From an uncultured virus (IMG/VR IMGVR_UViG_3300046537_000053) (lineage: Duplodnaviria > Heunggongvirae > Uroviricota > Caudoviricetes > Schitoviridae), in IMG/VR virus record IMGVR_UViG_3300046537_000053: a stretch of 64,000 bases of DNA; one strand, 5' to 3'. Within the stretch, counting starts at the first letter, position 1, and each line of letters starts with the position of its first letter. The notes below the pieces were generated by a model. It was not told the origin of the DNA. It saw only the letters and a list, made by a program, of their open reading frames with translations, and did no database searches. Both the position numbers and the translations under genes were made by a program. Positions 1 through 64,000 of this stretch are shown one piece after another.

Positions 1-60
1 AACAAGCTGGATCCCCAGCTGTGGAAGAGGATCGGGCAAACCAACTACGCCCTGTCCTAA
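1..60 (+). CDS. 3' end of N4-like RNA polymerase II subunit (gp16-like), truncated by window edge
   Basis: Frame 1 reads NKLDPQLWKRIGQTNYALS*. An NYALS-type C-terminus and the position just before an Ig-like decoration gene match N4 gp16-gp17 order as I recall it. Confidence 0.65.
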   Translation, partial: NKLDPQLWKRIGQTNYALS

Positions 61-78
61 AATTACCAACTCTGATAC

Positions 79-126
79 TGTCCTCACTTCGCTTTTCAGC
101 GGAGTGGGGACATTTTTTTTTTTTTT
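79..126 (+). terminator. Intrinsic terminator with 14-T tract
   Basis: Stem TGTCCTCACTTCGCT/AGCGGAGTGGGGACA with TTTC loop, then T14 at 113-126. Confidence 0.8.
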
Positions 127-143
127 AGAGAGAGTCAACAATT

Positions 144-605
144 ATGCCTACCGTATTCGATGTGTTCAAGAAAGACAGCACCCGAGAGATCATTGTTCGT
201 GAAGACGGCGGCGCTACACCTGCTGGTTTCACCGCGTTCGGTACCTTTACCGATACCGACAATGATGCCGAGCTGCCGTTCCATTACGTCCGCGACCTGC
301 TGTTCAACGCAGGCGAGCTCGATCCCTCGAGCTGGTCGATCAAGCGATTGGCCACTGCGGTTGACGTCTCGCCGGCTACCACCACGCTCGACCTGAGCGA
401 CGGTGAAACGGTCCAGCTGGGCGTGAGCTTCACGCCTGCCCAGATTGCATCGCCGGCCTGCACCTATGTCAGCTCGGATCCGACCAAGGCGACCGTCAGC
501 GCCACTGGCCTGGTTACCCCGGTTGCCGCGGGTGCCACGACCATTACCGTTACCAATACCGCCTCGGGCAAGACCGACACTTGTGTCGTCACCGTCCAGG
601 CGTAA
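144..605 (+). CDS. Ig-like (Big_2-type) capsid decoration protein, N4 gp17-like position
   Basis: C-terminal Ig-like signature YVSSDPTKATVSATGLVTPVAAGATTITVT...CVVTV; flanked by terminators. Confidence 0.8.
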   Translation: MPTVFDVFKKDSTREIIVREDGGATPAGFTAFGTFTDTDNDAELPFHYVRDLLFNAGELDPSSWSIKRLATAVDVSPATTTLDLSDGETVQLGVSFTPAQIASPACTYVSSDPTKATVSATGLVTPVAAGATTITVTNTASGKTDTCVVTVQA

Positions 606-617
606 CACCGACTAATC

Positions 618-653
618 AGACCCCCATCTCTCCGGAGATGGGGGTCTTTTTTT
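618..653 (+). terminator. Intrinsic terminator
   Basis: AGACCCCCATCTC-TCCG-GAGATGGGGGTCT followed by T run. Confidence 0.9.
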
Positions 654-721
654 ATGCTACATTCCGACACTAGGATCTAAATTTAGGTCTAACCTACTTC
701 ATCTAGTGTTGGGGTCGCTTA

Positions 722-1051
722 ATGTCGGTATACAACAACATCTTTATCGGCTTCAGCTGGGCTCAGGAATTCCTGATCGACGACGCGGCCTTGCCCGACG
801 ACGAGACTCTCCGGGTCAGCTTCCGCCGCAACACCCAGACCCCACTCCTGGTCGACCTCACCGATGGTGCCGGGGTCGAACGCACCAGCACTGGCTTCAT
901 CCTCCGGATGACCGAGGAGCAAACTGCCACCCTGGTCCCAGGGCATGTCATCGGCGACGTCGCCACCGTCAAGGAAGGCGTTGATCGCCATCTCGGTGTC
1001 CGGATCACGGTTCCCGTGGTTCGCAGCACCACCGTCGCAATCGAAGAATAA
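722..1051 (+). CDS. Small beta-rich structural protein (BppU N-terminal-like adaptor)
   Basis: 109 aa, beta-strand pattern with LRMTEEQTATL resembling baseplate/fibre attachment domains; stop overlaps next start (TAATG). Confidence 0.55.
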   Translation: MSVYNNIFIGFSWAQEFLIDDAALPDDETLRVSFRRNTQTPLLVDLTDGAGVERTSTGFILRMTEEQTATLVPGHVIGDVATVKEGVDRHLGVRITVPVVRSTTVAIEE

Positions 1052-2013
1052 TGACGGACACCATCTCCCTCACCCAGGGCGAGCCGGTCAGCATCACATC
1101 GCTGCAGATCGAGCCAATCCTGATCGAGATCGAGGATCCCGCCCTCGAGATTACCGGCGTGGTCTCCACCCCGGTTACCATCACGCTGGGCGCCATTCCC
1201 GGACCGATCGGACCCAAGGGCGACGATGGCCTAAGCGCCTATCAGACAGCAGTCGCCAACGGCTTCGTTGGCACCGAGGTTGAATGGCTCGACTCGCTGA
1301 CCGATCATGTCCACGAGATCGAAGACGTTAATGGCCTACAGGAGGCCCTCGACGCCAAATCCGACAGTGATCATACCCATGATTACACCGGCGACTTCGC
1401 ACCGCTGAGCCACAACCACGACAGCCGCTATTACACCCAGACCCAGATCGACGTCCTGTTCGGCGACTTCAGCACCTCACTGGCGGGGATCTATTCCCCG
1501 ATTGCCCATACCCATGATTATAGCGGAGTCTTCGCGGCCCTCGGCCACACCCACGATTACACTGCGGTCTTCTCGCCGATCGCTCACACGCACGACTATT
1601 CCGGCGTGTTCGCTCCGCTGGCTCATGATCATGACACTCGCTACTATACCGACGCCGAAGTCGACGCTCTGCTGACGGCTCTGGCCGGCACGATCCCAAC
1701 CAACCGGGCACCGGATCTGCTGGTCCCCGGCACGATCAGCACCTCGACCTACAACACTCAGACCACTGATCGCTATACCGCCTACCTGGTCACTTACGCC
1801 GGTGACTGTGCCATCACACTCGACAGCGACGCTCCGATCGGAGCTCGCATTCGCTTCAAACAGATGCACGCCAGCGGCTTTCACTTTGTCGCCGGCGCCG
1901 GAATGACCCTTAACAGCCGCGACGCGGTCATCACCTCGGCGGGGCTCTACGCCGTCAGTGAGGCGTGGCGGATTTCTACGACCGAATGGTCAATCCTTGG
2001 AGATGTTGCATGA
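1051..2013 (+). CDS. Fibre-like protein with short collagen motif and HxH repeats
   Basis: GPIGPKGDDGLSAYQTAVANGFVGTEVEWLDSL motif typical of phage fibre proteins; seven HxH motifs; beta-rich C-terminal tip. Confidence 0.75.
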   Translation: MTDTISLTQGEPVSITSLQIEPILIEIEDPALEITGVVSTPVTITLGAIPGPIGPKGDDGLSAYQTAVANGFVGTEVEWLDSLTDHVHEIEDVNGLQEALDAKSDSDHTHDYTGDFAPLSHNHDSRYYTQTQIDVLFGDFSTSLAGIYSPIAHTHDYSGVFAALGHTHDYTAVFSPIAHTHDYSGVFAPLAHDHDTRYYTDAEVDALLTALAGTIPTNRAPDLLVPGTISTSTYNTQTTDRYTAYLVTYAGDCAITLDSDAPIGARIRFKQMHASGFHFVAGAGMTLNSRDAVITSAGLYAVSEAWRISTTEWSILGDVA

Positions 2014-3047
2014 GCTGGGACGTACTCGAAAGCCTGAATAGCTATACGGCTGTTTCCGGGGCTAATACGGGAATGAGCTCCAAATGGGCAATCCTACAGA
2101 CGGCTGGTACTGCCGTCTTTGATGCGACAGTTCTGCCCTGGGGATCCAGGATGATCCGACTCGACCAGGGTTCGGGCAGCAACACCCAATATCGTCGCGA
2201 CCGCGGCGCCAATCGCGCGGCTTTTGCCGACCATTTCTGGTTCTACACCAATACCTTGGTTAACTGGGGCTTTCACAGTTTCTACTGGGCAGCCGATGTC
2301 AACAGCTGTCAGATCGCATTGCAGCTTAATAGCGATGGCGCAATTCAGCTGATCAACGGCAATGGCAGCACCGTGCTCGCCACATCAGCAGCTGGCATTA
2401 TCGCTGCTGGTACGGCCTATCACATCTGCGTGGCAGCCACGGTTGCCAATTCGGGCGGCGCTTTCGAAGTCCGGGTCAATGGCAATGTCGTTCTTACCGG
2501 GACCGGTGACACCCAAAACACCGCCAATGCCTATTCATCATCATTCCACATCTGGTGTCCGGACACGGTCGGCACCACGCTCAACACCTGGTTCGGTGAA
2601 CATGCCTGCTGGTCGACCAATGCCTACCAGGGCATGATCAAATCCAAGCGCAAGGCACTCACCGCCAGCCCGACCCAGGGCTGGAACCGCTCAACCGGGG
2701 CCGATAACTATGCCCTGGTCGACGAAGCTGTTGTTTCGACGCTCGATTATGTCGATGCCACTGCCAATGGCACGGTCGACGCTTACACCACGGCTGACAT
2801 CGATACCGGTGCAGCCGCGATTGTGGCTGTCCGGATCGGCGGCTATGGCCGCTCAACCGACAGCTCGGTTCGAAGTGTCAACCTCCAGTGCATCTCCGGG
2901 GCAACCACCTCGGACGGGTCCAATATACCACTTCAGATTTCAACCAATCCGATCGAACGGATCCTCGAGACCGACCCCAACACCTCGGCAGCATGGAGCG
3001 TCGCCGCGGCTGAGACCTTTGATATCGGCCTGAAGCTGGCAGCGTGA
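2010..3047 (+). CDS. Putative virion protein with ConA/lectin-like beta-sandwich
   Basis: ATG at 2010 overlaps upstream stop (ATGA); Ser/Thr/Gly/Ala-rich beta pattern such as AYHICVAATV...FEVRVNGNVVL. Confidence 0.6.
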   Translation: MSWDVLESLNSYTAVSGANTGMSSKWAILQTAGTAVFDATVLPWGSRMIRLDQGSGSNTQYRRDRGANRAAFADHFWFYTNTLVNWGFHSFYWAADVNSCQIALQLNSDGAIQLINGNGSTVLATSAAGIIAAGTAYHICVAATVANSGGAFEVRVNGNVVLTGTGDTQNTANAYSSSFHIWCPDTVGTTLNTWFGEHACWSTNAYQGMIKSKRKALTASPTQGWNRSTGADNYALVDEAVVSTLDYVDATANGTVDAYTTADIDTGAAAIVAVRIGGYGRSTDSSVRSVNLQCISGATTSDGSNIPLQISTNPIERILETDPNTSAAWSVAAAETFDIGLKLAA

Positions 3048-3994
3048 GTGTAATTCCTTCCCTCTACGCCAAGGGCACGGCCACCGCGCCTACGGCGGCG
3101 GGAGTGGTCGATGCACCCAACAGCGTGGCCCATCCGCCTCGCCGATTGCTGCTGCTCGCGATCCAGACGGCCAACCAGGCGTTGCCGTCATTGGCCGACA
3201 ATGCTGGCAACGCTTCAGCCTGGACCTTGGTCCCCAGTGCCGATGTAAACAATGGCGGCACAGCTGCCGTAGCCGGTTCGATCCGGGCCTACCTCTATTA
3301 CAAATGGGGCACTGGCGACACGCTCGCCAAGGACCAGGCCCTGATGGGCGACAGCGGCGATCACCAATATGGCCAGATCTTCGCGTTCGATGACGTCGAT
3401 CGCTCAGATCCATTCGGTGTCGTGGCAACCTCAACCCAGGCAACGACCACTTCGGTGGTCATGCCGGGCTGCACCACCGACCAGAACAACGCCCTGGCCT
3501 GCTTCTTCACCTATTTCAGCCGTGACCTGGCCTCGACCGCCAATTACAGCGCCCAGGCCAATGCCGGGCTGACCTCGGTCACCGAACAGCACGATCAGAC
3601 CAGTGCTGCGGGCGTTGGCGGCGGCATTGGTCTCACTACCGGTATCAAGGCCACCGCTGGCGCTACTGGCAACTGCACCGCAACGGGTGCGGTCAGCCAG
3701 ACTATGGCCCACATCAGTGTCGGCCTGAACCCCGACGCCAGCCGGGCAATCATCGAACAGGTTGACGCCGAAGTCTGGTCAATCACCGGCACCGCCAGCG
3801 ATGGCAGCAAGGCCGAGATCCAGCAGCTCGAAGCCGAGCTGTGGTACACCCAGGAGAATTCCGGCCGCGTTTATCAACTTGAGGCCGAAGTCTGGTACTC
3901 ACACGAGGCCTCAGCACGTCTTTACCAACTCGAAGCCGAGGTCTGGTACAAAGACAGTTCTGGCTCTGGCCGACGTCGCTCGAGCTTGATGTAA
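3044..3994 (+). CDS. Putative virion/appendage protein with C-terminal QLEAEVW repeats
   Basis: GTG start overlaps upstream TGA; Ala/Thr-rich beta domain; four C-terminal repeats. Confidence 0.65.
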   Translation: MSVIPSLYAKGTATAPTAAGVVDAPNSVAHPPRRLLLLAIQTANQALPSLADNAGNASAWTLVPSADVNNGGTAAVAGSIRAYLYYKWGTGDTLAKDQALMGDSGDHQYGQIFAFDDVDRSDPFGVVATSTQATTTSVVMPGCTTDQNNALACFFTYFSRDLASTANYSAQANAGLTSVTEQHDQTSAAGVGGGIGLTTGIKATAGATGNCTATGAVSQTMAHISVGLNPDASRAIIEQVDAEVWSITGTASDGSKAEIQQLEAELWYTQENSGRVYQLEAEVWYSHEASARLYQLEAEVWYKDSSGSGRRRSSLM

Positions 3995-4046
3995 CCCAAA
4001 ATATAGATATAACTCACCACACCGAAACAACCCGGAGTGGGGAATT

Positions 4047-4295
4047 ATGAGCTACAATCTCGGATCGTTTAATCAGAATGGCCAAATCGGCGAAGACCAG
4101 GCAGCGGATGCTGCTGCAGAAGTAGCCGGCGAGCCGGTAGCGGAAGTCGCCGTCGACGAAGCGGCGCCAGCCGCTGAGGAAGACGAAGCGAACGACGCGG
4201 ACGGCGACGGCCATGACGATGAAACCGGCGAATTCGTCGAAGGTAATCAGGAAGCCGCGGCTCCTCCGGCTGCCCCGGTGGGTGACGAGGCCTAA
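4047..4295 (+). CDS. Highly acidic 82-aa protein with no Lys/Arg
   Basis: RBS GGAGTGGGGA before ATG; about 23 Asp/Glu residues. Confidence 0.75.
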   Translation: MSYNLGSFNQNGQIGEDQAADAAAEVAGEPVAEVAVDEAAPAAEEDEANDADGDGHDDETGEFVEGNQEAAAPPAAPVGDEA

Positions 4296-4405
4296 AGGGG
4301 AATTCACCCGTCACGCTTTGGTTGGTTCATGACTCTCACGCATGGTCATCAACCGATCAGAGGGAGGCGGAACATGAAATAGTCCCTAATCAGGACGACC
4401 CCCTT
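4294..4405 (+). ncRNA. Candidate structured RNA in 3' UTR
   Basis: Closing stem AAAGGGG/CCCCTTT encloses a long imperfect hairpin (4307-4370) and GTCC/GGAC hairpin. Confidence 0.4.
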
Positions 4406-4412
4406 TTGAAGA

Positions 4413-4448
4413 GTGCCCCCGGTCCAGGAAAGGCCGGGGGCATTTTTT
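4413..4448 (+). terminator. Intrinsic terminator
   Basis: GTGCCCCCGGTC/GGCCGGGGGCAT stem followed by T run. Confidence 0.85.
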
Positions 4449-4476
4449 ATGGTTTTCACTTAACCCCGAGGCTATC

Positions 4477-5088
4477 ATGAACAAAGCCAATGTTGTCGTC
4501 AGCCGCTCACCGGGCGGCTCGCTCGCCATCGATATCCACAAGTCCCAGCTGCCACCCGCCTTCGAAGGCAGAAAGCTGGCCTTATCCGGACCAACCGTGC
4601 TCGAAAGCGGGGAAATGGTCCTGATGCTCACCCTGCGTCGCAAGCAGAAGGGCCTGGCCCCGATGTTCGCCACCAATACCCGCCATATCACCCAGCGGGA
4701 TCGTCTGATCACCCGCTTCTCCGTCAAGCGGAACACCGCCCTGATGGCTCAGCTACCGTTTGGCATGACCGCTTGCGAGCTCACTGCCAACAGCACCCGC
4801 ATGGAAATCACCGTGCCGGCCCCTGAGGACCGCACCAAGGCGATCTACAAGAATGAATATCGCGCCTTGGATCCCGATCGCCGGCCCCGTACCGTGCAGG
4901 AGATCGTCGAAGAAGCTACGGCAGTGCCGGAGTCCGAGGATGTCGCTCTCACTCCCAAGACTGCCAGGGATATCCTGTGTGCCGCAATTTGCCGCGTCAA
5001 TGAGCACATAGGACCCGACGACCGCCTGTTCATCAACCCTGAAAATGGCAGACTGGGCGTTGAATTTATCGCCCGCTTCGGAGGCTGA
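4477..5088 (+). CDS. Hypothetical protein
   Basis: 203-aa ORF with GAGG RBS and phage-like codon bias. Confidence 0.8.
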   Translation: MNKANVVVSRSPGGSLAIDIHKSQLPPAFEGRKLALSGPTVLESGEMVLMLTLRRKQKGLAPMFATNTRHITQRDRLITRFSVKRNTALMAQLPFGMTACELTANSTRMEITVPAPEDRTKAIYKNEYRALDPDRRPRTVQEIVEEATAVPESEDVALTPKTARDILCAAICRVNEHIGPDDRLFINPENGRLGVEFIARFGG

Positions 5089-5089
5089 C

Positions 5090-5287
5090 ATGCTTGCCCG
5101 CCCCCGCGTGCTGATCCGATGGGATCCCACCAACCGCAGCGAAGACGATGTCGAGGAATATACCTTCGACACTCGCCACGAGCTTGATGCCTTCATGGAA
5201 GGCGTTGCCGCGGCCGAGGACAATGGCCTCGTCGATTACGAAGTGATCTACGACAGCCGAGAGGATCCCGATGCCCCGCAAGACTGA
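5090..5287 (+). CDS. Small acidic hypothetical protein
   Basis: GGAGG RBS before ATG 5090; follows upstream stop directly. Confidence 0.75.
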   Translation: MLARPRVLIRWDPTNRSEDDVEEYTFDTRHELDAFMEGVAAAEDNGLVDYEVIYDSREDPDAPQD

Positions 5288-5507
5288 CCCCTATGCTGGC
5301 TTGGCTCAAAGCTACTTGATCGACCCTCGCCCGGTCGAATACTGGAATGTCCAGGTCAAGCCTGGCTCCCGTTATGGCTGGACCAGCTGCACCCGCTACA
5401 GCAACAAGGTCAAAGCCGATCGCGATCTGCGTAGCACTCAAAGCTGGATCCGGAACACGCCTAGCACCACCAAGCGGGTTTTTCGCATCGTGGCCCACAT
5501 CAATTAA
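5271..5507 (+). CDS. Small basic hypothetical protein
   Basis: GAGGA RBS; tiled with neighbours. Confidence 0.7.
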   Translation: MPRKTDPYAGLAQSYLIDPRPVEYWNVQVKPGSRYGWTSCTRYSNKVKADRDLRSTQSWIRNTPSTTKRVFRIVAHIN

Positions 5508-5518
5508 GGACCCCGACC

Positions 5519-5770
5519 ATGTACCACCACATCGCCCGAGGTCTGACCGACCTGGCTCGAAGCCTGCGAGTCAGCCGCTTCCGTAAACTCACCCCTAATG
5601 AGATTGACCTGATAGAACAGGGCGGTCTCAAGCTGGCAGCTACGCTCGATGCTCTCGAGCTCAGCCGACAGTCCAACCAGCTGCTGCAGCGTCAACTCGA
5701 CCGGCTCAAGGAGCTGGTCCCCGAGGACACTATGCAGATCCTGCTTTCTGGAACTGAAAATGTCCCGTAA
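5519..5770 (+). CDS. Hypothetical coiled-coil protein
   Basis: AAGGA RBS; heptad-like LELSRQSNQLLQRQLDRLKEL. Confidence 0.75.
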   Translation: MYHHIARGLTDLARSLRVSRFRKLTPNEIDLIEQGGLKLAATLDALELSRQSNQLLQRQLDRLKELVPEDTMQILLSGTENVP

Positions 5771-6020
5771 GTCGAAGAAGGTCTCGCATTATGAGATCGA
5801 GGGCAACTTCCCAGTCGGCCACGTCATGGCCCTCCAACGCCAACACCCGAGCCAATGGCACCGGGATTGGCGCTGCTGGCACCAGGAAGTTCACCTGCGG
5901 GATGCCCGCAACACGCTCAGGGCCGGCAGCTATCTCAAGCACCGGACCTGTCCCATCAGCTACAGCGAGCTGCGACTGGTCGCGGTCTCGCATGACGGTA
6001 CAAGGACGGTGATCAAATGA
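5760..6020 (+). CDS. Hypothetical protein
   Basis: ATG 5760 overlapping upstream gene end; tiled ORF. Confidence 0.65.
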   Translation: MSRKSKKVSHYEIEGNFPVGHVMALQRQHPSQWHRDWRCWHQEVHLRDARNTLRAGSYLKHRTCPISYSELRLVAVSHDGTRTVIK

Positions 6021-6382
6021 CTCAGAAATTTCCGGATCGTCTCTCCCTTGGCACCAGCCATTCCACCACCCGCTATGAACTACACGTCCAATTCGACGAT
6101 GAAGAGGGCGAAGATGGTAAAAGCTGGTACGTTTGGTCCAATCGGGCCAGTCTCAAATCCGTTCAACAGCTGAAAAAGCGGTGGGATGCTGGTCGCATCG
6201 GTGGCTACAACCCTGGCAGTGGCAGCTATGGCCTAATCAAGGGCCATCCTTGCCGTATTGTCGTCGTCAGCGAAAACCGTCGATTGATCGGCGACCCTGC
6301 TGCAGTAAAGGACATTCCCGATGTTCCCCAAGCCATCAAATCAGCTGCCGAACAACATCGTCATTCCAGTTTCCTTGACTGA
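6017..6382 (+). CDS. Hypothetical protein
   Basis: ATGA overlap with upstream stop; RBS AAGGA. Confidence 0.7.
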   Translation: MTQKFPDRLSLGTSHSTTRYELHVQFDDEEGEDGKSWYVWSNRASLKSVQQLKKRWDAGRIGGYNPGSGSYGLIKGHPCRIVVVSENRRLIGDPAAVKDIPDVPQAIKSAAEQHRHSSFLD

Positions 6383-6731
6383 GGAAGAGTGGCGCGAACG
6401 GTTCCAACCGAACAAGAACCAATTCGACCCCAATGCCAACTATGGTGGCACACTCTTCGACATTGGTGGAGCTGAGTATGACTTCATTAAATCCGTTTGG
6501 GCAGATAGCCCTAATTCCATCTGGACGCTTCTTGAGTGCGACGGCCAGTGGACCATTGTCTCCGGGTGGCACTTCGTCAATCGGATCGGCTACTTCTTCT
6601 GCTCCGTCCCCTTCGCAGATCATGAAGACTTTGAAGTCCCTGACGACATCGACACCGACGATGGCGGAGATGAGCCTGACGAAGCAGATGACGAAGCTCC
6701 TGAACCGGCACGGCCGGTATCGGAGGGTTAA
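6321..6731 (+). CDS. Conserved phage hypothetical protein with acidic tail
   Basis: AAGGA RBS; IWTLLE...GWHFVNRIGYF pattern that I recall from phage hypothetical proteins. Confidence 0.7.
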   Translation: MFPKPSNQLPNNIVIPVSLTEEEWRERFQPNKNQFDPNANYGGTLFDIGGAEYDFIKSVWADSPNSIWTLLECDGQWTIVSGWHFVNRIGYFFCSVPFADHEDFEVPDDIDTDDGGDEPDEADDEAPEPARPVSEG

Positions 6732-7161
6732 CGTCGTGTCCGGGGTCCAATGGAACCACAACGACGTCGCTGCCTCCCGGAAATATGCCGAGGAACGAGC
6801 CGGCGCCAGCCTGCTGGGCTATCTCTATCGCTTCGAATGGGACCGCTCCTATGAGCGGCTCAATCTGATCGCCTATAAGATCACCAAGAAGACACCCAAG
6901 GGCTGGAAAATCTACCTGGGCGGGATCTCCGGAACCAAGCAGATCATGGAAGGGACGATGCGAAAGTTCGCCGCCCCGACCATCGAGGCCGCCCTGGAAA
7001 GCTACAAGCGTCGCAAGACCAGCTACGTCCACATCCTCGAGAGCCACCTGATGCAGGCCAAGCAGTCACTTGAGGCTGCCAGCCTGCCCGAGGCTTTCCC
7101 CAAACATAACCCGGAGAAGAAGCTCCGCTACTTCATCGGCGAAGAGGAATTCGCATCATGA
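6661..7161 (+). CDS. Basic hypothetical protein (start uncertain: 6661/6670/6688)
   Basis: YKITKKTPKGWKI...RKFAAPTIEAALESYKRRK pattern; stop overlaps next ATG. Confidence 0.7.
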   Translation: MAEMSLTKQMTKLLNRHGRYRRVNVVSGVQWNHNDVAASRKYAEERAGASLLGYLYRFEWDRSYERLNLIAYKITKKTPKGWKIYLGGISGTKQIMEGTMRKFAAPTIEAALESYKRRKTSYVHILESHLMQAKQSLEAASLPEAFPKHNPEKKLRYFIGEEEFAS

Positions 7162-7679
7162 AATTCTATCTCGCTCTCGACAGCGAAGGGCGCAAGCAAC
7201 TTCGCGGCACCCAGGACGACATCAAGCTCGTTAACCGCAAGGACTTTGAGGTCGTGGATATCCCGACCGACAAGGCCGGGCTGATGGCCCTGGTTCAGGA
7301 TAGCTTCAACGCCATCTTCGCCCTCGAACAGCAGCTCAAGGGTGTCACCCCTGACGCGACAGTCGACACTTCCGATATCCCGGAAGCTGGAGAGGAATTT
7401 TTCGAAACAGCGACGCTCCGCCTGCCTTCCGCTCTCCCGGCGCCTGCGGCGCCTGAGCCCGGCGAGGCGTCGCTGTCGGCCAGGGACAGGAAAGAGCCCT
7501 GTCCCCGCTGCAAACTGAACATCGACCAGGCCAGGAACCATGTCGCCACATGGCTGAAGCTGGCCCAGCAGGACGCAATCGAGGCCTTTGTTCTGGATGC
7601 CGACTGGGCATTGCTTGGCACTATCGCCGGCAATGTCGCCTTTCGGTTCCAGAAAATGGCCGAGCAAAAAGACCAATAA
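7158..7679 (+). CDS. Hypothetical protein
   Basis: GAGGA RBS; 173 aa; single CPRC motif. Confidence 0.75.
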   Translation: MKFYLALDSEGRKQLRGTQDDIKLVNRKDFEVVDIPTDKAGLMALVQDSFNAIFALEQQLKGVTPDATVDTSDIPEAGEEFFETATLRLPSALPAPAAPEPGEASLSARDRKEPCPRCKLNIDQARNHVATWLKLAQQDAIEAFVLDADWALLGTIAGNVAFRFQKMAEQKDQ

Positions 7680-7711
7680 CCTCAACCTCCTACCCCGAGA
7701 AGGACCCAATC

Positions 7712-8803
7712 ATGAGTGAGCACGCTCAGGAAATCTATCGCTGCACCCCACGCCAGGTGCGGGAATTTGTGACCGACTGCATCCAGGCCAACCTGGTGCC
7801 GTTCGTTCAGAGCTCGCCCGGCATGGGCAAGAGCTCAATCGTCAGCCAGGTCGCCGATCATTGGGGCTTGCACCTGATCGATCATCGACTCAGTACCAGC
7901 CAACCTGAAGATTTGTCAGGCTTGCCTGACTTCTACACCGACTCAGCTGGACATCGCCGGGCTACTTTCAGCCCGTTCGACATTTTCCCGCTGACCAATA
8001 CCCCGATCCCAGACGGCAAGAACGGCTGGCTGATCTTCCTCGACGAGGCCAACTCGGCCGACAAACTGGTCCAGGCCGCCAGCTACAAGCTGGTGCTCGA
8101 CAAGATGGTCGGCCAGCAGAAGCTGCACCCGCACGTTCGACTGGCCATGGCCGGTAACCTCAGTACCGACCGGGCTATCGTCACCATGCTCAGCACCGCC
8201 ATGCAGAGCCGTGTCATCCACATCGAGATGATCATCAACTTCCAGGAGTGGCTCGAGGACGTCGCGATCGCCCAGTCGTATGACGAGCGGATCGTCGCCT
8301 ATCACATGCACACCAAGGGTGCGAAGCTGATGGACTTCCGTCCTGACCACCAGGAGAAGACCTTCTGTTGCCCGCGGACCTGGGAATTCATGAACAGCCA
8401 CATCAAGGGCAAGGAATTCTCGACCAACGAGGACGGCGTCTTCTCGATGGATCGCAAGACCCCGCTCTATGCCGGTACCATCACCTCGGGCGAAGCCGCC
8501 AGCTTCGTCCAATTCTGCCGGGTCCGGGAGACCATCGTCTCGATCGAGGACGTGCTCCGCGATCCCAAGAACTGCTCGGTCCCCAAGGACTCGGGCGGAA
8601 AGTGGATGGTTATCAGCCACTTGGCGCTCAATATCGACGACAAGAACGTCACCGATCTGTGCGTCTATGCCAACCGCTTCGACATGCAGTACAAGGTGCT
8701 GTTCTTCCGCACCATGCTGATCAAGCATCCGGAGCTGCGACAGCACCCGGCCTTCGCCAAGGCGATGGTGGAACTGAACCAGTATCTCAACGCTCCGGCG
8801 TAA
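7712..8803 (+). CDS. MoxR-like AAA+ ATPase (N4 gp24-like)
   Basis: Walker A SSPGMGKS, Walker B LIFLDE, AGN sensor, AMQSR finger; AAGGA RBS before ATG 7712. Confidence 0.9.
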   Translation: MSEHAQEIYRCTPRQVREFVTDCIQANLVPFVQSSPGMGKSSIVSQVADHWGLHLIDHRLSTSQPEDLSGLPDFYTDSAGHRRATFSPFDIFPLTNTPIPDGKNGWLIFLDEANSADKLVQAASYKLVLDKMVGQQKLHPHVRLAMAGNLSTDRAIVTMLSTAMQSRVIHIEMIINFQEWLEDVAIAQSYDERIVAYHMHTKGAKLMDFRPDHQEKTFCCPRTWEFMNSHIKGKEFSTNEDGVFSMDRKTPLYAGTITSGEAASFVQFCRVRETIVSIEDVLRDPKNCSVPKDSGGKWMVISHLALNIDDKNVTDLCVYANRFDMQYKVLFFRTMLIKHPELRQHPAFAKAMVELNQYLNAPA

Positions 8804-8812
8804 GGAGGTCCC

Positions 8813-10066
8813 ATGAGCCAGATTGGCTTCCAAATGGTCCAGGGTCAGGCCCAGATCCTGATCCCGGAAGAGCTCGACAGCGACGACGAGCGGTTCAACT
8901 TTCCCGAGATGAACCGGCTCCTCGACCGGGCCAAGTCGAAGCTGTTCATGGACAGCAACTCGGCCTTCCTGGCTCCATTGCTCTGCTCGATGGAATTCCG
9001 CTGGACGGAGTCCGTCGAAACCTGTGCCACCGATGGCCTGCACATCTGGTGGAACCCCAAGGACTTCATGGGCTGCACCGAGAAGGGCCGGGTCTCGAGC
9101 CTCAAGCACGAGCTCGGCCATGTCATGCGGCTCCACAACGTCCGCCGCGGCGATCGCTGCCCGGATAAGTGGAACGAGGCCGGCGACATCGCCATCAACC
9201 GCGAGCTCATCACCGAAGGCTATGGCATCGACGGCTGGGCCAAGCCCGGCATCGGCCCGACGCCCCAGTGCCCACACGAAGTCGAGGAAGACATCTACGA
9301 CTGGCTGCCCAAACCAGGCGGTGGCGGTCAGCAGGGCAAGCCCCAGCCCTCGGCATCCGGAGGCGGCCACAGCTGCTCCGGGGTCATGCCGGTTCCTGGT
9401 GGTCCTCAGGCCCAACAGCAGGTGGTCAACAACGTCGTGGCTGCCATTGCAGCTGCCGACCAGGCCAAGAGTGCCGGAGCGGTCCCGGGACGGGTCCGCG
9501 AGATCGTCAACAAGTTCCTCGAACCAGTGGTGCCATGGCAGACGGCTGTCGCTAAGTGGCTGACCGAGAAGCTCGAGATGAGCTACACCTGGCGTCGGCC
9601 CAATCGGCGTTATCACCATGCCGGGATCTATCTGCCGAGTCGGTTCACCGACGAGAACCGGTTGCAGCACATCGCCTGCTTCCAGGATGTCTCCGGCTCG
9701 ATCGGTCCAAAGGACAGCATCCGCTTCAACTCGGAGCTCAAGTATCTCTGGGAAACCTACAAGCCCGAGCTGATGACCATCATCCAGTTCGACACCATGA
9801 TCCAAAAGATCGACACCCTCGAGGACGGCGACCCGTTCACCGAGATCGAGATCATCGGCCGGGGCGGCACCTGCCTCATCTGCGTCCGTGACTGGATCCT
9901 CGAGAACGAGCCAACCGCAGTGATCGTCTTCTCCGATATGTGCGTCGCCCCGATGGAAGCCCTGCCGGCCAACTGCAAGACCGACAAGGACATCCTGTGG
10001 ATCGCCGTCGATGCCTATGATGGCCATGAAGTTCCTCACGGAACGGTCATCAAAATTAGTGCTTGA
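8813..10066 (+). CDS. HExxH metallopeptidase-like plus vWA domain protein (N4 gp25-like)
   Basis: HELGH motif, MIDAS-like DVSGS, GRGGT, VFSD; paired with the MoxR-like ATPase. Confidence 0.9.
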   Translation: MSQIGFQMVQGQAQILIPEELDSDDERFNFPEMNRLLDRAKSKLFMDSNSAFLAPLLCSMEFRWTESVETCATDGLHIWWNPKDFMGCTEKGRVSSLKHELGHVMRLHNVRRGDRCPDKWNEAGDIAINRELITEGYGIDGWAKPGIGPTPQCPHEVEEDIYDWLPKPGGGGQQGKPQPSASGGGHSCSGVMPVPGGPQAQQQVVNNVVAAIAAADQAKSAGAVPGRVREIVNKFLEPVVPWQTAVAKWLTEKLEMSYTWRRPNRRYHHAGIYLPSRFTDENRLQHIACFQDVSGSIGPKDSIRFNSELKYLWETYKPELMTIIQFDTMIQKIDTLEDGDPFTEIEIIGRGGTCLICVRDWILENEPTAVIVFSDMCVAPMEALPANCKTDKDILWIAVDAYDGHEVPHGTVIKISA

Positions 10067-10090
10067 CAGCTATATAAATACCTCTACGAT
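10063..10090 (+). promoter_or_regulatory. Sigma70-type promoter
   Basis: TTGACA (10063-10068), 16-nt AT-rich spacer, TACGAT (10085-10090). Confidence 0.55.
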
Positions 10091-10205
10091 CACATGTCCA
10101 AATCGGAGGGGCAATTCCGATCGTTAGCGTCACAGGGACTAGAGCTAGTGCTTTAGTCACTGCGAACCTGACACAGGATTGCTCCCCCAGGGTGGGAGAT
10201 TTCAC

Positions 10206-10718
10206 ATGGTTATCAACGGCATAGACCTGCTCGTGCAGACGCCGATTGTCTCCATGCTGACCGAGAAGCACACCGCTAACGGAGTGAGTCACGGTCTGGC
10301 GGAGGTCGGCTACGACATTCGCATCAAACAGGAAATCCAGTTCCGGCCGTCGCGGATCGATGGATGTGTTTACATCCGATCATTTTGTCCGGTCACGACA
10401 GAGGAACGATTTGACGACGGCCGGTTTATCCTTGCTTCGGCAATGGAGGAATTCAAGATGCCCGATGGACTGATGGGCATCGTCCATGACAAGTCTTCGT
10501 GGGCTCGAAAGGGACTGTCGGTGTTCAACACCGTCATCGAGCCCGGCTGGCGCGGGTTCCTGACCCTCGAGCTGGTGTATCACGGCAGCGAGCTGCTAGT
10601 GATCCCGGCCGGGTCAGGGATCGCCCAGGTCGTATTTCATCAAGTTAGCGTACCCGCGGTGTATGACGGGAAGTATCAGGATCAAGCTGATCGTCCCGTC
10701 GAGACGATCCACGCTTAG
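10206..10718 (+). CDS. dcd: dCTP deaminase / trimeric dUTPase superfamily
   Basis: GYDIR, DKSSWARKGL, IEPGWRGFLTLEL, IAQVVF, YDGKYQDQ motifs. Confidence 0.9.
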   Translation: MVINGIDLLVQTPIVSMLTEKHTANGVSHGLAEVGYDIRIKQEIQFRPSRIDGCVYIRSFCPVTTEERFDDGRFILASAMEEFKMPDGLMGIVHDKSSWARKGLSVFNTVIEPGWRGFLTLELVYHGSELLVIPAGSGIAQVVFHQVSVPAVYDGKYQDQADRPVETIHA

Positions 10719-10824
10719 CAAGGTCCCGCAAGGGCAAAGCGTCGGAGCTACCCCTCCCCACCCACCCGGTCTCCGGCGTCACTGAGGGTCAGCAGTAACA
10801 CAAACCTGCTGACCCTCTTTTTTA
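10719..10824 (+). ncRNA. Candidate sRNA with C-rich loop ending in an intrinsic terminator
   Basis: CCC-GCAA-GGG hairpin; 9-bp stem 10739-10747/10771-10779 with loop ACCCCTCCCCACCCACCC; terminator GAGGGTCAGCAG/CTGCTGACCCTC plus T6 (10785-10824). Confidence 0.5.
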
Positions 10825-10871
10825 TTCAGAAACGCGGGCATGGCCACAGGCCTATGTTGGAATGTCCGCGG

Positions 10872-10907
10872 AAGAGCGGGATCAGCTCGGGGCTGGTCCC
10901 GCTCTTT
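10872..10907 (+). terminator. Terminator-like hairpin
   Basis: AAGAGCGGGATCAGC/GCTGGTCCCGCTCTT stem with short T run. Confidence 0.65.
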
Positions 10908-10998
10908 ACTATTCAACCCCACTAGACATAGAGTTTGTTCTATGTTTATTTAACTCCCGGGAGGTTGGCTAAGACCAAGTCAACCTGGGAGTGGGAAG

Positions 10999-11496
10999 AT
11001 GAGTCATTATGCGTGCCCGTCATGCGACGGGCCAACGTCAGTCGTAGAGACCCGCCGATCGAAAAAGGGCCTCCGACGTCGCCGCCGCTGCGGCAGCAAT
11101 CACCGTTTCACCACCGTCGAGCTACCCCATGACACCGCCAAGCGGGTCACCGGGCTGATCAACTGGCTAACCAAGCAGAACGGGTTTGATCCCGAGCTGG
11201 CAGAATATGCCCAGGAGGAAGCCAAGGCCATCATGCTCGGCCTTCCAGCTGAGGATGATGAGGATGAACTATCGACCGCTGTTCGTTGTCCCGAGGCACC
11301 TGACGGACAACATCATGATCAAGCCAGAACCGACACACAATCCCCTGAAGCCGGGCCGCAAGCCGGACCCGATGACCAGGGAACGCCAGCGCCAGGCCCA
11401 TATCAAGGGCCAGCTGCGGCGCCGGCACAGCCAACATATCGACCAGTCGATTGCCAAGCTCGAGAAGCGGTTGGCGATCCTGAAGGAAATTCGTGA
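10999..11496 (+). CDS. NrdR-like N-terminal zinc-ribbon protein without ATP cone
   Basis: CPSC...VVETR...RRRRRCGSNHRFTTVE matches the NrdR pattern CPxC...DSR...RRRREC...RFTTxE. Confidence 0.75.
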   Translation: MSHYACPSCDGPTSVVETRRSKKGLRRRRRCGSNHRFTTVELPHDTAKRVTGLINWLTKQNGFDPELAEYAQEEAKAIMLGLPAEDDEDELSTAVRCPEAPDGQHHDQARTDTQSPEAGPQAGPDDQGTPAPGPYQGPAAAPAQPTYRPVDCQAREAVGDPEGNS

Positions 11497-11506
11497 CGAA
11501 ATGTGA
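11264..11506 (+). CDS. Possible overlapping basic/coiled-coil protein
   Basis: GAGGA RBS with in-frame ATGs at 11255/11258/11264; stop overlaps the next ORF's upstream GTG. Confidence 0.45.
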   Translation: MNYRPLFVVPRHLTDNIMIKPEPTHNPLKPGRKPDPMTRERQRQAHIKGQLRRRHSQHIDQSIAKLEKRLAILKEIRDEM

Positions 11507-11532
11507 CTTGCTTTAAGCCTGGGGAGGGCCGA

Positions 11533-11871
11533 ATGAGTGGGACTGGGGCATCGCTGAATGACAAGATCGATCTGGCTCCATGGGGCTCTGCTCCTGGCCA
11601 TTATCTGTTTACCTGCATCGACTGCTCTCAGGACGACCCGAGAGACGCGCTGCATGTTGGTGCTAAACGAGCCTCGCGATGTATCCGCCATGCCCTAGAG
11701 GTTCGGCAACGCGAGATCCGCACCCTCCAGGACGATCATCGCGAGCCCGAAGAGCTCGTCGCCGAGGCGATCCTCCAGGTCTATGACGATACCAACTGCC
11801 GGGCACTGTTTATCGGCGCAATAATTATCGCCGCGGCAATCGTTGGGGCCCTCATCTTTCTGCCCCACTAG
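11533..11871 (+). CDS. Protein with CxxC...CxxH motif and C-terminal transmembrane helix
   Basis: GGGGAGGG RBS; CIDC, CIRH; ALFIGAIIIAAAIVGALIFL. Confidence 0.7.
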   Translation: MSGTGASLNDKIDLAPWGSAPGHYLFTCIDCSQDDPRDALHVGAKRASRCIRHALEVRQREIRTLQDDHREPEELVAEAILQVYDDTNCRALFIGAIIIAAAIVGALIFLPH

Positions 11872-11987
11872 CCACACCTACAATTCACCTCTAAGCAAGC
11901 CTCCATCGTCCAGCGGTGGGGGCTTCGCCATGCCGTTTGTTGGGTTCAATCCCCGATGCACCATCCATCCGAACCAAGGAAACCATC

Positions 11988-14444
11988 ATGCAGGTCACCC
12001 ACAAGACCGACCATATCACCCATGCGGTGATCGGCGGCCAGGCGGCTCACTCGTTTGGCATCAACGACAGCCCGGAGTTCTTCCGGATCCTGTCGTCGAG
12101 CCTCTATTCCGACAAGAAGCTCGCCGTCATCCGCGAGATCTTGTGCAACGCCCACGACGCCCACGTCGAATTCGGCGTTACCCGGCCGATCGAGGTCACG
12201 GTCAGCAATGACCAGCTGATCATCCGCGATTTCGGCCCCGGCATCTCGCCCGGCGACATCACCAAAAACTATACCACCTACGGCGGCACCACCAAGCTTG
12301 CCAACGAGAAGGTCACCGGGGGCTTCGGCCTCGGCTCGAAGGCACCGTTCGCCTATGCCGACCACTTCGAGGTGGTCAGCTGCCACAAGGGCCGCAAGCA
12401 CATCTACCGGATGAGCCTCAGCAACGCCGAAGTCGACGGCAAGCCCAGCGTCATGAAGATCATGGACGCGATTTGTGGCGACGAGACCGGCGTCCAGGTC
12501 AGTGTCGATATCGACAGCTCCGACCGCCGCTCATTCGAGGAGATCGTCCGCAAGATCGCCCGCAACGGCGAGATGAGCGTCCAGCTCAACGGCGACGACA
12601 TCTCGACCCTGCCGTTCAGCCAGGCTCCCAATGGCTTCATCATGCTGCCGTCCATGGCTACCGGCCATGCCGCCTGGTGCCAGCTTCGTTATGGCCATGT
12701 GATCTACCCGGTCGAGCTCGACAAAAGGTTCGGTCTAGAATGGGACCGGGCCCGCAAATTCCTGCGAAGCATCGATAACCGCGGCAACCGCTGGCACAAT
12801 GACGATACCTGGTCAGTCGTGCTCTACGCTGAGCCCGGCGACGTCTCGGTCACCCCGAGCCGCGAAACCCTGTCGATGACCGACAAGACGGTCGAGACTA
12901 TTCGCAAGCTGCTGGCCGAGTTCGCCAACAAGGTCGAAGGCAAGCTCGATGACGAATGCGTCGAGATCCTCAAGGAAGCCGTCTCCACCATCTGGGCGGA
13001 CGGCGTCCCGGGAACCCTGTGCAATCCCAAGAAGCTGATGCCCAACAAGGCCTTCTTCGCCAGGAAGAAAGGCGAGCTGGGCAACGCATTGTTCACCGTT
13101 CGCGAGGCGGCCTGGCACTTCATGTGCGGCGAGAATTATCCCGGCCACGCCAGGTTCTACTTCGAGGACCTCAAGCTCCGCGTCCAGGCGATGATCGACC
13201 AGGACTTCGGCGACAAGCCATTGAACCGCCGCTATCTCCAGGAGCTCAAGCGACTCGGCAAAGCCGAGGCCCGCTCTTCCTGGTTCCAAAAGCGGGTCGT
13301 CTGGCCGCTGATCAACGACCTCAAACAGCAGGAAGCCAGCGGCACTCACGCCCTCAAGCTCAAGAATATGTTCTCGGTCGAGTGGGGCAACAAGGCCCGC
13401 GGCTACGGCCAGGCCCTGATCATGCTGCCGGTTGGCAGCCTGCATCTGCCGGCCATCAACGAGGCCCTGCCCTACCTTCGCCGGAGGGTGATCCTCACCC
13501 ATAACCGCAGCGAGGTGGTCGATCCCGAGCTCAACATCGATCTCCGCAAGAAGCTCGAGGATTATCACGGCAGCCTGCGGAGCACTTTCTGCTATGTCGT
13601 ACCGCGGCAACCGGCCAAGATCCTGGAAGCGATCAACTTCTTCACCGCCCGCGGCTTCGAGATTACCGACATGACGCCCGAGCAGGTGATCGAACGTGAT
13701 CCCAATGCTCCCAAAACGGTATCCAGGCCCCGCCGCAAGGGCCTGCCGACCCTGTCGTCATTCGTCAACGACGAGGGCAAGTTCGAGGCCAGCTTCGGCT
13801 ATTATCACAATCCCAAGGCGGTGCTGACCGAAACCCCCCAGTTCGCCACGATGATCAATCCCAACCGGATCAACCTCGACCACTTCGGCGGCAGCTCAGC
13901 TATGGTGATCGGCCCGATCCTCCGGCTATGGGGCGACCTCGGTGTGGCCTGCCCATCGCGAGCCAGCTACGACAAGATGCTCGAGCTGGGCGTCAAGCCG
14001 ATCGAGGAATGGGTCATGGCCCAGCTCGAGACCGAGCTCGCCAACAATACCGCCATCGCCACCTATTACCAGGCCTATGCCCCGGCCGACTTCAACTTCG
14101 GCGAACGGGTGATGGAGTTGTTCGCGGTGGTCCGCAACGACGAGACGCTCCGCAAAAGGTTCAAGATGCCGGCTCACCTGCCCCAGCGGGAACGGGACCT
14201 GGTCACCTTGCTCGAAATGTGGAGCAGCGACGATTACACCCTCAGTCGCAAGCACCCGGCCATCTATGCGATCAAGCAGAGCTGGAAGGCCTCCCCGGCG
14301 TCACTCAAACTCTACGACACCGTTCACAAGAACCCGCTGCTCAAGGCGATCAATCTTACCCAGTTGATCGGCATGACCCGTAATGCCGCCCCTGAATTAG
14401 CACTCAAGGCGCGGAAACTCCTACTGTCCGTCCTGAAAGGTTAA
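11988..14444 (+). CDS. rIIA: rIIA-like protein
   Basis: N-terminal GHKL motifs LYSDKKLAVIREILCNAHDAH, IRDFGPGI, GGFGLGSKAPFAY; next to rIIB. Confidence 0.9.
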   Translation: MQVTHKTDHITHAVIGGQAAHSFGINDSPEFFRILSSSLYSDKKLAVIREILCNAHDAHVEFGVTRPIEVTVSNDQLIIRDFGPGISPGDITKNYTTYGGTTKLANEKVTGGFGLGSKAPFAYADHFEVVSCHKGRKHIYRMSLSNAEVDGKPSVMKIMDAICGDETGVQVSVDIDSSDRRSFEEIVRKIARNGEMSVQLNGDDISTLPFSQAPNGFIMLPSMATGHAAWCQLRYGHVIYPVELDKRFGLEWDRARKFLRSIDNRGNRWHNDDTWSVVLYAEPGDVSVTPSRETLSMTDKTVETIRKLLAEFANKVEGKLDDECVEILKEAVSTIWADGVPGTLCNPKKLMPNKAFFARKKGELGNALFTVREAAWHFMCGENYPGHARFYFEDLKLRVQAMIDQDFGDKPLNRRYLQELKRLGKAEARSSWFQKRVVWPLINDLKQQEASGTHALKLKNMFSVEWGNKARGYGQALIMLPVGSLHLPAINEALPYLRRRVILTHNRSEVVDPELNIDLRKKLEDYHGSLRSTFCYVVPRQPAKILEAINFFTARGFEITDMTPEQVIERDPNAPKTVSRPRRKGLPTLSSFVNDEGKFEASFGYYHNPKAVLTETPQFATMINPNRINLDHFGGSSAMVIGPILRLWGDLGVACPSRASYDKMLELGVKPIEEWVMAQLETELANNTAIATYYQAYAPADFNFGERVMELFAVVRNDETLRKRFKMPAHLPQRERDLVTLLEMWSSDDYTLSRKHPAIYAIKQSWKASPASLKLYDTVHKNPLLKAINLTQLIGMTRNAAPELALKARKLLLSVLKG

Positions 14445-14448
14445 GACT

Positions 14449-16428
14449 ATGGCTACAATTCGCGTCAAGGCAGCGGTGGTCGACACCAAAAAGCTGCTGC
14501 TCTACAAGGAAGACGGCTCAACCGTCTCCATTCCCCAGGGCGACCCTCGCATCGCGTCCCTGGTCCAGCAGATCCTGCCGGCCATCAATGCCGGAGCGAT
14601 CGTCGAGATCGACCTCAAGATCGAGAACCAGTACCGGGACTTCGAAGAGGCCCAGGACGAAAGCGGCGGCATCGTCCGCTTCTTCCGCACCGCCCGCTCC
14701 AAGCTCGGCGGGATCTTCAGGACCGAGGAGTCGGCCGAACTGCCGACCGGCGTGTTCGGCGAGATCCCGGTGGTCGCCAATCTCAACACCGCGATCGAAG
14801 AGATCATCGCCCACTCCCAGCCGGTCACCCAGCCGGAATTCTCGTCGGCCGATACCCAGCCGCACGAGACAATCATCGCCGTGGTTGAGGATGCTCAGGG
14901 CGAGACCCGGGTCATCCCCGGCGTCGAGGCGCTCAAGGATATCTTCGAGCACTCGGCCAAGCACCGCCATACCAAGGGCGTGCAGGCCCTACTCAAGCGG
15001 ATGGCCGGCTATATCAGCCAGCGCCAGCACTCGGTCGAGGACCTGCTCCGGTTCCTTGAGAAGGGCGACCTGCCGATTGCCGACGACGGCTGCATCATCG
15101 CCTACAAGTCGCTCTACAGCCGCAACGAAAACGGCGAGACCTACTTCGTCGACCCGCACACCCAGAAGGTCCGGCAGAAAGTCGGCTCCTACGTCTGCGT
15201 CGCCGAGGATCTGGTCGACAAGAACCGTCGCAACGAATGTTCGAACGGTCTCCACATCGGCCGGCGTGCCTACATGCGGGGCTTCAGCGGCAACGCCATG
15301 ATGCTGTGCAAGATTGCTCCGGAAGACGTCATCGTCGTCCCCCACGGTGATCCCAACAAGGTCCGGGTCTGTGGCTATCATATCCTGGCTCAGCTGCCTG
15401 ACAAGGCTCGCAGCCAGATCAAGGAAAACCGGCCGATGACCGAGATCGAAGGCATTGGTGACCTGCTCGCCAAAGTCCTCGCCGGCAACCACGTCGATAT
15501 CCTCGAGCGGGTCGAGATCCAGGGCCAGCTCGGCGAGGACGTGGTCATCACCCCGACCGGTAAGATCCGCAAGCTGGGCAAGAACCGGCAGAAGGACACC
15601 GCTCCGATCGACAGCGCCCTCGATGACAAGCGCAACGCCAAGCCGGAGCAGCAACCGTCGAGGGTCAACGTCAAGGACGTGTCGGCGGCCGTTACCGGCT
15701 CTCGCCAGCAGAAAGCCAGTCACTTGTGGATGGTGCTGACCACCATCACCAACTCTCCAGATGTTCGCATCGCTGCAGCGAAGGAACTGCTGGCCTTCCA
15801 GAAGAAGGTTAAGATCGGCTGGTCCCGTCTTGGCCTGACGAAGGAACAGGTGGCAACGGCAGTCAATATCGCTAACAGTCCTGAAAAGGATCTCAGGGCA
15901 GCCGCCAAGGCCGCAATGCCGAAGAAGGCTCCCAAGAAGCCTGCCAAGGCCTCGAAGCGTTCTACGGCCGCTCCACGGCCCAGCAATCCGGCAAAAGTTG
16001 CCGAGGCACTGGTCAAGGATGTACCGGCACCGGCCAGCAAGGCGCTGACCAAGACCCAGTATATCCGAATGCTGGCCGATCAACTCGAAGATCCCACGCT
16101 ACCACCTGCAGGTCAGGCAGTTGTCGCTCGACAGATGCTCGACTTCCGTCGCGCTTCGAAGAAGAGCTGGGAGTCATACCAGATCGAAATGTCGGACGAA
16201 CGGCTCAAGAAGATCATCAATGCGGCACCGGTCAACGTGCCGCACGGTGATGGCCGCTACCCGGGTCGGCCCAAGAATGATCCAATGGAAATGAGCTTGC
16301 CGGCTGATAAGAAGGAAGCTCTCCGCCTGGTCCGAGAGGGCCAGACGGTAAGCCAGGCCTCCAAAGCCACCGGAGTTCACCGTCGCACGATCGATCGACT
16401 GATCGGTCTATATGGTAACGGCAAATAA
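14449..16428 (+). CDS. rIIB: rIIB-like protein with C-terminal HTH
   Basis: LPIADDGCIIAYK, ECSNGLHIG, KIAPEDVIVVP, KVRVCGYHIL motifs. Confidence 0.9.
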   Translation: MATIRVKAAVVDTKKLLLYKEDGSTVSIPQGDPRIASLVQQILPAINAGAIVEIDLKIENQYRDFEEAQDESGGIVRFFRTARSKLGGIFRTEESAELPTGVFGEIPVVANLNTAIEEIIAHSQPVTQPEFSSADTQPHETIIAVVEDAQGETRVIPGVEALKDIFEHSAKHRHTKGVQALLKRMAGYISQRQHSVEDLLRFLEKGDLPIADDGCIIAYKSLYSRNENGETYFVDPHTQKVRQKVGSYVCVAEDLVDKNRRNECSNGLHIGRRAYMRGFSGNAMMLCKIAPEDVIVVPHGDPNKVRVCGYHILAQLPDKARSQIKENRPMTEIEGIGDLLAKVLAGNHVDILERVEIQGQLGEDVVITPTGKIRKLGKNRQKDTAPIDSALDDKRNAKPEQQPSRVNVKDVSAAVTGSRQQKASHLWMVLTTITNSPDVRIAAAKELLAFQKKVKIGWSRLGLTKEQVATAVNIANSPEKDLRAAAKAAMPKKAPKKPAKASKRSTAAPRPSNPAKVAEALVKDVPAPASKALTKTQYIRMLADQLEDPTLPPAGQAVVARQMLDFRRASKKSWESYQIEMSDERLKKIINAAPVNVPHGDGRYPGRPKNDPMEMSLPADKKEALRLVREGQTVSQASKATGVHRRTIDRLIGLYGNGK

Positions 16429-16440
16429 ACCTTGGATTTG

Positions 16441-16480
16441 TCTCGCTGGTCTCCTAATCGGGGACCAGCGAGATATTTTT
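16441..16480 (+). terminator. Intrinsic terminator
   Basis: TCTCGCTGGTCTCC/GGGGACCAGCGAGA then TATTTTT. Confidence 0.8.
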
Positions 16481-16495
16481 AGCGAAGGAAAGTTC

Positions 16496-16813
16496 ATGTC
16501 TACTGCCAACCGCCCCAATCGAAAAGCGGACGACAAGGATATCATCCGGCTCAACAGCGTCGGCCTGTCGCTGGCCACCACCGCCAAGACGCTCGACGTC
16601 CACCCGACTACCATCACCCTACGGCTCAAGCAGCTGGGGATCCAGCCGGCTGACACCCGGCGTGCCTTTATGGAGGACATCGTCCGCCAGCTGCCGTCCG
16701 AACAGGTCGACTGGCTGGCCGATCAGCTCGGCCCCCATCTGTCCGTCAAGGATTTCGTTCGCAATCTCCTCGTGGAAAAGTTCATCGAGGACCAACAGAA
16801 AGTCGCCGCATGA
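16496..16813 (+). CDS. HTH DNA-binding protein (N4 gp35-like)
   Basis: GLSLATTAKTLDVHPTTITLRL helix-turn-helix; AAGGA RBS. Confidence 0.85.
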   Translation: MSTANRPNRKADDKDIIRLNSVGLSLATTAKTLDVHPTTITLRLKQLGIQPADTRRAFMEDIVRQLPSEQVDWLADQLGPHLSVKDFVRNLLVEKFIEDQQKVAA

Positions 16814-17274
16814 CCACTCAGTTTCCCGTCCTGACCCATACCAAAGCCTGGTTCGAGGCGGCCCGACCATTGCCGGTGTCCAAGGACATCCACAGCCAGC
16901 TCGGCTGTCACTTCGAGGAAGTGAAGGAGATGATCGACGAGGTCGAGGGACTCGACACTGACACCCAGCAACTGCTGGATGCGGCCGGCGATGCCATTCA
17001 CACCCTGGCCGAGCACCTCAAGTCAATGGACGGGGTGATTGTCGTCCGCCATGGCAACCGGATAGGCATGATCGATGCGATCGCCGACCAGCTGGTTACC
17101 GCAACCGGCGTCGCCCATTGCCTGGCGATGGATCCGGTCGGGGCCCTCAACGAGGTCAACCGCTCGAACTATTCGAAGTTCGACGATAACAGCCAGCCGA
17201 TCTATGATCCGGTGACCCACAAGGTCATCAAGGGTCCGAACTACAGCAAGGCTGACCTCACTCCCTATGTTTGA
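16810..17274 (+). CDS. MazG-like NTP pyrophosphohydrolase
   Basis: EEVKE, DAIADQLVT, EVNRSNYSK, KVIKGPNY motifs. Confidence 0.85.
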   Translation: MTTQFPVLTHTKAWFEAARPLPVSKDIHSQLGCHFEEVKEMIDEVEGLDTDTQQLLDAAGDAIHTLAEHLKSMDGVIVVRHGNRIGMIDAIADQLVTATGVAHCLAMDPVGALNEVNRSNYSKFDDNSQPIYDPVTHKVIKGPNYSKADLTPYV

Positions 17275-17302
17275 GTTGGGTTTCAGCCCTGCCTAATACA
17301 TC

Positions 17303-17338
17303 GAAGCCCCTCGCCTGACCGCGGGGGGCTTCTCATTT
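17303..17338 (+). terminator. Terminator-like hairpin
   Basis: GAAGCCCCTCGC/GCGGGGGGCTTC stem. Confidence 0.6.
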
Positions 17339-17350
17339 CAAGGATCCCCC

Positions 17351-18655
17351 GTGACCGTATCCCTCAACACCGGGCAACAGAACGCCGCCGACGCATTCAT
17401 GGCATTCCTCTTCTCGGCCGAAAAGGAATTCATCATCAGCGGACCGGGCGGCGTCGGTAAGACCCACCTGATGAGCTACCTCATCGACGAGACCATGCCC
17501 CGCTACCACGATACCTGCCGGATGATGGGCATTCCCCCGACGTTCACCGACGTCCAGATGACCGCCACCACCAACAAGGCCGCCGAAGTGCTGGCCCAGG
17601 CCACCAGCCGGCCGACCTCGACTGTCCACAGCTTCCTCAACCTGAAGGTCGCCGACAATTACGATACCGGCGAGTCGCGGGTCACCAAGACACTCAACTG
17701 GATGGTCCATGAGAACAAGATCCTGTTCATCGACGAATGCTCGATGATCGACAGCCCGCTCTACACCCTGGTCCAGGAAGGGATGCACGACTCGAAGATC
17801 GTCTATGTCGGTGATCACTGCCAGCTGGCGCCGGTGATGGAGCCAATCAGCCCGATCTACAAGAACCCCGACATCCCGTTCTTTGTGCTCACCGAGCAGA
17901 TGAGAAACGCCGGACAGCCAGCGTTGATGAACGTGTGCCAGCAGCTCCGCGGCACCGTCGAGACCGGCCAGTTCCAGCCGATCCGGATTGTCCCCGGGGT
18001 GATCGACTTGCTCGACGACAACCAGATGCAGGCCGCGATCGCCGCCACCTTCCAGAACCAGACCCGCGACAGCCGGATCCTGGCCTACTCCAACAACCGG
18101 GTGATGATGTACAACGATCACATCCGAGCGTTGCGTCAGCTGCCGGCCGAATATCAGACCGGCGAGCTGCTGGTGAATAACAGCACCATGCAGCTCAAGA
18201 AGGGCCGGCTGTCGGTCGAGGAGGAGATCACCATCCTCAGCCGGGATCCGGATACCGAGCTGGTCGTGATCGATGAGGACGAGCCCAATGCCGTCCTCGA
18301 GATCCGCCGCTGCACCATCCAGACCTCGATCGGCGAGGTGTTCCAGAACATCCCGGTCCCGGTCAACAAGGCCCATCACAAGGCCCTGATGCAATACTAT
18401 GGCAATAAGAAACGCTGGCCGCTCTATTTCCAACTCAAGAACAACTATCCTGACTTTCGTCAGCGTGATGCGGCGACAGTTCATAAGTCACAGGGCTCAA
18501 CCTACGACTCAGTGTTCATTGACTTGGCAAATATCAGCAGTTGCCACCAGCCCCACGTCGTTGCCCGGATGCTCAACGTAGCCTTCTCCCGGGCCCGCAG
18601 CCGCGTGTTCCTCTACGGCCAACTCGCCTCGAAGTACGGCGGCCTGATCATATAA
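17351..18655 (+). CDS. SF1 Dda/RecD-like DNA helicase
   Basis: GPGGVGKT, IDECSM, VGDHCQLAPV, LTEQMR, TVHKSQGST, VAFSRAR. Confidence 0.93.
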   Translation: MTVSLNTGQQNAADAFMAFLFSAEKEFIISGPGGVGKTHLMSYLIDETMPRYHDTCRMMGIPPTFTDVQMTATTNKAAEVLAQATSRPTSTVHSFLNLKVADNYDTGESRVTKTLNWMVHENKILFIDECSMIDSPLYTLVQEGMHDSKIVYVGDHCQLAPVMEPISPIYKNPDIPFFVLTEQMRNAGQPALMNVCQQLRGTVETGQFQPIRIVPGVIDLLDDNQMQAAIAATFQNQTRDSRILAYSNNRVMMYNDHIRALRQLPAEYQTGELLVNNSTMQLKKGRLSVEEEITILSRDPDTELVVIDEDEPNAVLEIRRCTIQTSIGEVFQNIPVPVNKAHHKALMQYYGNKKRWPLYFQLKNNYPDFRQRDAATVHKSQGSTYDSVFIDLANISSCHQPHVVARMLNVAFSRARSRVFLYGQLASKYGGLII

Positions 18656-18666
18656 GGAGACCTGCC

Positions 18667-19194
18667 ATGCCACCCCGGGTCATCAAGTCCAACTATCCCT
18701 CCCGGTTTGCCGTCATCGAAACCATCATCGCCAAGCTGTTCAACCCCGACGACCGGCGCCTCAAGCACTGGGTCGACAAGCTCGATGGCCAGAACCGCGA
18801 GCTCCGCCAGGACAACACCCTGCTCGGCTTCCTTTACCTCGGCCGCTATTTCCGGCCGAGCCATGTCGAGGGCAAGGATCCCATGGGCGTCAAGCCCTGT
18901 CATCCTGACCTCTACTCCAAGATCGAGGCCTACCTCAGCGACGAAAAGCTGGTCGACAGCGACAAGCAGTTCCTGAGGCAGGGACTCTACACGCTCCTGG
19001 ATCCATGCCAGTCGCTGCAGGATGTCCGCGATACCCTGCCCGAATGCCTGGTGCCGTTCCTACCCGAGATCAAGGACATCGATCGCGACCGTGAACCCGG
19101 CTTCACCCTCGAGGGCAATCCGCGGGGTGCTCGACAATTCGAGAAGCTCCGCGATAAGCTCGAGGCCTATGCCGTCTCTGGGATCATCTTCTGA
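18667..19194 (+). CDS. N4 gp38-like hypothetical protein
   Basis: AAGGAG RBS; lies between helicase and polymerase; QDVRDTLPECL motif. Confidence 0.75.
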   Translation: MPPRVIKSNYPSRFAVIETIIAKLFNPDDRRLKHWVDKLDGQNRELRQDNTLLGFLYLGRYFRPSHVEGKDPMGVKPCHPDLYSKIEAYLSDEKLVDSDKQFLRQGLYTLLDPCQSLQDVRDTLPECLVPFLPEIKDIDRDREPGFTLEGNPRGARQFEKLRDKLEAYAVSGIIF

Positions 19195-21851
19195 TGCGCT
19201 TTGCCTACTTCCATTCGCCACCGGAACGCTCAAGCTACCCGGTCTGTGTCCTGGCTCCAGCTATCATGAAGAGCCAGATCGAACACACCTACCTCCACCC
19301 GTTCGGGATCAACGTCGACGACGTGCTGATCCTCGACCTGCACCGCAGCGAGGGCACCAAGAAGACGCCGGCCGCGGAGATGAAGGCCTACATCGAGGAG
19401 GAGCTGGCTCCAGTCCTCAACGACATGAAAGTCCAGTATCTGCTAGTGGCGGATGCTGAGTATTTTAAGACGCTGACCAAAGCGGCCAAAGTCGAAGTCC
19501 ACCTCGGCTATGTGATGGATAGTGTCTGGGGGCCCTGGAAAGTTGTCTATGTGCCCCACTGGGGGCAGGTCTTCTACGATCCGGACAAAGTTAAAGCCAA
19601 AATTGCCCTGGCTGTTCGCGCAATGTGCGAGCACCGCCTCGGGAACTATCAGGCACCGGGCACTTCCATCATCAAATTTGCCGCCTATCCCCTGACTGTG
19701 CAGGAAATTGAGGACTGGCTCGAACGCCTCATTGCCGACGATCGTCCACTCACCTGTGACATCGAAGCATTCAGTCTCAAGCATCACACCGCGGGGATCG
19801 GAACAATCACGTTCTGCTGGTCCAAGCATGAAGGTATAGCTTTCCCCGTAGATCTGCACCCAGAAGCCACTAGGATTAGAGCTTTATTGAAAAGCTTTTT
19901 CCTCCGCTTCACCCAAAAACTAATCTATCATTCCATCAGCTACGACGTCTATGTCCTGATTTATCAGCTGTTTATGGAAGACATCCTCGATACTGAGGGT
20001 CTGCTTGACGGGCTCGAGGTGATGCTCCGCAACTGGGACTGCACCAAGCTGATCACCTACCTGGCCACCAATTCGTGCGCCGGCAATGTGCTCAAGCTCA
20101 AGGTGCTGGCCCAGGAATTCGCTGGCAACTGGGCGGTCGACAGCGAGGATCTCAAGGATATTACCAAGGTCCCGCTGCCCGAGCTGCTCGAATATAATCT
20201 GGTCGACGGCCTATCCACCTGGTTCGTCAAGGAAAAGTACGAGCCAGTGATGGATACGGACCAGCAGCGGGCCCTGTATGAGGGCCTGTTCAAGGACGCC
20301 ACCCGGGACATCATCCAGATGCAGCTTACCGGCCTGCCGCTCTACATGCCGCAGGTCCTGGTGGTCGAGCAGATCCTCGAGGAAATCCAGCAGGATGCCC
20401 TCTACCGGATGATGAACAACCCGGTCTGCCGGCAGTACATCTACGAGATGCAGGTCGAGCATGTCGCCAAGCGCAATGCTGCCCTCAAGAAGAAGCAGAT
20501 CAGCATGGCCGACCAGGAGACCCTGGACGTCACGCTCAACCCGGCTTCACCCGACCAGCTGCAGGGATTGCTCTATGGTTTGATGGGCTTGCCGGTCATT
20601 GCTCGCACCGACACCAAGCAACCGTCCACCGGTGGCAAGGTGCTGAAAGCTCTCAAGAACCACACCAAGGATCCTGACCAGATCGCCCTGCTCGAGTCAT
20701 TGATCGACTGGAAGGCCGTGGTCAAAATGCTGACCGACTTCATCCCGTCGTTCAAGAACGCGGCCCTGGGCCCGGACGGCTGGCATTACCTGTTCGGCAA
20801 CTTCAATCTGGGCGGGACCATTTCCGGCCGGCTCAGCTCCTCTGGACCCAACCTGCAGAACCTGCCGTCGAACGTCTACATGATGATCTCGGCCGCTCTG
20901 CTGGCCAAGTTTCCGCTTCTGGCTCAATACACCAAGAAGGGTGAGCTCAGCCTCGGCAAGCTGATCAAGAGCTGCTTCCGGGCGCCACCCGGCTGGCTAT
21001 TCTGCGGACTCGACTTCGCCAGCCTCGAGGACAAGATCTCGGCCCTGACCACCCGCGATCCCAACAAGCTCAAGGTCTACACCGATGGCTATGACGGCCA
21101 CTGCCTGAGGGCCTATGCCTATTGGCCCCAGCTGATGCCGGACATCGACCCGACATCGGTCGTGTCGATCAACTCGATCGCCAACAAGTACAAGGCGCTC
21201 CGCCAGAAGTCGAAGGTCCCGACCTTCGCCCTAACCTATGACGGCACGTTCAACACGCTGATGACCGGATCCGGCTTGCCGGAGGACGAGGCCAAGCGGA
21301 TCTTCGCCGCCTACCACGAGCTCTACGGCGTCAGCGACGACTGGGTTGCAGCTAAGCTCAACCAGGCGTCGATCGATGGTTTCGTGACAGTGGCCTTCGG
21401 TCTCCGGCTCAGGACACCGCTCCTCAAGCAGACCATCCGCAAGACTCGTAGAACACCCTACGAAGCGGAGGCCGAAGGCCGGTCTGCTGGTAACGCTTTG
21501 GGACAGAGTTGGTGCCTGCTAAATTCACGGGCCTGGACCGAATTCATGCCCAAGGTCCGGGCCAGCAAGTACCGACTCGACATCCGACCTTGTGCCCAGA
21601 TCCACGACGCCGGCTATGCCCTGATCCGGGATGACCTGTCTCCTCTGGTTTACACCAATGAGCATCTGGTCAACGCCACCTTCTGGCAGCAGGATCCGGC
21701 GATCGCCCATCCCGAGGTCCGACTCGGCGGAGAGCTCAGCATCTTCTGGCCGACCTGGGCCGAGGAGTGCATGTTGCCCAATGGAGCCAGGGAAGCCGGG
21801 ATCCTCTCGGCGATTGCTGATCACGAGAGGGCTTTACAGCCCAATCCCTGA
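19194..21851 (+). CDS. Family A DNA polymerase with 3'-5' exonuclease
   Basis: ExoI DIEAFS, YNLVD, GTISGRLSS...NLQN, motif A DFASLE, motif B RQKSKVPTFALTY, motif C QIHDA. Confidence 0.96.
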   Translation: MRFAYFHSPPERSSYPVCVLAPAIMKSQIEHTYLHPFGINVDDVLILDLHRSEGTKKTPAAEMKAYIEEELAPVLNDMKVQYLLVADAEYFKTLTKAAKVEVHLGYVMDSVWGPWKVVYVPHWGQVFYDPDKVKAKIALAVRAMCEHRLGNYQAPGTSIIKFAAYPLTVQEIEDWLERLIADDRPLTCDIEAFSLKHHTAGIGTITFCWSKHEGIAFPVDLHPEATRIRALLKSFFLRFTQKLIYHSISYDVYVLIYQLFMEDILDTEGLLDGLEVMLRNWDCTKLITYLATNSCAGNVLKLKVLAQEFAGNWAVDSEDLKDITKVPLPELLEYNLVDGLSTWFVKEKYEPVMDTDQQRALYEGLFKDATRDIIQMQLTGLPLYMPQVLVVEQILEEIQQDALYRMMNNPVCRQYIYEMQVEHVAKRNAALKKKQISMADQETLDVTLNPASPDQLQGLLYGLMGLPVIARTDTKQPSTGGKVLKALKNHTKDPDQIALLESLIDWKAVVKMLTDFIPSFKNAALGPDGWHYLFGNFNLGGTISGRLSSSGPNLQNLPSNVYMMISAALLAKFPLLAQYTKKGELSLGKLIKSCFRAPPGWLFCGLDFASLEDKISALTTRDPNKLKVYTDGYDGHCLRAYAYWPQLMPDIDPTSVVSINSIANKYKALRQKSKVPTFALTYDGTFNTLMTGSGLPEDEAKRIFAAYHELYGVSDDWVAAKLNQASIDGFVTVAFGLRLRTPLLKQTIRKTRRTPYEAEAEGRSAGNALGQSWCLLNSRAWTEFMPKVRASKYRLDIRPCAQIHDAGYALIRDDLSPLVYTNEHLVNATFWQQDPAIAHPEVRLGGELSIFWPTWAEECMLPNGAREAGILSAIADHERALQPNP

Positions 21852-21928
21852 TCGCTACCCCTATTTATGCTGAGCTTTTGCTCGGTTCGCAGTTCCGTGG
21901 GGGAACTGCCCATCACATCGGAGTAATC

Positions 21929-22357
21929 ATGGGAAACCGCTCGCGACCCAACGACCGTCGTCATCATTGGCTCGGCAGCTTCAAGCTGATGTTCCTTCTT
22001 CCCGGCCAGGAAGAAGTTAGCCATTTCGAACACAATGTCACCCTGACGAACAAGGCCAAATTCGTCACCGCCAACATGATCGGCGAGGCCCAGCAGGCCG
22101 TCCAGATGCACCTCCTTCAGGAGGTCAAGGACCCGACCATCCAAATGATCAGCTGCCATATTCAGGGCGTGCATTATTTGGGTGAAATGTCTGCGGAAGA
22201 GTTCTATACCCCTCCTCCCGTTTCAGAAGAAGCGGCACCGGAGGGTGGGACTTCCGAAGCAGCTGAACCTCTGACACCGGTCGGTGTCAAAGACCCCTTC
22301 GCAACGAAGGCAGCACCTGTCCCAAGCTCCGACTCAGCGATCCCTGCAGAGGGATAA
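21929..22357 (+). CDS. Hypothetical protein (N4 gp41-like position)
   Basis: GGAG RBS; YLGEMSAEEF motif; acidic Pro-rich tail. Confidence 0.75.
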   Translation: MGNRSRPNDRRHHWLGSFKLMFLLPGQEEVSHFEHNVTLTNKAKFVTANMIGEAQQAVQMHLLQEVKDPTIQMISCHIQGVHYLGEMSAEEFYTPPPVSEEAAPEGGTSEAAEPLTPVGVKDPFATKAAPVPSSDSAIPAEG

Positions 22358-22395
22358 GTGCCGGTATTCTCCGGCTTTGTTGAAGGAGATGTGAC

Positions 22396-22452
22396 TTGTA
22401 TCGCAACTCTGTAGTGGAAGAGCAGCTCGAACTGCCTTTTCCACGCTCGTAA
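22396..22452 (+). CDS. 18-aa micropeptide MYRNSVVEEQLELPFPRS with clamp-binding-like motif
   Basis: AAGGAG at 22383-22388, 7 nt before TTG; upstream in-frame TGA; stop TAA at 22450-22452. Confidence 0.5.
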   Translation: MYRNSVVEEQLELPFPRS

Positions 22453-22495
22453 CGGCAACTCTGATAGCACACTAGCCTAAGTGTTGCCAAATGAT

Positions 22496-22527
22496 TGGGG
22501 CCCGGACTTGTTCCGGGCTCCAGTTTT
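22496..22527 (+). terminator. Intrinsic terminator
   Basis: TGGGGCCCGGA/TCCGGGCTCCA then GTTTT. Confidence 0.65.
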
Positions 22528-22552
22528 CCCTCTCGCGCCCGAGGAAAAACCC

Positions 22553-23548
22553 ATGAAAGTCGGCAATCAGCTCAACATCAATCTGCCCATGGCAGTTTGG
22601 TTGCTCCATGACGAATATGACTACGTCAGCAAGCCCAACTATTACAGCGTCACCACCCTGATGAAGCCGCTCCGGCAGATCCTGCTGCCCGGACGGATCC
22701 CTCCCAGCGAGGTCCAGGCCGACGTTTCCGAATTCATCGCTCGCAAGTATGGCCATGCCATCCACGACTCGATCGAACGAGCCTGGGAAAACGGCAACCA
22801 TCGCCGGCCGCTGGCCCTGATGGGCTATCCCGAGGAGATCATTGATCGCATCGCGGTCAACCCAACCGACGACGAGCGCCGGGCATCCAACGAAATGATC
22901 CCGGTCTACCTCGAGCAGCGGATGTTCCGCGAGCTCACCATCGACGGCGTCACCTACACCATCGGCGGCAAATTCGACATGGTGGCGGACGGGATCGTCC
23001 AGGATGCCAAGTCGACCAGCGTCTGGGCGTTCATCAAGAACGACAAGGACGATACCTACAGCGACCAGATGAGCAAGTATCGCTGGCTCGATGCGGGGCA
23101 GCCGCTCCGCAAGATCGACCAGGATTACGGGATCATCAACTTCGTCTTCACCGACTGGCAGAAGGCCATGATCCGCCAGGCCGGCTACCCGCAAAAGCGG
23201 ATCGAGGCGAAGAACATCCCGTTGAAATCATTGGCCCAAACCGAGGCCGAGATCATCGAGAAGCTGCGGCTGATCGCCCGCTACAAGGACGTCCCGGAAA
23301 GGGATCTCCCGGAATGCACCGACAAGGAGTTGTGGCGGTCCGAACCCGTTTACAAATACTACGGGGACCCGGCCAAGATGAACGATCCGGCCGCCAAGCC
23401 CTCGAAGAATTTCGACAACCTCAGCGATGCCAACAAGCACCTGGCCGAAAAGGGCAAGGGAGCCATCAAGACAGTCCTCGGCGAACCCAAGGCCTGCGGC
23501 TTCTGTGCCGGGTTCGATGCCTGCACCCAGAAGGATAAATATCTATGA
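22553..23548 (+). CDS. PD-(D/E)xK (Cas4/RecB-like) exonuclease (N4 gp42-like)
   Basis: GHAIH, LEQR, GGKFDMV, DAKSTS; C-terminal CGFC...C cluster; GAGGA RBS before ATG 22553. Confidence 0.85.
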   Translation: MKVGNQLNINLPMAVWLLHDEYDYVSKPNYYSVTTLMKPLRQILLPGRIPPSEVQADVSEFIARKYGHAIHDSIERAWENGNHRRPLALMGYPEEIIDRIAVNPTDDERRASNEMIPVYLEQRMFRELTIDGVTYTIGGKFDMVADGIVQDAKSTSVWAFIKNDKDDTYSDQMSKYRWLDAGQPLRKIDQDYGIINFVFTDWQKAMIRQAGYPQKRIEAKNIPLKSLAQTEAEIIEKLRLIARYKDVPERDLPECTDKELWRSEPVYKYYGDPAKMNDPAAKPSKNFDNLSDANKHLAEKGKGAIKTVLGEPKACGFCAGFDACTQKDKYL

Positions 23549-25719
23549 TCGACCTATCCGGCGTCGAGCACCACCCCGCGATCACCGACATGGTCGCGGT
23601 GCTCTGCAACAAGACCCAGAACACGGACACCGGTTTCTTCAAGACCGAGGCCGCTTATTTCCTGGGCAAGATGGCCAGCAACATGCGGGCCACCATCGTC
23701 ACCAAGGACCGCGGTGACATCCCGGTCAACATCTACGCCCTGGCTCTGGCCACCTCGGGCTACGGCAAGGGCCACTCGGTCAGCCTGATCGAGGAGGAAT
23801 TCCTCAAGCCATTCCAGCGTCGCTTCCAGGAGGACACCTTCCAGGTGATCGCCGAGAAGACGCTGTGGGACCTAGCCAACACGCGGGCCCTCCGCAACAA
23901 CACGACCCAGCAGGAGGAATATGACTCAGCCCTCAAGGAATTCCGGCTCGCCGGCGCCTTTCCTTTCACGTTCGATAGCGGCACGACGCCTGCTGTTAAG
24001 CAGCTCCGCCATAAGCTGCTACTCGGCGGATCCGGGTCGATTAATCTCCAGATCGACGAGATCGGGTCTAATCTTATCGGGCAAACTGAGGTACTTACCC
24101 TATTCCTGGAGCTATACGATCAGGGACGGGTTAAGCAAAAGCTGGTCAAGAACACTGTGGACAACCAGCGCAACGAAGAGCTAGACGGCCGCACTCCGAC
24201 CAACATGCTGCTGTTCGGTACGCCCTCGAAGCTGTTCGATGGCGGCCAGACCGAGGACCAGTTCTACTCGTTCCTCGATACCGGTTATGCCCGGCGTTGC
24301 ATCTTCGGCATGGGCGCCCAGCACAAGCGGGCTCATGCCGAGCTGACCCCGGAAGAGATCTATCAGCGGCTGATCCAGCCGACCAATGTCCAGGCGATCA
24401 ACGTCTGGGCAACCCACTTCCACAGCCTCGCTGACCCGGCCATGTTCGGCTGGCGGATGCAGGTCGAGGACGAGGTCGGGATCCAGCTGATGGCCTACAA
24501 GGTCAGCTGCGAGCGGGAAGCCGACAAGCTCCCCGAGCATGACGAGATCCGCAAGGCCGAGCTGGCACACCGCTACTTCAAGGCCCTCAAGCTGGCCGGC
24601 GCCTACGCCTTCGTCGACAAGTCGAACGAGGTCGAAATGGACCACCTGCTGCAGGCGATCCTGCTGGTCGAGGAGTCGGGGGCTGCCTTCCAGCAGATCC
24701 TCAGCCGCGAGAAGAGCTACGTCAAGCTGGCCAAGTACATTGCCGATGTCGGCACCGAACTGACCCACGCCGACCTATTCGAGGCCTTGCCCTTCTATGG
24801 CTCCTCGAACCAGCGACGCAACGAGCAGATGGCCCTGGCCATTGCCTGGGGCTACAAGCGCCACATCATCATCAAGAAGTCGTTCAACGACGGCATCGAG
24901 CTATTTACTGGCGAGAAGCTCAAAGAGACCAACCTCGAGGAGATGATCGTCAGCTATTCCGATCACTGGGCCTATAACTATGTCAGTGAGCCGGCGCCGT
25001 TCGACAAGCTCCACCTGCTGACCCAGGGCGCCAACCTGCACTGGGCCAACCACTCGTTCCGCAACAACCATCGGATGGAAGAGAATGTGAACCCCGGGTT
25101 CAACATGATCGTCATCGATGTCGACGGCGGGGTGACGCTCGAGACGGTCCATGAGCTACTCGCCGAGTACAAGTTCATGACCTCGACCACCAAGCGCCAC
25201 CAGGGTACCGATCCGGAAACCGGCAACTATCTCGGCGACCGGTTCCGGTTGATCATCCCGATCAACTATCACCTGCAGCTCGACTCGGACGAGTACAAGG
25301 AATTCATGAACAACGTCATGACCTGGCTGCCTTTCCCGACCGACGCCGCGGCCAATCAGCGGTCCAAGAAGTGGGAAGGGTTTGGTGGCAGCCTGGTCCA
25401 TTACAACATGGAGGGCGAGACCCTCGATGCCCTGGACTTCATCCCGAAGACCAGCCGCAACGAGGCCTATCAGAACCAGAACAAGGAGCTGATGAGCCTC
25501 GACAATCTGGAACGCTGGTTCGCCGGCCGGATCACGTCTGGCAACCGCAACAACCAGATGATCAAATATGCCCTGGCATTGGTCGATGGGGGCATGAGCC
25601 TGATCGAGGTCAACAAGCAGGTCCACGCCTTCAATGCCAAGCTCTCCAATCCGCTCAAGGAAGACGAGATCGACACGACCATCATGGTCACGGTTGGCAA
25701 GCGTTATCATACCAACTAA
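23545..25719 (+). CDS. N4-type primase (P-loop N-terminus, AEP-like C-terminus, PriCT-like tail)
   Basis: ATSGYGKG, IDEIG, IDVDGG, TTKRH, RFRLIIP, GNRNN. Confidence 0.88.
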   Translation: MIDLSGVEHHPAITDMVAVLCNKTQNTDTGFFKTEAAYFLGKMASNMRATIVTKDRGDIPVNIYALALATSGYGKGHSVSLIEEEFLKPFQRRFQEDTFQVIAEKTLWDLANTRALRNNTTQQEEYDSALKEFRLAGAFPFTFDSGTTPAVKQLRHKLLLGGSGSINLQIDEIGSNLIGQTEVLTLFLELYDQGRVKQKLVKNTVDNQRNEELDGRTPTNMLLFGTPSKLFDGGQTEDQFYSFLDTGYARRCIFGMGAQHKRAHAELTPEEIYQRLIQPTNVQAINVWATHFHSLADPAMFGWRMQVEDEVGIQLMAYKVSCEREADKLPEHDEIRKAELAHRYFKALKLAGAYAFVDKSNEVEMDHLLQAILLVEESGAAFQQILSREKSYVKLAKYIADVGTELTHADLFEALPFYGSSNQRRNEQMALAIAWGYKRHIIIKKSFNDGIELFTGEKLKETNLEEMIVSYSDHWAYNYVSEPAPFDKLHLLTQGANLHWANHSFRNNHRMEENVNPGFNMIVIDVDGGVTLETVHELLAEYKFMTSTTKRHQGTDPETGNYLGDRFRLIIPINYHLQLDSDEYKEFMNNVMTWLPFPTDAAANQRSKKWEGFGGSLVHYNMEGETLDALDFIPKTSRNEAYQNQNKELMSLDNLERWFAGRITSGNRNNQMIKYALALVDGGMSLIEVNKQVHAFNAKLSNPLKEDEIDTTIMVTVGKRYHTN

Positions 25720-25788
25720 GGCGGCAGGACCCGGGCTAGAGGTTTCTTTGGCTCGGGTCTGTCGCCACCCGGTTAAAAAGGAAGCAGC

Positions 25789-26520
25789 ATGTCCCAAGAT
25801 ATGAACGATCAGCTAGTCCTGATCGGCGGTCCCTCGGGTGCCGGAAAGTCGGCCAGCCTGAGGAAGATCCGCAACCAAGAGAAGTGGATGTACCTCAACA
25901 CCGAGGCCGGCAAGCGACTGCCGTTCCAGAATAACTTTTGGAACCTCAGGATCTCCGATCCGTGGCAGGTCCACGAAGCATTCGACCATGCCATGGCCAA
26001 CCCCGACAAGGTTGACGGCATCATCATCGATACCGCCACCTTCCTGTTCGACATGTACGAGTCGATGTACGTCCTCAACGCGGCCAACACCATGAAGGCC
26101 TGGGGCGATTTCGCCCAGTTCTGGAAGACGCTACTCCAGCTCAAGGTCGTCCAGTTCGGCAAGCCGGTCATCATCCTCGCCCACACGCTCGAGACGCTCG
26201 ACGAAAAGGCGATGGAATATAAGACCGCGGTGCCGGTCAAGGGCGCCCTCAAGAACCAGGGCATCGAGGCCTATTTCTCGACCGTGGTCTCGGCCAAGAA
26301 GGTCAACCTCAAGGAGCTCGAAGCCTATGGCTCGGAGCTGCTCGACATCACCGAGGACGATAAGGAGCTTGGCTACAAGCACGTCTTCCAGTGCCGCTTG
26401 ACCAAAGCCACAGTCGGCGAACGGATCAGGTCCCCGATGGGCCTGTTCGATCGGTCGCAGACCTACATGGACAACGACGCTCAGCTCTTGCTGGATCACC
26501 TCCACAAGTTCTATCACTAA
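25789..26520 (+). CDS. Sak4-like AAA ATPase (N4 gp44-like)
   Basis: GPSGAGKS, NTEAG, IIIDT, ILAH; next to SSB. Confidence 0.85.
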   Translation: MSQDMNDQLVLIGGPSGAGKSASLRKIRNQEKWMYLNTEAGKRLPFQNNFWNLRISDPWQVHEAFDHAMANPDKVDGIIIDTATFLFDMYESMYVLNAANTMKAWGDFAQFWKTLLQLKVVQFGKPVIILAHTLETLDEKAMEYKTAVPVKGALKNQGIEAYFSTVVSAKKVNLKELEAYGSELLDITEDDKELGYKHVFQCRLTKATVGERIRSPMGLFDRSQTYMDNDAQLLLDHLHKFYH

Positions 26521-26638
26521 CCAGTTCGAGGCGCCGCGTCAGATGGTGCGATGCGGCGCCTCACCCTATCCGGTCTCCGGGCGGATCCACCGGCACCAAA
26601 AGATCCGACCAACCGCATCCCGATCCAAGGAGAATTAC

Positions 26639-27382
26639 ATGACGGGAATTTTCGGCAACCTCACCACCGAGGGCCTCGAGGAAACTCAAGACCGGCTCGG
26701 TGGCTTCCAGTCCCTGACGACTGGTAGCTACGACATGGACATCGCCGTCGCTTATGCCGGCAAGTCCAGTGGTGGCGCCCAGTTCGTCCATCTGGAAGGC
26801 AAGATCGATGGCCGCGATTATCGCGAGACCATCTATGTCACCAACAAACAGGGAGAAAATTACTTCCTGAATAAGGACGACAAGACCAAAAAGGTCCCGC
26901 TCCCTGGTTTCGTGACCATGGACGAGATCTGCCTGGTGACGACCGATATGCCTCTGTCGGCTCAGCCGACCGAGGAAAAGATCGTCAACGTCTGGGACTC
27001 GGACCAGAAGAAGGAACTGCCCAAATCGGTTCCGGTTCTGACCGCGCTCCTCGGCAAAACGGTCACCCTCGGTATCGGCCAGGTTCTCGAGAACAAGTCC
27101 GTGAAGGACGGCGCCGGCAACTATCAGCCGATCGCCGACACCCGCACGGTCAACAACATCGAGAAGGTGTTCCACGCTGCGACCAAGATCACGGTCCCGG
27201 AAGCCCGTGCCAACAAGGCACCGGAATTCCACGCCGCCTGGGTCGAGCGTAACACCGGCCAGCTCCGCGACAAGCGGACGATTAAGGAAGGCGGCGAAGC
27301 CGGCTCCTCGGGTCGCCCGGGTCAGGGTGCTCCGGCCGCGGGTTCGGCAGCTCCCAAGCAGAGCCTGTTCGGGACCAGCTGA
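26639..27382 (+). CDS. ssb: N4-type single-stranded DNA-binding protein
   Basis: AAGGAG RBS; AYAGKSSGGA, YRETIYVT, LPGF motifs; C-terminal KQSLFG. Confidence 0.85.
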   Translation: MTGIFGNLTTEGLEETQDRLGGFQSLTTGSYDMDIAVAYAGKSSGGAQFVHLEGKIDGRDYRETIYVTNKQGENYFLNKDDKTKKVPLPGFVTMDEICLVTTDMPLSAQPTEEKIVNVWDSDQKKELPKSVPVLTALLGKTVTLGIGQVLENKSVKDGAGNYQPIADTRTVNNIEKVFHAATKITVPEARANKAPEFHAAWVERNTGQLRDKRTIKEGGEAGSSGRPGQGAPAAGSAAPKQSLFGTS

Positions 27383-27452
27383 AAATACGACTGGCCTTTG
27401 TGGCCAGACTAACTAGAGTGGTCCCCGCTCGTAGAGGGTGGGGACCATTTCT

Positions 27453-28427
27453 ATGCTTGCCGCATCGTACAAGATTTCCGTGCCATTAAGCGTACCGACC
27501 ACGGCCAAAAAGAAGTTCTATCTGAACCTCAACCAGTATCGGAACGCTCATCATTTCACTTTGGCTCGGGCCAAGGTAAATTTTCATGAGATGATGGCTC
27601 CCAGAGTCAAACATCTCCCGCAGTTCGCCACCGTCAACCTGATCTTTACACTGTTTCCCGGCACGGAACAGTTGGTTGACACGTCGAATGTGTGCAGCAT
27701 CGTCGATAAATTCTTCAGTGACGTGTTGGTTAAATGTAATAAGATTGAGGATGACAATCGCAAGATTGTTCTTTCGGTGGTGTATCGTTATGGGGAAATC
27801 GATCGTCTCGACCCACGAGTCGAGGTGACGATCGTTCCAGGCGAAATCGCTCCTGGCCTAGTCACAGTTGACCAACCGAAAAGGGAAAAGCCAATGCAGA
27901 TTACCATCAACCAGGCGGAGATCGAACAGGCGATCGAGGCCCGTGTCCGCAGCCAGATCATGGTGCAGGCCGGGTTCAAGATCGACATCGACCTCAAGGC
28001 GACCCGGGGGCCGGAAGGCTACCAGGCCGTCATCGACATCGTCGCGGATACCGGAGCTTCGGCCCCGTCCCGTTCGACTGGTGTCAGCGAAGTCGTGTCG
28101 GAAGTGAAGGCTACCCGGGCCAGTGCCCCGGCGACGCCGGCTACTCCGGCACCCAAGGCTTCGCGTCCCCGGGCAGTGACCAAGGCAACTTTGCCGGAAA
28201 CCGCTGAACCGGAAGTCCAGCCGGAAGCCGAAGCCGCTGCCCCCGCAGAGGTCGAGGAACCGGTAGCCGCGGAAGCTGGGACGACCGCCGAGGAGGCAGC
28301 ACCTGCTGTCGCCGAGGCCGAGACCGTGGCTGCTCCAGCTGAGCCTGTCGTTGAAGCTTCTGATGAAGCGGCCCCCGCCGCCCGTCCGTCGCTCTTCGGC
28401 AACCTTCAGCCTCCGCAGAACAGCTAA
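27453..28427 (+). CDS. RusA-like nuclease fused in frame to an MQITINQAEIEQAI domain with Ala/Glu-rich tail
   Basis: LNLNQYRN, DTSNV...DKFFSDVLV...IEDDN, PRVEVTI; internal ATG 27894 with AAGGG RBS. Confidence 0.75.
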   Translation: MLAASYKISVPLSVPTTAKKKFYLNLNQYRNAHHFTLARAKVNFHEMMAPRVKHLPQFATVNLIFTLFPGTEQLVDTSNVCSIVDKFFSDVLVKCNKIEDDNRKIVLSVVYRYGEIDRLDPRVEVTIVPGEIAPGLVTVDQPKREKPMQITINQAEIEQAIEARVRSQIMVQAGFKIDIDLKATRGPEGYQAVIDIVADTGASAPSRSTGVSEVVSEVKATRASAPATPATPAPKASRPRAVTKATLPETAEPEVQPEAEAAAPAEVEEPVAAEAGTTAEEAAPAVAEAETVAAPAEPVVEASDEAAPAARPSLFGNLQPPQNS

Positions 28428-28439
28428 GGAGACCAGCTC

Positions 28440-28631
28440 ATGGGCAGGATCCTCCTGTGGATTGCTGCCCTGGTCGCCGGTGCCGGTCTTCTGACCGCAC
28501 TGGTGATCTGGCTGGCTCCACTCGTCGCTGCATTGGTGGTCCTCTATGTGGCCGGCAAGATCGTGATCTTCCGGGCGCCAAGGGTCCACCAAAATTCTGT
28601 GGATAAGTTCATTAGGCCTGTTGACGCCTGA
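28440..28631 (+). CDS. Small membrane protein
   Basis: AAGGAG RBS; long hydrophobic N-terminus. Confidence 0.8.
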   Translation: MGRILLWIAALVAGAGLLTALVIWLAPLVAALVVLYVAGKIVIFRAPRVHQNSVDKFIRPVDA

Positions 28632-28649
28632 CAACGCTAGGTCTAGTGG
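28621..28649 (+). promoter_or_regulatory. Possible sigma70-type promoter
   Basis: TTGACG, 17 nt, TAGTGG; the -10 is a weak match. Confidence 0.3.
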
Positions 28650-28661
28650 CAATTCATCCAG

Positions 28662-28763
28662 GTGGCTCCGCGCTACTTGGATTAGGTCCTTGGAGAACGA
28701 TCTTCGGATCTAGTAACCAAGACACCGAAGGAAGCCCCGGGCGTCAAAACCCGGGGCTTTTTC
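28662..28763 (+). ncRNA. Candidate structured RNA A with terminator
   Basis: GGTG/CACC, CTTGG/CCAAG, GATC-TTCG-GATC; terminator GAAGCCCCGGG/CCCGGGGCTTT plus T run. Confidence 0.4.
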
Positions 28764-28766
28764 TAT

Positions 28767-28872
28767 GGGGGTCCGCCACTCTTAACGGCCTACAAAGCAC
28801 GGGCGGTGGCAGGGATCGCAACCCGGCAATTTATCACCCCAGGTTTGACCAGGTGAGATTGTCAGGACCCCT
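28767..28872 (+). ncRNA. Candidate structured RNA B (four-way junction)
   Basis: 8-bp closing stem GGGGGTCC/GGACCCCT around three hairpins. Confidence 0.45.
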
Positions 28873-28883
28873 AACTTTTCGAA

Positions 28884-29005
28884 CATCGCGAGAGTGGGGA
28901 CACAGCATACTGAAGCGATATGCGGTTTATTTGACCGTAGAGCGCCACTCAGTTAGATACTGGGGCTCAGGCTGGTGCAGACCACCTGTGACTCGGGACG
29001 CGATG
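28884..29005 (+). ncRNA. Candidate structured RNA C (multi-junction)
   Basis: CATCGCG/CGCGATG closes GAGTGG/CCACTC, GCATA/TATGC, CGGT/ACCG and CAGG..TGGT/ACCA.CCTG stems. Confidence 0.45.
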
Positions 29006-29045
29006 GAAAGCCCTCCAGGAGAGATCCTGGGGGGCTTTCTTTTAT
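29006..29045. terminator. Terminator at convergence of middle and late transcription
   Basis: GAAAGCCCTCCAGGA-GAGA-TCCTGGGGGGCTTTC then TTTTAT. Confidence 0.8.
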
Positions 29046-29052
29046 CACATCA

Positions 29053-32000
29053 TCAGCTGAACAGGTTGACCCACGGATTGAGCAGGTGGGCCCGGAAGCC
29101 CTGGTCCAGTCCGATCGACCAGCCCTCCTTGCCCTCGGCAATGACCGACACGAAGTTGTCGGTGACGGGCGTACCCACATCCAGCCCGAGGAACGCCGGG
29201 GTTGGAGCCAGGTGAGCCAGGAAGAGATGGAGCGGATTGTTCCGCAACACCGACAGGGCGATCTTGGCCGAGCGAAGCTTGAAGTTCCAGAACCACAAGA
29301 GCCCGTTATTCTCCAGGCCCGAGCGCCAGCGACCCGGCTGACGGTCGTAGTTGATGAATTCCTCGGTCACCTTGCCCATCGCCTCGTCATGGGTCTTGCC
29401 CTTGCGGCCGGTGAGCTCGTCATAGAGCACGGCTTTAGCTAGGAAGTCACCGTATTCGACCGCCCGCTGCAGCCCCTTGAACAGGGCCGTGTCGCGAGAG
29501 ACCATGCCGTACTTGGCCGCGGTCTTTAGACCATCAGGCAACTTGTCGGTCAGCTTCTCGATATAGGCGCCAAGGCGTCCTTCGGTCAGCTCGATCTCCT
29601 CGTTGGAGATGCCGGCGTCCGAGATGGAAGCAAACTCACCCGCATTGATCAGCGGCCAGATCGACAGGCGACGATTGGCATCGAGGATCGAGCGGATCTC
29701 GCGCTTGAGATCGTGCTGCTTCTGCAGATCCTGGGTCCCCTCGGCGACCCGCAGCTCACCCTCGAGCTCCATGCGGCGGGCCCGGTTCTTGATGAACTGG
29801 TCGACTTCCGCCGCCTTGGCCGGGAACCCCTTGAGAATATGCTTCAACGGCACGCCGCGGCTGGCCAGGTGGTAGACGTTCGACATCATGTTGGCGATCG
29901 GCACCACCACCGACTTGACGACGATCGTCACCTTGGCGTCCGAGACGAACGTCTGGAAGGTCTGCTCCGCCTTGACCAGGCGCTTGAAGGCATCCTGGCC
30001 GAACACCGCCATGGCGACGTCCTGGGCCGTCTTCTGGACTTCAGGTGACCAGCGGGAAATTCCCGTCCACAGGTCACTCACCGAAGGTGAACGGTAACCC
30101 AGTGCATCATTGACCTGATCCCGCCGTACCCAGAACTGGTTCTGGCCGAACTCGGCTTCGATCAATTCCCGGGCATCGGGCGTCAACAAGCCCACCGCAT
30201 CGGCGATGACCTTGTCCTGCTGGGCCTCGCGGCTGAACAGGTTGATATATTCCGACCGCTGACTCCGCTTGTCCCGGCGCCATTGATCACCCAGCCGTTC
30301 GATCAGCATGTCGTTGAAGTCGCCGGCCATCCGCTCTTCGACCTGGCGACCGTGCCAGATCCCGATGACCTCGTGCATCTGGGTATTGTAGTTGAGCTTC
30401 TCGACCACCAGCGGATCCATGCTCCGCTCATAGGCGATCACCTCACCGGCGCCATTGCGGACCGGCAGCAGCGGCTCACCGCCCTGCATCCGCAGCAGGC
30501 GGGTATCGACGACGCTGTCTTCGACCACACCCGCGGTCGCCACACCATTGCTGAGACCGGTTCTAGGATCAACGCCATAGGCCGTTGTCCGGACATTCTG
30601 CATGATCCCCTGCATGAACATCGCACGGCCGCTGACCGGGGCAAAGTAATAGCTCTTGGCTCGGGCCCGACGTTCGGCGTTGGAGCCCTGGTAGGCACCA
30701 ACCCGGATATAGCCGCGCTTTTTCAGATCGGTGAACTGACGATCGTCGGCCACGATCAGCGAGGTACCGGCCGCCTGCTCGGTCGGGACATGGCCCTTGA
30801 AGTGGTTCATCTCGGCCAATTCCGAGCTGGCCACCTTGGCCATTTCGTCCTTACGCTGACCAACCAGTCGGCTCATGACGTGGATCATCCCGTCACGCTC
30901 GGTGCTGATCAGATCCTTGAGGGTCTCGGCGACAGCCGGGTCCATCCGCTGGACAGCATAGAGCGACACCAGCTGATCGATCATGTCGATCGTCGCCTGG
31001 TTGGGCAGCTGGAACGCATTCCGCTGGGCCACGCTCAGCACCCCATGGAGCTCGGCTACCGCTTTGGCATTCCGCAGCAGATTGACGCCCGGATGGCCGG
31101 TCGTCATGTGATCAGCCAGCTGCTCGGCCTTACGCTGCCATTTGGCAAAGTTGGCCGGGTCGATCGTCTGCAGCTGGCGCTCGAGCTGGTTGATCTGACG
31201 CTGGGTGTTGGCCGGCCGGCTCAGCAGGTCTAGCAGCTGGGGCACAGTCATCGCACCCTGAACCAGGGAAGCAAGATCCGTCTTGGCCAGGCCCTTGAAC
31301 ATCGCCGTCCACTCATGCTCCTCGAGCGCCCGGCTGAACTGCTTGGCGATCTGCTTGGGCAGATACTCGCGGAACTGCTGGCGGGTCTGCTGGACGAACG
31401 TCCGCACCGCCTTGATCATGTCGTAGACCATCTTGTTGGACTCGGTCCGACCGGCGATTTCGGTCCACAGCTCCCGCAGCGGGGTCCAGATCTCCCGCTG
31501 GTTGAGAGCCGAGGTCACGCCATTGGCGACGATCTCCGACTTTTCCTCGTTGACGATCGCCATGGTGGTCTTGCCGAGCTTGGCCAGCAGCGACAGCAAC
31601 CGGTTGCGGCTGGCCTGTTCGACTCCGTCCAGCTTCTCGTACAGCGCCTTGCTGACGTTCTGAACGGAATTGACGAAGGTATCGTTGAAAGTGTCGGAGG
31701 TCTCTCCAACTTTGGTGACGAACTGATCAACATAGTTGGCGTTGTTGACGCTGTCCTCGACCAGCTTGTCCTGCAGCGAGTCGATCGCAGCCTGGACCGA
31801 GGCCTCGTGCTGGTGCTCGCCGGAGAAGATCTTGCCCAGCCGGTCCATGCTCTCGATCCCGAAGTTCTCGAGCGTCGCGTCCCAGGTGCCATCCAGGCTC
31901 TTGGCTTCCTTGCTGACCGGCAGCTTGGCGAGCACCGAGCGGAAATGGTCATCGACCATCGCCAGACCGATGAATGCCGGTAGCAGTGACGACCGGCCGG

Positions 32001-35000
32001 CATTGTCGAGCCGGGTGCCGAACAGGCCACGAAGCGCCTTCATCTGCTGGTGGGCAGCGTACCTCTCGGCATCGTTGGCGTTATCCGGATCCGCCATTAG
32101 ATGATCCTCGGTGAGGACCTTCATGACGTCGGTGTAGTGCTTCTGCATCCGGACCATCGAGTTCGGATTGAGCTTGGCATCGGTCATCATCGCCAGGACA
32201 ATGTTGCGGAAGGTCGACGACGCCAGCTGATCCATCGGGAATTCAGACCGCATGATCTCGGTCACGTCCAACGCATTGGCGAGATCCCGGGTGATGTTGG
32301 CTTTCTGGCGGGCAGCCTCGATCGGCGAAGCTGCAGCCGTGACCAGGGCCCCGATCTTCTGACCGTACTGGGCCCGCAATTCCCTGAGCCGCTCGGTCCG
32401 GCCGAGCGTCGAATGCTCGAGCGTGGCCTCCGAGCTCTGGATCTTCTGCTCGAGCGTCGGGGCCGAGTTGATCAGCACCTCGGTGTTGAACCGCAGGTTG
32501 GAAAACAGATCATTGCCCACGGTCGACGGGATCGCCCGGCCGAACACCAGCTTCTTGATCGCCTCAAGCACCGACTTGGCAATCTCCGCCAGGGTGCCGA
32601 CGATCGAGATCTTCTGGCCCTCGGCGATGAGGTCCCGGTTGGCCAGGTTCCATGCCATAAATTCATTAAGGGCAGCGGCCTTGTTGCCCGAGGCGAGATG
32701 CCCCTGGATCGCGCGAAGCGCGTCCTGGTAGGCAATCTGCAGCCGGAGAGGCGACATGGCCCGCTCGCCCGCTTCCAGAGCATGACCGATCCAGGTCGAC
32801 ATCAGCGACTCGATGCGAGCCACCGCCTCCTTCTGGACCTCGCTCAGCGAGCCGGGGTCGTTGTAATAGGCATAGACCTGATCGAACGAAGCCGCATGAA
32901 GCAGTTCGTGGACCAGCGTCTCCGACGACGGGTTGATCAGGTAGACGTGGCGTTCCGCGGTCAGCGTGAAACCATGGGAGACCTTGCCATTATTGCCCAG
33001 CGGCGTCAGTCCCGCGGCAACCCGCTTGGCATTGATCTGCTCAAGGGTGCCGACCGTTAGCTGATATCCACCATCGACCAGCTGCTTCAACGCGATGTTG
33101 AGCAGCTTCTTGTGCTCGAGCGGGATATTGAGCTGGCGACTAAGGCTACGAACTTCAGCCATGTTGGCAGTGCGGGTGCCAAAAGTCTCATCCAGTTCAC
33201 CCAGAGTGGACAATTCCTTGGCAATAGTTTCAGACGGTACCGCCTGCTTTTCGCTCCGCAGCTTGGCCAGCTCCTTGTCGAGCTCGGCATTGAGCGTGGC
33301 AGCGATGGCCGCGGGATCCCGATCGCTGATCTTGATCGAACCCTCGTTAACGTGCGGTGCCTCGGCCGACGCCATGTGGTCGACACTGAGCTGGGTATTG
33401 GCCAGCACGTTCTTCCGTGCCTGCATAACCTGTGCCAGATCTTCCAGCTGCTGGGCCCGGAACTTGATCGCCTCGATGATCCCGTCCGCGTCGCCGGCAC
33501 CGTCTTCGAACAGCACCCGGCCGAGATCATTGATGAGCTCTTCCGACATGTTCGAGAAATCGGCATTGGCTGCGAATTCGCTGAAGGCCTGGGCCACCGC
33601 GGTCAGCGGGTTGGCCGACCAGCCATTAAACACCGCCTTGTTCATCAGGGCCGAGCCCTTGGCGGCATCGGCGATCGACAGGTTGTAACCGTCGAATACC
33701 GGCAGGCCGTCAGGACTGTTGGGATCCGTGCCGTAATTCTGGATCATCTGACCGTCACCGGTGCCGATGACGATCGTTGGAATACCCTTGACCCCGGCAT
33801 TGACCGGGCCCTCAACCTGGGCTGACGAGCGGAAATTCTCCGCGAAGTCACGGCCGAATTCCGGCTGGCGGCCACCCTTGGCCTTGCCTCGGGCATCCCG
33901 CAGATCGACTTTGTCGGAGCCAGAGATGAAAAAGCTCTGGGTCCCGGTGTGGACGAACGGCGCCATGTGCTTCAGCCGGTCGAACGCTGTACGGATTTCT
34001 GCACGGGTCAGCAGGTCACCGCGGACATTCCGTTCATCCATCGACGCACTGAGGTCGTCCTGGAAAGCGTGCTGCAGGAAGATCGACTGGATCTGGATCG
34101 CATCCCGCAGGGCTTCGACCGAAGGACGGGTCTCGCCGATCACCTTGTTCATCGCCTGGACCATCGGCCCGACGAACAGATGCTCCACCGCGGACCGGAG
34201 GTTCTTCTCCTGGCTCCGGGTGAAGGTGTAATTCTTGAACGACTTGTCCCGCGGCTGCTCGGCCGGCTCGCGGATGGCGAAGAATTTCGACTTCTTGGTG
34301 CTCCACACAACCTTGTGGTTGGTGAGGCCCGAGATTTCCTGACCGATGCTGGCCACCGAACCGTGCTGCTCGGGGTCGCTCATGCGGGCGTAGATCTCTT
34401 CGAAGATCTCGTTGACGATCTTGCCGGCGATGCCCTTGGCACCGGAACCATAGACAGTGATGGTGACCGGGTTCTTGGTCACGCCACGATCGATGATCAG
34501 GTCGGTTCCCTCGAACCGCATGTCCTTCATCATCTCGGCCATGACGTTCCGCAGGGCCTGGTTGATCAGGCTCATCTCCGGATCGCCGGCGAGGTTGGCA
34601 ACCATGCCATCGAGCAGGGTGGTCAGCTCATTCTTGACGGCCGTGTAGAGATCCACCGGATCCGCGGCGAACTGGTCGGCGAAGGTTCCCCGATCCTCGC
34701 CGATCATCAGGCCGCCCTTGGCCACCGTCTGGATCCAGCCGGGCGTGAATTCCCCATGCTGACCGACACCCATGTGGACCATGGCGTTGATCGGGCCATC
34801 GGTGACACCGTCAGCCTCGAGGTACAGCGCCGTGTCGAACCCGCTGTTGTCGTCGTGCTGGGTGAACCGGACGTAATCCTGCAGGGCGTGCAAAGCACCC
34901 GGGGTAAGGTCCTTGCCCAGCTTATCCTTCAGCAGCTGCAGATCTTCAGCGGTGAATTTTTTCTTCTCGACAATGTCGAGCACCCCATCGAGCTGGGCCA

Positions 35001-38000
35001 TCTTGTCGGTGACCAGCTGCTCGATGTTGGCCAGACCGGTCTGGTGGATCTTGATCCCCAGATGCTGGCCGACCGCGGCGAAGAACATCTTGCGATGCTC
35101 GGGGTCAGCGAGATCGATCGTCGAATGCGTCGGCAGGATGATCTCACGCAGGATCTTGGAGGCCTGCGGATTGTTGCGGCCGAGCATGTGCAGACGACCG
35201 ACTGCAGACACACCGTAATCGTAGAAAACTTCAACTTGGTCAGGACTCAGTCCCTGCTCAGTTGCAGTCTGTCGGATGTGACCTAGCAATTCCTTGAAGG
35301 TCGCATAGGCCGACCGGGCCGTGATGATCTTGCCATCCAGCGACTTGGCATGGTTGATGTTGACCGCGCCCTCTTCGAAGGCCGGGGCCCCGAACAGCTC
35401 GGCGAACTGGTCTTCGGTCAGGCCCTCATAGAGCTCGACCATCCGCATGTTGGCCCGGAACGGCACCTTCTGGTAGCGTTCGATCAGGTCCCGCTGCTGC
35501 TTGGTGGTCTTCACCAGGCTCGAACCCATTTGATATTTCGCGACAGAAGTTGGCGCGGTTCCGACAAACAGCGTTTCTTCTGGCTCGATCGTGACCAGCT
35601 TGTCGATCAGGTCCGACTTGGTCTCCTTGAGCCGGGTCGCCAGCTTGCCGGCGTCGGTATCCTTGACCGGCAGCAACCGCTGCACAGTGATCTCGCCAAT
35701 CGTGATCGGCTTGTCCTGCTCGAGCAGGCCGACCGACACCAGTGCATTGAGCAGCTCACCGGCGAATGCCTCGGTGATGCCTTCGCTATTGCCGATAAAG
35801 GCGCCAGTCTTTTCCTGGACGCCCCAGAAACGGCGGATCAACGACGCCAGCTGGCGCTTCGAGTTGACGTTGGGGTAGCCATAGTTGAAGTAAGCCGGAG
35901 CCTCGGCCGGCACTTCGGCAATGTCGACGCCCAATCGCTTGGCGATGTCTTCGGCATCCTGGTTGCGAGCCGCACTGTTGGCGATCAGCAGCCAATGCAG
36001 GGCCGCCAGGATCCCGCCCTGCAGCAGCTCCATGTCGTAGCCGGTGACCTTGCCATCCTCGGTCGAGACCAGGTTCAAGGCCTTGCCGTTGACCCACTTG
36101 TTGGCAGCTTTGCCCGCGGCAATGGCATCACCATTCTTGACCAGGAACTGGCCCAGTTGGTTGGTCATGGCGGTGGCGATCGGCCGAGCCAGGCCGAGGT
36201 AGCTGGAATAATCCTTGAGGACCTGCTCGCCGATCGGCTTCTGGAAGAACCGGTTGTCCTCGCCGACGAAGGCCTTGAGGGCCGTGCTGGATTTGAGGGC
36301 CCCGAGCAGCGTCTGGAACATCTCACGTCCCAGTCCCAACAATCGACTGATTGGCTGGGTCGGGATTTTGAAGCTTTCCTTGAACGCATTGGTGCCACCG
36401 ATCTCGAGGAGATCGGCGAACGGCTCTACAGGACCAGCACTATCATCGACAGCGGGTTCAGTTGAGTTGTCCTCAACATTTTCCACAGCTCGAACTTCGG
36501 ATGAGTCCGGCTTTTCTGCTTTGTTTTCAACAACTCCCGACTTCTCTTCAACTTTAGAGGAGTTGGGTTCGTTGGTCTTTTCCACCGCGTCGACGGTGTC
36601 CTCTGCCACGGTGTCGCCACTCGCTCCGCTCGTGGCTTCGTGGCCGGACTCCGTCTCGCGGACGAGTCGGTTTCCTTGCCGGATAAGGGTGTAAGATTTT
36701 GCACCATCGCCCTCGTTTACATTGCTACCACTGTGACGATACACCTCGAACGAGGTGACGTTGGGATGCTTGGCCATCAGCAGCTGAGCCAGTTTCAGCA
36801 CAGCAGCCGGGCCAATCGAGACCTTGTTCGAACGCTCACCGATGGTGAAGCCTTCGATCTTGTCGCCGTTCAGGATGTATTGCCCGAACACCACCTTGCC
36901 TTCCTTGGTGCGGTAGGCGAATTCGTGGCGACCCTTGTCGAGCGTGTCGGTGGCATCCGGGTACAGCACCATCGTCTTCAGCTCGCCCTTGGCGGCCGAC
37001 TTCTCGAGCCTGTCCTTGACTTCTTTCAGACGCTCGCCGCGGCTTTGCGGCTTGGCGTCCGGTTCCGGCGCCGGCTCGCTGCTTTCCTGAGCGAGGGGCT
37101 GCTCTTTCTGCTGGCGGGCGGCTTCCTCGCGGGCGGCGTTACGCGCCTGCTTGTAATTGAACTTGACCTGCTCGGCCCGGTCCTGGAGGGACTCGTCGAG
37201 CTGGGTCAGAGTGACCGGCTTGATGCCCAACTCAGGGTGCAGTTCAGCCAAGTGGTTGGCGAAGTCGACCGTCGCACGGGCATCCTCGAATACCCGCTGG
37301 GCAAAGCGAACTGACTTCGGAGCCATGGGATTAACCCACATTCCCTGCTTCTGTTCGAAGAATTTCCGGGTCTGTTGGGCTAGAGCCTTGTACGGTGTGG
37401 TGTTGGTTTCGCTACCTTCACCACCCGCCAGGTTTTCATTGATCGCAGCGATCTTGTTGTTCTGACTCTGGGCAAACTTCATTAGGTCCGCCAGCTGCTT
37501 GGCTGCCTTGGGCAGGTCACCCTGACGGATCGAGGACGAGATCTTCTGCTGGTGCGAGCTCAGCGACTCGAATTCACCTTCGCCATTGTCGCCGTGACGG
37601 ATGTCATAGGCGATCGCATGGCTCTGGGTCAGCTTGAGCTCGTTCGACTTGGCCACGTCTGCAGCCTGGATCCGGTTGAGGCCGGCTATGGCCTCAAGGC
37701 TCTGGCGTTCTGCCGGCGTCAGCGGCAGGTCACCCTTACTGGCCATCTCGAGCACCGTGTCGACGACATCCGCCTTGACGCTGCCCGGGTTCTGGATCGC
37801 CGACTTGGCGGCAATGCTGGCCCAACGGGCATCATTCTTGACCCGGGCCGCAGTGATCGCGGATGCAATCTTGTTGCCGGTCTCGATCGCCTTGTGGACT
37901 TCGGGGCTTGCACTGAAATTCTGGACGATCTCGGCCAGCTTGTTGAGCTGCTCTACCGCGGGATCGTTCTGGTCCAGCGGTTCGAACGCATCACCCAGCT

Positions 38001-39726
38001 TCTCGACCATGTCCCCGGCATGATCCTTGGTGAACTGGGCCAGCCACAGGCTGGCTTCGGCCCGGTCTTCCGGGGCCAAATTCTTGTCCTGGACGGCGGC
38101 CGTCATCTTCTGCAGGGCGTCAAACCGGTCGGTGGAACCAGACAGGATTGAAGCAACTGCGGGCCCATCCTTGTGGGCTTCAGCTTCCTTGGCTCCGTCG
38201 AACGACACCGCACTGATCAGGTCGTCGATCGCCTTTTCGCCCGCGGTGAACTGCTCTTCCGAACCGGCCTTTTCCTGGAGACGCTCCCGCAGGCCATCGA
38301 GCACACCCGGCTCGGCCACTGCCTGAGCTGCAGCCTCGGCGGTGGTGCGGGTCTCGGCATTGTGAACCGACAGCGGCGACTGGGCATCAATCCCGGCCTC
38401 AACTGCAGCTGCACGGTTGGAGGCGAAGTCCTTGCCAGCGTCGACAATCTTGCCAACTCCAGCAGCAACAGCCTTGCCGGCCGTGATCGGAGCACCTGGG
38501 ATCTGCACCGCTCCCGCGGTACCCATACCATAGAGAGCACCCTCGGCCGCCTGGTCACCGACATCAGTCGTCAGCGAGCGATCCTGATCGGCATTGGCCT
38601 GGATCCCGACGTTGGTCGCGATCTGACCGCCACCCGACTGGAGGCCTTCCTCCACGGTTTCCCGGAGGACGTTGCCGGCCGCAGTCTTAAGACCGGGCAC
38701 ATGGAACGGATCGGCTTCAAACTTGGACACCAGCTTACCGGTGATGACACCGACCGGGGCCTGGATGGCAGCGGCCGTCAGACCGGCATGGTTGGCGATT
38801 TCAGCCTTGGCATCACTCTCACTCCAGCCCTGTTCGATCAGCGACTGATAATCTGGCGATCCCTTGAGCAACTGGTCGTGGGACATGCCCATGACTTCGT
38901 TGACGGTCTGGGTATAGGCGCCGCCACCCTCGAGGGCACCAATCGCCAGCGGCATTGCTCCACCCCGGGTGGCAGCATTGATTGCGAACGCAGCCTTCGA
39001 AGGACCGGCAGCTCCCACCGCGAGACGGGCTGCAGCCAGGCCACCGACTGCCTTGATACCCTTGCCGATGACACCGCCGAGGAGCATCGAACCGACGCCC
39101 TGAGCCGTACCCGACTCGAGGTTGACGGCGTCCATATTGTTGACACCGTCGATGAAGTCCCGGCCAACCTGGCGAAGACCGGCTACAAACGAGCTCGAGC
39201 CGTTGGCGATCTCTTCGTCGCGGAGCCGAGCATTCTCCTCACTGGAGACGCTGACCCGCTCACCATGGGCCCGTCGACGGGCGTTGAGCGCGTTGGACTG
39301 CAGACCTGAACCAAAGTCATTAACGTCCTGGGCCCAGCCGCTTACGGCCGTGCCAGCATCACGATCAACCAGACCAGCTCCAACAGCGCCAATGCCAAGA
39401 GCACCTTGAAAGACACCGTTGACGACGTCGACTGCACTGTCGCCGATTGCCCGTCCGTTGGATCGGGTCGCAGAGGTGTCTTCGACATATTGACCGTAAC
39501 CACCTACTTCTTGAGCCAAGGCATCACGGTCGCCAGCGTTCGGGTTGAGAATATCCTGAGCTGTCAGCTTGGAGGTCAACGCGATATCGGGATCGTCCCG
39601 GGCAGCGTCACGGTACCCACCGTTGAAATTTGCCTGCTTGGTTGCCGCCGCTTCAGCGACATCGATCTGCTTCGACTGTGCGGCTGTGCCAAGATATTCA
39701 CCAAACAGGCGAGACACGTCAGACAT
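29053..39726 (-). CDS. Virion-encapsidated RNA polymerase (N4 gp50-like vRNAP)
   Basis: About 3,560 aa; T7-like motifs SAVGR, EADGVTDG, RGVTKNPVTITVYGSG, VFDG; no Cys seen on reading; ATG 39726 follows GTGGGGA. Confidence 0.97.
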   Translation of the reverse strand: MSDVSRLFGEYLGTAAQSKQIDVAEAAATKQANFNGGYRDAARDDPDIALTSKLTAQDILNPNAGDRDALAQEVGGYGQYVEDTSATRSNGRAIGDSAVDVVNGVFQGALGIGAVGAGLVDRDAGTAVSGWAQDVNDFGSGLQSNALNARRRAHGERVSVSSEENARLRDEEIANGSSSFVAGLRQVGRDFIDGVNNMDAVNLESGTAQGVGSMLLGGVIGKGIKAVGGLAAARLAVGAAGPSKAAFAINAATRGGAMPLAIGALEGGGAYTQTVNEVMGMSHDQLLKGSPDYQSLIEQGWSESDAKAEIANHAGLTAAAIQAPVGVITGKLVSKFEADPFHVPGLKTAAGNVLRETVEEGLQSGGGQIATNVGIQANADQDRSLTTDVGDQAAEGALYGMGTAGAVQIPGAPITAGKAVAAGVGKIVDAGKDFASNRAAAVEAGIDAQSPLSVHNAETRTTAEAAAQAVAEPGVLDGLRERLQEKAGSEEQFTAGEKAIDDLISAVSFDGAKEAEAHKDGPAVASILSGSTDRFDALQKMTAAVQDKNLAPEDRAEASLWLAQFTKDHAGDMVEKLGDAFEPLDQNDPAVEQLNKLAEIVQNFSASPEVHKAIETGNKIASAITAARVKNDARWASIAAKSAIQNPGSVKADVVDTVLEMASKGDLPLTPAERQSLEAIAGLNRIQAADVAKSNELKLTQSHAIAYDIRHGDNGEGEFESLSSHQQKISSSIRQGDLPKAAKQLADLMKFAQSQNNKIAAINENLAGGEGSETNTTPYKALAQQTRKFFEQKQGMWVNPMAPKSVRFAQRVFEDARATVDFANHLAELHPELGIKPVTLTQLDESLQDRAEQVKFNYKQARNAAREEAARQQKEQPLAQESSEPAPEPDAKPQSRGERLKEVKDRLEKSAAKGELKTMVLYPDATDTLDKGRHEFAYRTKEGKVVFGQYILNGDKIEGFTIGERSNKVSIGPAAVLKLAQLLMAKHPNVTSFEVYRHSGSNVNEGDGAKSYTLIRQGNRLVRETESGHEATSGASGDTVAEDTVDAVEKTNEPNSSKVEEKSGVVENKAEKPDSSEVRAVENVEDNSTEPAVDDSAGPVEPFADLLEIGGTNAFKESFKIPTQPISRLLGLGREMFQTLLGALKSSTALKAFVGEDNRFFQKPIGEQVLKDYSSYLGLARPIATAMTNQLGQFLVKNGDAIAAGKAANKWVNGKALNLVSTEDGKVTGYDMELLQGGILAALHWLLIANSAARNQDAEDIAKRLGVDIAEVPAEAPAYFNYGYPNVNSKRQLASLIRRFWGVQEKTGAFIGNSEGITEAFAGELLNALVSVGLLEQDKPITIGEITVQRLLPVKDTDAGKLATRLKETKSDLIDKLVTIEPEETLFVGTAPTSVAKYQMGSSLVKTTKQQRDLIERYQKVPFRANMRMVELYEGLTEDQFAELFGAPAFEEGAVNINHAKSLDGKIITARSAYATFKELLGHIRQTATEQGLSPDQVEVFYDYGVSAVGRLHMLGRNNPQASKILREIILPTHSTIDLADPEHRKMFFAAVGQHLGIKIHQTGLANIEQLVTDKMAQLDGVLDIVEKKKFTAEDLQLLKDKLGKDLTPGALHALQDYVRFTQHDDNSGFDTALYLEADGVTDGPINAMVHMGVGQHGEFTPGWIQTVAKGGLMIGEDRGTFADQFAADPVDLYTAVKNELTTLLDGMVANLAGDPEMSLINQALRNVMAEMMKDMRFEGTDLIIDRGVTKNPVTITVYGSGAKGIAGKIVNEIFEEIYARMSDPEQHGSVASIGQEISGLTNHKVVWSTKKSKFFAIREPAEQPRDKSFKNYTFTRSQEKNLRSAVEHLFVGPMVQAMNKVIGETRPSVEALRDAIQIQSIFLQHAFQDDLSASMDERNVRGDLLTRAEIRTAFDRLKHMAPFVHTGTQSFFISGSDKVDLRDARGKAKGGRQPEFGRDFAENFRSSAQVEGPVNAGVKGIPTIVIGTGDGQMIQNYGTDPNSPDGLPVFDGYNLSIADAAKGSALMNKAVFNGWSANPLTAVAQAFSEFAANADFSNMSEELINDLGRVLFEDGAGDADGIIEAIKFRAQQLEDLAQVMQARKNVLANTQLSVDHMASAEAPHVNEGSIKISDRDPAAIAATLNAELDKELAKLRSEKQAVPSETIAKELSTLGELDETFGTRTANMAEVRSLSRQLNIPLEHKKLLNIALKQLVDGGYQLTVGTLEQINAKRVAAGLTPLGNNGKVSHGFTLTAERHVYLINPSSETLVHELLHAASFDQVYAYYNDPGSLSEVQKEAVARIESLMSTWIGHALEAGERAMSPLRLQIAYQDALRAIQGHLASGNKAAALNEFMAWNLANRDLIAEGQKISIVGTLAEIAKSVLEAIKKLVFGRAIPSTVGNDLFSNLRFNTEVLINSAPTLEQKIQSSEATLEHSTLGRTERLRELRAQYGQKIGALVTAAASPIEAARQKANITRDLANALDVTEIMRSEFPMDQLASSTFRNIVLAMMTDAKLNPNSMVRMQKHYTDVMKVLTEDHLMADPDNANDAERYAAHQQMKALRGLFGTRLDNAGRSSLLPAFIGLAMVDDHFRSVLAKLPVSKEAKSLDGTWDATLENFGIESMDRLGKIFSGEHQHEASVQAAIDSLQDKLVEDSVNNANYVDQFVTKVGETSDTFNDTFVNSVQNVSKALYEKLDGVEQASRNRLLSLLAKLGKTTMAIVNEEKSEIVANGVTSALNQREIWTPLRELWTEIAGRTESNKMVYDMIKAVRTFVQQTRQQFREYLPKQIAKQFSRALEEHEWTAMFKGLAKTDLASLVQGAMTVPQLLDLLSRPANTQRQINQLERQLQTIDPANFAKWQRKAEQLADHMTTGHPGVNLLRNAKAVAELHGVLSVAQRNAFQLPNQATIDMIDQLVSLYAVQRMDPAVAETLKDLISTERDGMIHVMSRLVGQRKDEMAKVASSELAEMNHFKGHVPTEQAAGTSLIVADDRQFTDLKKRGYIRVGAYQGSNAERRARAKSYYFAPVSGRAMFMQGIMQNVRTTAYGVDPRTGLSNGVATAGVVEDSVVDTRLLRMQGGEPLLPVRNGAGEVIAYERSMDPLVVEKLNYNTQMHEVIGIWHGRQVEERMAGDFNDMLIERLGDQWRRDKRSQRSEYINLFSREAQQDKVIADAVGLLTPDARELIEAEFGQNQFWVRRDQVNDALGYRSPSVSDLWTGISRWSPEVQKTAQDVAMAVFGQDAFKRLVKAEQTFQTFVSDAKVTIVVKSVVVPIANMMSNVYHLASRGVPLKHILKGFPAKAAEVDQFIKNRARRMELEGELRVAEGTQDLQKQHDLKREIRSILDANRRLSIWPLINAGEFASISDAGISNEEIELTEGRLGAYIEKLTDKLPDGLKTAAKYGMVSRDTALFKGLQRAVEYGDFLAKAVLYDELTGRKGKTHDEAMGKVTEEFINYDRQPGRWRSGLENNGLLWFWNFKLRSAKIALSVLRNNPLHLFLAHLAPTPAFLGLDVGTPVTDNFVSVIAEGKEGWSIGLDQGFRAHLLNPWVNLFS

Positions 39727-39768
39727 TAATGAAATCCCCACTACCCGCTGTTATCTCTAGCACAGTAG

Positions 39769-39797
39769 AAAAGTGAGGCAACTGGAGATTGCCTCAC
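39769..39797 (-). terminator. Terminator-like hairpin upstream of vRNAP
   Basis: GTGAGGCAA/TTGCCTCAC stem followed by TTTT on the minus strand. Confidence 0.5.
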
Positions 39798-39806
39798 CTG
39801 TAACAA

Positions 39807-41984
39807 TTATCGATTGAGCAGAGATTTACCCGCCGCCGCTGCCAACATGGCATTGAACTCGGCCTGAGTTTTCTTCTTCGGTGCAGGAGCAACCGGCTTG
39901 GCACGCTTGACCCAGTCAGCATTGACGTTGGGATTGGTCTTCGATGCCGCGTTGGCCAGGATCAGGTTCGCACCTGTAGGCACGGCCGGACGCTGGGCAA
40001 CCGGCTTCGGTGGAGCCTCCTCACGGCGATCGGGGAAAGCGGCGTTGTTCTGCCGCACAGCCTCATCCACCGCGCCCTGAAACTTGGTTCCAGCTTGGCT
40101 GGTCACTGCTGCCCGCTTCTTGGCGAAATACTCATAGTCGACCTTTTGACCGGTCTCAGCGGCGTGCTGAACGGCCGCCTGCTCTTCGGCAGCGATCTGA
40201 GCCAGGATGGCCGCGGCCTGTCCTGCAGCATCACGCCCCTGCTGAGCCCGATCGAGATTGACTGCTCGCTTGCCCGACTGCTCGGGATTATTGAGCAGGC
40301 CGACTGCGGCATCGATGTAGCTGTCATTGAAATTGTCCGGCATCCCATCGCTGAGGCCGAAGAAATTCCCAACTTTATCGATACCCTGGGTGATGGCGCC
40401 CTGCTCACCATCGACCGCTCGCTCGAGGATCATGACCGCTGCCTTGGCGCTGATCTTCTTGCCGGTCTTCTCGAACGCCCGGTTTTTGACCTCGACGATC
40501 TTCTCGGTCAGGCGATTGACGTCGGCACCCTTGAACACGCCACCAGCGAGGTCGCCAGCCACAGCCTGGATCGCAATCGCCTTATTGGGCGTGGTGTCGG
40601 TCAGGGCGCCTGAAGCCCGGATCTCACGGATCGTGTCATTGGCCTGGGATCCGCCGACTGCAGTGTCGATGACGGTCTCGGCCATGATCTGAGCAGCACG
40701 CGGGTCAACCACCCCACCCGACTCTGCCATGGTGATCTTATCACGGATCGCCGCCCAGGTTGCACCCTTGGCGCTGGTGCCGACAGGTAGGCCTTCCCAG
40801 ACCTTGTGAAGGTCGGTGCCATTCTGCTTGGCTTCATTGAAGATCGACTCGCCCAACTTATCCTGAGCGGCAGCATCGAACTTCATGTTCCGCCAGCCGT
40901 CACCGAACAGCTTTTGAGCGTGAGCTGCCAGCGTGCCGGAAACGATCTGGTAGGCGCCGATGGCACTGGAGCCAACGACGTTACCATTGGCATCCTTGCC
41001 CACGCCGGCAGCCTTGGTCGCCGGGATCATCACATTGCGTTGAAAATCATAGACCTCGCCCATCGTCTTCTGGGTCGGATCGCCGAAATTGAAGCCGAAT
41101 TTGTTGCCGCCACCGGAACCCTGGCCATCGCCCAGCAGGACCGAATAGACGTTCTTGCCACCCGCACCAGTACCACCGGTTCCACCGCCAGCACCGCTGC
41201 CACCGGCCGGACCGCTGATGTCACCATTCAGCAGGCCCCGCATCCGGCTGGCAACCTGTTCGCCGAATTCCTCGGAGACTTTCTTGTAATTGGCGTCATT
41301 GTTCATGAACCGCTGACGGGCACCCTGGTCGGCGAACACCGAGAGCTGCGACTTCAGCTGCTCGAAGCCACGACCCTCATTGCGGTCGGTCTGGCCATCC
41401 TTGAAGTTGGTGCCGGTGATCAGCTGGTTGAGCTGGGTACCCTGACGCGACAGATCGCCCTGGGAGATCTCCTGCTCATTATTCAGGAATGCGTTGAACG
41501 CGGCTCCTGGAGCACCCTCAAGAATATCCTTGTGGGTGTTGTAGTATTCCTGGAATGCCTTGTCGCCCTGGCGACGGGCTACCAGTGCCCCATTAAAGAT
41601 CGGGGCGTTGGTCCGCATGTAATCGGAGTCCTGGATGCCCTTCTGGGTCTGGTCGAATGCGGTCTTGTCCTTGGCGAATGCCAGGATTTCGCTCGGCCGA
41701 CTCATCACCGTCTTGAGATCTTCCGGGTGGAGCTTACTCATGTCGAACTTGCCCTGGAAGGCACCGCTCTTCAGATCAGCCTGCAGCTGCCCAGCGTCAT
41801 CATATTTGGCCAACTCGGCCAGCAATGCCGCCGACTGGTTATCGTTCTGCCGCTTCTCGACGTCCTTGACGCCGGCGCGAGCGACATCGAACCCGTGATC
41901 GAGCGTTTCGGAAGCAGCCTTCAGGCCATACTGCACACCCTGGAAATCAGGAGTGGCAACGTCACGCCAAGTCAGTTGGGTCAT
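39807..41984 (-). CDS. Ejection/internal virion protein (N4 gp51-like) with lysozyme-like domain
   Basis: N-terminal LTWRDV; SSAIGAYQIV, QDKL, VWEGLP resemble lambda R-type transglycosylase motifs. Confidence 0.8.
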   Translation of the reverse strand: MTQLTWRDVATPDFQGVQYGLKAASETLDHGFDVARAGVKDVEKRQNDNQSAALLAELAKYDDAGQLQADLKSGAFQGKFDMSKLHPEDLKTVMSRPSEILAFAKDKTAFDQTQKGIQDSDYMRTNAPIFNGALVARRQGDKAFQEYYNTHKDILEGAPGAAFNAFLNNEQEISQGDLSRQGTQLNQLITGTNFKDGQTDRNEGRGFEQLKSQLSVFADQGARQRFMNNDANYKKVSEEFGEQVASRMRGLLNGDISGPAGGSGAGGGTGGTGAGGKNVYSVLLGDGQGSGGGNKFGFNFGDPTQKTMGEVYDFQRNVMIPATKAAGVGKDANGNVVGSSAIGAYQIVSGTLAAHAQKLFGDGWRNMKFDAAAQDKLGESIFNEAKQNGTDLHKVWEGLPVGTSAKGATWAAIRDKITMAESGGVVDPRAAQIMAETVIDTAVGGSQANDTIREIRASGALTDTTPNKAIAIQAVAGDLAGGVFKGADVNRLTEKIVEVKNRAFEKTGKKISAKAAVMILERAVDGEQGAITQGIDKVGNFFGLSDGMPDNFNDSYIDAAVGLLNNPEQSGKRAVNLDRAQQGRDAAGQAAAILAQIAAEEQAAVQHAAETGQKVDYEYFAKKRAAVTSQAGTKFQGAVDEAVRQNNAAFPDRREEAPPKPVAQRPAVPTGANLILANAASKTNPNVNADWVKRAKPVAPAPKKKTQAEFNAMLAAAAGKSLLNR

Positions 41985-41996
41985 GAATAGCTCCGA

Positions 41997-42713
41997 TTAA
42001 CCGGCAGGACGGTCGTCATCACGGGTCCGCTCAGCAGCGCCCCGTGAGGCAGGTGCGGCGGATGCGGCAAGGGCACTATAGCTTGAGAGCCCGCCACCAC
42101 CGGCTGGACGAGCTGCAGCAGCTGGCGCCGCGGCCGGATTGAGCAGCGAGGTCGCACCAGCCGGGGCAGCATAGCTACCCTTGCCACCGCTGATCGCATT
42201 GTAATTGTTGAGCGATGCCGTGATGGTGTCGTTGACCATCCCAGTGGTCTTGCCCTTCAGCGGATCGCCCTTGTAGAGCGAGTTGCTGCGGATATAGTCT
42301 GCCACCTGGTCAGGCGACTGGCCTTCCATCACGCCACGCGACCGGGCCCGATCCGCCAGAGCCGTATTGTACGTCTTCATCTGGTTGATCAGGTTCTGGT
42401 TGGCCATCTTCTTTTCGAATTTGAACTGCTTCTGGGCCATCTTCATTTGCTTGAAGCCCATCCACATGCTGGCCAGCGACTGGATCGCCGAGATACCAGC
42501 GCCAACCGCGCCCATGGCACCCATGCCTCCAGCAGCGCCGCCAAGTCCGCCACCGGCCGTGGCCATCGAGCCAACGCCACCAGCACTGGCAAAGGAGCCC
42601 GGATCAGCCATTGTGCCGGACATAATGCCCGGGGTGGAACCGAGGACATTATAGCCCCCCATCCCGAAATTAGTGGGACCGCTTTGCCCCAGGAAATCCC
42701 AACCCGACATCAA
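41997..42713 (-). CDS. Ejection protein (N4 gp52-like)
   Basis: Gly-rich hydrophobic N-terminus; KTYNTALADRARSRG motif. Confidence 0.8.
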   Translation of the reverse strand: MMSGWDFLGQSGPTNFGMGGYNVLGSTPGIMSGTMADPGSFASAGGVGSMATAGGGLGGAAGGMGAMGAVGAGISAIQSLASMWMGFKQMKMAQKQFKFEKKMANQNLINQMKTYNTALADRARSRGVMEGQSPDQVADYIRSNSLYKGDPLKGKTTGMVNDTITASLNNYNAISGGKGSYAAPAGATSLLNPAAAPAAAARPAGGGGLSSYSALAASAAPASRGAAERTRDDDRPAG

Positions 42714-42734
42714 TTCCTCCCCAGGAATTTCAAA

Positions 42735-45011
42735 CTAACTACCCATAGTGTTGAGGTTAAGCGTCATATCCGCAAAGTCTCTTACCATATTTAATGACAT
42801 CTCGGCGATGTCTCCGCCAGTCAACAATGTTCGATCCAGGAAGCATTGAGGGATCTCGCTCACTCCGCCAAAGTTGGTATTGGTCAGCATGTTCGGATCC
42901 CAGTGGAAGTCGCCCATTCCGAATTCCTTGACGAACATGTCCTGGATACGCTTCGAGTCCTTCTCGTACTGAGCCATCATCTCCTGGGTCTTGACCATCA
43001 TCTCCTGGGCGCTGCCTTGGATATAGCCGGCGATGCCGTTACCAACGGCCGCTGTCATGTGGATGATGTTGACGGCACTCATCATGTTGCCCCACATCGC
43101 CGACATCGACTGGCCATTCATCAGGCCCCCGCCGACTGCCATGGCAATCGCTCCGGCAACCGCGGCAATGATCGCTCCGATCTTGTCGCCGAACACTGCC
43201 GTGCCGACCTTCTGCAGGATCGCCATCAGGACCATTGCAGCGATCGCATTGGCAATGGCGCCAACGAGCACTGCCATCAGTCCGGCAAATCCCAGGGCCG
43301 CGCCAACCGCAGCACTGGAGCCAAGAATGCCGCCAGCTGCTATGCCGATCTCCGGACCGAGAAAAACCGTCAGGGCGATGATCACGACAAACACGATGAT
43401 CTTGAAGAAGGCAGTCTGGTACCACTTCTGCTTCACCACCTCGTAGCAGGTGAATACCGCATAGGTGCAGCAGGTCATCATCTGGGTCGAGTCAACCAGG
43501 CTCAGCGACCGGAACGTCTCGTAGTGGATTGGAACAAGGAACGCCGACTCTTCCTCGTCCTCGAGGGCGTCCTTGGCCTTGACGTCGGCCGACTCACCAT
43601 TTTTGATTATGTTCTTGTGCTTGAGACCCTTGATCTCGAGCGTCTCCCAGTGGTCAGCGAACTGCCAGGTCAGCTGGACCGTGGTCGACTTCCGATCGGA
43701 GGTCACTACATGGTTGATGAAGTTGATCTCGCTGTTGAGGTCGACCTCGCTCGACACGCCCCACCAGACGTCACCGGTCTTGGTTCCGGACGGCGAGCCG
43801 GACTTGATCCCCGAGCCAGTGGTCTTGGTGATGGAATTCCACTTCATCTGCATGTGGAAGTTGCCGTCCCAGGATCCGCTCGAGCGAATATCGATCGCGG
43901 TCAGGGGCTCGGCCGGCTCAGCCGGTGATGGTGTCGTGTTGGCCGGATCCCCGGTTCCACCACCTTCACCTCCGCCTCCACCGCCTTCGATCGGCGTGTC
44001 GAGGTAGAGGACGCGGCCATCCTTGTAGGTGGTGTTGTCTGACTGGTAACTGGCATAGTCACCGACATAGCTGTCCCAGTCGGTGTCATAGGACAGCGAG
44101 GCATCTTTGAGGAAGTCGAAGAACCGGAACAAATACCGGCGAGCCGAGCGGTCCGGATGGTTGAGCGCCACCCCGGGCATAACATACGCCCGGTCAATGT
44201 CGTCGAGATCCTCATTGTCCGCAACCATTTCGACCAGCTCGCTGAGCTTCTTGCCCCCGGTCAGCTTCTTGTAGGCCTTCTTGACGTAGGGGTAGAACTC
44301 CGGCTTCCAGTCATCGGAGATGAATTCATTGCCCATCCGGAAAGGGATGAAGGTCATGAACTCATCGACCAGCGGGTTGAAGATCGGCATGTCGTCCATG
44401 GCCGTGATGCCATCACCGACCTTGTAGATCCACATGTAGGAGCCCAGGAAGGACCCTCCGGCTCGCTCCTCATAGACGGTGTAATAGTAATAGGAACCGT
44501 TATCGATCGGCTGCGACGGGGTAAACACGGACGGGGAGCCCGGGTAATCCTCCCAATGGATCGTGATCTCGTCCGCCACATAGTCATAGGTCGAGACCCA
44601 GTTGAGCCCGACCCGCTCCTGGTAGTTCTCCATCACCCACTGCTCAGCAAAGTAGCTGGCTTCGCCGGGCCCGAAGTCGATCTTCTTGTACGACGCAGTG
44701 TGCCCGGAAGTCAGCGGGATGTTGCCCATAACCGTCGCCGGATTGTAGGACGGCGAGAAAATGTTGACGGTCGGGACGCCGATGATGTCATAGTTTCCGG
44801 TTCGCTTGGACCAGCGATGGAAACTCCTGGCCTTAATACCGGGACCAGTCAGATAATTATTGCTGAGACATTCAGCCATGGAGAATTTGGTGTTGGAGAG
44901 AACACCCCCCACCACCACCGTCTTCAGGTAATTCATGCGTTCGTTGACGTCGCCCGACATGTTGTAGACGACGGCGGACACATAGGTCTTTTTGCTCCCG
45001 AACAGGCCCAT
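42735..45011 (-). CDS. Structural protein (N4 gp53-like)
   Basis: MGLFGSKKTYVS start, KWYQTAFFK, C-terminal hydrophobic helices. Confidence 0.8.
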   Translation of the reverse strand: MGLFGSKKTYVSAVVYNMSGDVNERMNYLKTVVVGGVLSNTKFSMAECLSNNYLTGPGIKARSFHRWSKRTGNYDIIGVPTVNIFSPSYNPATVMGNIPLTSGHTASYKKIDFGPGEASYFAEQWVMENYQERVGLNWVSTYDYVADEITIHWEDYPGSPSVFTPSQPIDNGSYYYYTVYEERAGGSFLGSYMWIYKVGDGITAMDDMPIFNPLVDEFMTFIPFRMGNEFISDDWKPEFYPYVKKAYKKLTGGKKLSELVEMVADNEDLDDIDRAYVMPGVALNHPDRSARRYLFRFFDFLKDASLSYDTDWDSYVGDYASYQSDNTTYKDGRVLYLDTPIEGGGGGGEGGGTGDPANTTPSPAEPAEPLTAIDIRSSGSWDGNFHMQMKWNSITKTTGSGIKSGSPSGTKTGDVWWGVSSEVDLNSEINFINHVVTSDRKSTTVQLTWQFADHWETLEIKGLKHKNIIKNGESADVKAKDALEDEEESAFLVPIHYETFRSLSLVDSTQMMTCCTYAVFTCYEVVKQKWYQTAFFKIIVFVVIIALTVFLGPEIGIAAGGILGSSAAVGAALGFAGLMAVLVGAIANAIAAMVLMAILQKVGTAVFGDKIGAIIAAVAGAIAMAVGGGLMNGQSMSAMWGNMMSAVNIIHMTAAVGNGIAGYIQGSAQEMMVKTQEMMAQYEKDSKRIQDMFVKEFGMGDFHWDPNMLTNTNFGGVSEIPQCFLDRTLLTGGDIAEMSLNMVRDFADMTLNLNTMGS

Positions 45012-45020
45012 GCGAACCTC

Positions 45021-45881
45021 TTAGGTGTCGAGATTGAGATTGACCCGGAGGCGGTTGAGGATCGTGTTCAGTTCGGTGTTAGCGAACTGGGTCGGCGGCG
45101 ACAGGCCTTCATCGATCGTCTTCTGGGTGATCCAGGCATCGGTGAACAGCTTGATCGCCTTGGTCTCGGCGTCACGCTTGTAGGACGTGATCTGCTGATC
45201 ATAGAGCGCCTTCTGCTTGCCCATCAGGCCGGTCACCGGGGTGGTACCATTCATGCGGGTGTCCATCGTCTGGGCCCGCTGGCTCTCAGTCTGCTCGGTC
45301 AGGAGCAACAGCTGCTGCGGCAGGATGTTGTCGAGGCCGAATTTGCCGGTGCAATACTGGACTTCCTCGGTCGCCACCTTGATCTTGGTGAGCGCGTAAT
45401 TGGCTTCCTGGTTCGCCGCTTCGAGGCGGGCAGTGGCCAGGTTGGCCTTGGCAATCTCGAGCTTGACCCGGCTTTCAACCAGGCCGGCCTGAGCGATCTT
45501 CGCCTGATACTGAGCTGCGACCGCCTGCCAGTAGGCAGTGTCCTTGACCGTCAGATACTGAATGGCACCCTGCAGCGACTGAGCGGTGAGCTCGATGTAC
45601 GCCTTGGTGTACTGTTCGCCGGTGATCCGGCTCTTCTCGAATTCCGCCTTCAGGTGGTTCGAGATCGACGCCATAATGACATCGAAGGTACCAGCGCCGC
45701 CGACCATCTTGGTGGTCAGCAGTTCATTGGTCAACGCGGCGGGCGGGTCGATCGTGTCATCGGCCGGGAAATCAAATTCCGGTCCTGACAGGTCGACGTC
45801 CGGCAGGGTGAAATCCTTGCCGGCAATCAAAGCCGTTACGAGGTCATTGGCTTCAGTTTCCGCACCGCACAACGTCGTCAT
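45021..45881 (-). CDS. Structural protein (N4 gp54-like)
   Basis: GTFDVIM, RITGEQYTKAY, AWITQKTIDEG motifs; synteny. Confidence 0.8.
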   Translation of the reverse strand: MTTLCGAETEANDLVTALIAGKDFTLPDVDLSGPEFDFPADDTIDPPAALTNELLTTKMVGGAGTFDVIMASISNHLKAEFEKSRITGEQYTKAYIELTAQSLQGAIQYLTVKDTAYWQAVAAQYQAKIAQAGLVESRVKLEIAKANLATARLEAANQEANYALTKIKVATEEVQYCTGKFGLDNILPQQLLLLTEQTESQRAQTMDTRMNGTTPVTGLMGKQKALYDQQITSYKRDAETKAIKLFTDAWITQKTIDEGLSPPTQFANTELNTILNRLRVNLNLDT

Positions 45882-45894
45882 TGGTGTTCTCCGA

Positions 45895-46539
45895 TTAGCT
45901 CAGTTCACCGGTCACTGGCACCGAGCCGGCCGCGATCTGGGCAGTCGCCAGCTCCCGCAGTTCGTCTTGGGTCAGCGGCGGAAGGATCTCGAGCGAGAAT
46001 TCCTTCACCCAGCGGGACTCGACGATTTCCGTCTTGGTGTGCGGATCGCGACGGGTCGAGATGTGGTTGAATTTCCGAGCATTGAGCTCGTTGAACAGGA
46101 TCCGCGGAATGTGGTAGCCGTTCTCGGTCAGCTCCCCATAGGGGATGAACTTCCGGACGGTGCCCAGCACGCGGTTGGCCACGGCGAAGATCTCGCCCGG
46201 CAGGTCGCGCTTCTTGGGATCCAGGTTGGTGATGCGGCAGCGAACCAGGGCCATCTGTTCACGCCACAACCGCTGGTTGGGGGTCAGATGCTCCTCGCTG
46301 GCTCCAAGGGCGCCGACCTGGTCCGGGGTCGAACCTAGGTCCATGGCAGCATTGCTCTCGGTCACATTGACGGCATTCTCGCCGGCAACCTTGGCAGCGA
46401 TCTTATCACGGAGGGCGTCGAGCCCGATGTTGTTGGAATAGGCGATGCCCATAAGGTCGGCACGGCTCTTGAGCAGCTTCAGCTGAGCGGCTTTTTCTTC
46501 GGCACTGAGTTCGGTGGCCGGAGTGGTCTGATCGGTCAT
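45895..46539 (-). CDS. N4 gp55-like protein
   Basis: LKSRADLMGIAYSNNIG, LPGEIF, LPPLTQDEL motifs; directly downstream of capsid gene. Confidence 0.8.
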   Translation of the reverse strand: MTDQTTPATELSAEEKAAQLKLLKSRADLMGIAYSNNIGLDALRDKIAAKVAGENAVNVTESNAAMDLGSTPDQVGALGASEEHLTPNQRLWREQMALVRCRITNLDPKKRDLPGEIFAVANRVLGTVRKFIPYGELTENGYHIPRILFNELNARKFNHISTRRDPHTKTEIVESRWVKEFSLEILPPLTQDELRELATAQIAAGSVPVTGELS

Positions 46540-46607
46540 TTGCAAATTCCCATCTGGTTTCCGCCACCTCACCATGAGCTGGCTGGTAAACTGTTGGACT
46601 TAACTTG

Positions 46608-46642
46608 AAGAAAATTTGGGGGGAGACCGAAGCCTCCCCCCG
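46608..46642 (-). terminator. Intrinsic terminator after capsid gene
   Basis: GGGGGGAG/CTCCCCCC stem followed by AAATTTTCTT on the minus strand. Confidence 0.65.
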
Positions 46643-46652
46643 TAGTCTGGCC

Positions 46653-47840
46653 TTAGAGCGGCGCGACGGTCTTGATGAGACCGATGCGCTCCGGGCGCTT
46701 GACCAGGATACCGTAGTACCACTTGATCGAGCTGAAGCCCGTCTCGCCGTAAGGATCGTTGCGATCGGCGGTCGCGTTGCCCGGCATCTTGGTGATGGTC
46801 GAGAACTTGACCGTCTTGCCGTCCGTCTGGAAGCCGATGGTGGCGAAGCTGTCATCACCGACGACGAGCATCGGATAGACGTTGTACTTGCCGCCACTGA
46901 CCCGATAGCCGGGGTTGGTGACCACGTTGGCACCAGCACCGGTCCAGTTCAGCATTTCCGGAACCTGGACGATGCGGAACGCATCGATGGTGCCGATTTC
47001 GCCGTTGAGGACGGTGCCAGCGTCGCCGTAATGCTGCACGGCGATGAAGGCCTTGTTCGAGAACAGGTCCTGCATACCCTTCAGCAACGGCACCAGCTCC
47101 GAGCCGACGAACATCACACGAGCAGCCGGGATGGTGGCCGTGTCGATGAGACGCGAGCCAGTGACCACCTTGGTCTGCTGCGGAGTGCGGTTGTCGGTCA
47201 GGATCTGGTCGAGACGCATCAGGTCCGCGTAATCGACGATGGCAGCGCCAGCGCCTTCACCCGAAACCGTCGCGTTCGATACCGCGGTGCCCGAATAGAC
47301 AATGACGCCGGCGTTCGCGAGAAGATCCTTCTGGAGGACCGCCTCGGTCAGCTGGACCGCACCCGTGAGAAGCTCACGGCTGAGGTGGTCCATCAGCTTC
47401 TCGTCCGAGTCGAAATCGATCGACTCCTGCGAGAATTCGGTGAAGAAACCGAACTTGGTGATGGAACCCGAACGCTGCAGACGGGTAAAGCCGACGCGGT
47501 TAACGCGGCCACCGTTTTCGCCGAGCAGCGGGAGCTTCGAGGTGATGGCGCCCACGTCACGGCTGGAACCATAGAGGTTGCCGTCCGCGATGGTGGCACC
47601 AGCGGCATCGATGCCCTGGTCATTGACGTTGCGGTCGTCGAGCAGCGGCACATATTCGTAGACCTTGATGGTCTTGCCGAAGTGAGCCGGAATGTTCTCG
47701 ACCGAAGCGAGCGGAAGGAAATACTGGTCCTTCCGTGCGGTGATGATCGCCTTCTTCAACCAGAAGAAGGTGTTCATCTGACCGGAACCGGCGCCGTCGA
47801 TGACCTCCTTGTCACCCGCGCCAGCGGTATAGTTCAACAT
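46653..47840 (-). CDS. Major capsid protein (N4 gp56 family)
   Basis: [46 protein letters not shown]. Confidence 0.96.
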
Positions 47841-47883
47841 GACTTAAACTCCCCACCCATTTGACGGTCACTGCCTCCCCAGG

Positions 47884-49095
47884 TCAGAGCCGTCCGTTCA
47901 TTTGTTTGAGGAAATCATCGTCCGACTCGGCGAGTGGATTTTTGACAACCCCGGCTTTGGTTGGCGCTGCCCGCGTCGGAGACGCAGCCTTTGCCTTATC
48001 GTCGTTCGCTAGGGGTGTCTTCGGTGCAGCAGCTCGAGTGGCGATCGGTTGGGGCCCGGAACCGGGCAGCTCCTCCGTCGCTCCCGCTTGCTTACCGCCC
48101 GGATCAGCTGCTGCTCTGGCTGCTACCAGCGCATCGCCGACCTGGGTGTATGCCTCCAGGAACGGTGTGTTCGGAGGGATATTTCCGAGCATCTTCTGCC
48201 GGTCCACTTCGGCGGTGATCAGGTCATAGACCCCGTTCAACCGCTGTTCGTGGATTATCGCCAGAGTACCTGGATTTTCCCACAAGGCTCCCTTACTGGT
48301 TTCGTCCCACTTGTCGTGGATGGTCGTGATGGTCTCCCGACCGCCATCGAGAGCGACTAGCTCCTCCGTGGCAGTGCGGAAGTTCACCTCGGTATCCGTG
48401 ACCGCGTGACTTCCAGGCTGGTAAGCCGGATCGACACTGGTATCGATATCAAGGATATCGAGGCCGGCATCTTTCACTAACTTTTTGATCGCCTCAGGGT
48501 CTTTCTTGTCCAGATCGATCAGGAAAGAAAGTTTGCCCTCGTCGAGGAGACCGTTGTTGCTGAGCATAGTAACAATTTTTCGGTGAGGCTGCAACTCTTG
48601 CAGTTTGCGGGTGTAGTTAGCACCCATCTGCATGAGTTTTACGGCTTCATCGATGTTGGTCAGCTTGATCTCTTTGCCATTGGCCTTGAACGACATAACT
48701 TTGTCGTAGGCTTCCTGGTAATTGACCGGGGTCTCTTCGACTTTGTCGGTCTTAACTTCCGACTCACTACCGGTAGCGTCAGCTTTATCAGCTGCCTTTT
48801 CTTCGGTTTTGGCGTCGGTTTTGACCTCAGCTTCAGCGCCGGGCTTCGCCTCGGGCTCTGCTTCCCCACCAGCTGCTTCGGCTGACGCCTCCGCAGCGGT
48901 GGCCGCATCGCCCTCGCCTGCAGCCGGCTCGGCTTCAGTCTTGGTTTCAGTTTCGCCTTCGGTGGTAACAGAGGCAGCTGGGGCTGCCTCCGCCACTTCA
49001 GACGGGCTATTGAGGTTGGCCATCTCGGCATCGCTCATGGCGAGGACGTTGGCCGGAGCAGTTTCCTGCTCCTCCTGCTTCAGCTCGTCAGCCAT
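47884..49095 (-). CDS. Scaffold-like protein (N4 gp57-like)
   Basis: Acidic disordered N-terminus; FKANGKEI, LMQMGANYTRK motifs. Confidence 0.85.
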   Translation of the reverse strand: MADELKQEEQETAPANVLAMSDAEMANLNSPSEVAEAAPAASVTTEGETETKTEAEPAAGEGDAATAAEASAEAAGGEAEPEAKPGAEAEVKTDAKTEEKAADKADATGSESEVKTDKVEETPVNYQEAYDKVMSFKANGKEIKLTNIDEAVKLMQMGANYTRKLQELQPHRKIVTMLSNNGLLDEGKLSFLIDLDKKDPEAIKKLVKDAGLDILDIDTSVDPAYQPGSHAVTDTEVNFRTATEELVALDGGRETITTIHDKWDETSKGALWENPGTLAIIHEQRLNGVYDLITAEVDRQKMLGNIPPNTPFLEAYTQVGDALVAARAAADPGGKQAGATEELPGSGPQPIATRAAAPKTPLANDDKAKAASPTRAAPTKAGVVKNPLAESDDDFLKQMNGRL

Positions 49096-49098
49096 GGA

Positions 49099-49488
49099 TT
49101 AAGCCTCCGGTCCGACGACGCCCTCAGGCTGGTTGCCCGCGGCTTCGAGTGCGGCCTCGGCATCTTCGATGCGGGCCTCCTGGATGGCTTCCTCGAGCTT
49201 GAGGATCTCCGCCTCGGCGCGGTTGCCCATCTGCACGGTGACCGACAGGTACCGCTTGAGGTGGCCGGCCGCCTGAGCCAGGCCAAGGCTATCAGCCCGG
49301 GACTCGGCACTCATGGACGGATCGGCCGACAGCTGGGCGTAACGAGCGCAATCTTCCTTGAGGAAACCCTCAATGATCAGCTTGTTGAACTCCCGGTTGC
49401 CAGCCAACTTGATCGCAATGTCACGCTTGGCGACGAGCTCACGATTGTCGGCAATCTGGTCTTCGAGTTGGTTCACATAATCGGTCAC
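49099..49488 (-). CDS. N4 gp58-like protein
   Basis: Helical 129-aa ORF between portal and gp57-like gene; GAGG RBS. Confidence 0.8.
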   Translation of the reverse strand: MTDYVNQLEDQIADNRELVAKRDIAIKLAGNREFNKLIIEGFLKEDCARYAQLSADPSMSAESRADSLGLAQAAGHLKRYLSVTVQMGNRAEAEILKLEEAIQEARIEDAEAALEAAGNQPEGVVGPEA

Positions 49489-49501
49489 GAAACTACCTCA
49501 C

Positions 49502-51826
49502 TCATACAGGCTGGGTTACCATCGCCGGATCCAGCGGCTGGTCTGCCTCTGGTCCGATCGGGAGGCCTGCTCCCCCAATGTCGTCGACTGGCAAGGCGCT
49601 TGCTGCCGGTGCGGGAATTGCCTGCACGGGAGGCGCTACGTTGCTGTCATTGTCCTGCTTGTTGGCGATCCGCGAGTAGCCAATGGCTGCCTCGACATCG
49701 CCGTCCTTTTCCTCGGGCTTCCTGGTCTTGAGCAAGGCCTTGGTGACCTCGAGATCCATGTTGCCCTGAGCCTGGCCACGCTGCTTTTCCATCTCGCGGG
49801 CGTGGGTCGTGCCAGTCTCTTGCTCGACAAAGCCGAGGTTGACGGCATCAGTTTCGGCTTCGGTCTTGTCAGTCTTGGCGTCGTTGAGCTCGGCCTCCGA
49901 CATCAGCTTCTTGACCTTGAACCGCAGTTCCTCGATCTGCAGCTTCTGCATCTCCTGAGCCAGCGGATCCGGCTGCGGCTGGAACTTGGCGATCTTCTCG
50001 GCCAGCTCCGGCAGCTTCGACAGGCGGGCGATCTCGCTGAGGATCATCAGGGTGATCCCCATGTCGACCGTGTTACCCAGCGTCTGCAGCATGAATGCCA
50101 GGTCCTGGGCCTGCTTGGCATCGACTTCGGCGGTCGAGATATCGACCTCGAGATCGAAGTTGCCGGCCAGGTCTTCCCGGCGAACCGTCTGGAACTCGGT
50201 ATTGGTGATCCGGATGGTCTCTTCCTCGCTGAGGAAGGCGGCATTCATCGAGCAGATCTTCTGACCCACTTCCATGATGCCCTTGGCCAGCCGGCGAAGG
50301 ATCGCCATTTCGCGCTTGGAGGCGGCATCCAGCACGCCGCGGATACCCGCGGCCACATCACCATAGGCTTCGCCCGACATGCCACCAGCGAAGCTCTTGA
50401 CGCCGGTGAGGGCCTCGGCTTCCTGGTTCTGCAGGTTGAGCATCAGCATCGCCGATTGCGGGATGTCCGGATACTTGTGCTCGACGATGCCATTGGCCGG
50501 CGAGACGTTCGGGTTGAACTCGTAATCCTTGCCGTCCTCGTAGCGACGGCGGTTGAGCGGATCGAGCATTCCCTTGGCGAAGCCCTGCTGGGCATTGGCT
50601 GACCGGCCGAGGAGATCGATCAGGCCGCGGCTGACAGCGCCGAGGATCGCCTGGTTGTCTTCCAGCAGCTCGGCATCGGGCTCACCATAGAGCTCGCGCT
50701 TGACCGGCAGGTACGGAACCAGAACGAAGGGAAGCTTGCCGTCCGGGAACGGGTTGAGCTCCATGCGGACCAGCGTCTTGCCGATCCAGGTGGCGACGAA
50801 CGGGATCAGCTCGTCATTGCCGTGAATGTCGTAGAAGCCCCAATACTCATAGGCCACGATCTTTCGGCGGGCCTTGTCGTGGAGATTGATCGGATCGGGG
50901 ATCTGCGTCTGGTGGTCGGGCTGCTGCAGCACCGACGAACCTTCGAAGTTGACCTGATCCAAATTTGTGTAGCGTTTGCCTTCCTTCTTGAGGTCGGCCA
51001 GGCAGGTCTCGAATGAGCAGATGGCGAACATCGCCTTGTCGATGTCGCCGTTGCAGGTCGGGTCGATGAACACGTTGGCGATGTTCATGACTTCGGCGGT
51101 CGGCCGGTTCTCGATGATCTTCTCGACCTCGACCACCTGGACCGTGCCATTGTCTTCGGCGTAGGTCGCCTCGCCGGTTTCCTCGTAATAGTCGACGCAC
51201 GCCTTCAGTTCGGGCGGCGCCTGGTCGTTGAAGCTGTGCGGGTCAGATGCCTTGAGGGCAATCGCCTGCTGCAGCATCTGGGCCTGCTCTTCGTCCTCGA
51301 TCGCGAAGTGATCGTAGACCGGCACTTCCTGCTTGATCTTGACGGTGTGACGCTTCCAGCCGACGCGGACGATCGAGGTACCCTCGTCGACCGTTGAGCG
51401 GATGAAGTCGTCGATAAACTTGACCCGGTTCATCTGGGTCCGGAACTGGTAGTTGAGGACCAGCTCGTTCTGCCGGGCAGCCTTGCCGTCTTCGAAGGTG
51501 ACCGGCGAGATCTTGAACAGCTTGGCCGAAGCCAGGAACGGCTCGGTCAGGGCTGAGTAGCGCCACTCTGCCTGGCGCCGGATCAGCTTGGGCTGGACGC
51601 CTGAACGGCCCTTGACCTTGGTCGGCTTGGCCGTGCCCTTCACATGGAGCAGGTCATTCCAGCGATTGATCTTGGTGATCTGAACGCCCTGAACTTGCTT
51701 GGCATTCTCGAAGTCCGTGACCAGGTCGCACAGACGTGGCTCATTGGCCCAATCTGTTAGCTTGGGACCATATTCAGGATTGTTGTCATGATAATTGGCA
51801 GCCTGAGCTGCAGCTACATCCGCCAT
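49502..51826 (-). CDS. Portal protein (N4 gp59-like)
   Basis: QPKLIRRQAEWRYSALTEPFL, AYEYWG, LLGRSANAQ motifs. Confidence 0.95.
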   Translation of the reverse strand: MADVAAAQAANYHDNNPEYGPKLTDWANEPRLCDLVTDFENAKQVQGVQITKINRWNDLLHVKGTAKPTKVKGRSGVQPKLIRRQAEWRYSALTEPFLASAKLFKISPVTFEDGKAARQNELVLNYQFRTQMNRVKFIDDFIRSTVDEGTSIVRVGWKRHTVKIKQEVPVYDHFAIEDEEQAQMLQQAIALKASDPHSFNDQAPPELKACVDYYEETGEATYAEDNGTVQVVEVEKIIENRPTAEVMNIANVFIDPTCNGDIDKAMFAICSFETCLADLKKEGKRYTNLDQVNFEGSSVLQQPDHQTQIPDPINLHDKARRKIVAYEYWGFYDIHGNDELIPFVATWIGKTLVRMELNPFPDGKLPFVLVPYLPVKRELYGEPDAELLEDNQAILGAVSRGLIDLLGRSANAQQGFAKGMLDPLNRRRYEDGKDYEFNPNVSPANGIVEHKYPDIPQSAMLMLNLQNQEAEALTGVKSFAGGMSGEAYGDVAAGIRGVLDAASKREMAILRRLAKGIMEVGQKICSMNAAFLSEEETIRITNTEFQTVRREDLAGNFDLEVDISTAEVDAKQAQDLAFMLQTLGNTVDMGITLMILSEIARLSKLPELAEKIAKFQPQPDPLAQEMQKLQIEELRFKVKKLMSEAELNDAKTDKTEAETDAVNLGFVEQETGTTHAREMEKQRGQAQGNMDLEVTKALLKTRKPEEKDGDVEAAIGYSRIANKQDNDSNVAPPVQAIPAPAASALPVDDIGGAGLPIGPEADQPLDPAMVTQPV

Positions 51827-51900
51827 ATTTCCCCACCCAACCCACGCCTATATGTAATAGACTTTTGTTGGAGTCGAGCAGTTTCTGCCCGACCCCGTTA

Positions 51901-52395
51901 TTATTTGCTTTCTTGAGCGATAATCTCTGACTTTGCTTGGTCGTTCTTCCGCCAGGCATCTGCTTCGGTCAGTACGTCGTCATGCTCTTGGATAACTGTG
52001 ACGAGCCAGTCCCAGGGCACACGCGCCCAGTGTTCTGGAGACACTGCAAGTCCGGCATCCGCTTCGGCGGTAAGGGCTTGCTCGTGTCCACTGGCGCCGG
52101 CGTCGACTGGGGCGGGACAAGATGCACGTCCGGGCCCCCGCACGCGGAGATCAGTAGCAGCAACGGCAGTAGCGAGATGAGCTTCATTGGCTTGGTCTTT
52201 CAGCTTGTTGGCCGCAACCGTGAGCTGGTTAGCGATCCCAGTGGCACGCTTGTCGACATGGGCGTAGGCCGCATCCGACCCGCGCTGGAAGGCAGCATCG
52301 AGCTGATGATCGTACCAGCGGATGATACCGAAGATGGCAAAGCCAATCGCCAGCACCGCGGCGAGGCCTAGTCCGAGCTTGGTCCAGATCGACAT
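51901..52395 (-). CDS. Rz-like i-spanin
   Basis: N-terminal TM helix followed by helical periplasmic domain; probable start 52395 via TAATG overlap. Confidence 0.8.
   Translation of the reverse strand: MSIWTKLGLGLAAVLAIGFAIFGIIRWYDHQLDAAFQRGSDAAYAHVDKRATGIANQLTVAANKLKDQANEAHLATAVAATDLRVRGPGRASCPAPVDAGASGHEQALTAEADAGLAVSPEHWARVPWDWLVTVIQEHDDVLTEADAWRKNDQAKSEIIAQESK
51969..52187 (-). CDS. Rz1-like o-spanin lipoprotein embedded in Rz
   Basis: MKLISLLPLLLLISAC lipobox; Pro-rich mature part with Cys residues; fully nested in a different frame. Confidence 0.75.
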   Translation of the reverse strand: MKLISLLPLLLLISACGGPDVHLVPPQSTPAPVDTSKPLPPKRMPDLQCLQNTGRVCPGTGSSQLSKSMTTY

Positions 52396-52490
52396 TACCA
52401 TGCGAAATTACTCCACCAGAGCTCAGCAAGCAGCCAGGACCCCAACAGGAATACGCTGATCCCTATCAGGGCCCCGGCCACCCACTTCAT
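52395..52490 (-). CDS. 31-aa single-TM peptide
   Basis: MKWVAGALIGISVFLLGSWLLAELWWSNFAW*; GAGGG RBS. Confidence 0.55.
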   Translation of the reverse strand: MKWVAGALIGISVFLLGSWLLAELWWSNFAW

Positions 52491-52494
52491 TCAG

Positions 52495-52743
52495 TTAGCC
52501 CTCAACCGGAGGTTGCTCAGGCGGCTGACGATTTTTGAGTTCACCGATCGCGAACTGGACGACGACCGCCCACAGGATCGGCAGGATCACGGCAACGAGA
52601 CCGTGCCAGCTGGCCGGCAGGAACTCGAGGATCTTGTCGGTCGGCGCACCCGGCTGGGAGACGATCCACAGCAGGATGGCAGTTGCCAACAGGTTGAGCT
52701 TCGTCAGAAGCTCAGACTTCAAGAGATTAACCACTTTGTCCAT
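52495..52743 (-). CDS. Two-TM membrane protein (holin candidate)
   Basis: GGAGGG RBS; two hydrophobic segments; charged C-terminus. Confidence 0.6.
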   Translation of the reverse strand: MDKVVNLLKSELLTKLNLLATAILLWIVSQPGAPTDKILEFLPASWHGLVAVILPILWAVVVQFAIGELKNRQPPEQPPVEG

Positions 52744-52760
52744 AATTCCCTCCACCAATT

Positions 52761-52916
52761 TCAGTTCTTACAGCACTCAAGCCCGGAATAATAGACGGGC
52801 ACGCACTGCGACCCGATCGACTCCATCTGGTTGTCGGGGACCTGGACCAGGGCCCAGGCAGCTCCCATCGCTGCAGCGAGGACCAGGGCCAGTAGCCCGA
52901 TCAGGATCTTTGGCAT
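52761..52916 (-). CDS. 51-aa exported or membrane-anchored Cys-containing peptide
   Basis: MPKILIGLLALVLAAAMGAAWALVQVP...CVPVYYSGLECCKN*; fills the gap between neighbours. Confidence 0.5.
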   Translation of the reverse strand: MPKILIGLLALVLAAAMGAAWALVQVPDNQMESIGSQCVPVYYSGLECCKN

Positions 52917-53083
52917 GACCGGGTCCAATCTCGATCTTGTTTGAAATAGCCGCCTAGCGAGCAGTCGACCGGGGCCCTCGATGGCACGATCTCACACCTA
53001 ACTTCAGCGGCCATAGCCTCATCAATCGAGGCAGCCGCTAGTCCGAGAACCAGACCAATGACGACACAGAGGCCAGCCTTCAT
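52901..53083 (-). CDS. 60-aa protein with signal-peptide-like N-terminus
   Basis: ATGA overlap with endolysin stop; MKAGLCVVIGLVLGLAAAS. Confidence 0.55.
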   Translation of the reverse strand: MKAGLCVVIGLVLGLAAASIDEAMAAEVRCEIVPSRAPVDCSLGGYFKQDRDWTRSCQRS

Positions 53084-53766
53084 GCCTCGTTCCTCGAGAT
53101 GACGGCGCCCTTGCTGTCCATGATCGGCAGTGAGGAGCGGGGCCCGTTGTAGGTCGTCGGCCAACGCAGGCCCTTACAGCGATCGATATCAATCCAGCAG
53201 TCGCAGATGCTGTCGCTCTGGTTCCCGCCGCGGATCCGGTAGCGCCGGCGAATTGGGTCGACGCCAATGATGAAGGCAATATGTCCGCCACCAGGGCGGA
53301 CAAAGATCGCAATGCAGCCGAAGCAGGGCGTCAGCAGCTTGATCCCGAAGTCGAGCCAGTTAAGGCTGTAATAGGGGTTGATCCCGACCTTGCCCGGGAA
53401 TGGTTCACTGGGCAGCGTCAGCTTGATTGCGGTCTCGACCAGATCTGCACACCAGGGCAGCTTGGTCGGATCACCGACCGTGCCGCCACCCGAGCGTAGC
53501 CAGGCAATTAGCTTGGTACGGTCACGGACCTCGTTGACGCCCATGTAGCGGTTGACTTCGTTAATCCAGGGCGTGCGGAGCGGTTCCTCGCTCAGCCCGA
53601 GGATCTTCAGCCCCGACTCTGTCAGGCGGATCGTCGGCGGCATTCCGAACTTGGCATTGAACGTCAGGATCGCCTGTTCGGTCTTGGGACCGTTGATCCC
53701 GTCGACCTTGCCGACATTGAAACCCTGACGCACCAGCGCCAGCTGGATATCTCTGGTTGAAATCAT
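53080..53766 (-). CDS. Endolysin: peptidoglycan-binding domain plus NlpC/P60-CHAP-like (TIGR02594-type) domain
   Basis: IQLALVRQGF..VDGINGPKT; PWCA, GGGHIAF, GGNQ motifs. Confidence 0.9.
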   Translation of the reverse strand: MISTRDIQLALVRQGFNVGKVDGINGPKTEQAILTFNAKFGMPPTIRLTESGLKILGLSEEPLRTPWINEVNRYMGVNEVRDRTKLIAWLRSGGGTVGDPTKLPWCADLVETAIKLTLPSEPFPGKVGINPYYSLNWLDFGIKLLTPCFGCIAIFVRPGGGHIAFIIGVDPIRRRYRIRGGNQSDSICDCWIDIDRCKGLRWPTTYNGPRSSLPIMDSKGAVISRNEA

Positions 53767-53784
53767 TTCCCCACCCCTGGGTTG

Positions 53785-53889
53785 TTATGGTCGTTTATGC
53801 AGTGTCACAGTCGCTTGGGCTGCCTTCCCGAAGGAAACCAACGAGATAGTGCCTGTCACCAGGCCGATTAGGATGATGATCTCAACCAT
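53785..53889 (-). CDS. 34-aa single-TM peptide
   Basis: MVEIIILIGLVTGTISLVSFGKAAQ...; GGAGAG RBS. Confidence 0.5.
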   Translation of the reverse strand: MVEIIILIGLVTGTISLVSFGKAAQATVTLHKRP

Positions 53890-54232
53890 TGTTGACTCTC
53901 CGGGTGACGTAAGTCTGCAGAGCATGGATGAGGAAGCCGAAGCCAAGGGCCCCGGAAAGCATGGAGCCAAGGACCACCAGTGGGACCGGGAGATGCCATT
54001 GCATCGAAGCAGCCATCCACCCGGTCGCGAACGCGGGGACGGCACAGGTCTCACTGATCAGCATGTACAGCCGGCGCCGTTTCCAGAGGCGCAACAGCTC
54101 CGGATCCTGGGGCGGTAACTCGTTGACGTTGAACAGCTTCATTGCAAGTCGGGCCGCCAAACCGGACAACGCCGACAGGGCAAGCATGATCCACAGCAGC
54201 GCCAGCTCAAAACGCTCACCAAAAGTCTCCAT
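53882..54232 (-). CDS. Three-TM membrane protein (holin candidate)
   Basis: Three hydrophobic segments; upstream of endolysin; GGGTGGG before ATG. Confidence 0.65.
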   Translation of the reverse strand: METFGERFELALLWIMLALSALSGLAARLAMKLFNVNELPPQDPELLRLWKRRRLYMLISETCAVPAFATGWMAASMQWHLPVPLVVLGSMLSGALGFGFLIHALQTYVTRRVNNG

Positions 54233-54337
54233 CAATGAACCCACCCGCTCATGGATCGTCCCTCCCCAGAGACTACGCTACATACAGTGACTCACCACTC
54301 AGTTGGAGTTAGTAAGAAATATCTCATCCTGGATACG

Positions 54338-54610
54338 TTATTGTTTCGGTTCTCGCCACTTTTGCATCAACTTTTGATGCACGAACATTGACGAGGCGAT
54401 GCCCGACATCCCACTAAGTCCATAAACGATCGTGGCTGCCCAGCTCAAATCCTTGAACAGGGCGCCCCATAATGTCGTCTGCATCATGGCGATCATGAAG
54501 CTGCCGCCCATCGCCATCCGGAAGTTGCCATGGTTGACGGCCCGGGACTGGAACCCGAGCAGGAATACCGAGCAGTAGCCGGCGATGAAGATCGTCAGGA
54601 GGTGGATCAT
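54338..54610 (-). CDS. Small multi-TM membrane protein
   Basis: VFLLGFQSRAVNHG; three hydrophobic segments. Confidence 0.7.
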   Translation of the reverse strand: MIHLLTIFIAGYCSVFLLGFQSRAVNHGNFRMAMGGSFMIAMMQTTLWGALFKDLSWAATIVYGLSGMSGIASSMFVHQKLMQKWREPKQ

Positions 54611-55245
54611 AGCTGAGCCATCGCTTTGCCCCAGGCCTCGGCCCGGATATCCGACATCGCCTCAGCGATCCGGTTGTGCAGATCCTCGAGCGTGCCACCA
54701 TTGTTGATGAAGCGGAAGCTGTCCTCCCAGTCGATGTCCATCGAGCTGCGGTCTTCCGGCTCCAGACCTCGAGCGGTCGCATCCACCCACCAGATATGAT
54801 CGAACAGCTTGCGGGCCTCGGCGAACTCGTAAGCCGATCGCATCCCGACGTAGAGGTCACCGTCCTCGAGAATGCCTTTGGCTAGGCGGGCTGGATCATC
54901 AGCATTGTACGCCTTGATCGCCTCGTACCATGTTGCCCGGTGGTTGACCCGGTCAGCGTAGCAATCCTCGAGGCTGTCGTAGGTGATCCCCAGCTCGGCC
55001 ATCCGCGGCCGGCAGACGATCTCGGCACAGAAGTGGCTCGAGCTTTGAAAGCTGAAGCCGTAGTGATCCCTCAAGATCTCGGCGACCGTGTCCTTGCCGT
55101 GCCGGGCCCAGCCGAGCACCAGGATCTTGGGCTTGCCGAGCTGGCCGGGAGCGTCGCCATAACGGCAGCCCCCGACGCAGCCCTTCATGCAATGTTCGAT
55201 TGAGCGGCTACAGAATAGCCGTGCATCGGTCTGGATTTTGGTCAT
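54607..55245 (-). CDS. dNMP kinase-like P-loop protein
   Basis: GWARHGKDTVA; FINNGGTLEDL. Confidence 0.8.
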   Translation of the reverse strand: MTKIQTDARLFCSRSIEHCMKGCVGGCRYGDAPGQLGKPKILVLGWARHGKDTVAEILRDHYGFSFQSSSHFCAEIVCRPRMAELGITYDSLEDCYADRVNHRATWYEAIKAYNADDPARLAKGILEDGDLYVGMRSAYEFAEARKLFDHIWWVDATARGLEPEDRSSMDIDWEDSFRFINNGGTLEDLHNRIAEAMSDIRAEAWGKAMAQL

Positions 55246-55252
55246 TGGTCAT

Positions 55253-56386
55253 TTAGCTCCCCAACATCTCCGGCGTGACGCTGTTGCTTGCGACCTGACC
55301 GAAGTCCCGGTGATAAGTTAGAGCAGTCAACTCGCGGTCTGTAAAGTAGCCATGGCGAGCCGAATGGGCATCCATCGCTGCCAATGTTGGCCACTGTGTC
55401 ACCCTGGCACCATTATGGTCTTTCTCTTCCTTGTGGTGACGGTGGCCGACGTGGATGTGAACCTTGGGGCAACGGCCCCACATCTCGCGGAACATGGCAG
55501 CGAACAGCAGCGGCAGCTGGTCGTTCTTCTTCATGTGCCCATGGTGGAAGCCGATCAGGTTCACGCCCCAGTCGAGCGCGTAGAACGGCAGCTCATTCTG
55601 GTGAACGCTGATCCTTGGCTCGTCTTCGAACAGGGCAGCAAACAACTTCCGGAGCCAGAGCGAACCGGTGAGATCGTGGTTACCCTCCATCACCAGCAGC
55701 ACGACCTGCTCATGCTTTTGCAGAGCCAGGTTGACCAGTTGACGGATCAGCCGGATCGCGACGTCGACCACCTTGCTGAAGCGGCCGTCCGCATCAAGCA
55801 CATGGCCTGAAGTCGGGGTGATTGGCAGCAGGCCGTCGAAGTGTAAAAAATCACCCCCGATATTTATCACCGCGGTGTGGCTGGCTGGTGAGGAATTCAC
55901 CAGGGACTGCATCGAGGCAACGCCGACTTCTTCGGCGATCCTCAGGTCCCAGTCGGCGCCGCCTTCCTTATGCCAGGCCAGCATTCCGACGTGGTAGTCG
56001 AAAAAGTTGTACAGAGTCAGCAGCTTGGCCAGGACATGGGTCGGTGCATCGATCGGCCGGACCGGGTCGACAGTGGCACACATTGCGGCGATCGCAGCCT
56101 CGAGCTGGATCTGCCGGGCTTCATCGTCGGGGGACTGGCGTTCCCAGGTCCGCTCGATGTCACCGTCCGAGTTGCGCTGGACCGTGACCTTGCCCATCAA
56201 GTAACCGGGCGCCACACCGTTGTCGAAATGTCCGGGTGCCAGACCCAGTCTGGCTTTGTGTTCAGGGGTGAGAGCGGCCTCGGCCATCTCTTCTTTCAAT
56301 CGGCCGCGGAAGGTGCTGTCGGCAATTCCTAATGCCTTGGCTGCTCCGCGCTTACTGCCATGCGTCTTCCACGCTTCATGATACAT
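55253..56386 (-). CDS. HTH plus calcineurin-like metallophosphoesterase
   Basis: N-terminal HTH; DYH, GGDFLH, GNHD, FHHGH, GHRHH motifs. Confidence 0.85.
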   Translation of the reverse strand: MYHEAWKTHGSKRGAAKALGIADSTFRGRLKEEMAEAALTPEHKARLGLAPGHFDNGVAPGYLMGKVTVQRNSDGDIERTWERQSPDDEARQIQLEAAIAAMCATVDPVRPIDAPTHVLAKLLTLYNFFDYHVGMLAWHKEGGADWDLRIAEEVGVASMQSLVNSSPASHTAVINIGGDFLHFDGLLPITPTSGHVLDADGRFSKVVDVAIRLIRQLVNLALQKHEQVVLLVMEGNHDLTGSLWLRKLFAALFEDEPRISVHQNELPFYALDWGVNLIGFHHGHMKKNDQLPLLFAAMFREMWGRCPKVHIHVGHRHHKEEKDHNGARVTQWPTLAAMDAHSARHGYFTDRELTALTYHRDFGQVASNSVTPEMLGS

Positions 56387-56445
56387 GTGTACTGTCCCTC
56401 CCCAGGGCTGATAGAGTTAACTTTTGTGGAACTGCTCCTAAATTT

Positions 56446-57462
56446 TTAGAATGCTAACAGCATGTTGCCGGACGAAGGCACGGCCACTGTGTAAGTAATG
56501 ATCAGGGCGCCCTGGGCACCTGACGTTGGAAAGTTGCCAGTCGTGACTGAGCCGCAACCGCCAGCGCCACCACCCGCACCGTAAAGGCCTGGAGCACCGG
56601 CACCTCGGCCAGTGCCCGAACCGGACAGACCACCGCCGCCACCAGCGCCGCCGCCTGCACCTGCAGTACCGCCCGCTGTGATCGTATATTCATCACCATC
56701 GCCGCCCGCACCACCAGTCGAGTCCTGGGTCGAGCCGCCAAAGCCACCGCCACCGCCTGAGCCGGACGTGCCATCGCCAGCTGTACCGTTGGCGTCGGGA
56801 TCACCCGTACCGCCTGCAGCCCCAGCCCGACCGGTACCACCGGCACCGCCCGTTGCACCCGGGGCAGCATTGCCACCTCCGGAGACACCACCACCGCCAC
56901 CGCCTCCTCGGCCATTGGATGATGCAGCATTACCGCCCACTCCACCGGTGCCAGCGGCACTACCGGCCGCACCGCCACCTGCAGCACCACCCAGGTTGCT
57001 ACCCGAGCGGGCACCGCCATCACCGCCGCTGAATTTGGTAGTGCCGACACTGGCTGAGGCCTGACCGCCGACACCACCCAAGGTCGACGTCGGGGCGCCG
57101 GCACCTTTGGCCATCACACCATCAGCGGTCGAGCCAGGAGCTGCGTTCGAAGTCTTGTTGAGCCAGGTGTCAGCGCCAGCTGAACCTTGGGCACCAGCAC
57201 CGGTTGCAGCGAAGCCGCCCGCTCCGACCCAGGTATAGAGAGTGCTGGATCCCGGCGTCAGACCAGAGACCGACAGGCTGACTGAAGCGAACGCACCGCC
57301 ACCGCCACCCGTGACATTGGTAGTGGACGTTGCTGCAGGACGTGAACCGCCCGAACCACCACCGATTGCCACGACATCGATCGGGACCGAGGTGTCGCAG
57401 TCAGCCGGCAACGTCCAGGTATGGGCCCCGGTCGTGCTGAGCAGGACGGTCTTGGTCGCCAA
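56446..57462 (-). CDS. Glycine-rich tail fibre/tip protein
   Basis: VVAIGGGSGG, many poly-Gly runs, terminal GAQGALIITY. Confidence 0.75.
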   Translation of the reverse strand: MATKTVLLSTTGAHTWTLPADCDTSVPIDVVAIGGGSGGSRPAATSTTNVTGGGGGAFASVSLSVSGLTPGSSTLYTWVGAGGFAATGAGAQGSAGADTWLNKTSNAAPGSTADGVMAKGAGAPTSTLGGVGGQASASVGTTKFSGGDGGARSGSNLGGAAGGGAAGSAAGTGGVGGNAASSNGRGGGGGGGVSGGGNAAPGATGGAGGTGRAGAAGGTGDPDANGTAGDGTSGSGGGGGFGGSTQDSTGGAGGDGDEYTITAGGTAGAGGGAGGGGGLSGSGTGRGAGAPGLYGAGGGAGGCGSVTTGNFPTSGAQGALIITYTVAVPSSGNMLLAF

Positions 57463-57465
57463 GAG

Positions 57466-59166
57466 CTAGACTTCCTGGCTCACACCGACAACATCCCATT
57501 TGGTGTCGGCATTGTTGAAAATCATGCCCAGATACAACCACTTACCGTTGACGGTTGCGGTCGGCAGGGTCACTCCGATTGCCCGGTACTGCGAGCCATA
57601 GCTGATCGCATAGGCGCCATTGGCCTTGATCCGGACGATGATCTTGTGGCAATCGATGGCCGTGCCGGTCGGATTGTTGAGCGTCGGAGCGGCAGTAACC
57701 GCACCGTTGTTGACCATGTTGTCGGAGAAAGTCGGCGTGATCGAGTTGGCGCCGGCTGCCTGGATATCCGGGGACCGGTTCTGTTTCAGATCTAGGGCTG
57801 CCTGCTGAGCGGTCGACACCGGCTTGGCAGTATCGGCGGTATTGTCGACACTGCCCAGTCCGACGTCCGCCTTGACGAAGCTCATTGCCGTCTTCAGGCC
57901 CGAGGCCGAGATTGCACCCGACAGGCCGGCGACCGAGCTCACCGTTTCGGTGTTGTCGATCTTGTCCCAGCTGGCGCCATTGGAGACGATCCAGTCACCG
58001 ACCGCCCACTCGGCAATGCCCGAGATGCTGGTCGTGCCCGCGGTGGCGACTTTGTAGAAGTAGCCCTTGTTGCCCGCAGCGGCAGCCGGGATGGCTGGCG
58101 AGTTGGCCGTGGCGTCCCAGGTTCCCTGGTACACCATTGCTCCGACCACCAGGCCTTCGAGGGCAACGATTTTATCGTAGATGTCGTTCTTGGTCGGGAC
58201 TTCGTTCGATCCGTTCCAACCGGGACCATAGGCTTCTGCTGAAACGATTATGTCGGTTGCGGTGATGCTGCCAAAGACCGACAGACCGGTTGCAGTGAAT
58301 GTCGCCCAAAAAGCCTCAGTGTCGTAGTCTATGATCGAGAATTCGCCAGTGACTGCAGAATAGAAGGCGCTGGGTGTTGATACGAACGCCGCGTATTCGG
58401 TGCCGCCAGATTGGAACCCGCTGTAACCTCCCGTCATGGAGAAGCCAGTGGCCGTGATATAGCCGTCAATCGTTTGGTCGCCGACGAAGCTGTTGCCTCC
58501 AGCCAGTAGAGCCTTGGCATCGAGCGTAGCCTGCAGACCGGTGACACCGGCAACGGCGATCGCCGGGATCTGGCCAATCGGGATCTTGGTACCCGAGTCC
58601 AAGGTGGCGACACCGTCAGCCACGCCGCGGTCAGTGTTGGGGACAAAGTCACCCCCGACAATCGCTTCGGCATCCGCAGCAGCAGCTTCCGCTGCAGCCT
58701 GGGCCGCTAGAGCTGCAACCTTGGCTGCATTGGCATCAGTAGCCTGGGTTGCGGCAGATGTTGCAGATCCGGCCGCAGCAGTGGCAGATCCTGCGGCAGC
58801 GGTAGCAGAAGCAGCTGCAGCGGCGACAGAGCCAGAGACAGAGGCAACAACGACGGCAGCTGCGGCTTCCACTGCTGCGGTGACATTCCCGGACGCCTCC
58901 GCCGCTTCGACCGCTGAGGCTGCCGCTGCAGCCGCTGACGCGGCTGCTGCTGCCTCGGCCGCCTCGGCGTCGGCTATACCGGAGGCAACCGTCGCGGCGA
59001 CCTCGCTCAGTTCAGGAAGATTTTCAAGTCCATCGGCAACCAGCACGACATCGTCGATATTCTCAGCAACGATCCGCACGTTGGCATAGACCGGGCCGAT
59101 CTGGTCGTTGGCGAACTCAGCTCCCGAGTCTTCACCCGGGATCTCTGCAGATGGCTTGATACCCAT
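57466..59166 (-). CDS. Tail fibre protein
   Basis: Ala-rich coiled stalk; GVATLD, YQGTWDA, VGDWIVSNGASWDKIDNT, KADVGLGSVDNTAD modules. Confidence 0.85.
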   Translation of the reverse strand: MGIKPSAEIPGEDSGAEFANDQIGPVYANVRIVAENIDDVVLVADGLENLPELSEVAATVASGIADAEAAEAAAAASAAAAAASAVEAAEASGNVTAAVEAAAAVVVASVSGSVAAAAASATAAAGSATAAAGSATSAATQATDANAAKVAALAAQAAAEAAAADAEAIVGGDFVPNTDRGVADGVATLDSGTKIPIGQIPAIAVAGVTGLQATLDAKALLAGGNSFVGDQTIDGYITATGFSMTGGYSGFQSGGTEYAAFVSTPSAFYSAVTGEFSIIDYDTEAFWATFTATGLSVFGSITATDIIVSAEAYGPGWNGSNEVPTKNDIYDKIVALEGLVVGAMVYQGTWDATANSPAIPAAAAGNKGYFYKVATAGTTSISGIAEWAVGDWIVSNGASWDKIDNTETVSSVAGLSGAISASGLKTAMSFVKADVGLGSVDNTADTAKPVSTAQQAALDLKQNRSPDIQAAGANSITPTFSDNMVNNGAVTAAPTLNNPTGTAIDCHKIIVRIKANGAYAISYGSQYRAIGVTLPTATVNGKWLYLGMIFNNADTKWDVVGVSQEV

Positions 59167-59879
59167 TAACAGAACCCCCGGTCATTGAATTTCTTGCTGG
59201 TCTCCGACAGGCTGGTCGAGACCAGGTCCTGGTCGACTGCCTCGTTGCAGATGCTGGTATAGATCGACAGGTAATCGCTCGATTTCAGCGTGTTTTCCTG
59301 GCCGTTCATGTAGAAATAGACCTTGTGCCCGATGTAGGCGATCAGTGCCTCCTCGAGGACCTCGGGCAGATCGATGTCGGCATCCAGGTAGCCCTCACCC
59401 TCGAGCGCGAGGGGAGCGTGCTTCGCCTGGTAGATAATATAGAGCGGCGCCCCGTCCTCAGGATCGGGCACCTGCAGCAGGTCATAGGTCGGCGTGAACA
59501 GCGAGTTGGAGGCGTTGTCGTCGTTGAGCGGCGCCTGGGCTCCACCGGTCTGATAGACGCCGAGCACCTTGATCAGGTCATCGGTGAACGGCTTGGTCAC
59601 CGAGTCGATGATGTAATGCGGCAGCGTCGGGTTGGCCGCGGCATTCACCAGGCTGTACTTGCTGTCCAGCTTGTAGTTGGTGATCGTGCCGGCCTGCTCG
59701 ATGATCACCTCAGCTTCTTTGAGGTTGAACTTCGAATAAAGCTTGAGCAGGCACTCGTTGGCGAAGCCGATCACTGCCGGATGCTTGGTCTCGACAATCG
59801 TGCCGTCGCCATCATTCGACATGCTCAAATTGGCCAGCGGGCCATAGGACAACCGCTGCAGAAGCTGCGTTACGTTCAT
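59166..59879 (-). CDS. Head-tail adaptor-like structural protein (N4 gp67-like)
   Basis: LSYGPLANL, PFTDDLIKV, terminal KFNDRGF; next to terminase. Confidence 0.8.
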   Translation of the reverse strand: MNVTQLLQRLSYGPLANLSMSNDGDGTIVETKHPAVIGFANECLLKLYSKFNLKEAEVIIEQAGTITNYKLDSKYSLVNAAANPTLPHYIIDSVTKPFTDDLIKVLGVYQTGGAQAPLNDDNASNSLFTPTYDLLQVPDPEDGAPLYIIYQAKHAPLALEGEGYLDADIDLPEVLEEALIAYIGHKVYFYMNGQENTLKSSDYLSIYTSICNEAVDQDLVSTSLSETSKKFNDRGFC

Positions 59880-59915
59880 CTATTCCCCACCCAACCCGGT
59901 CAGAGTTGAACTAAC

Positions 59916-61511
59916 TCACACTATATATGATGTCAGTCCGCTCGGATCGCTTATACCATGATCATCTCCCCATCGGTCTATATCTTCTTTCACGACAGGG
60001 ATAGAGTCGGATGGCCGCCAGGCCGTCAGGAACGCCAGCATCGACACGGTATCGAGGAAGTCGTCCTTGCCCTTGAGCCCCCGGGTGGTGGCCTGCCGGA
60101 TCTGGGCCAGCCCCAATCCCATGATGGTCGACGACTTCATCTCCTCCGGCCAGTAGATCTTGCCCATCTTGAACCAGGGCACGACCATATTGAACCGGCT
60201 GAGCTTGTCGACGGTCGGCCGAATGCCGGGGGTCGCCGACTTGGTGACCGGGTCATGGGCGAGGTTGAACCAGATGTTCCGGTTCAGCATCTCCTGCTGG
60301 ATCCACTTGATGAAGGCGCCCTGCTGACCGGTGATCTCGACGCCCACCTGCTGCGGCTTGTACTGCTGAGCCAGGCGGAACAGGTCATCGATCGACTTAT
60401 CCATCGTCTGGCGGGCGAGGATCCCGTCGACCCAGTACCAGTCGCCGTTGGCATTATAGGCCCACACCGAGATGGCGCTGAAGTCGGCCGTCTGCTTCTC
60501 GCTCGTGGCGAAGTCGGTCGTGATATAGAAGTTGAACAGTGACTGGTTGTTGAGCAGCTGTTGCCGGCTGTAATACTTGATCTCGGTTTCCTGGACGAGC
60601 CGCTCTTCCTCGGACGTGATCCGGAGCATCAGCTCCTGGAAGAAGGCGGCGCCGTGCCCGGTCTCGACCGCGAGGTCGTACTGGCTTTTGACATAGGTGT
60701 AGGTGAAGCGGTCGGGCCAGGCGCCGCGGAACTCGGCCTCCTCGCACGGGAAGCGTTCGCACACCGGCCAGACGTTGACGTCCCACTGGCCCGACTCGAT
60801 TGCCTCGATCAGGATGTCGTCGGCGTTGAACGGCGTGCCGTTGAAGATCACCTTGCGACGGGTCGGATCGAGCGCGTGGTTGACACCTTTATATACGGTG
60901 TCCTTGATCGCGATCATCGCGGCCTTGGATTTGCTGTCGTCATCGCTGACCAGATCGTCGAGCACCGCCAGGGGCGGACGCTTGCCGAAGATCTTGGTAC
61001 CGCGGAGACCGGTCTTGGCACCGAACATCTTCAGGCCGAACCGCTTGCCCTCGATGTTGGTGAACTCGATATAGTTGTCGGTGAAGGTCGCCTTGGGGAC
61101 CCACTGCTGCAGGAACGGCGAGTTGTTGTAGCGGAACTCCATGTTCTTGCGGAGCGATTTGACGCCGTTCTCCATGGTGTCGCCGACATAGATGGCGGCA
61201 TCGATCTCCCCGAACCCGGGGATGTAGCAGAAGGTCGCGAGGAACAGGAAAAAATACTCGGCGAACAGCGTGGTCTTGGCCGCGCCGCGGAAGCAGAGGT
61301 TGGCGATGTACTCGGACGGTCCCACCACCTTGTCGAGCATGGCGAGGTGGACAGGCGGAGTTTTATGCGACTCACCCTCCGCTCCGTTCACCAATTTGAT
61401 AAAATTCATGAAGGTGAGTGCGAACTGAGTCGGCACATACGTTCCGTCGTTCAACGCAACATAGGATACCGTGTTCAGCCACTCGTCGAGAGATTGCTTA
61501 ATCTTCGCCAT
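59916..61511 (-). CDS. terL: Terminase large subunit
   Basis: FRGAAKTT, VLDDL, FNGTP, TDFA, GVE, KDDFLD motifs. Confidence 0.95.
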   Translation of the reverse strand: MAKIKQSLDEWLNTVSYVALNDGTYVPTQFALTFMNFIKLVNGAEGESHKTPPVHLAMLDKVVGPSEYIANLCFRGAAKTTLFAEYFFLFLATFCYIPGFGEIDAAIYVGDTMENGVKSLRKNMEFRYNNSPFLQQWVPKATFTDNYIEFTNIEGKRFGLKMFGAKTGLRGTKIFGKRPPLAVLDDLVSDDDSKSKAAMIAIKDTVYKGVNHALDPTRRKVIFNGTPFNADDILIEAIESGQWDVNVWPVCERFPCEEAEFRGAWPDRFTYTYVKSQYDLAVETGHGAAFFQELMLRITSEEERLVQETEIKYYSRQQLLNNQSLFNFYITTDFATSEKQTADFSAISVWAYNANGDWYWVDGILARQTMDKSIDDLFRLAQQYKPQQVGVEITGQQGAFIKWIQQEMLNRNIWFNLAHDPVTKSATPGIRPTVDKLSRFNMVVPWFKMGKIYWPEEMKSSTIMGLGLAQIRQATTRGLKGKDDFLDTVSMLAFLTAWRPSDSIPVVKEDIDRWGDDHGISDPSGLTSYIV

Positions 61512-62241
61512 TATCGTCCTCAACCCTTGTAGCTGTCGCTTCAATCAAGGGTTGAGCTGCAATGTCCACAACTTTCACCCCACCCTGCATTGCTTCTAAT
61601 TGTTTTTCTGACAATGCAACCAACATACTCTTCAACTCAGTCATACCTGAGTCTTCCTTAACTTCCAGACTGAGCTGGAAGTTTCCTTCTTTGGGCTTGG
61701 CCAGATGCGTCAAGATAGAGTTGGCCGCCTCACAGCGGACCTTCTCTGACAGTGCGTTCCGCATCAGGTCGACCTGCGTATTGATCGCTTCCTGGAAGGC
61801 GCCGTGGTTCAGCACCCAGCTCGGCACCAGGCTTTGCTCGGTGATCAGGTTGACCAGCTTGCCCTTGTTGTAGGCGCTGACGTAGGCGCTGATATCCTTC
61901 TGGCTGGTGCCCAGCTGGACCAGCCGTTGGTGCCGGGCAGGGAAGGTCCGGAGGTAGCTCTCCTCGTTGTTGTACCCCATCAGCTTGTAGCTGACGTAGG
62001 TGATCGCGTTGAGGTAATCCTCGAGCTTGAACTTGCCGTCCTTGAGGACCGAGGCGTAGCTGACCACGTTGTTGCGGATCTGCTCGGCCAGGATCGGATC
62101 GCTGACCAGGTTGTTGACCTGGTCGACAAACGCCTGGTTGATCTGGCCCTTGAACTGGGGTGGCACCGCCTGCCGCACCTTCTCGACCGTCAGCGGGTCG
62201 GGTGCGTTCTGGATCCCCGGTAGATTAGCAGTCAGTGTCAT
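61498..62241 (-). CDS. N4 gp69-like protein (putative terminase small subunit)
   Basis: YLNAITYVSYKLMG, YNKGKLVN, SEKVRCEAANSILTHL; upstream of terL. Confidence 0.8.
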   Translation of the reverse strand: MTLTANLPGIQNAPDPLTVEKVRQAVPPQFKGQINQAFVDQVNNLVSDPILAEQIRNNVVSYASVLKDGKFKLEDYLNAITYVSYKLMGYNNEESYLRTFPARHQRLVQLGTSQKDISAYVSAYNKGKLVNLITEQSLVPSWVLNHGAFQEAINTQVDLMRNALSEKVRCEAANSILTHLAKPKEGNFQLSLEVKEDSGMTELKSMLVALSEKQLEAMQGGVKVVDIAAQPLIEATATRVEDDNGED

Positions 62242-62378
62242 TTTCCCCACCATTATATATACTGTGTGAGTCCGGTTTCTCTGGGTTCCCGGACACTAGC
62301 GAGAGCGCCGGCCGAGAGGCCGCCTGCTCGGGTAGCCGGGGGTAGGCTGGTCACCAATGATCCCCCGGCTGCTTCGCT

Positions 62379-62687
62379 TTAGACCAGGATCAGCCAGTCC
62401 TCCATCAGCAGGTCACTTTGGCTGGCTACCCACGGCACCACATCCTGGTCGACGGTGAACATGGCGATGTAGGGCCGATAGGGCACCAGCCCGTCGATGT
62501 GGCCCTGGGCAATCAGCTTGCCAGTCTCGGTGGTCGGCGGATAACGGCCCTCGCCCACCAGGTAGAGGAACATATTCTTGCCGTTCCAACCGCGGCGGAG
62601 GATCCGCTTGCCGGCCTTCAGGGCCTCGAGGGCCTCACTGAAACAGAAGGTAATGACCCTGGGTTCTTCGAAATTGGTCGCTCGCAT
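62379..62687 (-). CDS. DUF2829 protein (Tad2-like nucleotide sponge)
   Basis: FSEALEALKAGKRILRRGWNGKNMFL...PWVASQSDLLMEDW signature. Confidence 0.85.
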   Translation of the reverse strand: MRATNFEEPRVITFCFSEALEALKAGKRILRRGWNGKNMFLYLVGEGRYPPTTETGKLIAQGHIDGLVPYRPYIAMFTVDQDVVPWVASQSDLLMEDWLILV

Positions 62688-62764
62688 TGGTTTCACTCCC
62701 CACCATATTAGATCTATATTTGTAGGGAGTCGGCGTCAGCCGACCCCCGAAATTTTTTCGACCC

Positions 62765-63334
62765 CTATTTCCCCAGGGCCTCCTGGAATTCGGATTTGAC
62801 CGGCTGTTCGGCCGGTTCTTCCTCAAACTTAGCTAGGATAGCGTCGACATCGGCCGGCCGCAGGGCTTCGGCGTTGCCGAGCCCATGCGCCGTCAGCCTG
62901 GTCAGGGCCTCATCGAGGTCGTCTTCCCCGATCGTTGCGGCGACATGCAACTTATCCCGCAGGGAATAACCGAGCAGCGGCCAGATCTTGTTGACGGCGT
63001 CCTGTCGGGCAACCCGTTCGCCGATCGAACGGCTGAAGTTCGACGGGCTGGCACAGGCACTGGTGCCCACAACCGTGTAGCCATTCTTGAGGACCAGGAC
63101 GCAAAAGGTCAGCAGCCGGAGCTCGTCCGGCAGGCTCAGCGTCTGGCTGAGGTTCTCGATCACGCCAAGCTCAGCTGCATCGTCAAGCAGCCCGAGGCGG
63201 GCGCCCTGGTGAGCAGTGAAGTAATGTTCGCTGGTGATATGGGCCTCGATCACCTCCGGGGTGATCCGCGGGCCGTTGTTGGGATAATCGGTCCGGTCGA
63301 CACTAACGATGGGGCCATTTGACATGCTGCTCAT
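62765..63334 (-). CDS. N4 gp49/Sf6 gp66 family protein (Acb4-like sponge candidate)
   Basis: PRITPEVIE, LTFCVLVLKNGYTVVGTSACASPSNF...IG...A...AVNKIWPLLGY. Confidence 0.8.
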   Translation of the reverse strand: MSSMSNGPIVSVDRTDYPNNGPRITPEVIEAHITSEHYFTAHQGARLGLLDDAAELGVIENLSQTLSLPDELRLLTFCVLVLKNGYTVVGTSACASPSNFSRSIGERVARQDAVNKIWPLLGYSLRDKLHVAATIGEDDLDEALTRLTAHGLGNAEALRPADVDAILAKFEEEPAEQPVKSEFQEALGK

Positions 63335-63556
63335 ATTCCCTTTATCTAGCCACCTGCAATCGGGTGGGGCCCTTAGTATTTAGGGTATTTATCGCCGAAA
63401 GCCAACTGCGTCGGGGACGGCAGGCCATTTCTTCTCAATTTACTAGAGAAGAGAAAGGACCCTCCTATTGTCTGCTGTGTCCTAAAGAACACAACCAGAC
63501 CAGGAGAAACTGGGGATAAATCCCACAGCATTTGACAGATATGTAACACTATGAGA

Positions 63557-63724
63557 GCTTGGCTCTGGGCGGTAACGCCTGCCAAGCGTGATGCGGGGCC
63601 AGACACCCTAGTCGCTTAGTGGGGACAATAACGGCGACGGGAGTTGCGGGATTTCCTTTGGCTCAGCGATGAGCCTAAACTCGACGAACTCTAGGGCCCG
63701 GGTCGCAAGATCCGGGCTCTTTTA
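63557..63724 (+). ncRNA. Candidate structured RNA with terminator
   Basis: Four consecutive stems with GTAA, GCGA and GCAA tetraloops; last is a 12-bp terminator with T run. Confidence 0.55.
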
Positions 63725-63860
63725 CTTATGTCGGCTGAGCCACATAAGAAAAAAGTTCCACAGATGAAAAATATCTATTGACCTGTTCAGGGTTTACGAT
63801 AGGTTTGGAGCCAGAGGGAGAGAGCGGGGTCTTCGCGCTGAAGCATCGATCGAACTCTTA

Positions 63861-63950
63861 TTTGGGTGGGGAGGGAATAAGCTAGAACTATCGCTCAGGT
63901 TTGCCCCTTATCCTGGCCGGTCGCTTTAGCTTATTCTTCCCCACCTCAAA
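63861..63950. repeat. About 25-bp imperfect inverted repeat
   Basis: TTTGGGTGGGGAGGGAATAAGCTA versus TAGCTTATTCTTCCCCACCTCAAA. Confidence 0.75.
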
Positions 63951-63963
63951 CTTATCTGCATAT

Positions 63964-63988
63964 AAGCCGCTTTTCAGCGGCATTTTTT
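63964..63988 (+). terminator. Intrinsic terminator
   Basis: GCCGCT-TTTC-AGCGGC then ATTTTTT. Confidence 0.65.
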
Positions 63989-64000
63989 GTGCCTGCCGGC

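Follow-up and report, generated by a model that had tools for sequence, protein, structure and literature searches.

A stable stem located between the stop codon of the dCTP deaminase gene (dcd) and a strong terminator, in an uncultured N4-like (Schitoviridae) phage from soil, was predicted to display a C-rich, G-free loop that is complementary to the G-rich SDs of many late genes. We tentatively favour the view that this element might act in trans as an anti-SD regulator of late virion mRNAs, a model built on predicted pairing. The longest predicted partners of the loop were core virion genes, which would use its full length, beyond the 7+2 nt that the SD of dcd would need. Coordinates refer to the window, the whole 64,000-nt stretch of phage DNA analysed.

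The dcd gene (10206-10718, + strand; PHROG 1663, 5.4e-52; Pfam DCD, 66.3 bits), whose start was set at the ATG with GGGTGGGAG before it, ended with TAG (10716-10718), and the element started 5 nt past this stop. RNAfold gave -43.2 kcal/mol for 10716-10830 (+ strand; z -3.82), and 0 of 200 shuffles were equally stable. The MFE structure comprised a mini-hairpin with a GCAA tetraloop (10723-10735, + strand; CCC10725-27 paired with GGG10732-34, plus G10723-C10735, with one bulged U), a display hairpin (10739-10779, + strand; 9-bp stem 10739-10747/10771-10779, a CU bulge, and 3 bp formed by 10750-52/10768-70) and an intrinsic terminator (10784-10823, + strand; perfect 12-bp stem 10784-10795/10806-10817, 10-nt loop, T6 at 10818-10823). 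The terminator arms were 100% complementary, giving a GC-rich stem followed by a U-run; the terminator scan had skipped this hairpin because its loop exceeded the 8-nt limit. Two pairs of the display stem were G.U (G10739.U10779 and U10742.G10776) and became C/A mismatches on the - strand, where the centroid structure of the region kept only the terminator hairpin and the display stem was weakened. Folding hence confirmed the GCAA hairpin, the 9-bp stem with two G-U pairs that work on the + strand only, and the strong terminator, all of which had been proposed in an earlier note on this DNA. The 18-nt loop described there stood as an exposed C-rich loop, and its open part was reduced to 15 nt (CCTCCCCACCCACCC, 10753-10767, + strand; G-free; P(unpaired) 0.88-1.00), since the MFE structure adds the inner pairs ACC10750-52/GGU10768-70 (P 0.69-0.78); with these three pairs open, the loop measures 18 nt. 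The lower-stem pair G10747-C10771 had a P of 0.99 when the 3'UTR was folded alone. According to a fold-based scan, this was the only G-free, C-rich hairpin loop of at least 15 nt on either strand of the window.

A scan for sigma-70-like sites found no such promoter on the + strand between 10091 and 10720, so the element lies between stop and terminator without a sigma-70-like promoter of its own, which is the position of a 3'UTR-borne RNA. Because it starts just after the stop, shares the operon terminator and has no promoter found, we regard it as the dcd 3'UTR and at most as a 3'UTR-derived sRNA. The stems of N4 early hairpin promoters have 5-7 bp. Under a test with a minimum stem of 6 bp, neither the GCAA hairpin (3-4 pairs) nor the C-loop hairpin (15-nt loop) had the form of an N4-type hairpin promoter, and the hairpins with 3-4 nt loops showed no recognisable promoter pattern. 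The middle promoter of LUZ7-like phages is described, in the available text of PMC9163698, as a GC-rich stem with a 3-4 nt loop located some 15 bp before the start site. Two short reading frames were rejected as coding: a 40-aa frame on the + strand (10663-10785), which overlaps dcd and has no SD, and a 45-aa frame on the - strand (10645-10782), which is antisense to dcd and also has no SD. Read-through of the dcd TAG was likewise rejected; the frame stays open for 68 codons, which is unremarkable at 59% GC, and there was no other sign of it. No tRNA or tmRNA genes were found.

The earlier note had listed eight late genes with complements of the loop, and all eight were found in the SD regions where it had placed them, on the - strand. 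The leader of the gp67-like virion structural protein (59880-59901; gene 59166-59879; PHROG 2125) was complementary to the loop and to the 3' stem arm over 10 + 7 nt with one bulge (duplex -27.0 kcal/mol) and showed the best cofold gain of all (-20.2). The portal leader (51828-51845; gene 49502-51826; PHROG portal, 1.9e-252) contained a perfect 10-nt complement, extended (10+3) past one bulge (duplex -28.9 kcal/mol), and the SD region of the major capsid gene (47849-47859; gene 46653-47840; PHROG major head protein) contained a perfect 11-nt complement (-24.4 kcal/mol). Complements of 9 nt were present in the SDs of a lysozyme-like gene (53768-53776; gene 53080-53766), an exonuclease/phosphoesterase gene (56396-56404; gene 55253-56386) and a Tad2-like gene, formerly DUF2829 (62696-62704; gene 62379-62687); the gp69-like gene (SD 62244-62251; gene 61498-62241) had 8 nt, and the virion RNA polymerase gene (vRNAP; SD 39735-39741; gene 29053-39726) 7 nt. 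Further late-leader matches of at least 7 nt were located at 42716-23, 54260-68 and 55257-63, and + strand leader matches of the same minimum length at 4037-43, 10190-96, 11520-28 and 27436-44. The longest perfect complement in the window (13 nt, 63863-63875, + strand) was also the best duplex site (-31.6 kcal/mol); this site is not a leader but forms the G-rich arm of a long hairpin (63860-63950).

The phage uses two SD styles: an AAGGAG type on most early/middle genes, and a G-rich type, GG(G)TGGGGA(G) or TGGGGAGGG, which roughly half of the late genes carry. Both G-rich variants are complemented by the loop through Watson-Crick pairs throughout. Sixteen of the 32 curated + strand leaders had the canonical SD only, in agreement with the earlier remark that many replication genes use AAGGAG, and five had the G-rich motif. 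The G-rich motif, regarded in that note as shared by the late genes, was present in 12 of 25 late leaders vs. 5 of 32 early/middle leaders (Fisher p 0.010); the sharing stood for these 12, and the motif proved not to be late-specific, since dcd is among the early/middle genes that carry it. The other 13 late genes, with the terminase gene and several tail genes among them, had no such motif.

Of the five G-rich SDs on the + strand, three belonged to dcd and to both genes downstream of it (post hoc hypergeometric 0.002), which makes a role in cis a live rival. In that case the 3'UTR loop would bind the SD of dcd, some 560 nt upstream of it, and, on read-through, those of the two following genes, and would lower the translation and stability of a small nucleotide-metabolism module; we consider this unlikely, though well worth weighing. 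The SD of dcd (GGGTGGGAG, 10190-10198, + strand) offered a 7-nt complement plus 2 nt past a bulge, and the SD of the second downstream gene (11520-11528, + strand; gene 11533-11871) a perfect 9-nt complement (-19.9 kcal/mol). A fold of 10150-10826 (677 nt) paired 10757-10763 of the loop with 10190-10196 (P 0.35-0.59), long folds of this kind being unstable. The G-rich SD of the next gene (10985-10996, + strand) was masked by a ACTCCCGGG arm upstream, and masking of G-rich SDs by C-rich upstream arms in cis was common in this phage (vRNAP, Tad2-like, RusA-like and NrdR-like leaders). Precedents also exist: in the available text of PMC12697547, aSD-like sequences bind an RBS several hundred nt away, favour decay and prevent initiation, and the portion of PMC3868564 at hand describes a 5'-3' UTR interaction in icaR. 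Against a role in cis, the duplex with the SD of dcd reached only -17.1 kcal/mol over its bulged 7+2 nt, while the late leaders matched over 10-17 nt, so that both the length of the loop and its fit to late leaders exceed what a role on dcd alone needs. Moreover, the downstream genes lie beyond a strong terminator, and in read-through folds (10600-11100 and 10600-11600) the loop did not pair with the downstream SDs; the display stem was lost in these folds (P 0.01-0.03), which makes such long folds unreliable.

When the 63,362 sense-strand 18-mers were ranked by how many leaders contain a perfect complement of at least 7 nt, the loop came first (15-16 of 57 leaders; runner-up locus 10). The curation of start codons drew on RBS-like motifs; in a control with uncurated starts the ranking held (14-15 of 56 leaders for the loop, 9 for the next locus). 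The mean duplex energy was -15.0 kcal/mol for late (- strand) leaders vs. -8.3 kcal/mol for early/middle (+ strand) leaders (Mann-Whitney p 7.6e-5). The earlier suggestion of an sRNA gating late translation retained support from this pairing bias; no marks of a separate sRNA gene were found. A cofold gain of -5 or better was obtained for 20 of 25 late vs. 11 of 32 early/middle leaders, in MFE cofolding, which is noisy and opens the display stem. The minimum energy over late leaders was -28.9 for the loop vs. -11.2 for a 12-nt canonical 16S tail motif; the loop is thus predicted to bind late SDs far better than this motif and could compete with ribosomes. The element accordingly combines, in prediction, a single-stranded seed with SD complementarity above chance, as in the anti-SD class.

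Composition explained a large part of these energies. None of 300 permuted loops reached the observed mean late-leader energy; the permutation mean was -13.1 vs. -15.0 kcal/mol, three of the 300 matched the top-five mean, and three matched the number of leaders at or below -17. The predicted affinity of the loop is mostly plain C-richness, and the order of its letters counts beyond it. A plain C18 reached no better than -21.8. When 21,122 sampled 18-mers were ranked by energy only, the loop was narrowly ahead (-20.3 vs. -19.0), this ranking separating poorly in the GC-rich DNA of the window. Sense-strand sites at -20 kcal/mol or below numbered 27, of which 9 were beside a start and 18 were not; many internal G-rich sites thus score on a par with leaders. 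The tract (14 C in 18 nt, no G) was the most extreme in the window; with a first-order Markov expectation of 0.235 per 64 kb, such a tract is by itself not rare.

It is accordingly quite possible that the element is a passive 3' end, that is, a hairpin that stabilises the dcd mRNA or aids termination and whose SD matches follow from C-richness. The permuted-loop mean and the C18 value, with composition accounting for most of the affinity, agree with this reading, as do the modest improbability of the tract and the spacer between dcd and the next gene, a chain of seven hairpins (folding z -6.9 for 10825-11010) which indicates that structure is abundant here. Other observations do not fit it: an unpaired 15-nt loop gives a hairpin no added stability, the letter order of the loop beat all 300 permutations in mean late-leader energy, and its first rank by exact complement has no place in such a role. 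In addition, loop aSD-like 7-mers were nearly absent elsewhere in the sense strands of late mRNAs (1 outside leaders vs. 15 G-rich complements, binomial p 5e-4), suggesting that such sequences are not neutral here.

Readings other than the trans, cis and passive ones were together given a small probability. The complement of the loop on the - strand has four G runs with single-base spacers and matched a G4 regex at 10751-10767 (four runs of at least 3 G, 1-7 nt apart, searched on both strands; a motif only). As this was the sole G4-type motif on either strand of the window, an element acting at the DNA level or on the - strand could be envisaged, namely a G-quadruplex-type motif in an inverted repeat that serves replication or transcription, or else a relic of an inverted late leader. 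An inverted duplication could account for the 17 nt (one indel) in common with the gp67-like leader, 4 of which lie outside the loop. We hold this to be improbable: chance predicts 3.9 +/- 2.1 G4 motifs per window, which makes a single one unremarkable; the G.U pairs favour a + strand RNA; and no - strand gene or start codon stood at SD distance from the motif, the GTG start of the 45-aa - strand frame being upstream of it. Recognition of the C-rich loop by an RNA-binding protein of phage or host origin, for example to control decay of the dcd mRNA, seems more improbable still. Large unpaired loops carried by stable stems are a format typical of protein recognition, and both genes downstream of dcd are orphans, one of them (NrdR-like, 10999-11496, + strand) with an NrdR-type zinc ribbon; no result points to such a protein, however, and the exact match to the SD motif of the phage itself would then be a coincidence. 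No relatives of the 165-aa protein downstream of dcd were found in IMG/VR.

Database searches placed the element outside known RNA families. Rfam 15 gave 0 matches at the gathering score for the whole window; at E <= 10, the region 10500-11100 had five matches of 12.2-17.1 bits vs. cut-offs of 51-95, and at E <= 1 the region 63350-64000 had sub-threshold noise only. A blastn search of 10100-11600 against phages returned 86 records, none covering 80% of the query, and among the 40 matches listed similarity was confined to the dcd CDS; 63400-64000 had no blastn match. The exact 16-nt loop pattern occurred at 11 loci in IMG/VR, which were rejected as unrelated C-rich stretches, none of them in a hairpin followed by a terminator. 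Relatives of the dcd protein were taken from IMG/VR (best 80 of 358; top identity 65%), JGI metagenomes (best 80 of 107; top full-length identity 64%) and GTDB genomes (6 loci; top identity 60%). Of 160 loci, 154 had a placeable dcd stop, and none of these had a comparable loop within 250 nt downstream; the same regions contained just four small C-rich loops of 9-10 nt. Across 759 kb of N4-like loci there were 21 C-rich tracts, none of them placed in a stable loop with a terminator. The lack of a conservation signal for selection among the dcd relatives examined speaks for a passive 3' end, as does an unrelated N4-like contig, in which dcd is followed by a terminator whose C-rich loop measures 19 nt and the genes have no G-rich SDs. 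Rhizobium phage RHph_X3_15, the closest cultured relative by capsid (75.2%), had ordinary SDs and no dcd spacer. The eight sequencing-run entries listed for the window were all DNA from rhizosphere or soil, and the metagenome contigs over the element were short and identical to the window (10683-10833 and 10767-10917). These runs also contained a variant with about 90% identity in dcd, whose contigs leave the window at 10630, short of the element.

Under the favoured trans reading, the stable stem would keep a G-free, C-rich loop of 15-18 nt open just upstream of the strong terminator and, as the stem-displayed loop directly precedes that terminator, each dcd transcript, or a processed fragment of it, would end in an exposed anti-SD. 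The RNA, presumed stable, would accumulate in the middle phase, if dcd, as the analogy with N4 suggests, belongs to the middle genes. Acting in trans, its loop would bind G-rich SDs on late virion mRNAs, best of all those of the gp67-like, portal and capsid genes, and would occlude 30S binding until late transcripts outnumber the RNA, both pairing in vivo and repression as its outcome being assumptions of the model; genes of the AAGGAG type would be left alone. A wider version, which we consider doubtful, takes the two SD dialects and the 3'UTR anti-SD mimic as a global translational timer, with 63863-63875 as decoy or partner. The RNA would then imitate the anti-SD tail of the ribosome, with perfect Watson-Crick pairing restricted to the G-rich dialect, and would hold back the portal, capsid and other virion mRNAs until it is titrated by late transcription.

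Temporal control in N4-like phages relies on three successive RNA polymerases. A translational layer in this timing was not described in the available text of the LUZ7 work (PMC9163698) or in the phage sRNA literature searched. If the trans reading is true, one small RNA would address a whole gene class via a private SD dialect, a compact design principle that may be useful for the synthetic control of phage gene sets.

Several bacterial RNAs offer a comparison. RNAIII, RsaE/RoxS of Firmicutes and the actinobacterial 6C RNA use exposed C-rich loops to seed on G-rich SDs, and each has several C-rich loops and its own promoter; the element had no sequence or covariance-model similarity to any of them. 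Enterobacterial 3'UTR-derived sRNAs share the terminator of the upstream mRNA. The element resembles them in lying right after the stop and upstream of the terminator with no promoter of its own found, but its seed is in a hairpin loop and not at a processed 5' end. In the icaR mRNA of S. aureus (PMC3868564) and in mRNAs of B. subtilis (PMC12697547), a 3' C-rich anti-SD faces the SD of its own message, as far as the available portions of these papers describe; the 3' position and C-richness are shared, whereas the best complements of the element are predicted to be SDs of other genes, encoded on the opposite strand, and are addressed by a dedicated hairpin loop. In the N4-like phage LUZ7, putative sRNAs located between orf69 and orf70 are made late, one of them probably by processing (available text of PMC9163698). 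These are also small non-coding RNAs of an N4-like phage, but no anti-SD function is proposed for them in that text, and no sequence relationship to the element appeared among the blastn matches listed. The element can also be compared with the cuckoo RNAs of Alphaproteobacteria (RSs0680/CcsR, SmelC397/NfeR1, ar14), whose C-rich anti-SD-like loops are thought to mask the RBS; the available text of PMC4615179, which also covers C-rich-loop anti-SD sRNAs outside this family, describes them as chromosomal bacterial genes with 2-4 adjacent hairpins, each with CCUCCUCCC in its loop, and includes 3'-located hairpins in the family. With a hairpin of 41 nt and a loop of 15 nt the element is within the size limits of the matcher published there (hairpin 24-50 nt, loop 9-27 nt), and it contains CCUCC. 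It differs from the cuckoo RNAs as described in that text in having one C-looped hairpin out of three, in carrying CCTCCCCACCCACCC with the motif CCUCCCCACCCACCC and not CCUCCUCCC, in matching no Rfam model, and in belonging to a phage, directly behind a coding gene; if real, it would be a new form among the C-rich-loop anti-SD RNAs.

The 106 nt downstream of the dcd stop codon (10716-10718, +) were predicted to fold into three hairpins on the + strand (-43.2 kcal/mol, z -3.82; none of 200 shuffled sequences matched this stability): a GCAA mini-hairpin (10723-10735), a 9-bp stem with two G.U pairs (10739-47/10771-79) and a strong terminator composed of a 12-bp perfect stem and T6 (10784-95/10806-17), all three as described in the earlier note. 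The 18-nt loop reported there was C-rich as claimed but proved smaller: after a CU bulge, three extra pairs (10750-52/10768-70) enclose the loop and leave 15 G-free nt open (10753-10767), with unpaired probabilities of 0.88-1.00 when the 3'UTR was folded alone. That the element is a protein-binding site is highly improbable. The - strand ensemble retained the terminator hairpin alone, in agreement with the proposal that the two G.U pairs work only on the + strand. Because these pairs would turn into C/A mismatches on the - strand, the structure belongs to the + strand RNA; a DNA-level (G4) element or a relic appears improbable. A fold-based scan of both strands of the window revealed no second G-free, C-rich hairpin loop of at least 15 nt, and Rfam contained no match to the element.

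The element starts 5 nt past the dcd stop codon, its terminator is the operon's own, and no sigma-70-like promoter was found in a scan upstream of it; this makes it a 3'UTR, which would yield an sRNA only through processing. Of the late-gene sRNA originally proposed, the leader complementarity was thus retained (see below) and the separate sRNA gene was not. A passive 3'-end structure is a possible explanation of these hairpins, only slightly less likely than the leading reading given below.

The window, which comes from an uncultured N4-like (Schitoviridae) phage (59.4% GC), carries + strand genes up to ~29 kb and - strand genes from the 3562-aa virion RNA polymerase (vRNAP) onward. PHROG and Pfam scans identified dcd, rIIA, the major head protein, portal, a gp67-like virion protein, terminase, lysozyme, exonuclease and a Tad2-like (former DUF2829) protein. 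The last of these (Thoeris anti-defence 2-like, PF11195, 86 bits) lies among the late genes (62379-62687). Capsid identity to cultured phages of Sinorhizobium, Achromobacter, Pseudomonas and Escherichia was at most 75.2%, and rhizosphere metagenome runs contained the window DNA.

Two Shine-Dalgarno (SD) styles were found when the leaders of all called genes were read. The ordinary one, AAGGA(G)/GGAG, was the sole style in 16/32 curated early/middle leaders, as anticipated for many replication genes, and in 7/25 late leaders; AAGGAG-type sites predominate among the leaders that lack the G-rich style. The G-rich one (GG(G)TGGGGA(G), TGGGGAGGG; also as GGTGGGGA) was present in 12/25 late vs. 5/32 early/middle leaders (Fisher p 0.010), so that the late-gene motif proposed earlier was biased to late genes but not exclusive to them: dcd and the two genes downstream also carry a G-rich SD. 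The G tract stood 0-11 nt ahead of the start codon, the variation to be expected of a broad SD, and the loop complement spanned both G-rich variants simultaneously. Judged from the canonical 16S 3' tail, the G-rich SD may pair with that tail as an extended wobble match. RHph_X3_15 (45% GC), the closest cultured relative examined, has ordinary SDs and a dcd overlapping the next gene, indicating that the G-rich dialect and the dcd spacer are lineage-specific. In the leaders of 62241 and 62687, the -10-like hexamers TATAAT and TAATAT directly abut the G-rich motif; transcripts of these late genes may therefore begin on the G tract or immediately upstream of it, so that their leaders would be very short.

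The eight complementarities named in the earlier note were all located where it had placed them. To compare them with chance, all 63,362 18-mers from strands assumed to be sense were scored by how many leaders (-25 to +3) contained a perfect complement of at least 7 nt: loop 18-mers scored 15-16 of 57 leaders, the next unrelated locus 10, and 99.8% of the 18-mers five or fewer. With uncurated starts (the first ATG of each greedy ORF of at least 60 aa), the loop matched 14-15 of 56 leaders, against 9 for the locus ranked second. C-rich tracts this extreme are expected 0.235 times per 64 kb on both strands (first-order Markov model); the tract alone is not rare, and its content and placement are unusual. 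By energy only, the loop ranked narrowly first among 21,122 sampled 18-mers (-20.3 vs. -19.0 for the next). Twenty-seven sense-strand sites were predicted at or below -20 kcal/mol, only nine of them adjoining a start, a share about nine-fold above the ~3.7% of sequence taken up by leaders.

Mean duplex energy was -15.0 for the 25 late leaders vs. -8.3 for the 32 early/middle leaders (p 7.6e-5). The late-leader mean was matched by 0/300 composition-matched loop permutations; the top-five mean and the count of leaders at or below -17 kcal/mol were each matched by 3/300. Permuted loops still averaged -13.1 vs. the -15.0 observed, so most of the affinity is due to C-richness. The top predicted partners were portal (-28.9), the gp67-like structural protein (-27.0; 10+7 complementary nt with one bulge, extending into the 3' stem arm of the element) and capsid (-24.4). 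MFE cofolding with local structure, a rough measure, gave a gain of at least 5 kcal/mol in 20/25 late vs. 11/32 early/middle leaders. On these leaders, the best energy for the 12-nt canonical 16S tail motif was no lower than -11.2, and the loop could therefore out-compete the ribosome for these sites. Outside leaders, the late mRNA sense strands (29053-63400, -) contained one site for loop 7-mers vs. 15 for the G-rich complements (p 5e-4). This scarcity, to which amino-acid composition may contribute, may represent avoidance of anti-SD-like sequences and fits the selection against such sequences in mRNAs described in the text available from PMC12697547.

The observation is thus confirmed and its interpretation partly supported. 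Our leading, tentative reading is that the element may be an anti-SD 3'UTR RNA that acts in trans, chiefly on late virion mRNAs, suggested by a clean pattern in one genome. Pairing in cis of the loop with the SD on its own transcript, as in icaR (PMC3868564, available text), is unlikely but a serious rival, for three reasons: dcd and the two genes downstream make up three of the five + strand genes with a G-rich SD (post hoc probability 0.002), in the dcd mRNA fold (10150-10826) pairing between the loop and the dcd SD attains probabilities of up to 0.59, and upstream C-rich arms already mask several of the phage's G-rich SDs in cis (vRNAP, Tad2-like, RusA-like and NrdR-like leaders; 39726, 62687, 27453 and 10999, local folds). 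Such masking suggests, in these folds, that those genes would need unmasking for translation. However, the dcd SD is complementary to the loop over 7+2 nt only, whereas the match of late leaders extends over the entire loop. Long folds are also unstable: in read-through folds the display stem is lost.

The longest perfect complement to the loop (13 nt) was the G-rich arm 63863-63875 of a long imperfect hairpin (63860-63950; C-rich partner arm 63928-63948), which lies between two + strand terminator-like hairpins (63693-63720 and 63966-63981), is followed by no ORF and matched nothing in Rfam or among phages. This hairpin could represent an RNA gene of its own, or serve the loop as partner or decoy. 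Two + strand terminator-like hairpins (79-112, with GTGGGGA within its 3' arm, and 63960-63990) have the core CGCTTTTCAGCGG in common.

The nearest dcd relatives were 65% (IMG/VR), 64% (metagenomes) and 60% (genomes) identical. No comparable loop followed dcd at the 154 loci examined, and the 21 C-rich tracts present in 759 kb of N4-like DNA all lacked the combination of a stable stem and a terminator. An unrelated N4-like contig of 40% GC (L058, 2814-2880) has, directly after dcd, a terminator hairpin of 13 bp whose C-rich loop measures 19 nt; its genes lack G-rich SDs, and sequence predicted to fold like tRNA genes follows the hairpin. Among contigs of other runs, those overlapping the element were identical there and the remainder lay outside it. 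A ~90% identical dcd variant (15 differences in 155 nt, 10476-10630) was present in two other rhizosphere runs (X5 and X7), in short contigs that diverge from the window past 10630; this variant would be the obvious relative in which to look for covariation.

The proteins of the two genes downstream of the element are orphans. The first (10999-11496; 165 aa) has an NrdR-type zinc ribbon (PF22811, 33.9 bits, cut-off 27.2), no ATP-cone match and no relatives in IMG/VR; its position beside dcd suggests a possible role as a phage-encoded regulator of genes for nucleotide metabolism. The spacer preceding it (10825-10998) is extremely structured (z -6.9), with four further hairpins, including a 17-bp stem with a 3-nt loop (10871-10907), an inverted repeat (10923-10948) and a hairpin masking the SD of the NrdR-like gene (10953-10992). 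The 17-bp stem recalls the GC-rich promoter hairpins of the N4-like phage LUZ7 described in the excerpts of PMC9163698.

LUZ7 is also reported there to make small RNAs, at another locus and, in those excerpts, with no anti-SD role proposed. No lytic-phage anti-SD regulator of late genes was found in the available portions of a phage sRNA review or in a full-text literature search. In position the element resembles 3'UTR-borne regulators, and in function C-rich-loop anti-SD RNAs, the closest being the alphaproteobacterial cuckoo RNAs, within whose hairpin and loop sizes it falls (PMC4615179, available text). The same text defines cuckoo RNAs by 2-4 hairpins, each with CCUCCUCCC; membership was rejected, the element having no such set. 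If real, the element would be a variant within the known C-rich-loop anti-SD RNAs.

Follow-up and report, generated by a model that had tools for sequence, protein, structure and literature searches.

The micro-ORF and its surroundings

The DNA analysed here, referred to throughout as the window, is a 64,000-nucleotide stretch that makes up a large part of the genome of an N4-like podovirus (Schitoviridae). Its relatives at the DNA level are N4-like phages of Rhizobium, Achromobacter, Erwinia, Pseudomonas and Stenotrophomonas, and the sequencing runs that hold the region are DNA runs labelled as rhizosphere or soil metagenome. On the minus strand, an ORF of 3,562 codons (29053-39741) has the size expected of the virion RNA polymerase, an assignment judged on size. 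The plus strand carries a replication module consisting of a Dda-like helicase, a DNA polymerase (19194-21851), a phrog_5974-like gene, an exonuclease, a primase, a Sak4-like protein and an SSB. A tblastn search with N4 gp1 to gp16, including gp8, found no relative in the window, which starts at the end of a gp16 homologue and leaves the early region outside.

Between the stop of the phrog_5974-like gene at 22357 and the ATG of the exonuclease gene at 22553 lies a gap of 195 nt, the length given in the earlier note. That note had also described, within this gap, an AAGGAG followed by a 7-nt spacer, a TTG start and the reading frame MYRNSVVEEQLELPFPRS with its stop, all of which are present letter for letter. 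The genes and features of this part of the module are as follows.

21878..22357, plus strand: upstream gene, 159 aa, phrog_5974-like (PHROGs E 4.8e-13), of unknown function; the last long gene before the gap
22360..22381, plus strand: small GC hairpin (22360-22375, 5 GC pairs, 6-nt loop) followed by TTTGTT, terminator-like, after the upstream gene
22383..22388, plus strand: Shine-Dalgarno sequence AAGGAG, 7 nt before the start, with an anti-SD duplex energy of -8.8 kcal/mol
22396..22452, plus strand: micro-ORF with TTG start, 18 codons, (M)YRNSVVEEQLELPFPRS, and TAA stop; homologues lie at the same place in 10 further N4-like lineages
22414..22444, plus strand: hairpin in the coding stretch, from the fold, judged incidental to codon choice
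22423..22440, plus strand: conserved core Q10-L-E-L-P-F15, a clamp-binding-type hexapeptide, after E8 and E9 (10-sequence alignment)
22447..22494, plus strand: third stem-loop of the gap (GGCAAC...GTTGCC), from the fold; a related soil contig differs at 22464-22479
22496..22529, plus strand: strong GC hairpin (22496-22522, from the fold) followed by AGTTTTCC, terminator-like, 3' of the micro-ORF
22523..22550, plus strand: stem that pairs the T-tract with the exonuclease ribosome-binding site (GAGGAAAAA), in both the minimum-free-energy and the centroid structure; seen in the window only
22553..23548, plus strand: exonuclease gene, 331 aa, phrog_2139 (E 5.2e-119), the syntenic anchor for finding relatives

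No Pfam family was found for the 159-aa product of the upstream gene, and a promoter scan of 21500-23500 returned no sigma-70-like site. The Shine-Dalgarno duplex of the window, separated from the TTG by the spacer ATGTGAC (22389-22395), is among the lowest 1.1% in energy of all start-codon-like triplets in the loci collected below. Folding of the gap (201 nt) gives five stems at -78 kcal/mol with a z-score of -4.15. Downstream of the ORF, where the earlier note placed a terminator, lies a strong GC hairpin with AGTTTTCC. A simple terminator scan, which asks for a consensus form, did not flag it (there are only four T) and flagged only the small hairpin with TTTGTT that precedes the micro-ORF.

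Two other ways of reading the region were tried and rejected. Minus-strand ORFs of 88 and 67 aa run across the gap, but variation among relatives falls on third positions of the plus-strand frame. A programmed frameshift joining the upstream gene to the motif is contradicted by five lineages in which the motif frame is open for only 21-28 codons after an in-frame stop; it is also disfavoured in the window, where the upstream gene ends 38 nt earlier. Within the window by itself, the motif is not special, as QL.L.[FL] occurs nine times in a six-frame translation of the 64 kb. That the motif stands above chance therefore comes from the comparison with relatives and not from the window alone.

Conservation and coding character in N4-like relatives

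Relatives were collected with the exonuclease protein as anchor, which gave 79 viral and 80 metagenome loci. Translating the first 80 loci (489,573 nt) in six frames gave six occurrences of QLxLPF, always on the plus strand and 102-130 nt before the exonuclease start. Three of these occurrences are copies of the window itself; the others belong to loci L009, L035 and L042, and L010 has QLELPI at -82 from the exonuclease start. The nearest database record (G001) is identical to the window over the micro-ORF region. Scanning the viral collection with a degenerate pattern, [DE][DE]Q[LF]E[LF]PF, added L092, L138, L131, L097 and L148, in each of which the ORF immediately precedes the exonuclease and primase genes. 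The metagenome set contributed L162 (QLELPL) as its only new motif-bearing lineage, and none of its members exceeds 61% exonuclease identity.

Together with the window, these ten loci form 11 N4-like carrier lineages, whose exonucleases are 47-61% identical to that of the window. The products of their micro-ORFs range from 17 to 56 residues, examples being MRSQSLIASEEEQLELPF, MSIKLQLDQTEEQLELPFS, MQSLKSDEEQLTLPFV and MRHSAHSTWITSEDDQLELPFPPQPSRQ. Carriers make up 11 of the 97 distinct exonuclease loci, a share that is inflated since it was the motif itself that led to five of them. The micro-ORF is absent from sister lineages such as L015 and L183, and no such ORF precedes the exonuclease gene in N4 (L072) or in the loci that match genomes of isolated phages. 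On a FastTree tree of the 97 exonucleases, all carriers fall within one half of 62 rows, and their distribution takes 6 changes, compared with a mean of 10.6 after shuffling (none of 500 shuffles was as low). This pattern fits an old presence with repeated loss.

Gene order in the carrier clade is usually polymerase, phrog_5974-like gene, a gene of ~100 aa, the micro-ORF overlapping the 3' end of that gene, a hairpin, exonuclease and primase. The ~100-aa product of L009 has a weak match to DUF6378 (E 2e-4, below the cut-off). The window and L042 keep the micro-ORF without this gene, so the peptide does not depend on having that neighbour next to it. L009 and L010 lack a gap altogether: their micro-ORF shares sequence, in a different frame, with the end of the upstream gene, and that of L009 with the exonuclease start as well. 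In two complete genomes of this clade, the micro-ORF is the only credible ORF to contain the codon pattern for QLxLPF; two further matches fall in open frames of 114 and 43 codons.

A tblastn search of 50,697 phage records with homologues of 28 and 24 aa gave no match at E up to 10, queries of this size being too short for the result to mean absence. A loose clamp-motif pattern is not enriched before exonuclease genes in general (0.84 versus 0.90 per kb).

The alignment of 10 homologous products shows where conservation is concentrated. Q, L, L and P of Q-L-x-L-P are invariant in all ten, and the E and F of the core are at least 90% conserved (F is replaced by I in L010), while the N- and C-terminal parts vary in both length and sequence. 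Two acidic residues stand just before the Q in eight of the ten; L009 has SR and L010 has PN there. The earlier note had proposed a check for motif conservation accompanied by synonymous change, and this is what the codons show: over the four invariant residues, 180 pairwise codon comparisons yield 125 differences, every one synonymous and none non-synonymous. The variants are CAG/CAA for the Q, CTC/CTG/TTG and CTG/CTA/CTT/TTG for the two L, and all four CCN codons for the P. The other two reading frames are interrupted by stops in several lineages.

Signals for translation are conserved as well. The ten start codons tested are ATG, or TTG in the window, and their mean anti-SD duplex energy is -6.8 kcal/mol, whereas 1,865 other start-like triplets average -2.6 kcal/mol (no mean as low arose in 20,000 resamples). 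The weakest Shine-Dalgarno sequence, that of L042 (-2.8), belongs to an ATG that overlaps the upstream stop as TAATG. The ribosome-binding site and the motif, whose lack of conservation had been named beforehand as fatal to the clamp proposal, are thus both conserved in N4-like relatives. These comparisons indicate that the micro-ORF is a real, conserved and protein-selected gene with a conserved ribosome-binding site.

At closer range, a soil contig differs from the window by ~9% over 22239-22923 (59 substitutions and 4 gaps). Among the differences listed for this contig, positions run up to 22378 and resume from 22464, with none in 22379-22463, the segment that holds the Shine-Dalgarno sequence and the ORF. 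Such an unchanged ORF would suggest strong constraint. Because even synonymous sites are unchanged, this contig does not separate constraint on the peptide from constraint on the nucleotides, and the identity could also reflect nucleotide-level constraint or recent exchange.

Candidate partners of the motif

Natural clamp-binding motifs take the form Q-phi-x-[LM][FL] or Q-phi-x-[LM]-x-[FL], with mostly acidic flanks, and the highest affinities are reported for QLxLF and QLxLxF, according to a review (PMC11139829). The core QLELPF fits the hexameric form given there, as the initial description of a clamp-binding-like hexamer had proposed, and so does the QLELPL of L162. Further support comes from two peptides described in the same review: LQLELDF, obtained by phage display, binds the clamp at low-micromolar level, and expression of MGPRQLDLF in E. 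coli inhibits growth (PMC11139829). In the micro-ORF products (17-56 residues), the motif sits in a short, presumably disordered chain with variable, mostly acidic flanks.

Established clamp clients provide a second comparison. Among 32 tails of Y-family polymerases from published genomes (three loci of unpublished genomes were left out), Q[LM]x[LFI] follows directly after the little-finger domain in 28, as counted by eye. A Flexivirga Y-family paralogue has DEQLELPF directly after this domain, which is the site of the clamp motif, and a Pseudomonas Pol IV ends in EQLELFDDT. Use of the sequence at a clamp site of established clients is therefore represented by one exact example and one pentapeptide example. 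A scan of bacterial genomes with the degenerate pattern gave, among the matches listed, mostly noise, many of them in short or unassignable frames, and proteins without a link to the clamp were included (UreE, GldD, BipA and phosphoglucomutase). For this reason the hexapeptide alone is not diagnostic. The matches listed also include a Y-family polymerase from a Flexivirga genome, a DDE transposase (L263) and a UvrD/PD-(D/E)XK protein (L245).

The same motif recurs on other phage proteins. The pattern [DE][DE]Q[LF]E[LF]PF matches 72 viral loci, compared with 8 for a reversed-peptide control, and these reduce to 59 distinct ORFs, 44 of which are at least 60 aa long. In 40 of the 59, the motif lies no more than 30 residues from an end of the ORF. 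The F is followed by D or E in 26, by P in 8 and by a stop in 5, and (x)PP comes after the motif in 15. Once near-identical sequences had been dropped, 32 of the 44 longer ORFs were searched against Pfam and PHROGs. The matches identified five of them as DUF6378 proteins and three as C5 DNA methyltransferases, along with one each of a DUF3310 'nucleotide kinase'-type protein, dNMP kinase, Erf annealing protein, HTH_17 protein, AAA ATPase and MptE-like protein; 14 of the 32 had no Pfam family. Judged from sequence, the motif behaves as a portable tag on phage enzymes of DNA and nucleotide metabolism, as would be expected of a motif that docks proteins at a replication hub.

That hub could also be something other than the clamp. 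The peptide may be real and driven by its motif while binding another conserved hub, such as a host or phage replication protein with a preference for acidic residues ahead of L-x-L-P-F. Position 5 is always Pro, beyond what the clamp consensus needs, and neither the acidic residue after F in 26 of the 59 ORFs nor the (x)PP in 15 of them is required by that consensus; in addition, many motif carriers are nucleotide kinases. However, the invariant Q1, L2 and L4 and the hydrophobic residue 6 are exactly the residues that define the clamp motif, and a Y-family polymerase carries this very hexapeptide at its clamp-motif site. The Hda motif, QLSLPL, likewise has P at position 5. To our knowledge, nucleotide kinases are not clamp clients, and we know of no other bacterial hub with this consensus. 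On balance, a partner other than the clamp seems unlikely.

The position of the ORF raises the possibility of a role in cis, as a leader peptide whose translation, or stalling during translation, controls how often transcription reads through the hairpin towards the exonuclease and primase genes. The strong terminator-like hairpin comes soon after the ORF, the gap as a whole is far more stably folded than its shuffles, and the exonuclease ribosome-binding site is paired in the window. Stand-alone homologues and L162 have a self-complementary GC-rich stretch at the equivalent place (seen by eye, unfolded), which in L162 takes the form of a textbook stem and T-run after the micro-ORF. The identity of the ORF in the ~9%-diverged contig, among the differences listed, would also suit a leader. 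Against this, the distance from motif to stop varies (0, 1, 3, 6, 7, 15 and ~36 codons), L009 and L010 have neither gap nor hairpin and their ORFs overlap the neighbouring genes, and no conserved alternative pairing was found in the 10 homologues. The eight-residue motif also occurs inside at least 44 longer phage ORFs, where ribosome arrest would be harmful, and this tag-like recurrence on long enzymes argues against an arrest role. The fixed, conserved geometry of ORF, stem and terminator that marks an attenuator leader is not seen here, making regulation in cis quite unlikely.

Resemblance to the acidic C-terminal tail of SSB suggests a further possibility, namely that the peptide mimics this tail and competes for the enzymes that dock on it. 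The consensus of the SSB tail is D-D-D-[IL]-P-F, which the acidic residues and L-P-F of the micropeptide resemble, and the products of L092 and L138 end exactly in ...EEQLELPF, as do 5 of the 59 phage ORFs. Recognition of the tail, however, needs the free carboxylate of the last Phe, and nine of the 11 lineages run past the F by 1 to ~40 residues (in the window, PRS follows). Conservation is lower for the acidic residues, which are absent before the Q in L009 and L010, whereas the Q and the first L, neither of which a tail mimic needs, are invariant. As a family, then, the products do not close with acidic residues and [IL]-P-F at a free C-terminus, and tail mimicry is highly unlikely.

The hairpin in the coding stretch, reported earlier together with an RNA role as an alternative, is present at 22414-22444 within a 73-nt fold (z = -2.3). 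It arises in the window because GAA-GAG-CAG...CTG-CCY-TTC is self-complementary, and we judge it a by-product of codon choice. Rfam searches over 21500-23500 at E up to 10 returned nothing for the gap, the sole match being a chance-level snoRNA elsewhere (E = 7), so that neither compensatory changes nor a known family marks the gap as a structured non-coding RNA. That the conserved element is an RNA or DNA structure and the ORF incidental is scarcely credible and largely refuted by the codon and covariation results: the window hairpin is stable and the GAAG.GCAG/CUGC.CUUC stem is possible in five of the 10 homologues, but only 68.8% of cells pair, a level matched by 125 of 500 column shuffles, there is no compensatory change that would support an RNA role, variation at third codon positions breaks the stem, and eight homologues gave fold z-scores between -0.8 and -3.1.

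The reading we prefer, with a probability of roughly 55%, is that the micropeptide acts as a free-standing plug of the protein-binding pocket of the host sliding clamp, DnaN, to which its binding is putative. QLELPF would insert into the hydrophobic cleft of DnaN in the manner of the Pol II, Pol IV and Hda motifs, and the peptide, an acidic lead-in joined to a hexapeptide, would serve as a competitive plug. It could then displace or exclude the clients of the host clamp, such as Pol III alpha, the clamp loader, Hda, repair polymerases, ligase and Pol I. Host replication and repair would be depressed by this exclusion while the presumably clamp-independent replisome of the phage continued to work. 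The N4 replisome is clamp-independent.

Of the two roles first suggested for the peptide, blocking or redirecting the clamp, we infer that blocking is favoured, since the only conserved part is a single motif, with no second conserved part that would make the peptide a bridge. We also infer translation in vivo, binding to DnaN and an inhibitory outcome. Because single clamp-binding peptides bind only at micromolar affinity, a plug of this kind would need high expression.

A broader and more tentative proposal connects the micropeptide to the tagged enzymes. [DE][DE]QLELPF, often with [DE]PP, is possibly a widespread phage tag for docking on the clamp and working at host forks, which one N4-like branch may have released as a free product of 17-56 residues; we regard this as doubtful. 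N4 needs host ligase and Pol I, and clamps emptied by the free tag could both stop host replication and release these two enzymes for the phage replisome.

Comparison with known clamp-directed agents

Phage and toxin proteins that target the sliding clamp are already known; what would be new is such an agent reduced to a bare motif, and action on the clamp is the reading that the sequence evidence supports best. A search for papers containing the strings QLELPF, EQLELPF, QLTLPF, QLSLPF, QLDLPF or QLxLPF found none, and a search for phage clamp inhibitors found no free-standing clamp-motif peptide gene, both within literature outside subscription journals.

If cleft binding is borne out, the peptide would be a natural, evolution-tested minimal ligand of a validated antibacterial target, comparable in size to the synthetic peptides that currently serve as leads and encoded by a type of gene that annotation pipelines miss. 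N4-type phages would then have a third way of disabling the host replisome, alongside gp8 and its action on the clamp loader, and short linear motifs would be seen to occur as phage genes in their own right. Should the proposal of a released docking tag hold, the product would be the smallest natural ribosomally made inhibitor of a bacterial sliding clamp. The presence of the eight-residue tag on many unrelated phage enzymes suggests that docking on the host clamp may be a common and under-appreciated phage strategy.

One close point of reference is the motif of DnaN clients (among them Pol II, Pol III alpha, Pol IV, Pol V, Hda and MutS), with which the micropeptide shares both the consensus and the acidic flanks (PMC11139829). 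In these clients the motif is a tether on an enzyme that works at the clamp, whereas the micropeptide is essentially the bare motif, with nothing to tether. Synthetic and selected cleft peptides (QLDLF-type, LQLELDF and MGPRQLDLF) come nearer in form, being short and linear with cleft occupancy as their sole function (PMC11139829), as is proposed for the micropeptide; LQLELDF and the QLELPF of the window differ at one motif position. These peptides are laboratory constructs, while the micropeptide is encoded by a natural, conserved phage gene with its own ribosome-binding site.

Bacterial toxins offer a parallel in outcome. SocB of Caulobacter arrests replication through the DnaN cleft, using the usual clamp-binding motif (PMC9690074), and RipA of Streptococcus pneumoniae is a replication-arresting DnaN-cleft toxin whose suppressor mutations map to the cleft (PMC12795458). 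Both, however, are toxins of chromosomal toxin-antitoxin systems and come with an antitoxin, whereas the phage ORF has no antitoxin-like neighbour; the likeness drawn here is one of described action.

Among phages, N4 belongs to the same family as the window, and its gp8 shuts off host replication through HolA, the delta subunit of the clamp loader, while the staphylococcal phage proteins Twort gp168 and G1 gp240 target DnaN, as tabulated in PMC3594737. What these cases share with the reading proposed for the window is a lytic phage with replication genes of its own that disables the function of the host clamp. Unlike the proposed target of the micropeptide, that of gp8, a 71-residue early protein, is the loader and not the clamp, and Twort gp168 and G1 gp240 are likened to the micropeptide by their described target. 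The micropeptide is too short for kinship with gp8 to be judged by tblastn. Phage Mu provides a final comparison: MuC/Mor carries the near-consensus clamp motifs QHDLF and QPDLF, and its overexpression is lethal through interaction with the host clamp (PMC12867686). MuC is a transcription activator that exploits the clamp, whereas the micropeptide has no domain other than its motif.

Conservation and surroundings of the micro-ORF

Among the differences listed for a soil contig about 9% diverged from the window (run X8, record 24, 22239-22923), none falls in window 22379-22463, the span of the Shine-Dalgarno sequence and the entire micro-ORF (18 codons, core QLELPF). The same contig differs from the window in both flanking hairpins and in the exonuclease gene.

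In most lineages, the micro-ORF is preceded by a gene family of about 100 aa (signature FKEIWR...NGKPGH...EKIVHYAGRI), the 3' end of which overlaps it. This gene is absent from the window, and a Pfam search returned no family for it.

Loci of the ~100-aa gene (minus strand marked where recorded)
L035:2583-2891
L092:1170-1496
L131:966-1274
L138:1554-1853, minus strand
L097:1526-1843, minus strand
L148:14-295

Locus L009 carries, in this position, a longer, different ORF with a weak DUF6378 match. DUF6378 proteins and the motif may be functionally linked, since in other phages the motif is fused to the N-terminus of such proteins. In L183, a sister lineage without the micro-ORF, the C-terminal end of the 100-aa protein itself is ...EDDQFEQFKRAISEFP. 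This degenerate look-alike of the motif lies in the main frame, about 150-300 nt upstream of the exonuclease start, and may represent a remnant or an alternative arrangement.

Predicted pairing at the exonuclease ribosome-binding site

Within window 22496-22550, the exonuclease ribosome-binding site (GAGGAAAAA) is paired with the T-run 3' of a terminator-like hairpin, in the minimum-free-energy and centroid folds alike. Homologous loci, as read by eye, have in common a hairpin with TTT(T)CC after it. The predicted pairing might tie translation of the exonuclease to termination or processing.

The motif on phage and bacterial proteins

Many unrelated phage proteins (viral loci L081-L152) carry as a tag the octapeptide motif [DE][DE]QLELPF, which frequently has D/E-P-P after it. 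Matches were found in 72 viral loci, versus 8 for the reversed control. Carriers include DUF6378 and DUF3310 nucleotide-kinase-like proteins, with the motif N-terminal to the domain, as well as a dNMP kinase, an Erf annealing protein, C5 DNA methyltransferases, an HTH_17 protein and an AAA ATPase.

Examples of motif-bearing ORFs in viral loci
L083:1219-1686, minus strand
L104:1237-1593, minus strand
L110:1486-2130, plus strand
L082:1153-1818, minus strand
L145:637-1764, plus strand

On bacterial genome contigs, EEQLELPF is present in a helicase of the UvrD type that has a PD-(D/E)XK nuclease domain (L245:28-2403, plus strand), and EEQLEFPF in a DDE transposase (L263:68-1618, plus strand). Clamp interaction is reported in PMC4549789 for transposases of many IS families. 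A clamp motif also lies right behind the little-finger domain in the tails of Y-family polymerases (28 of 32 published genomes, counted by eye). A Flexivirga Y-family polymerase paralogue has DEQLELPF as its clamp motif, and EQLELFDDT forms the C-terminus of a Pol IV from Pseudomonas (bacterial loci L366, G002:C34, and L365, G003:C126).
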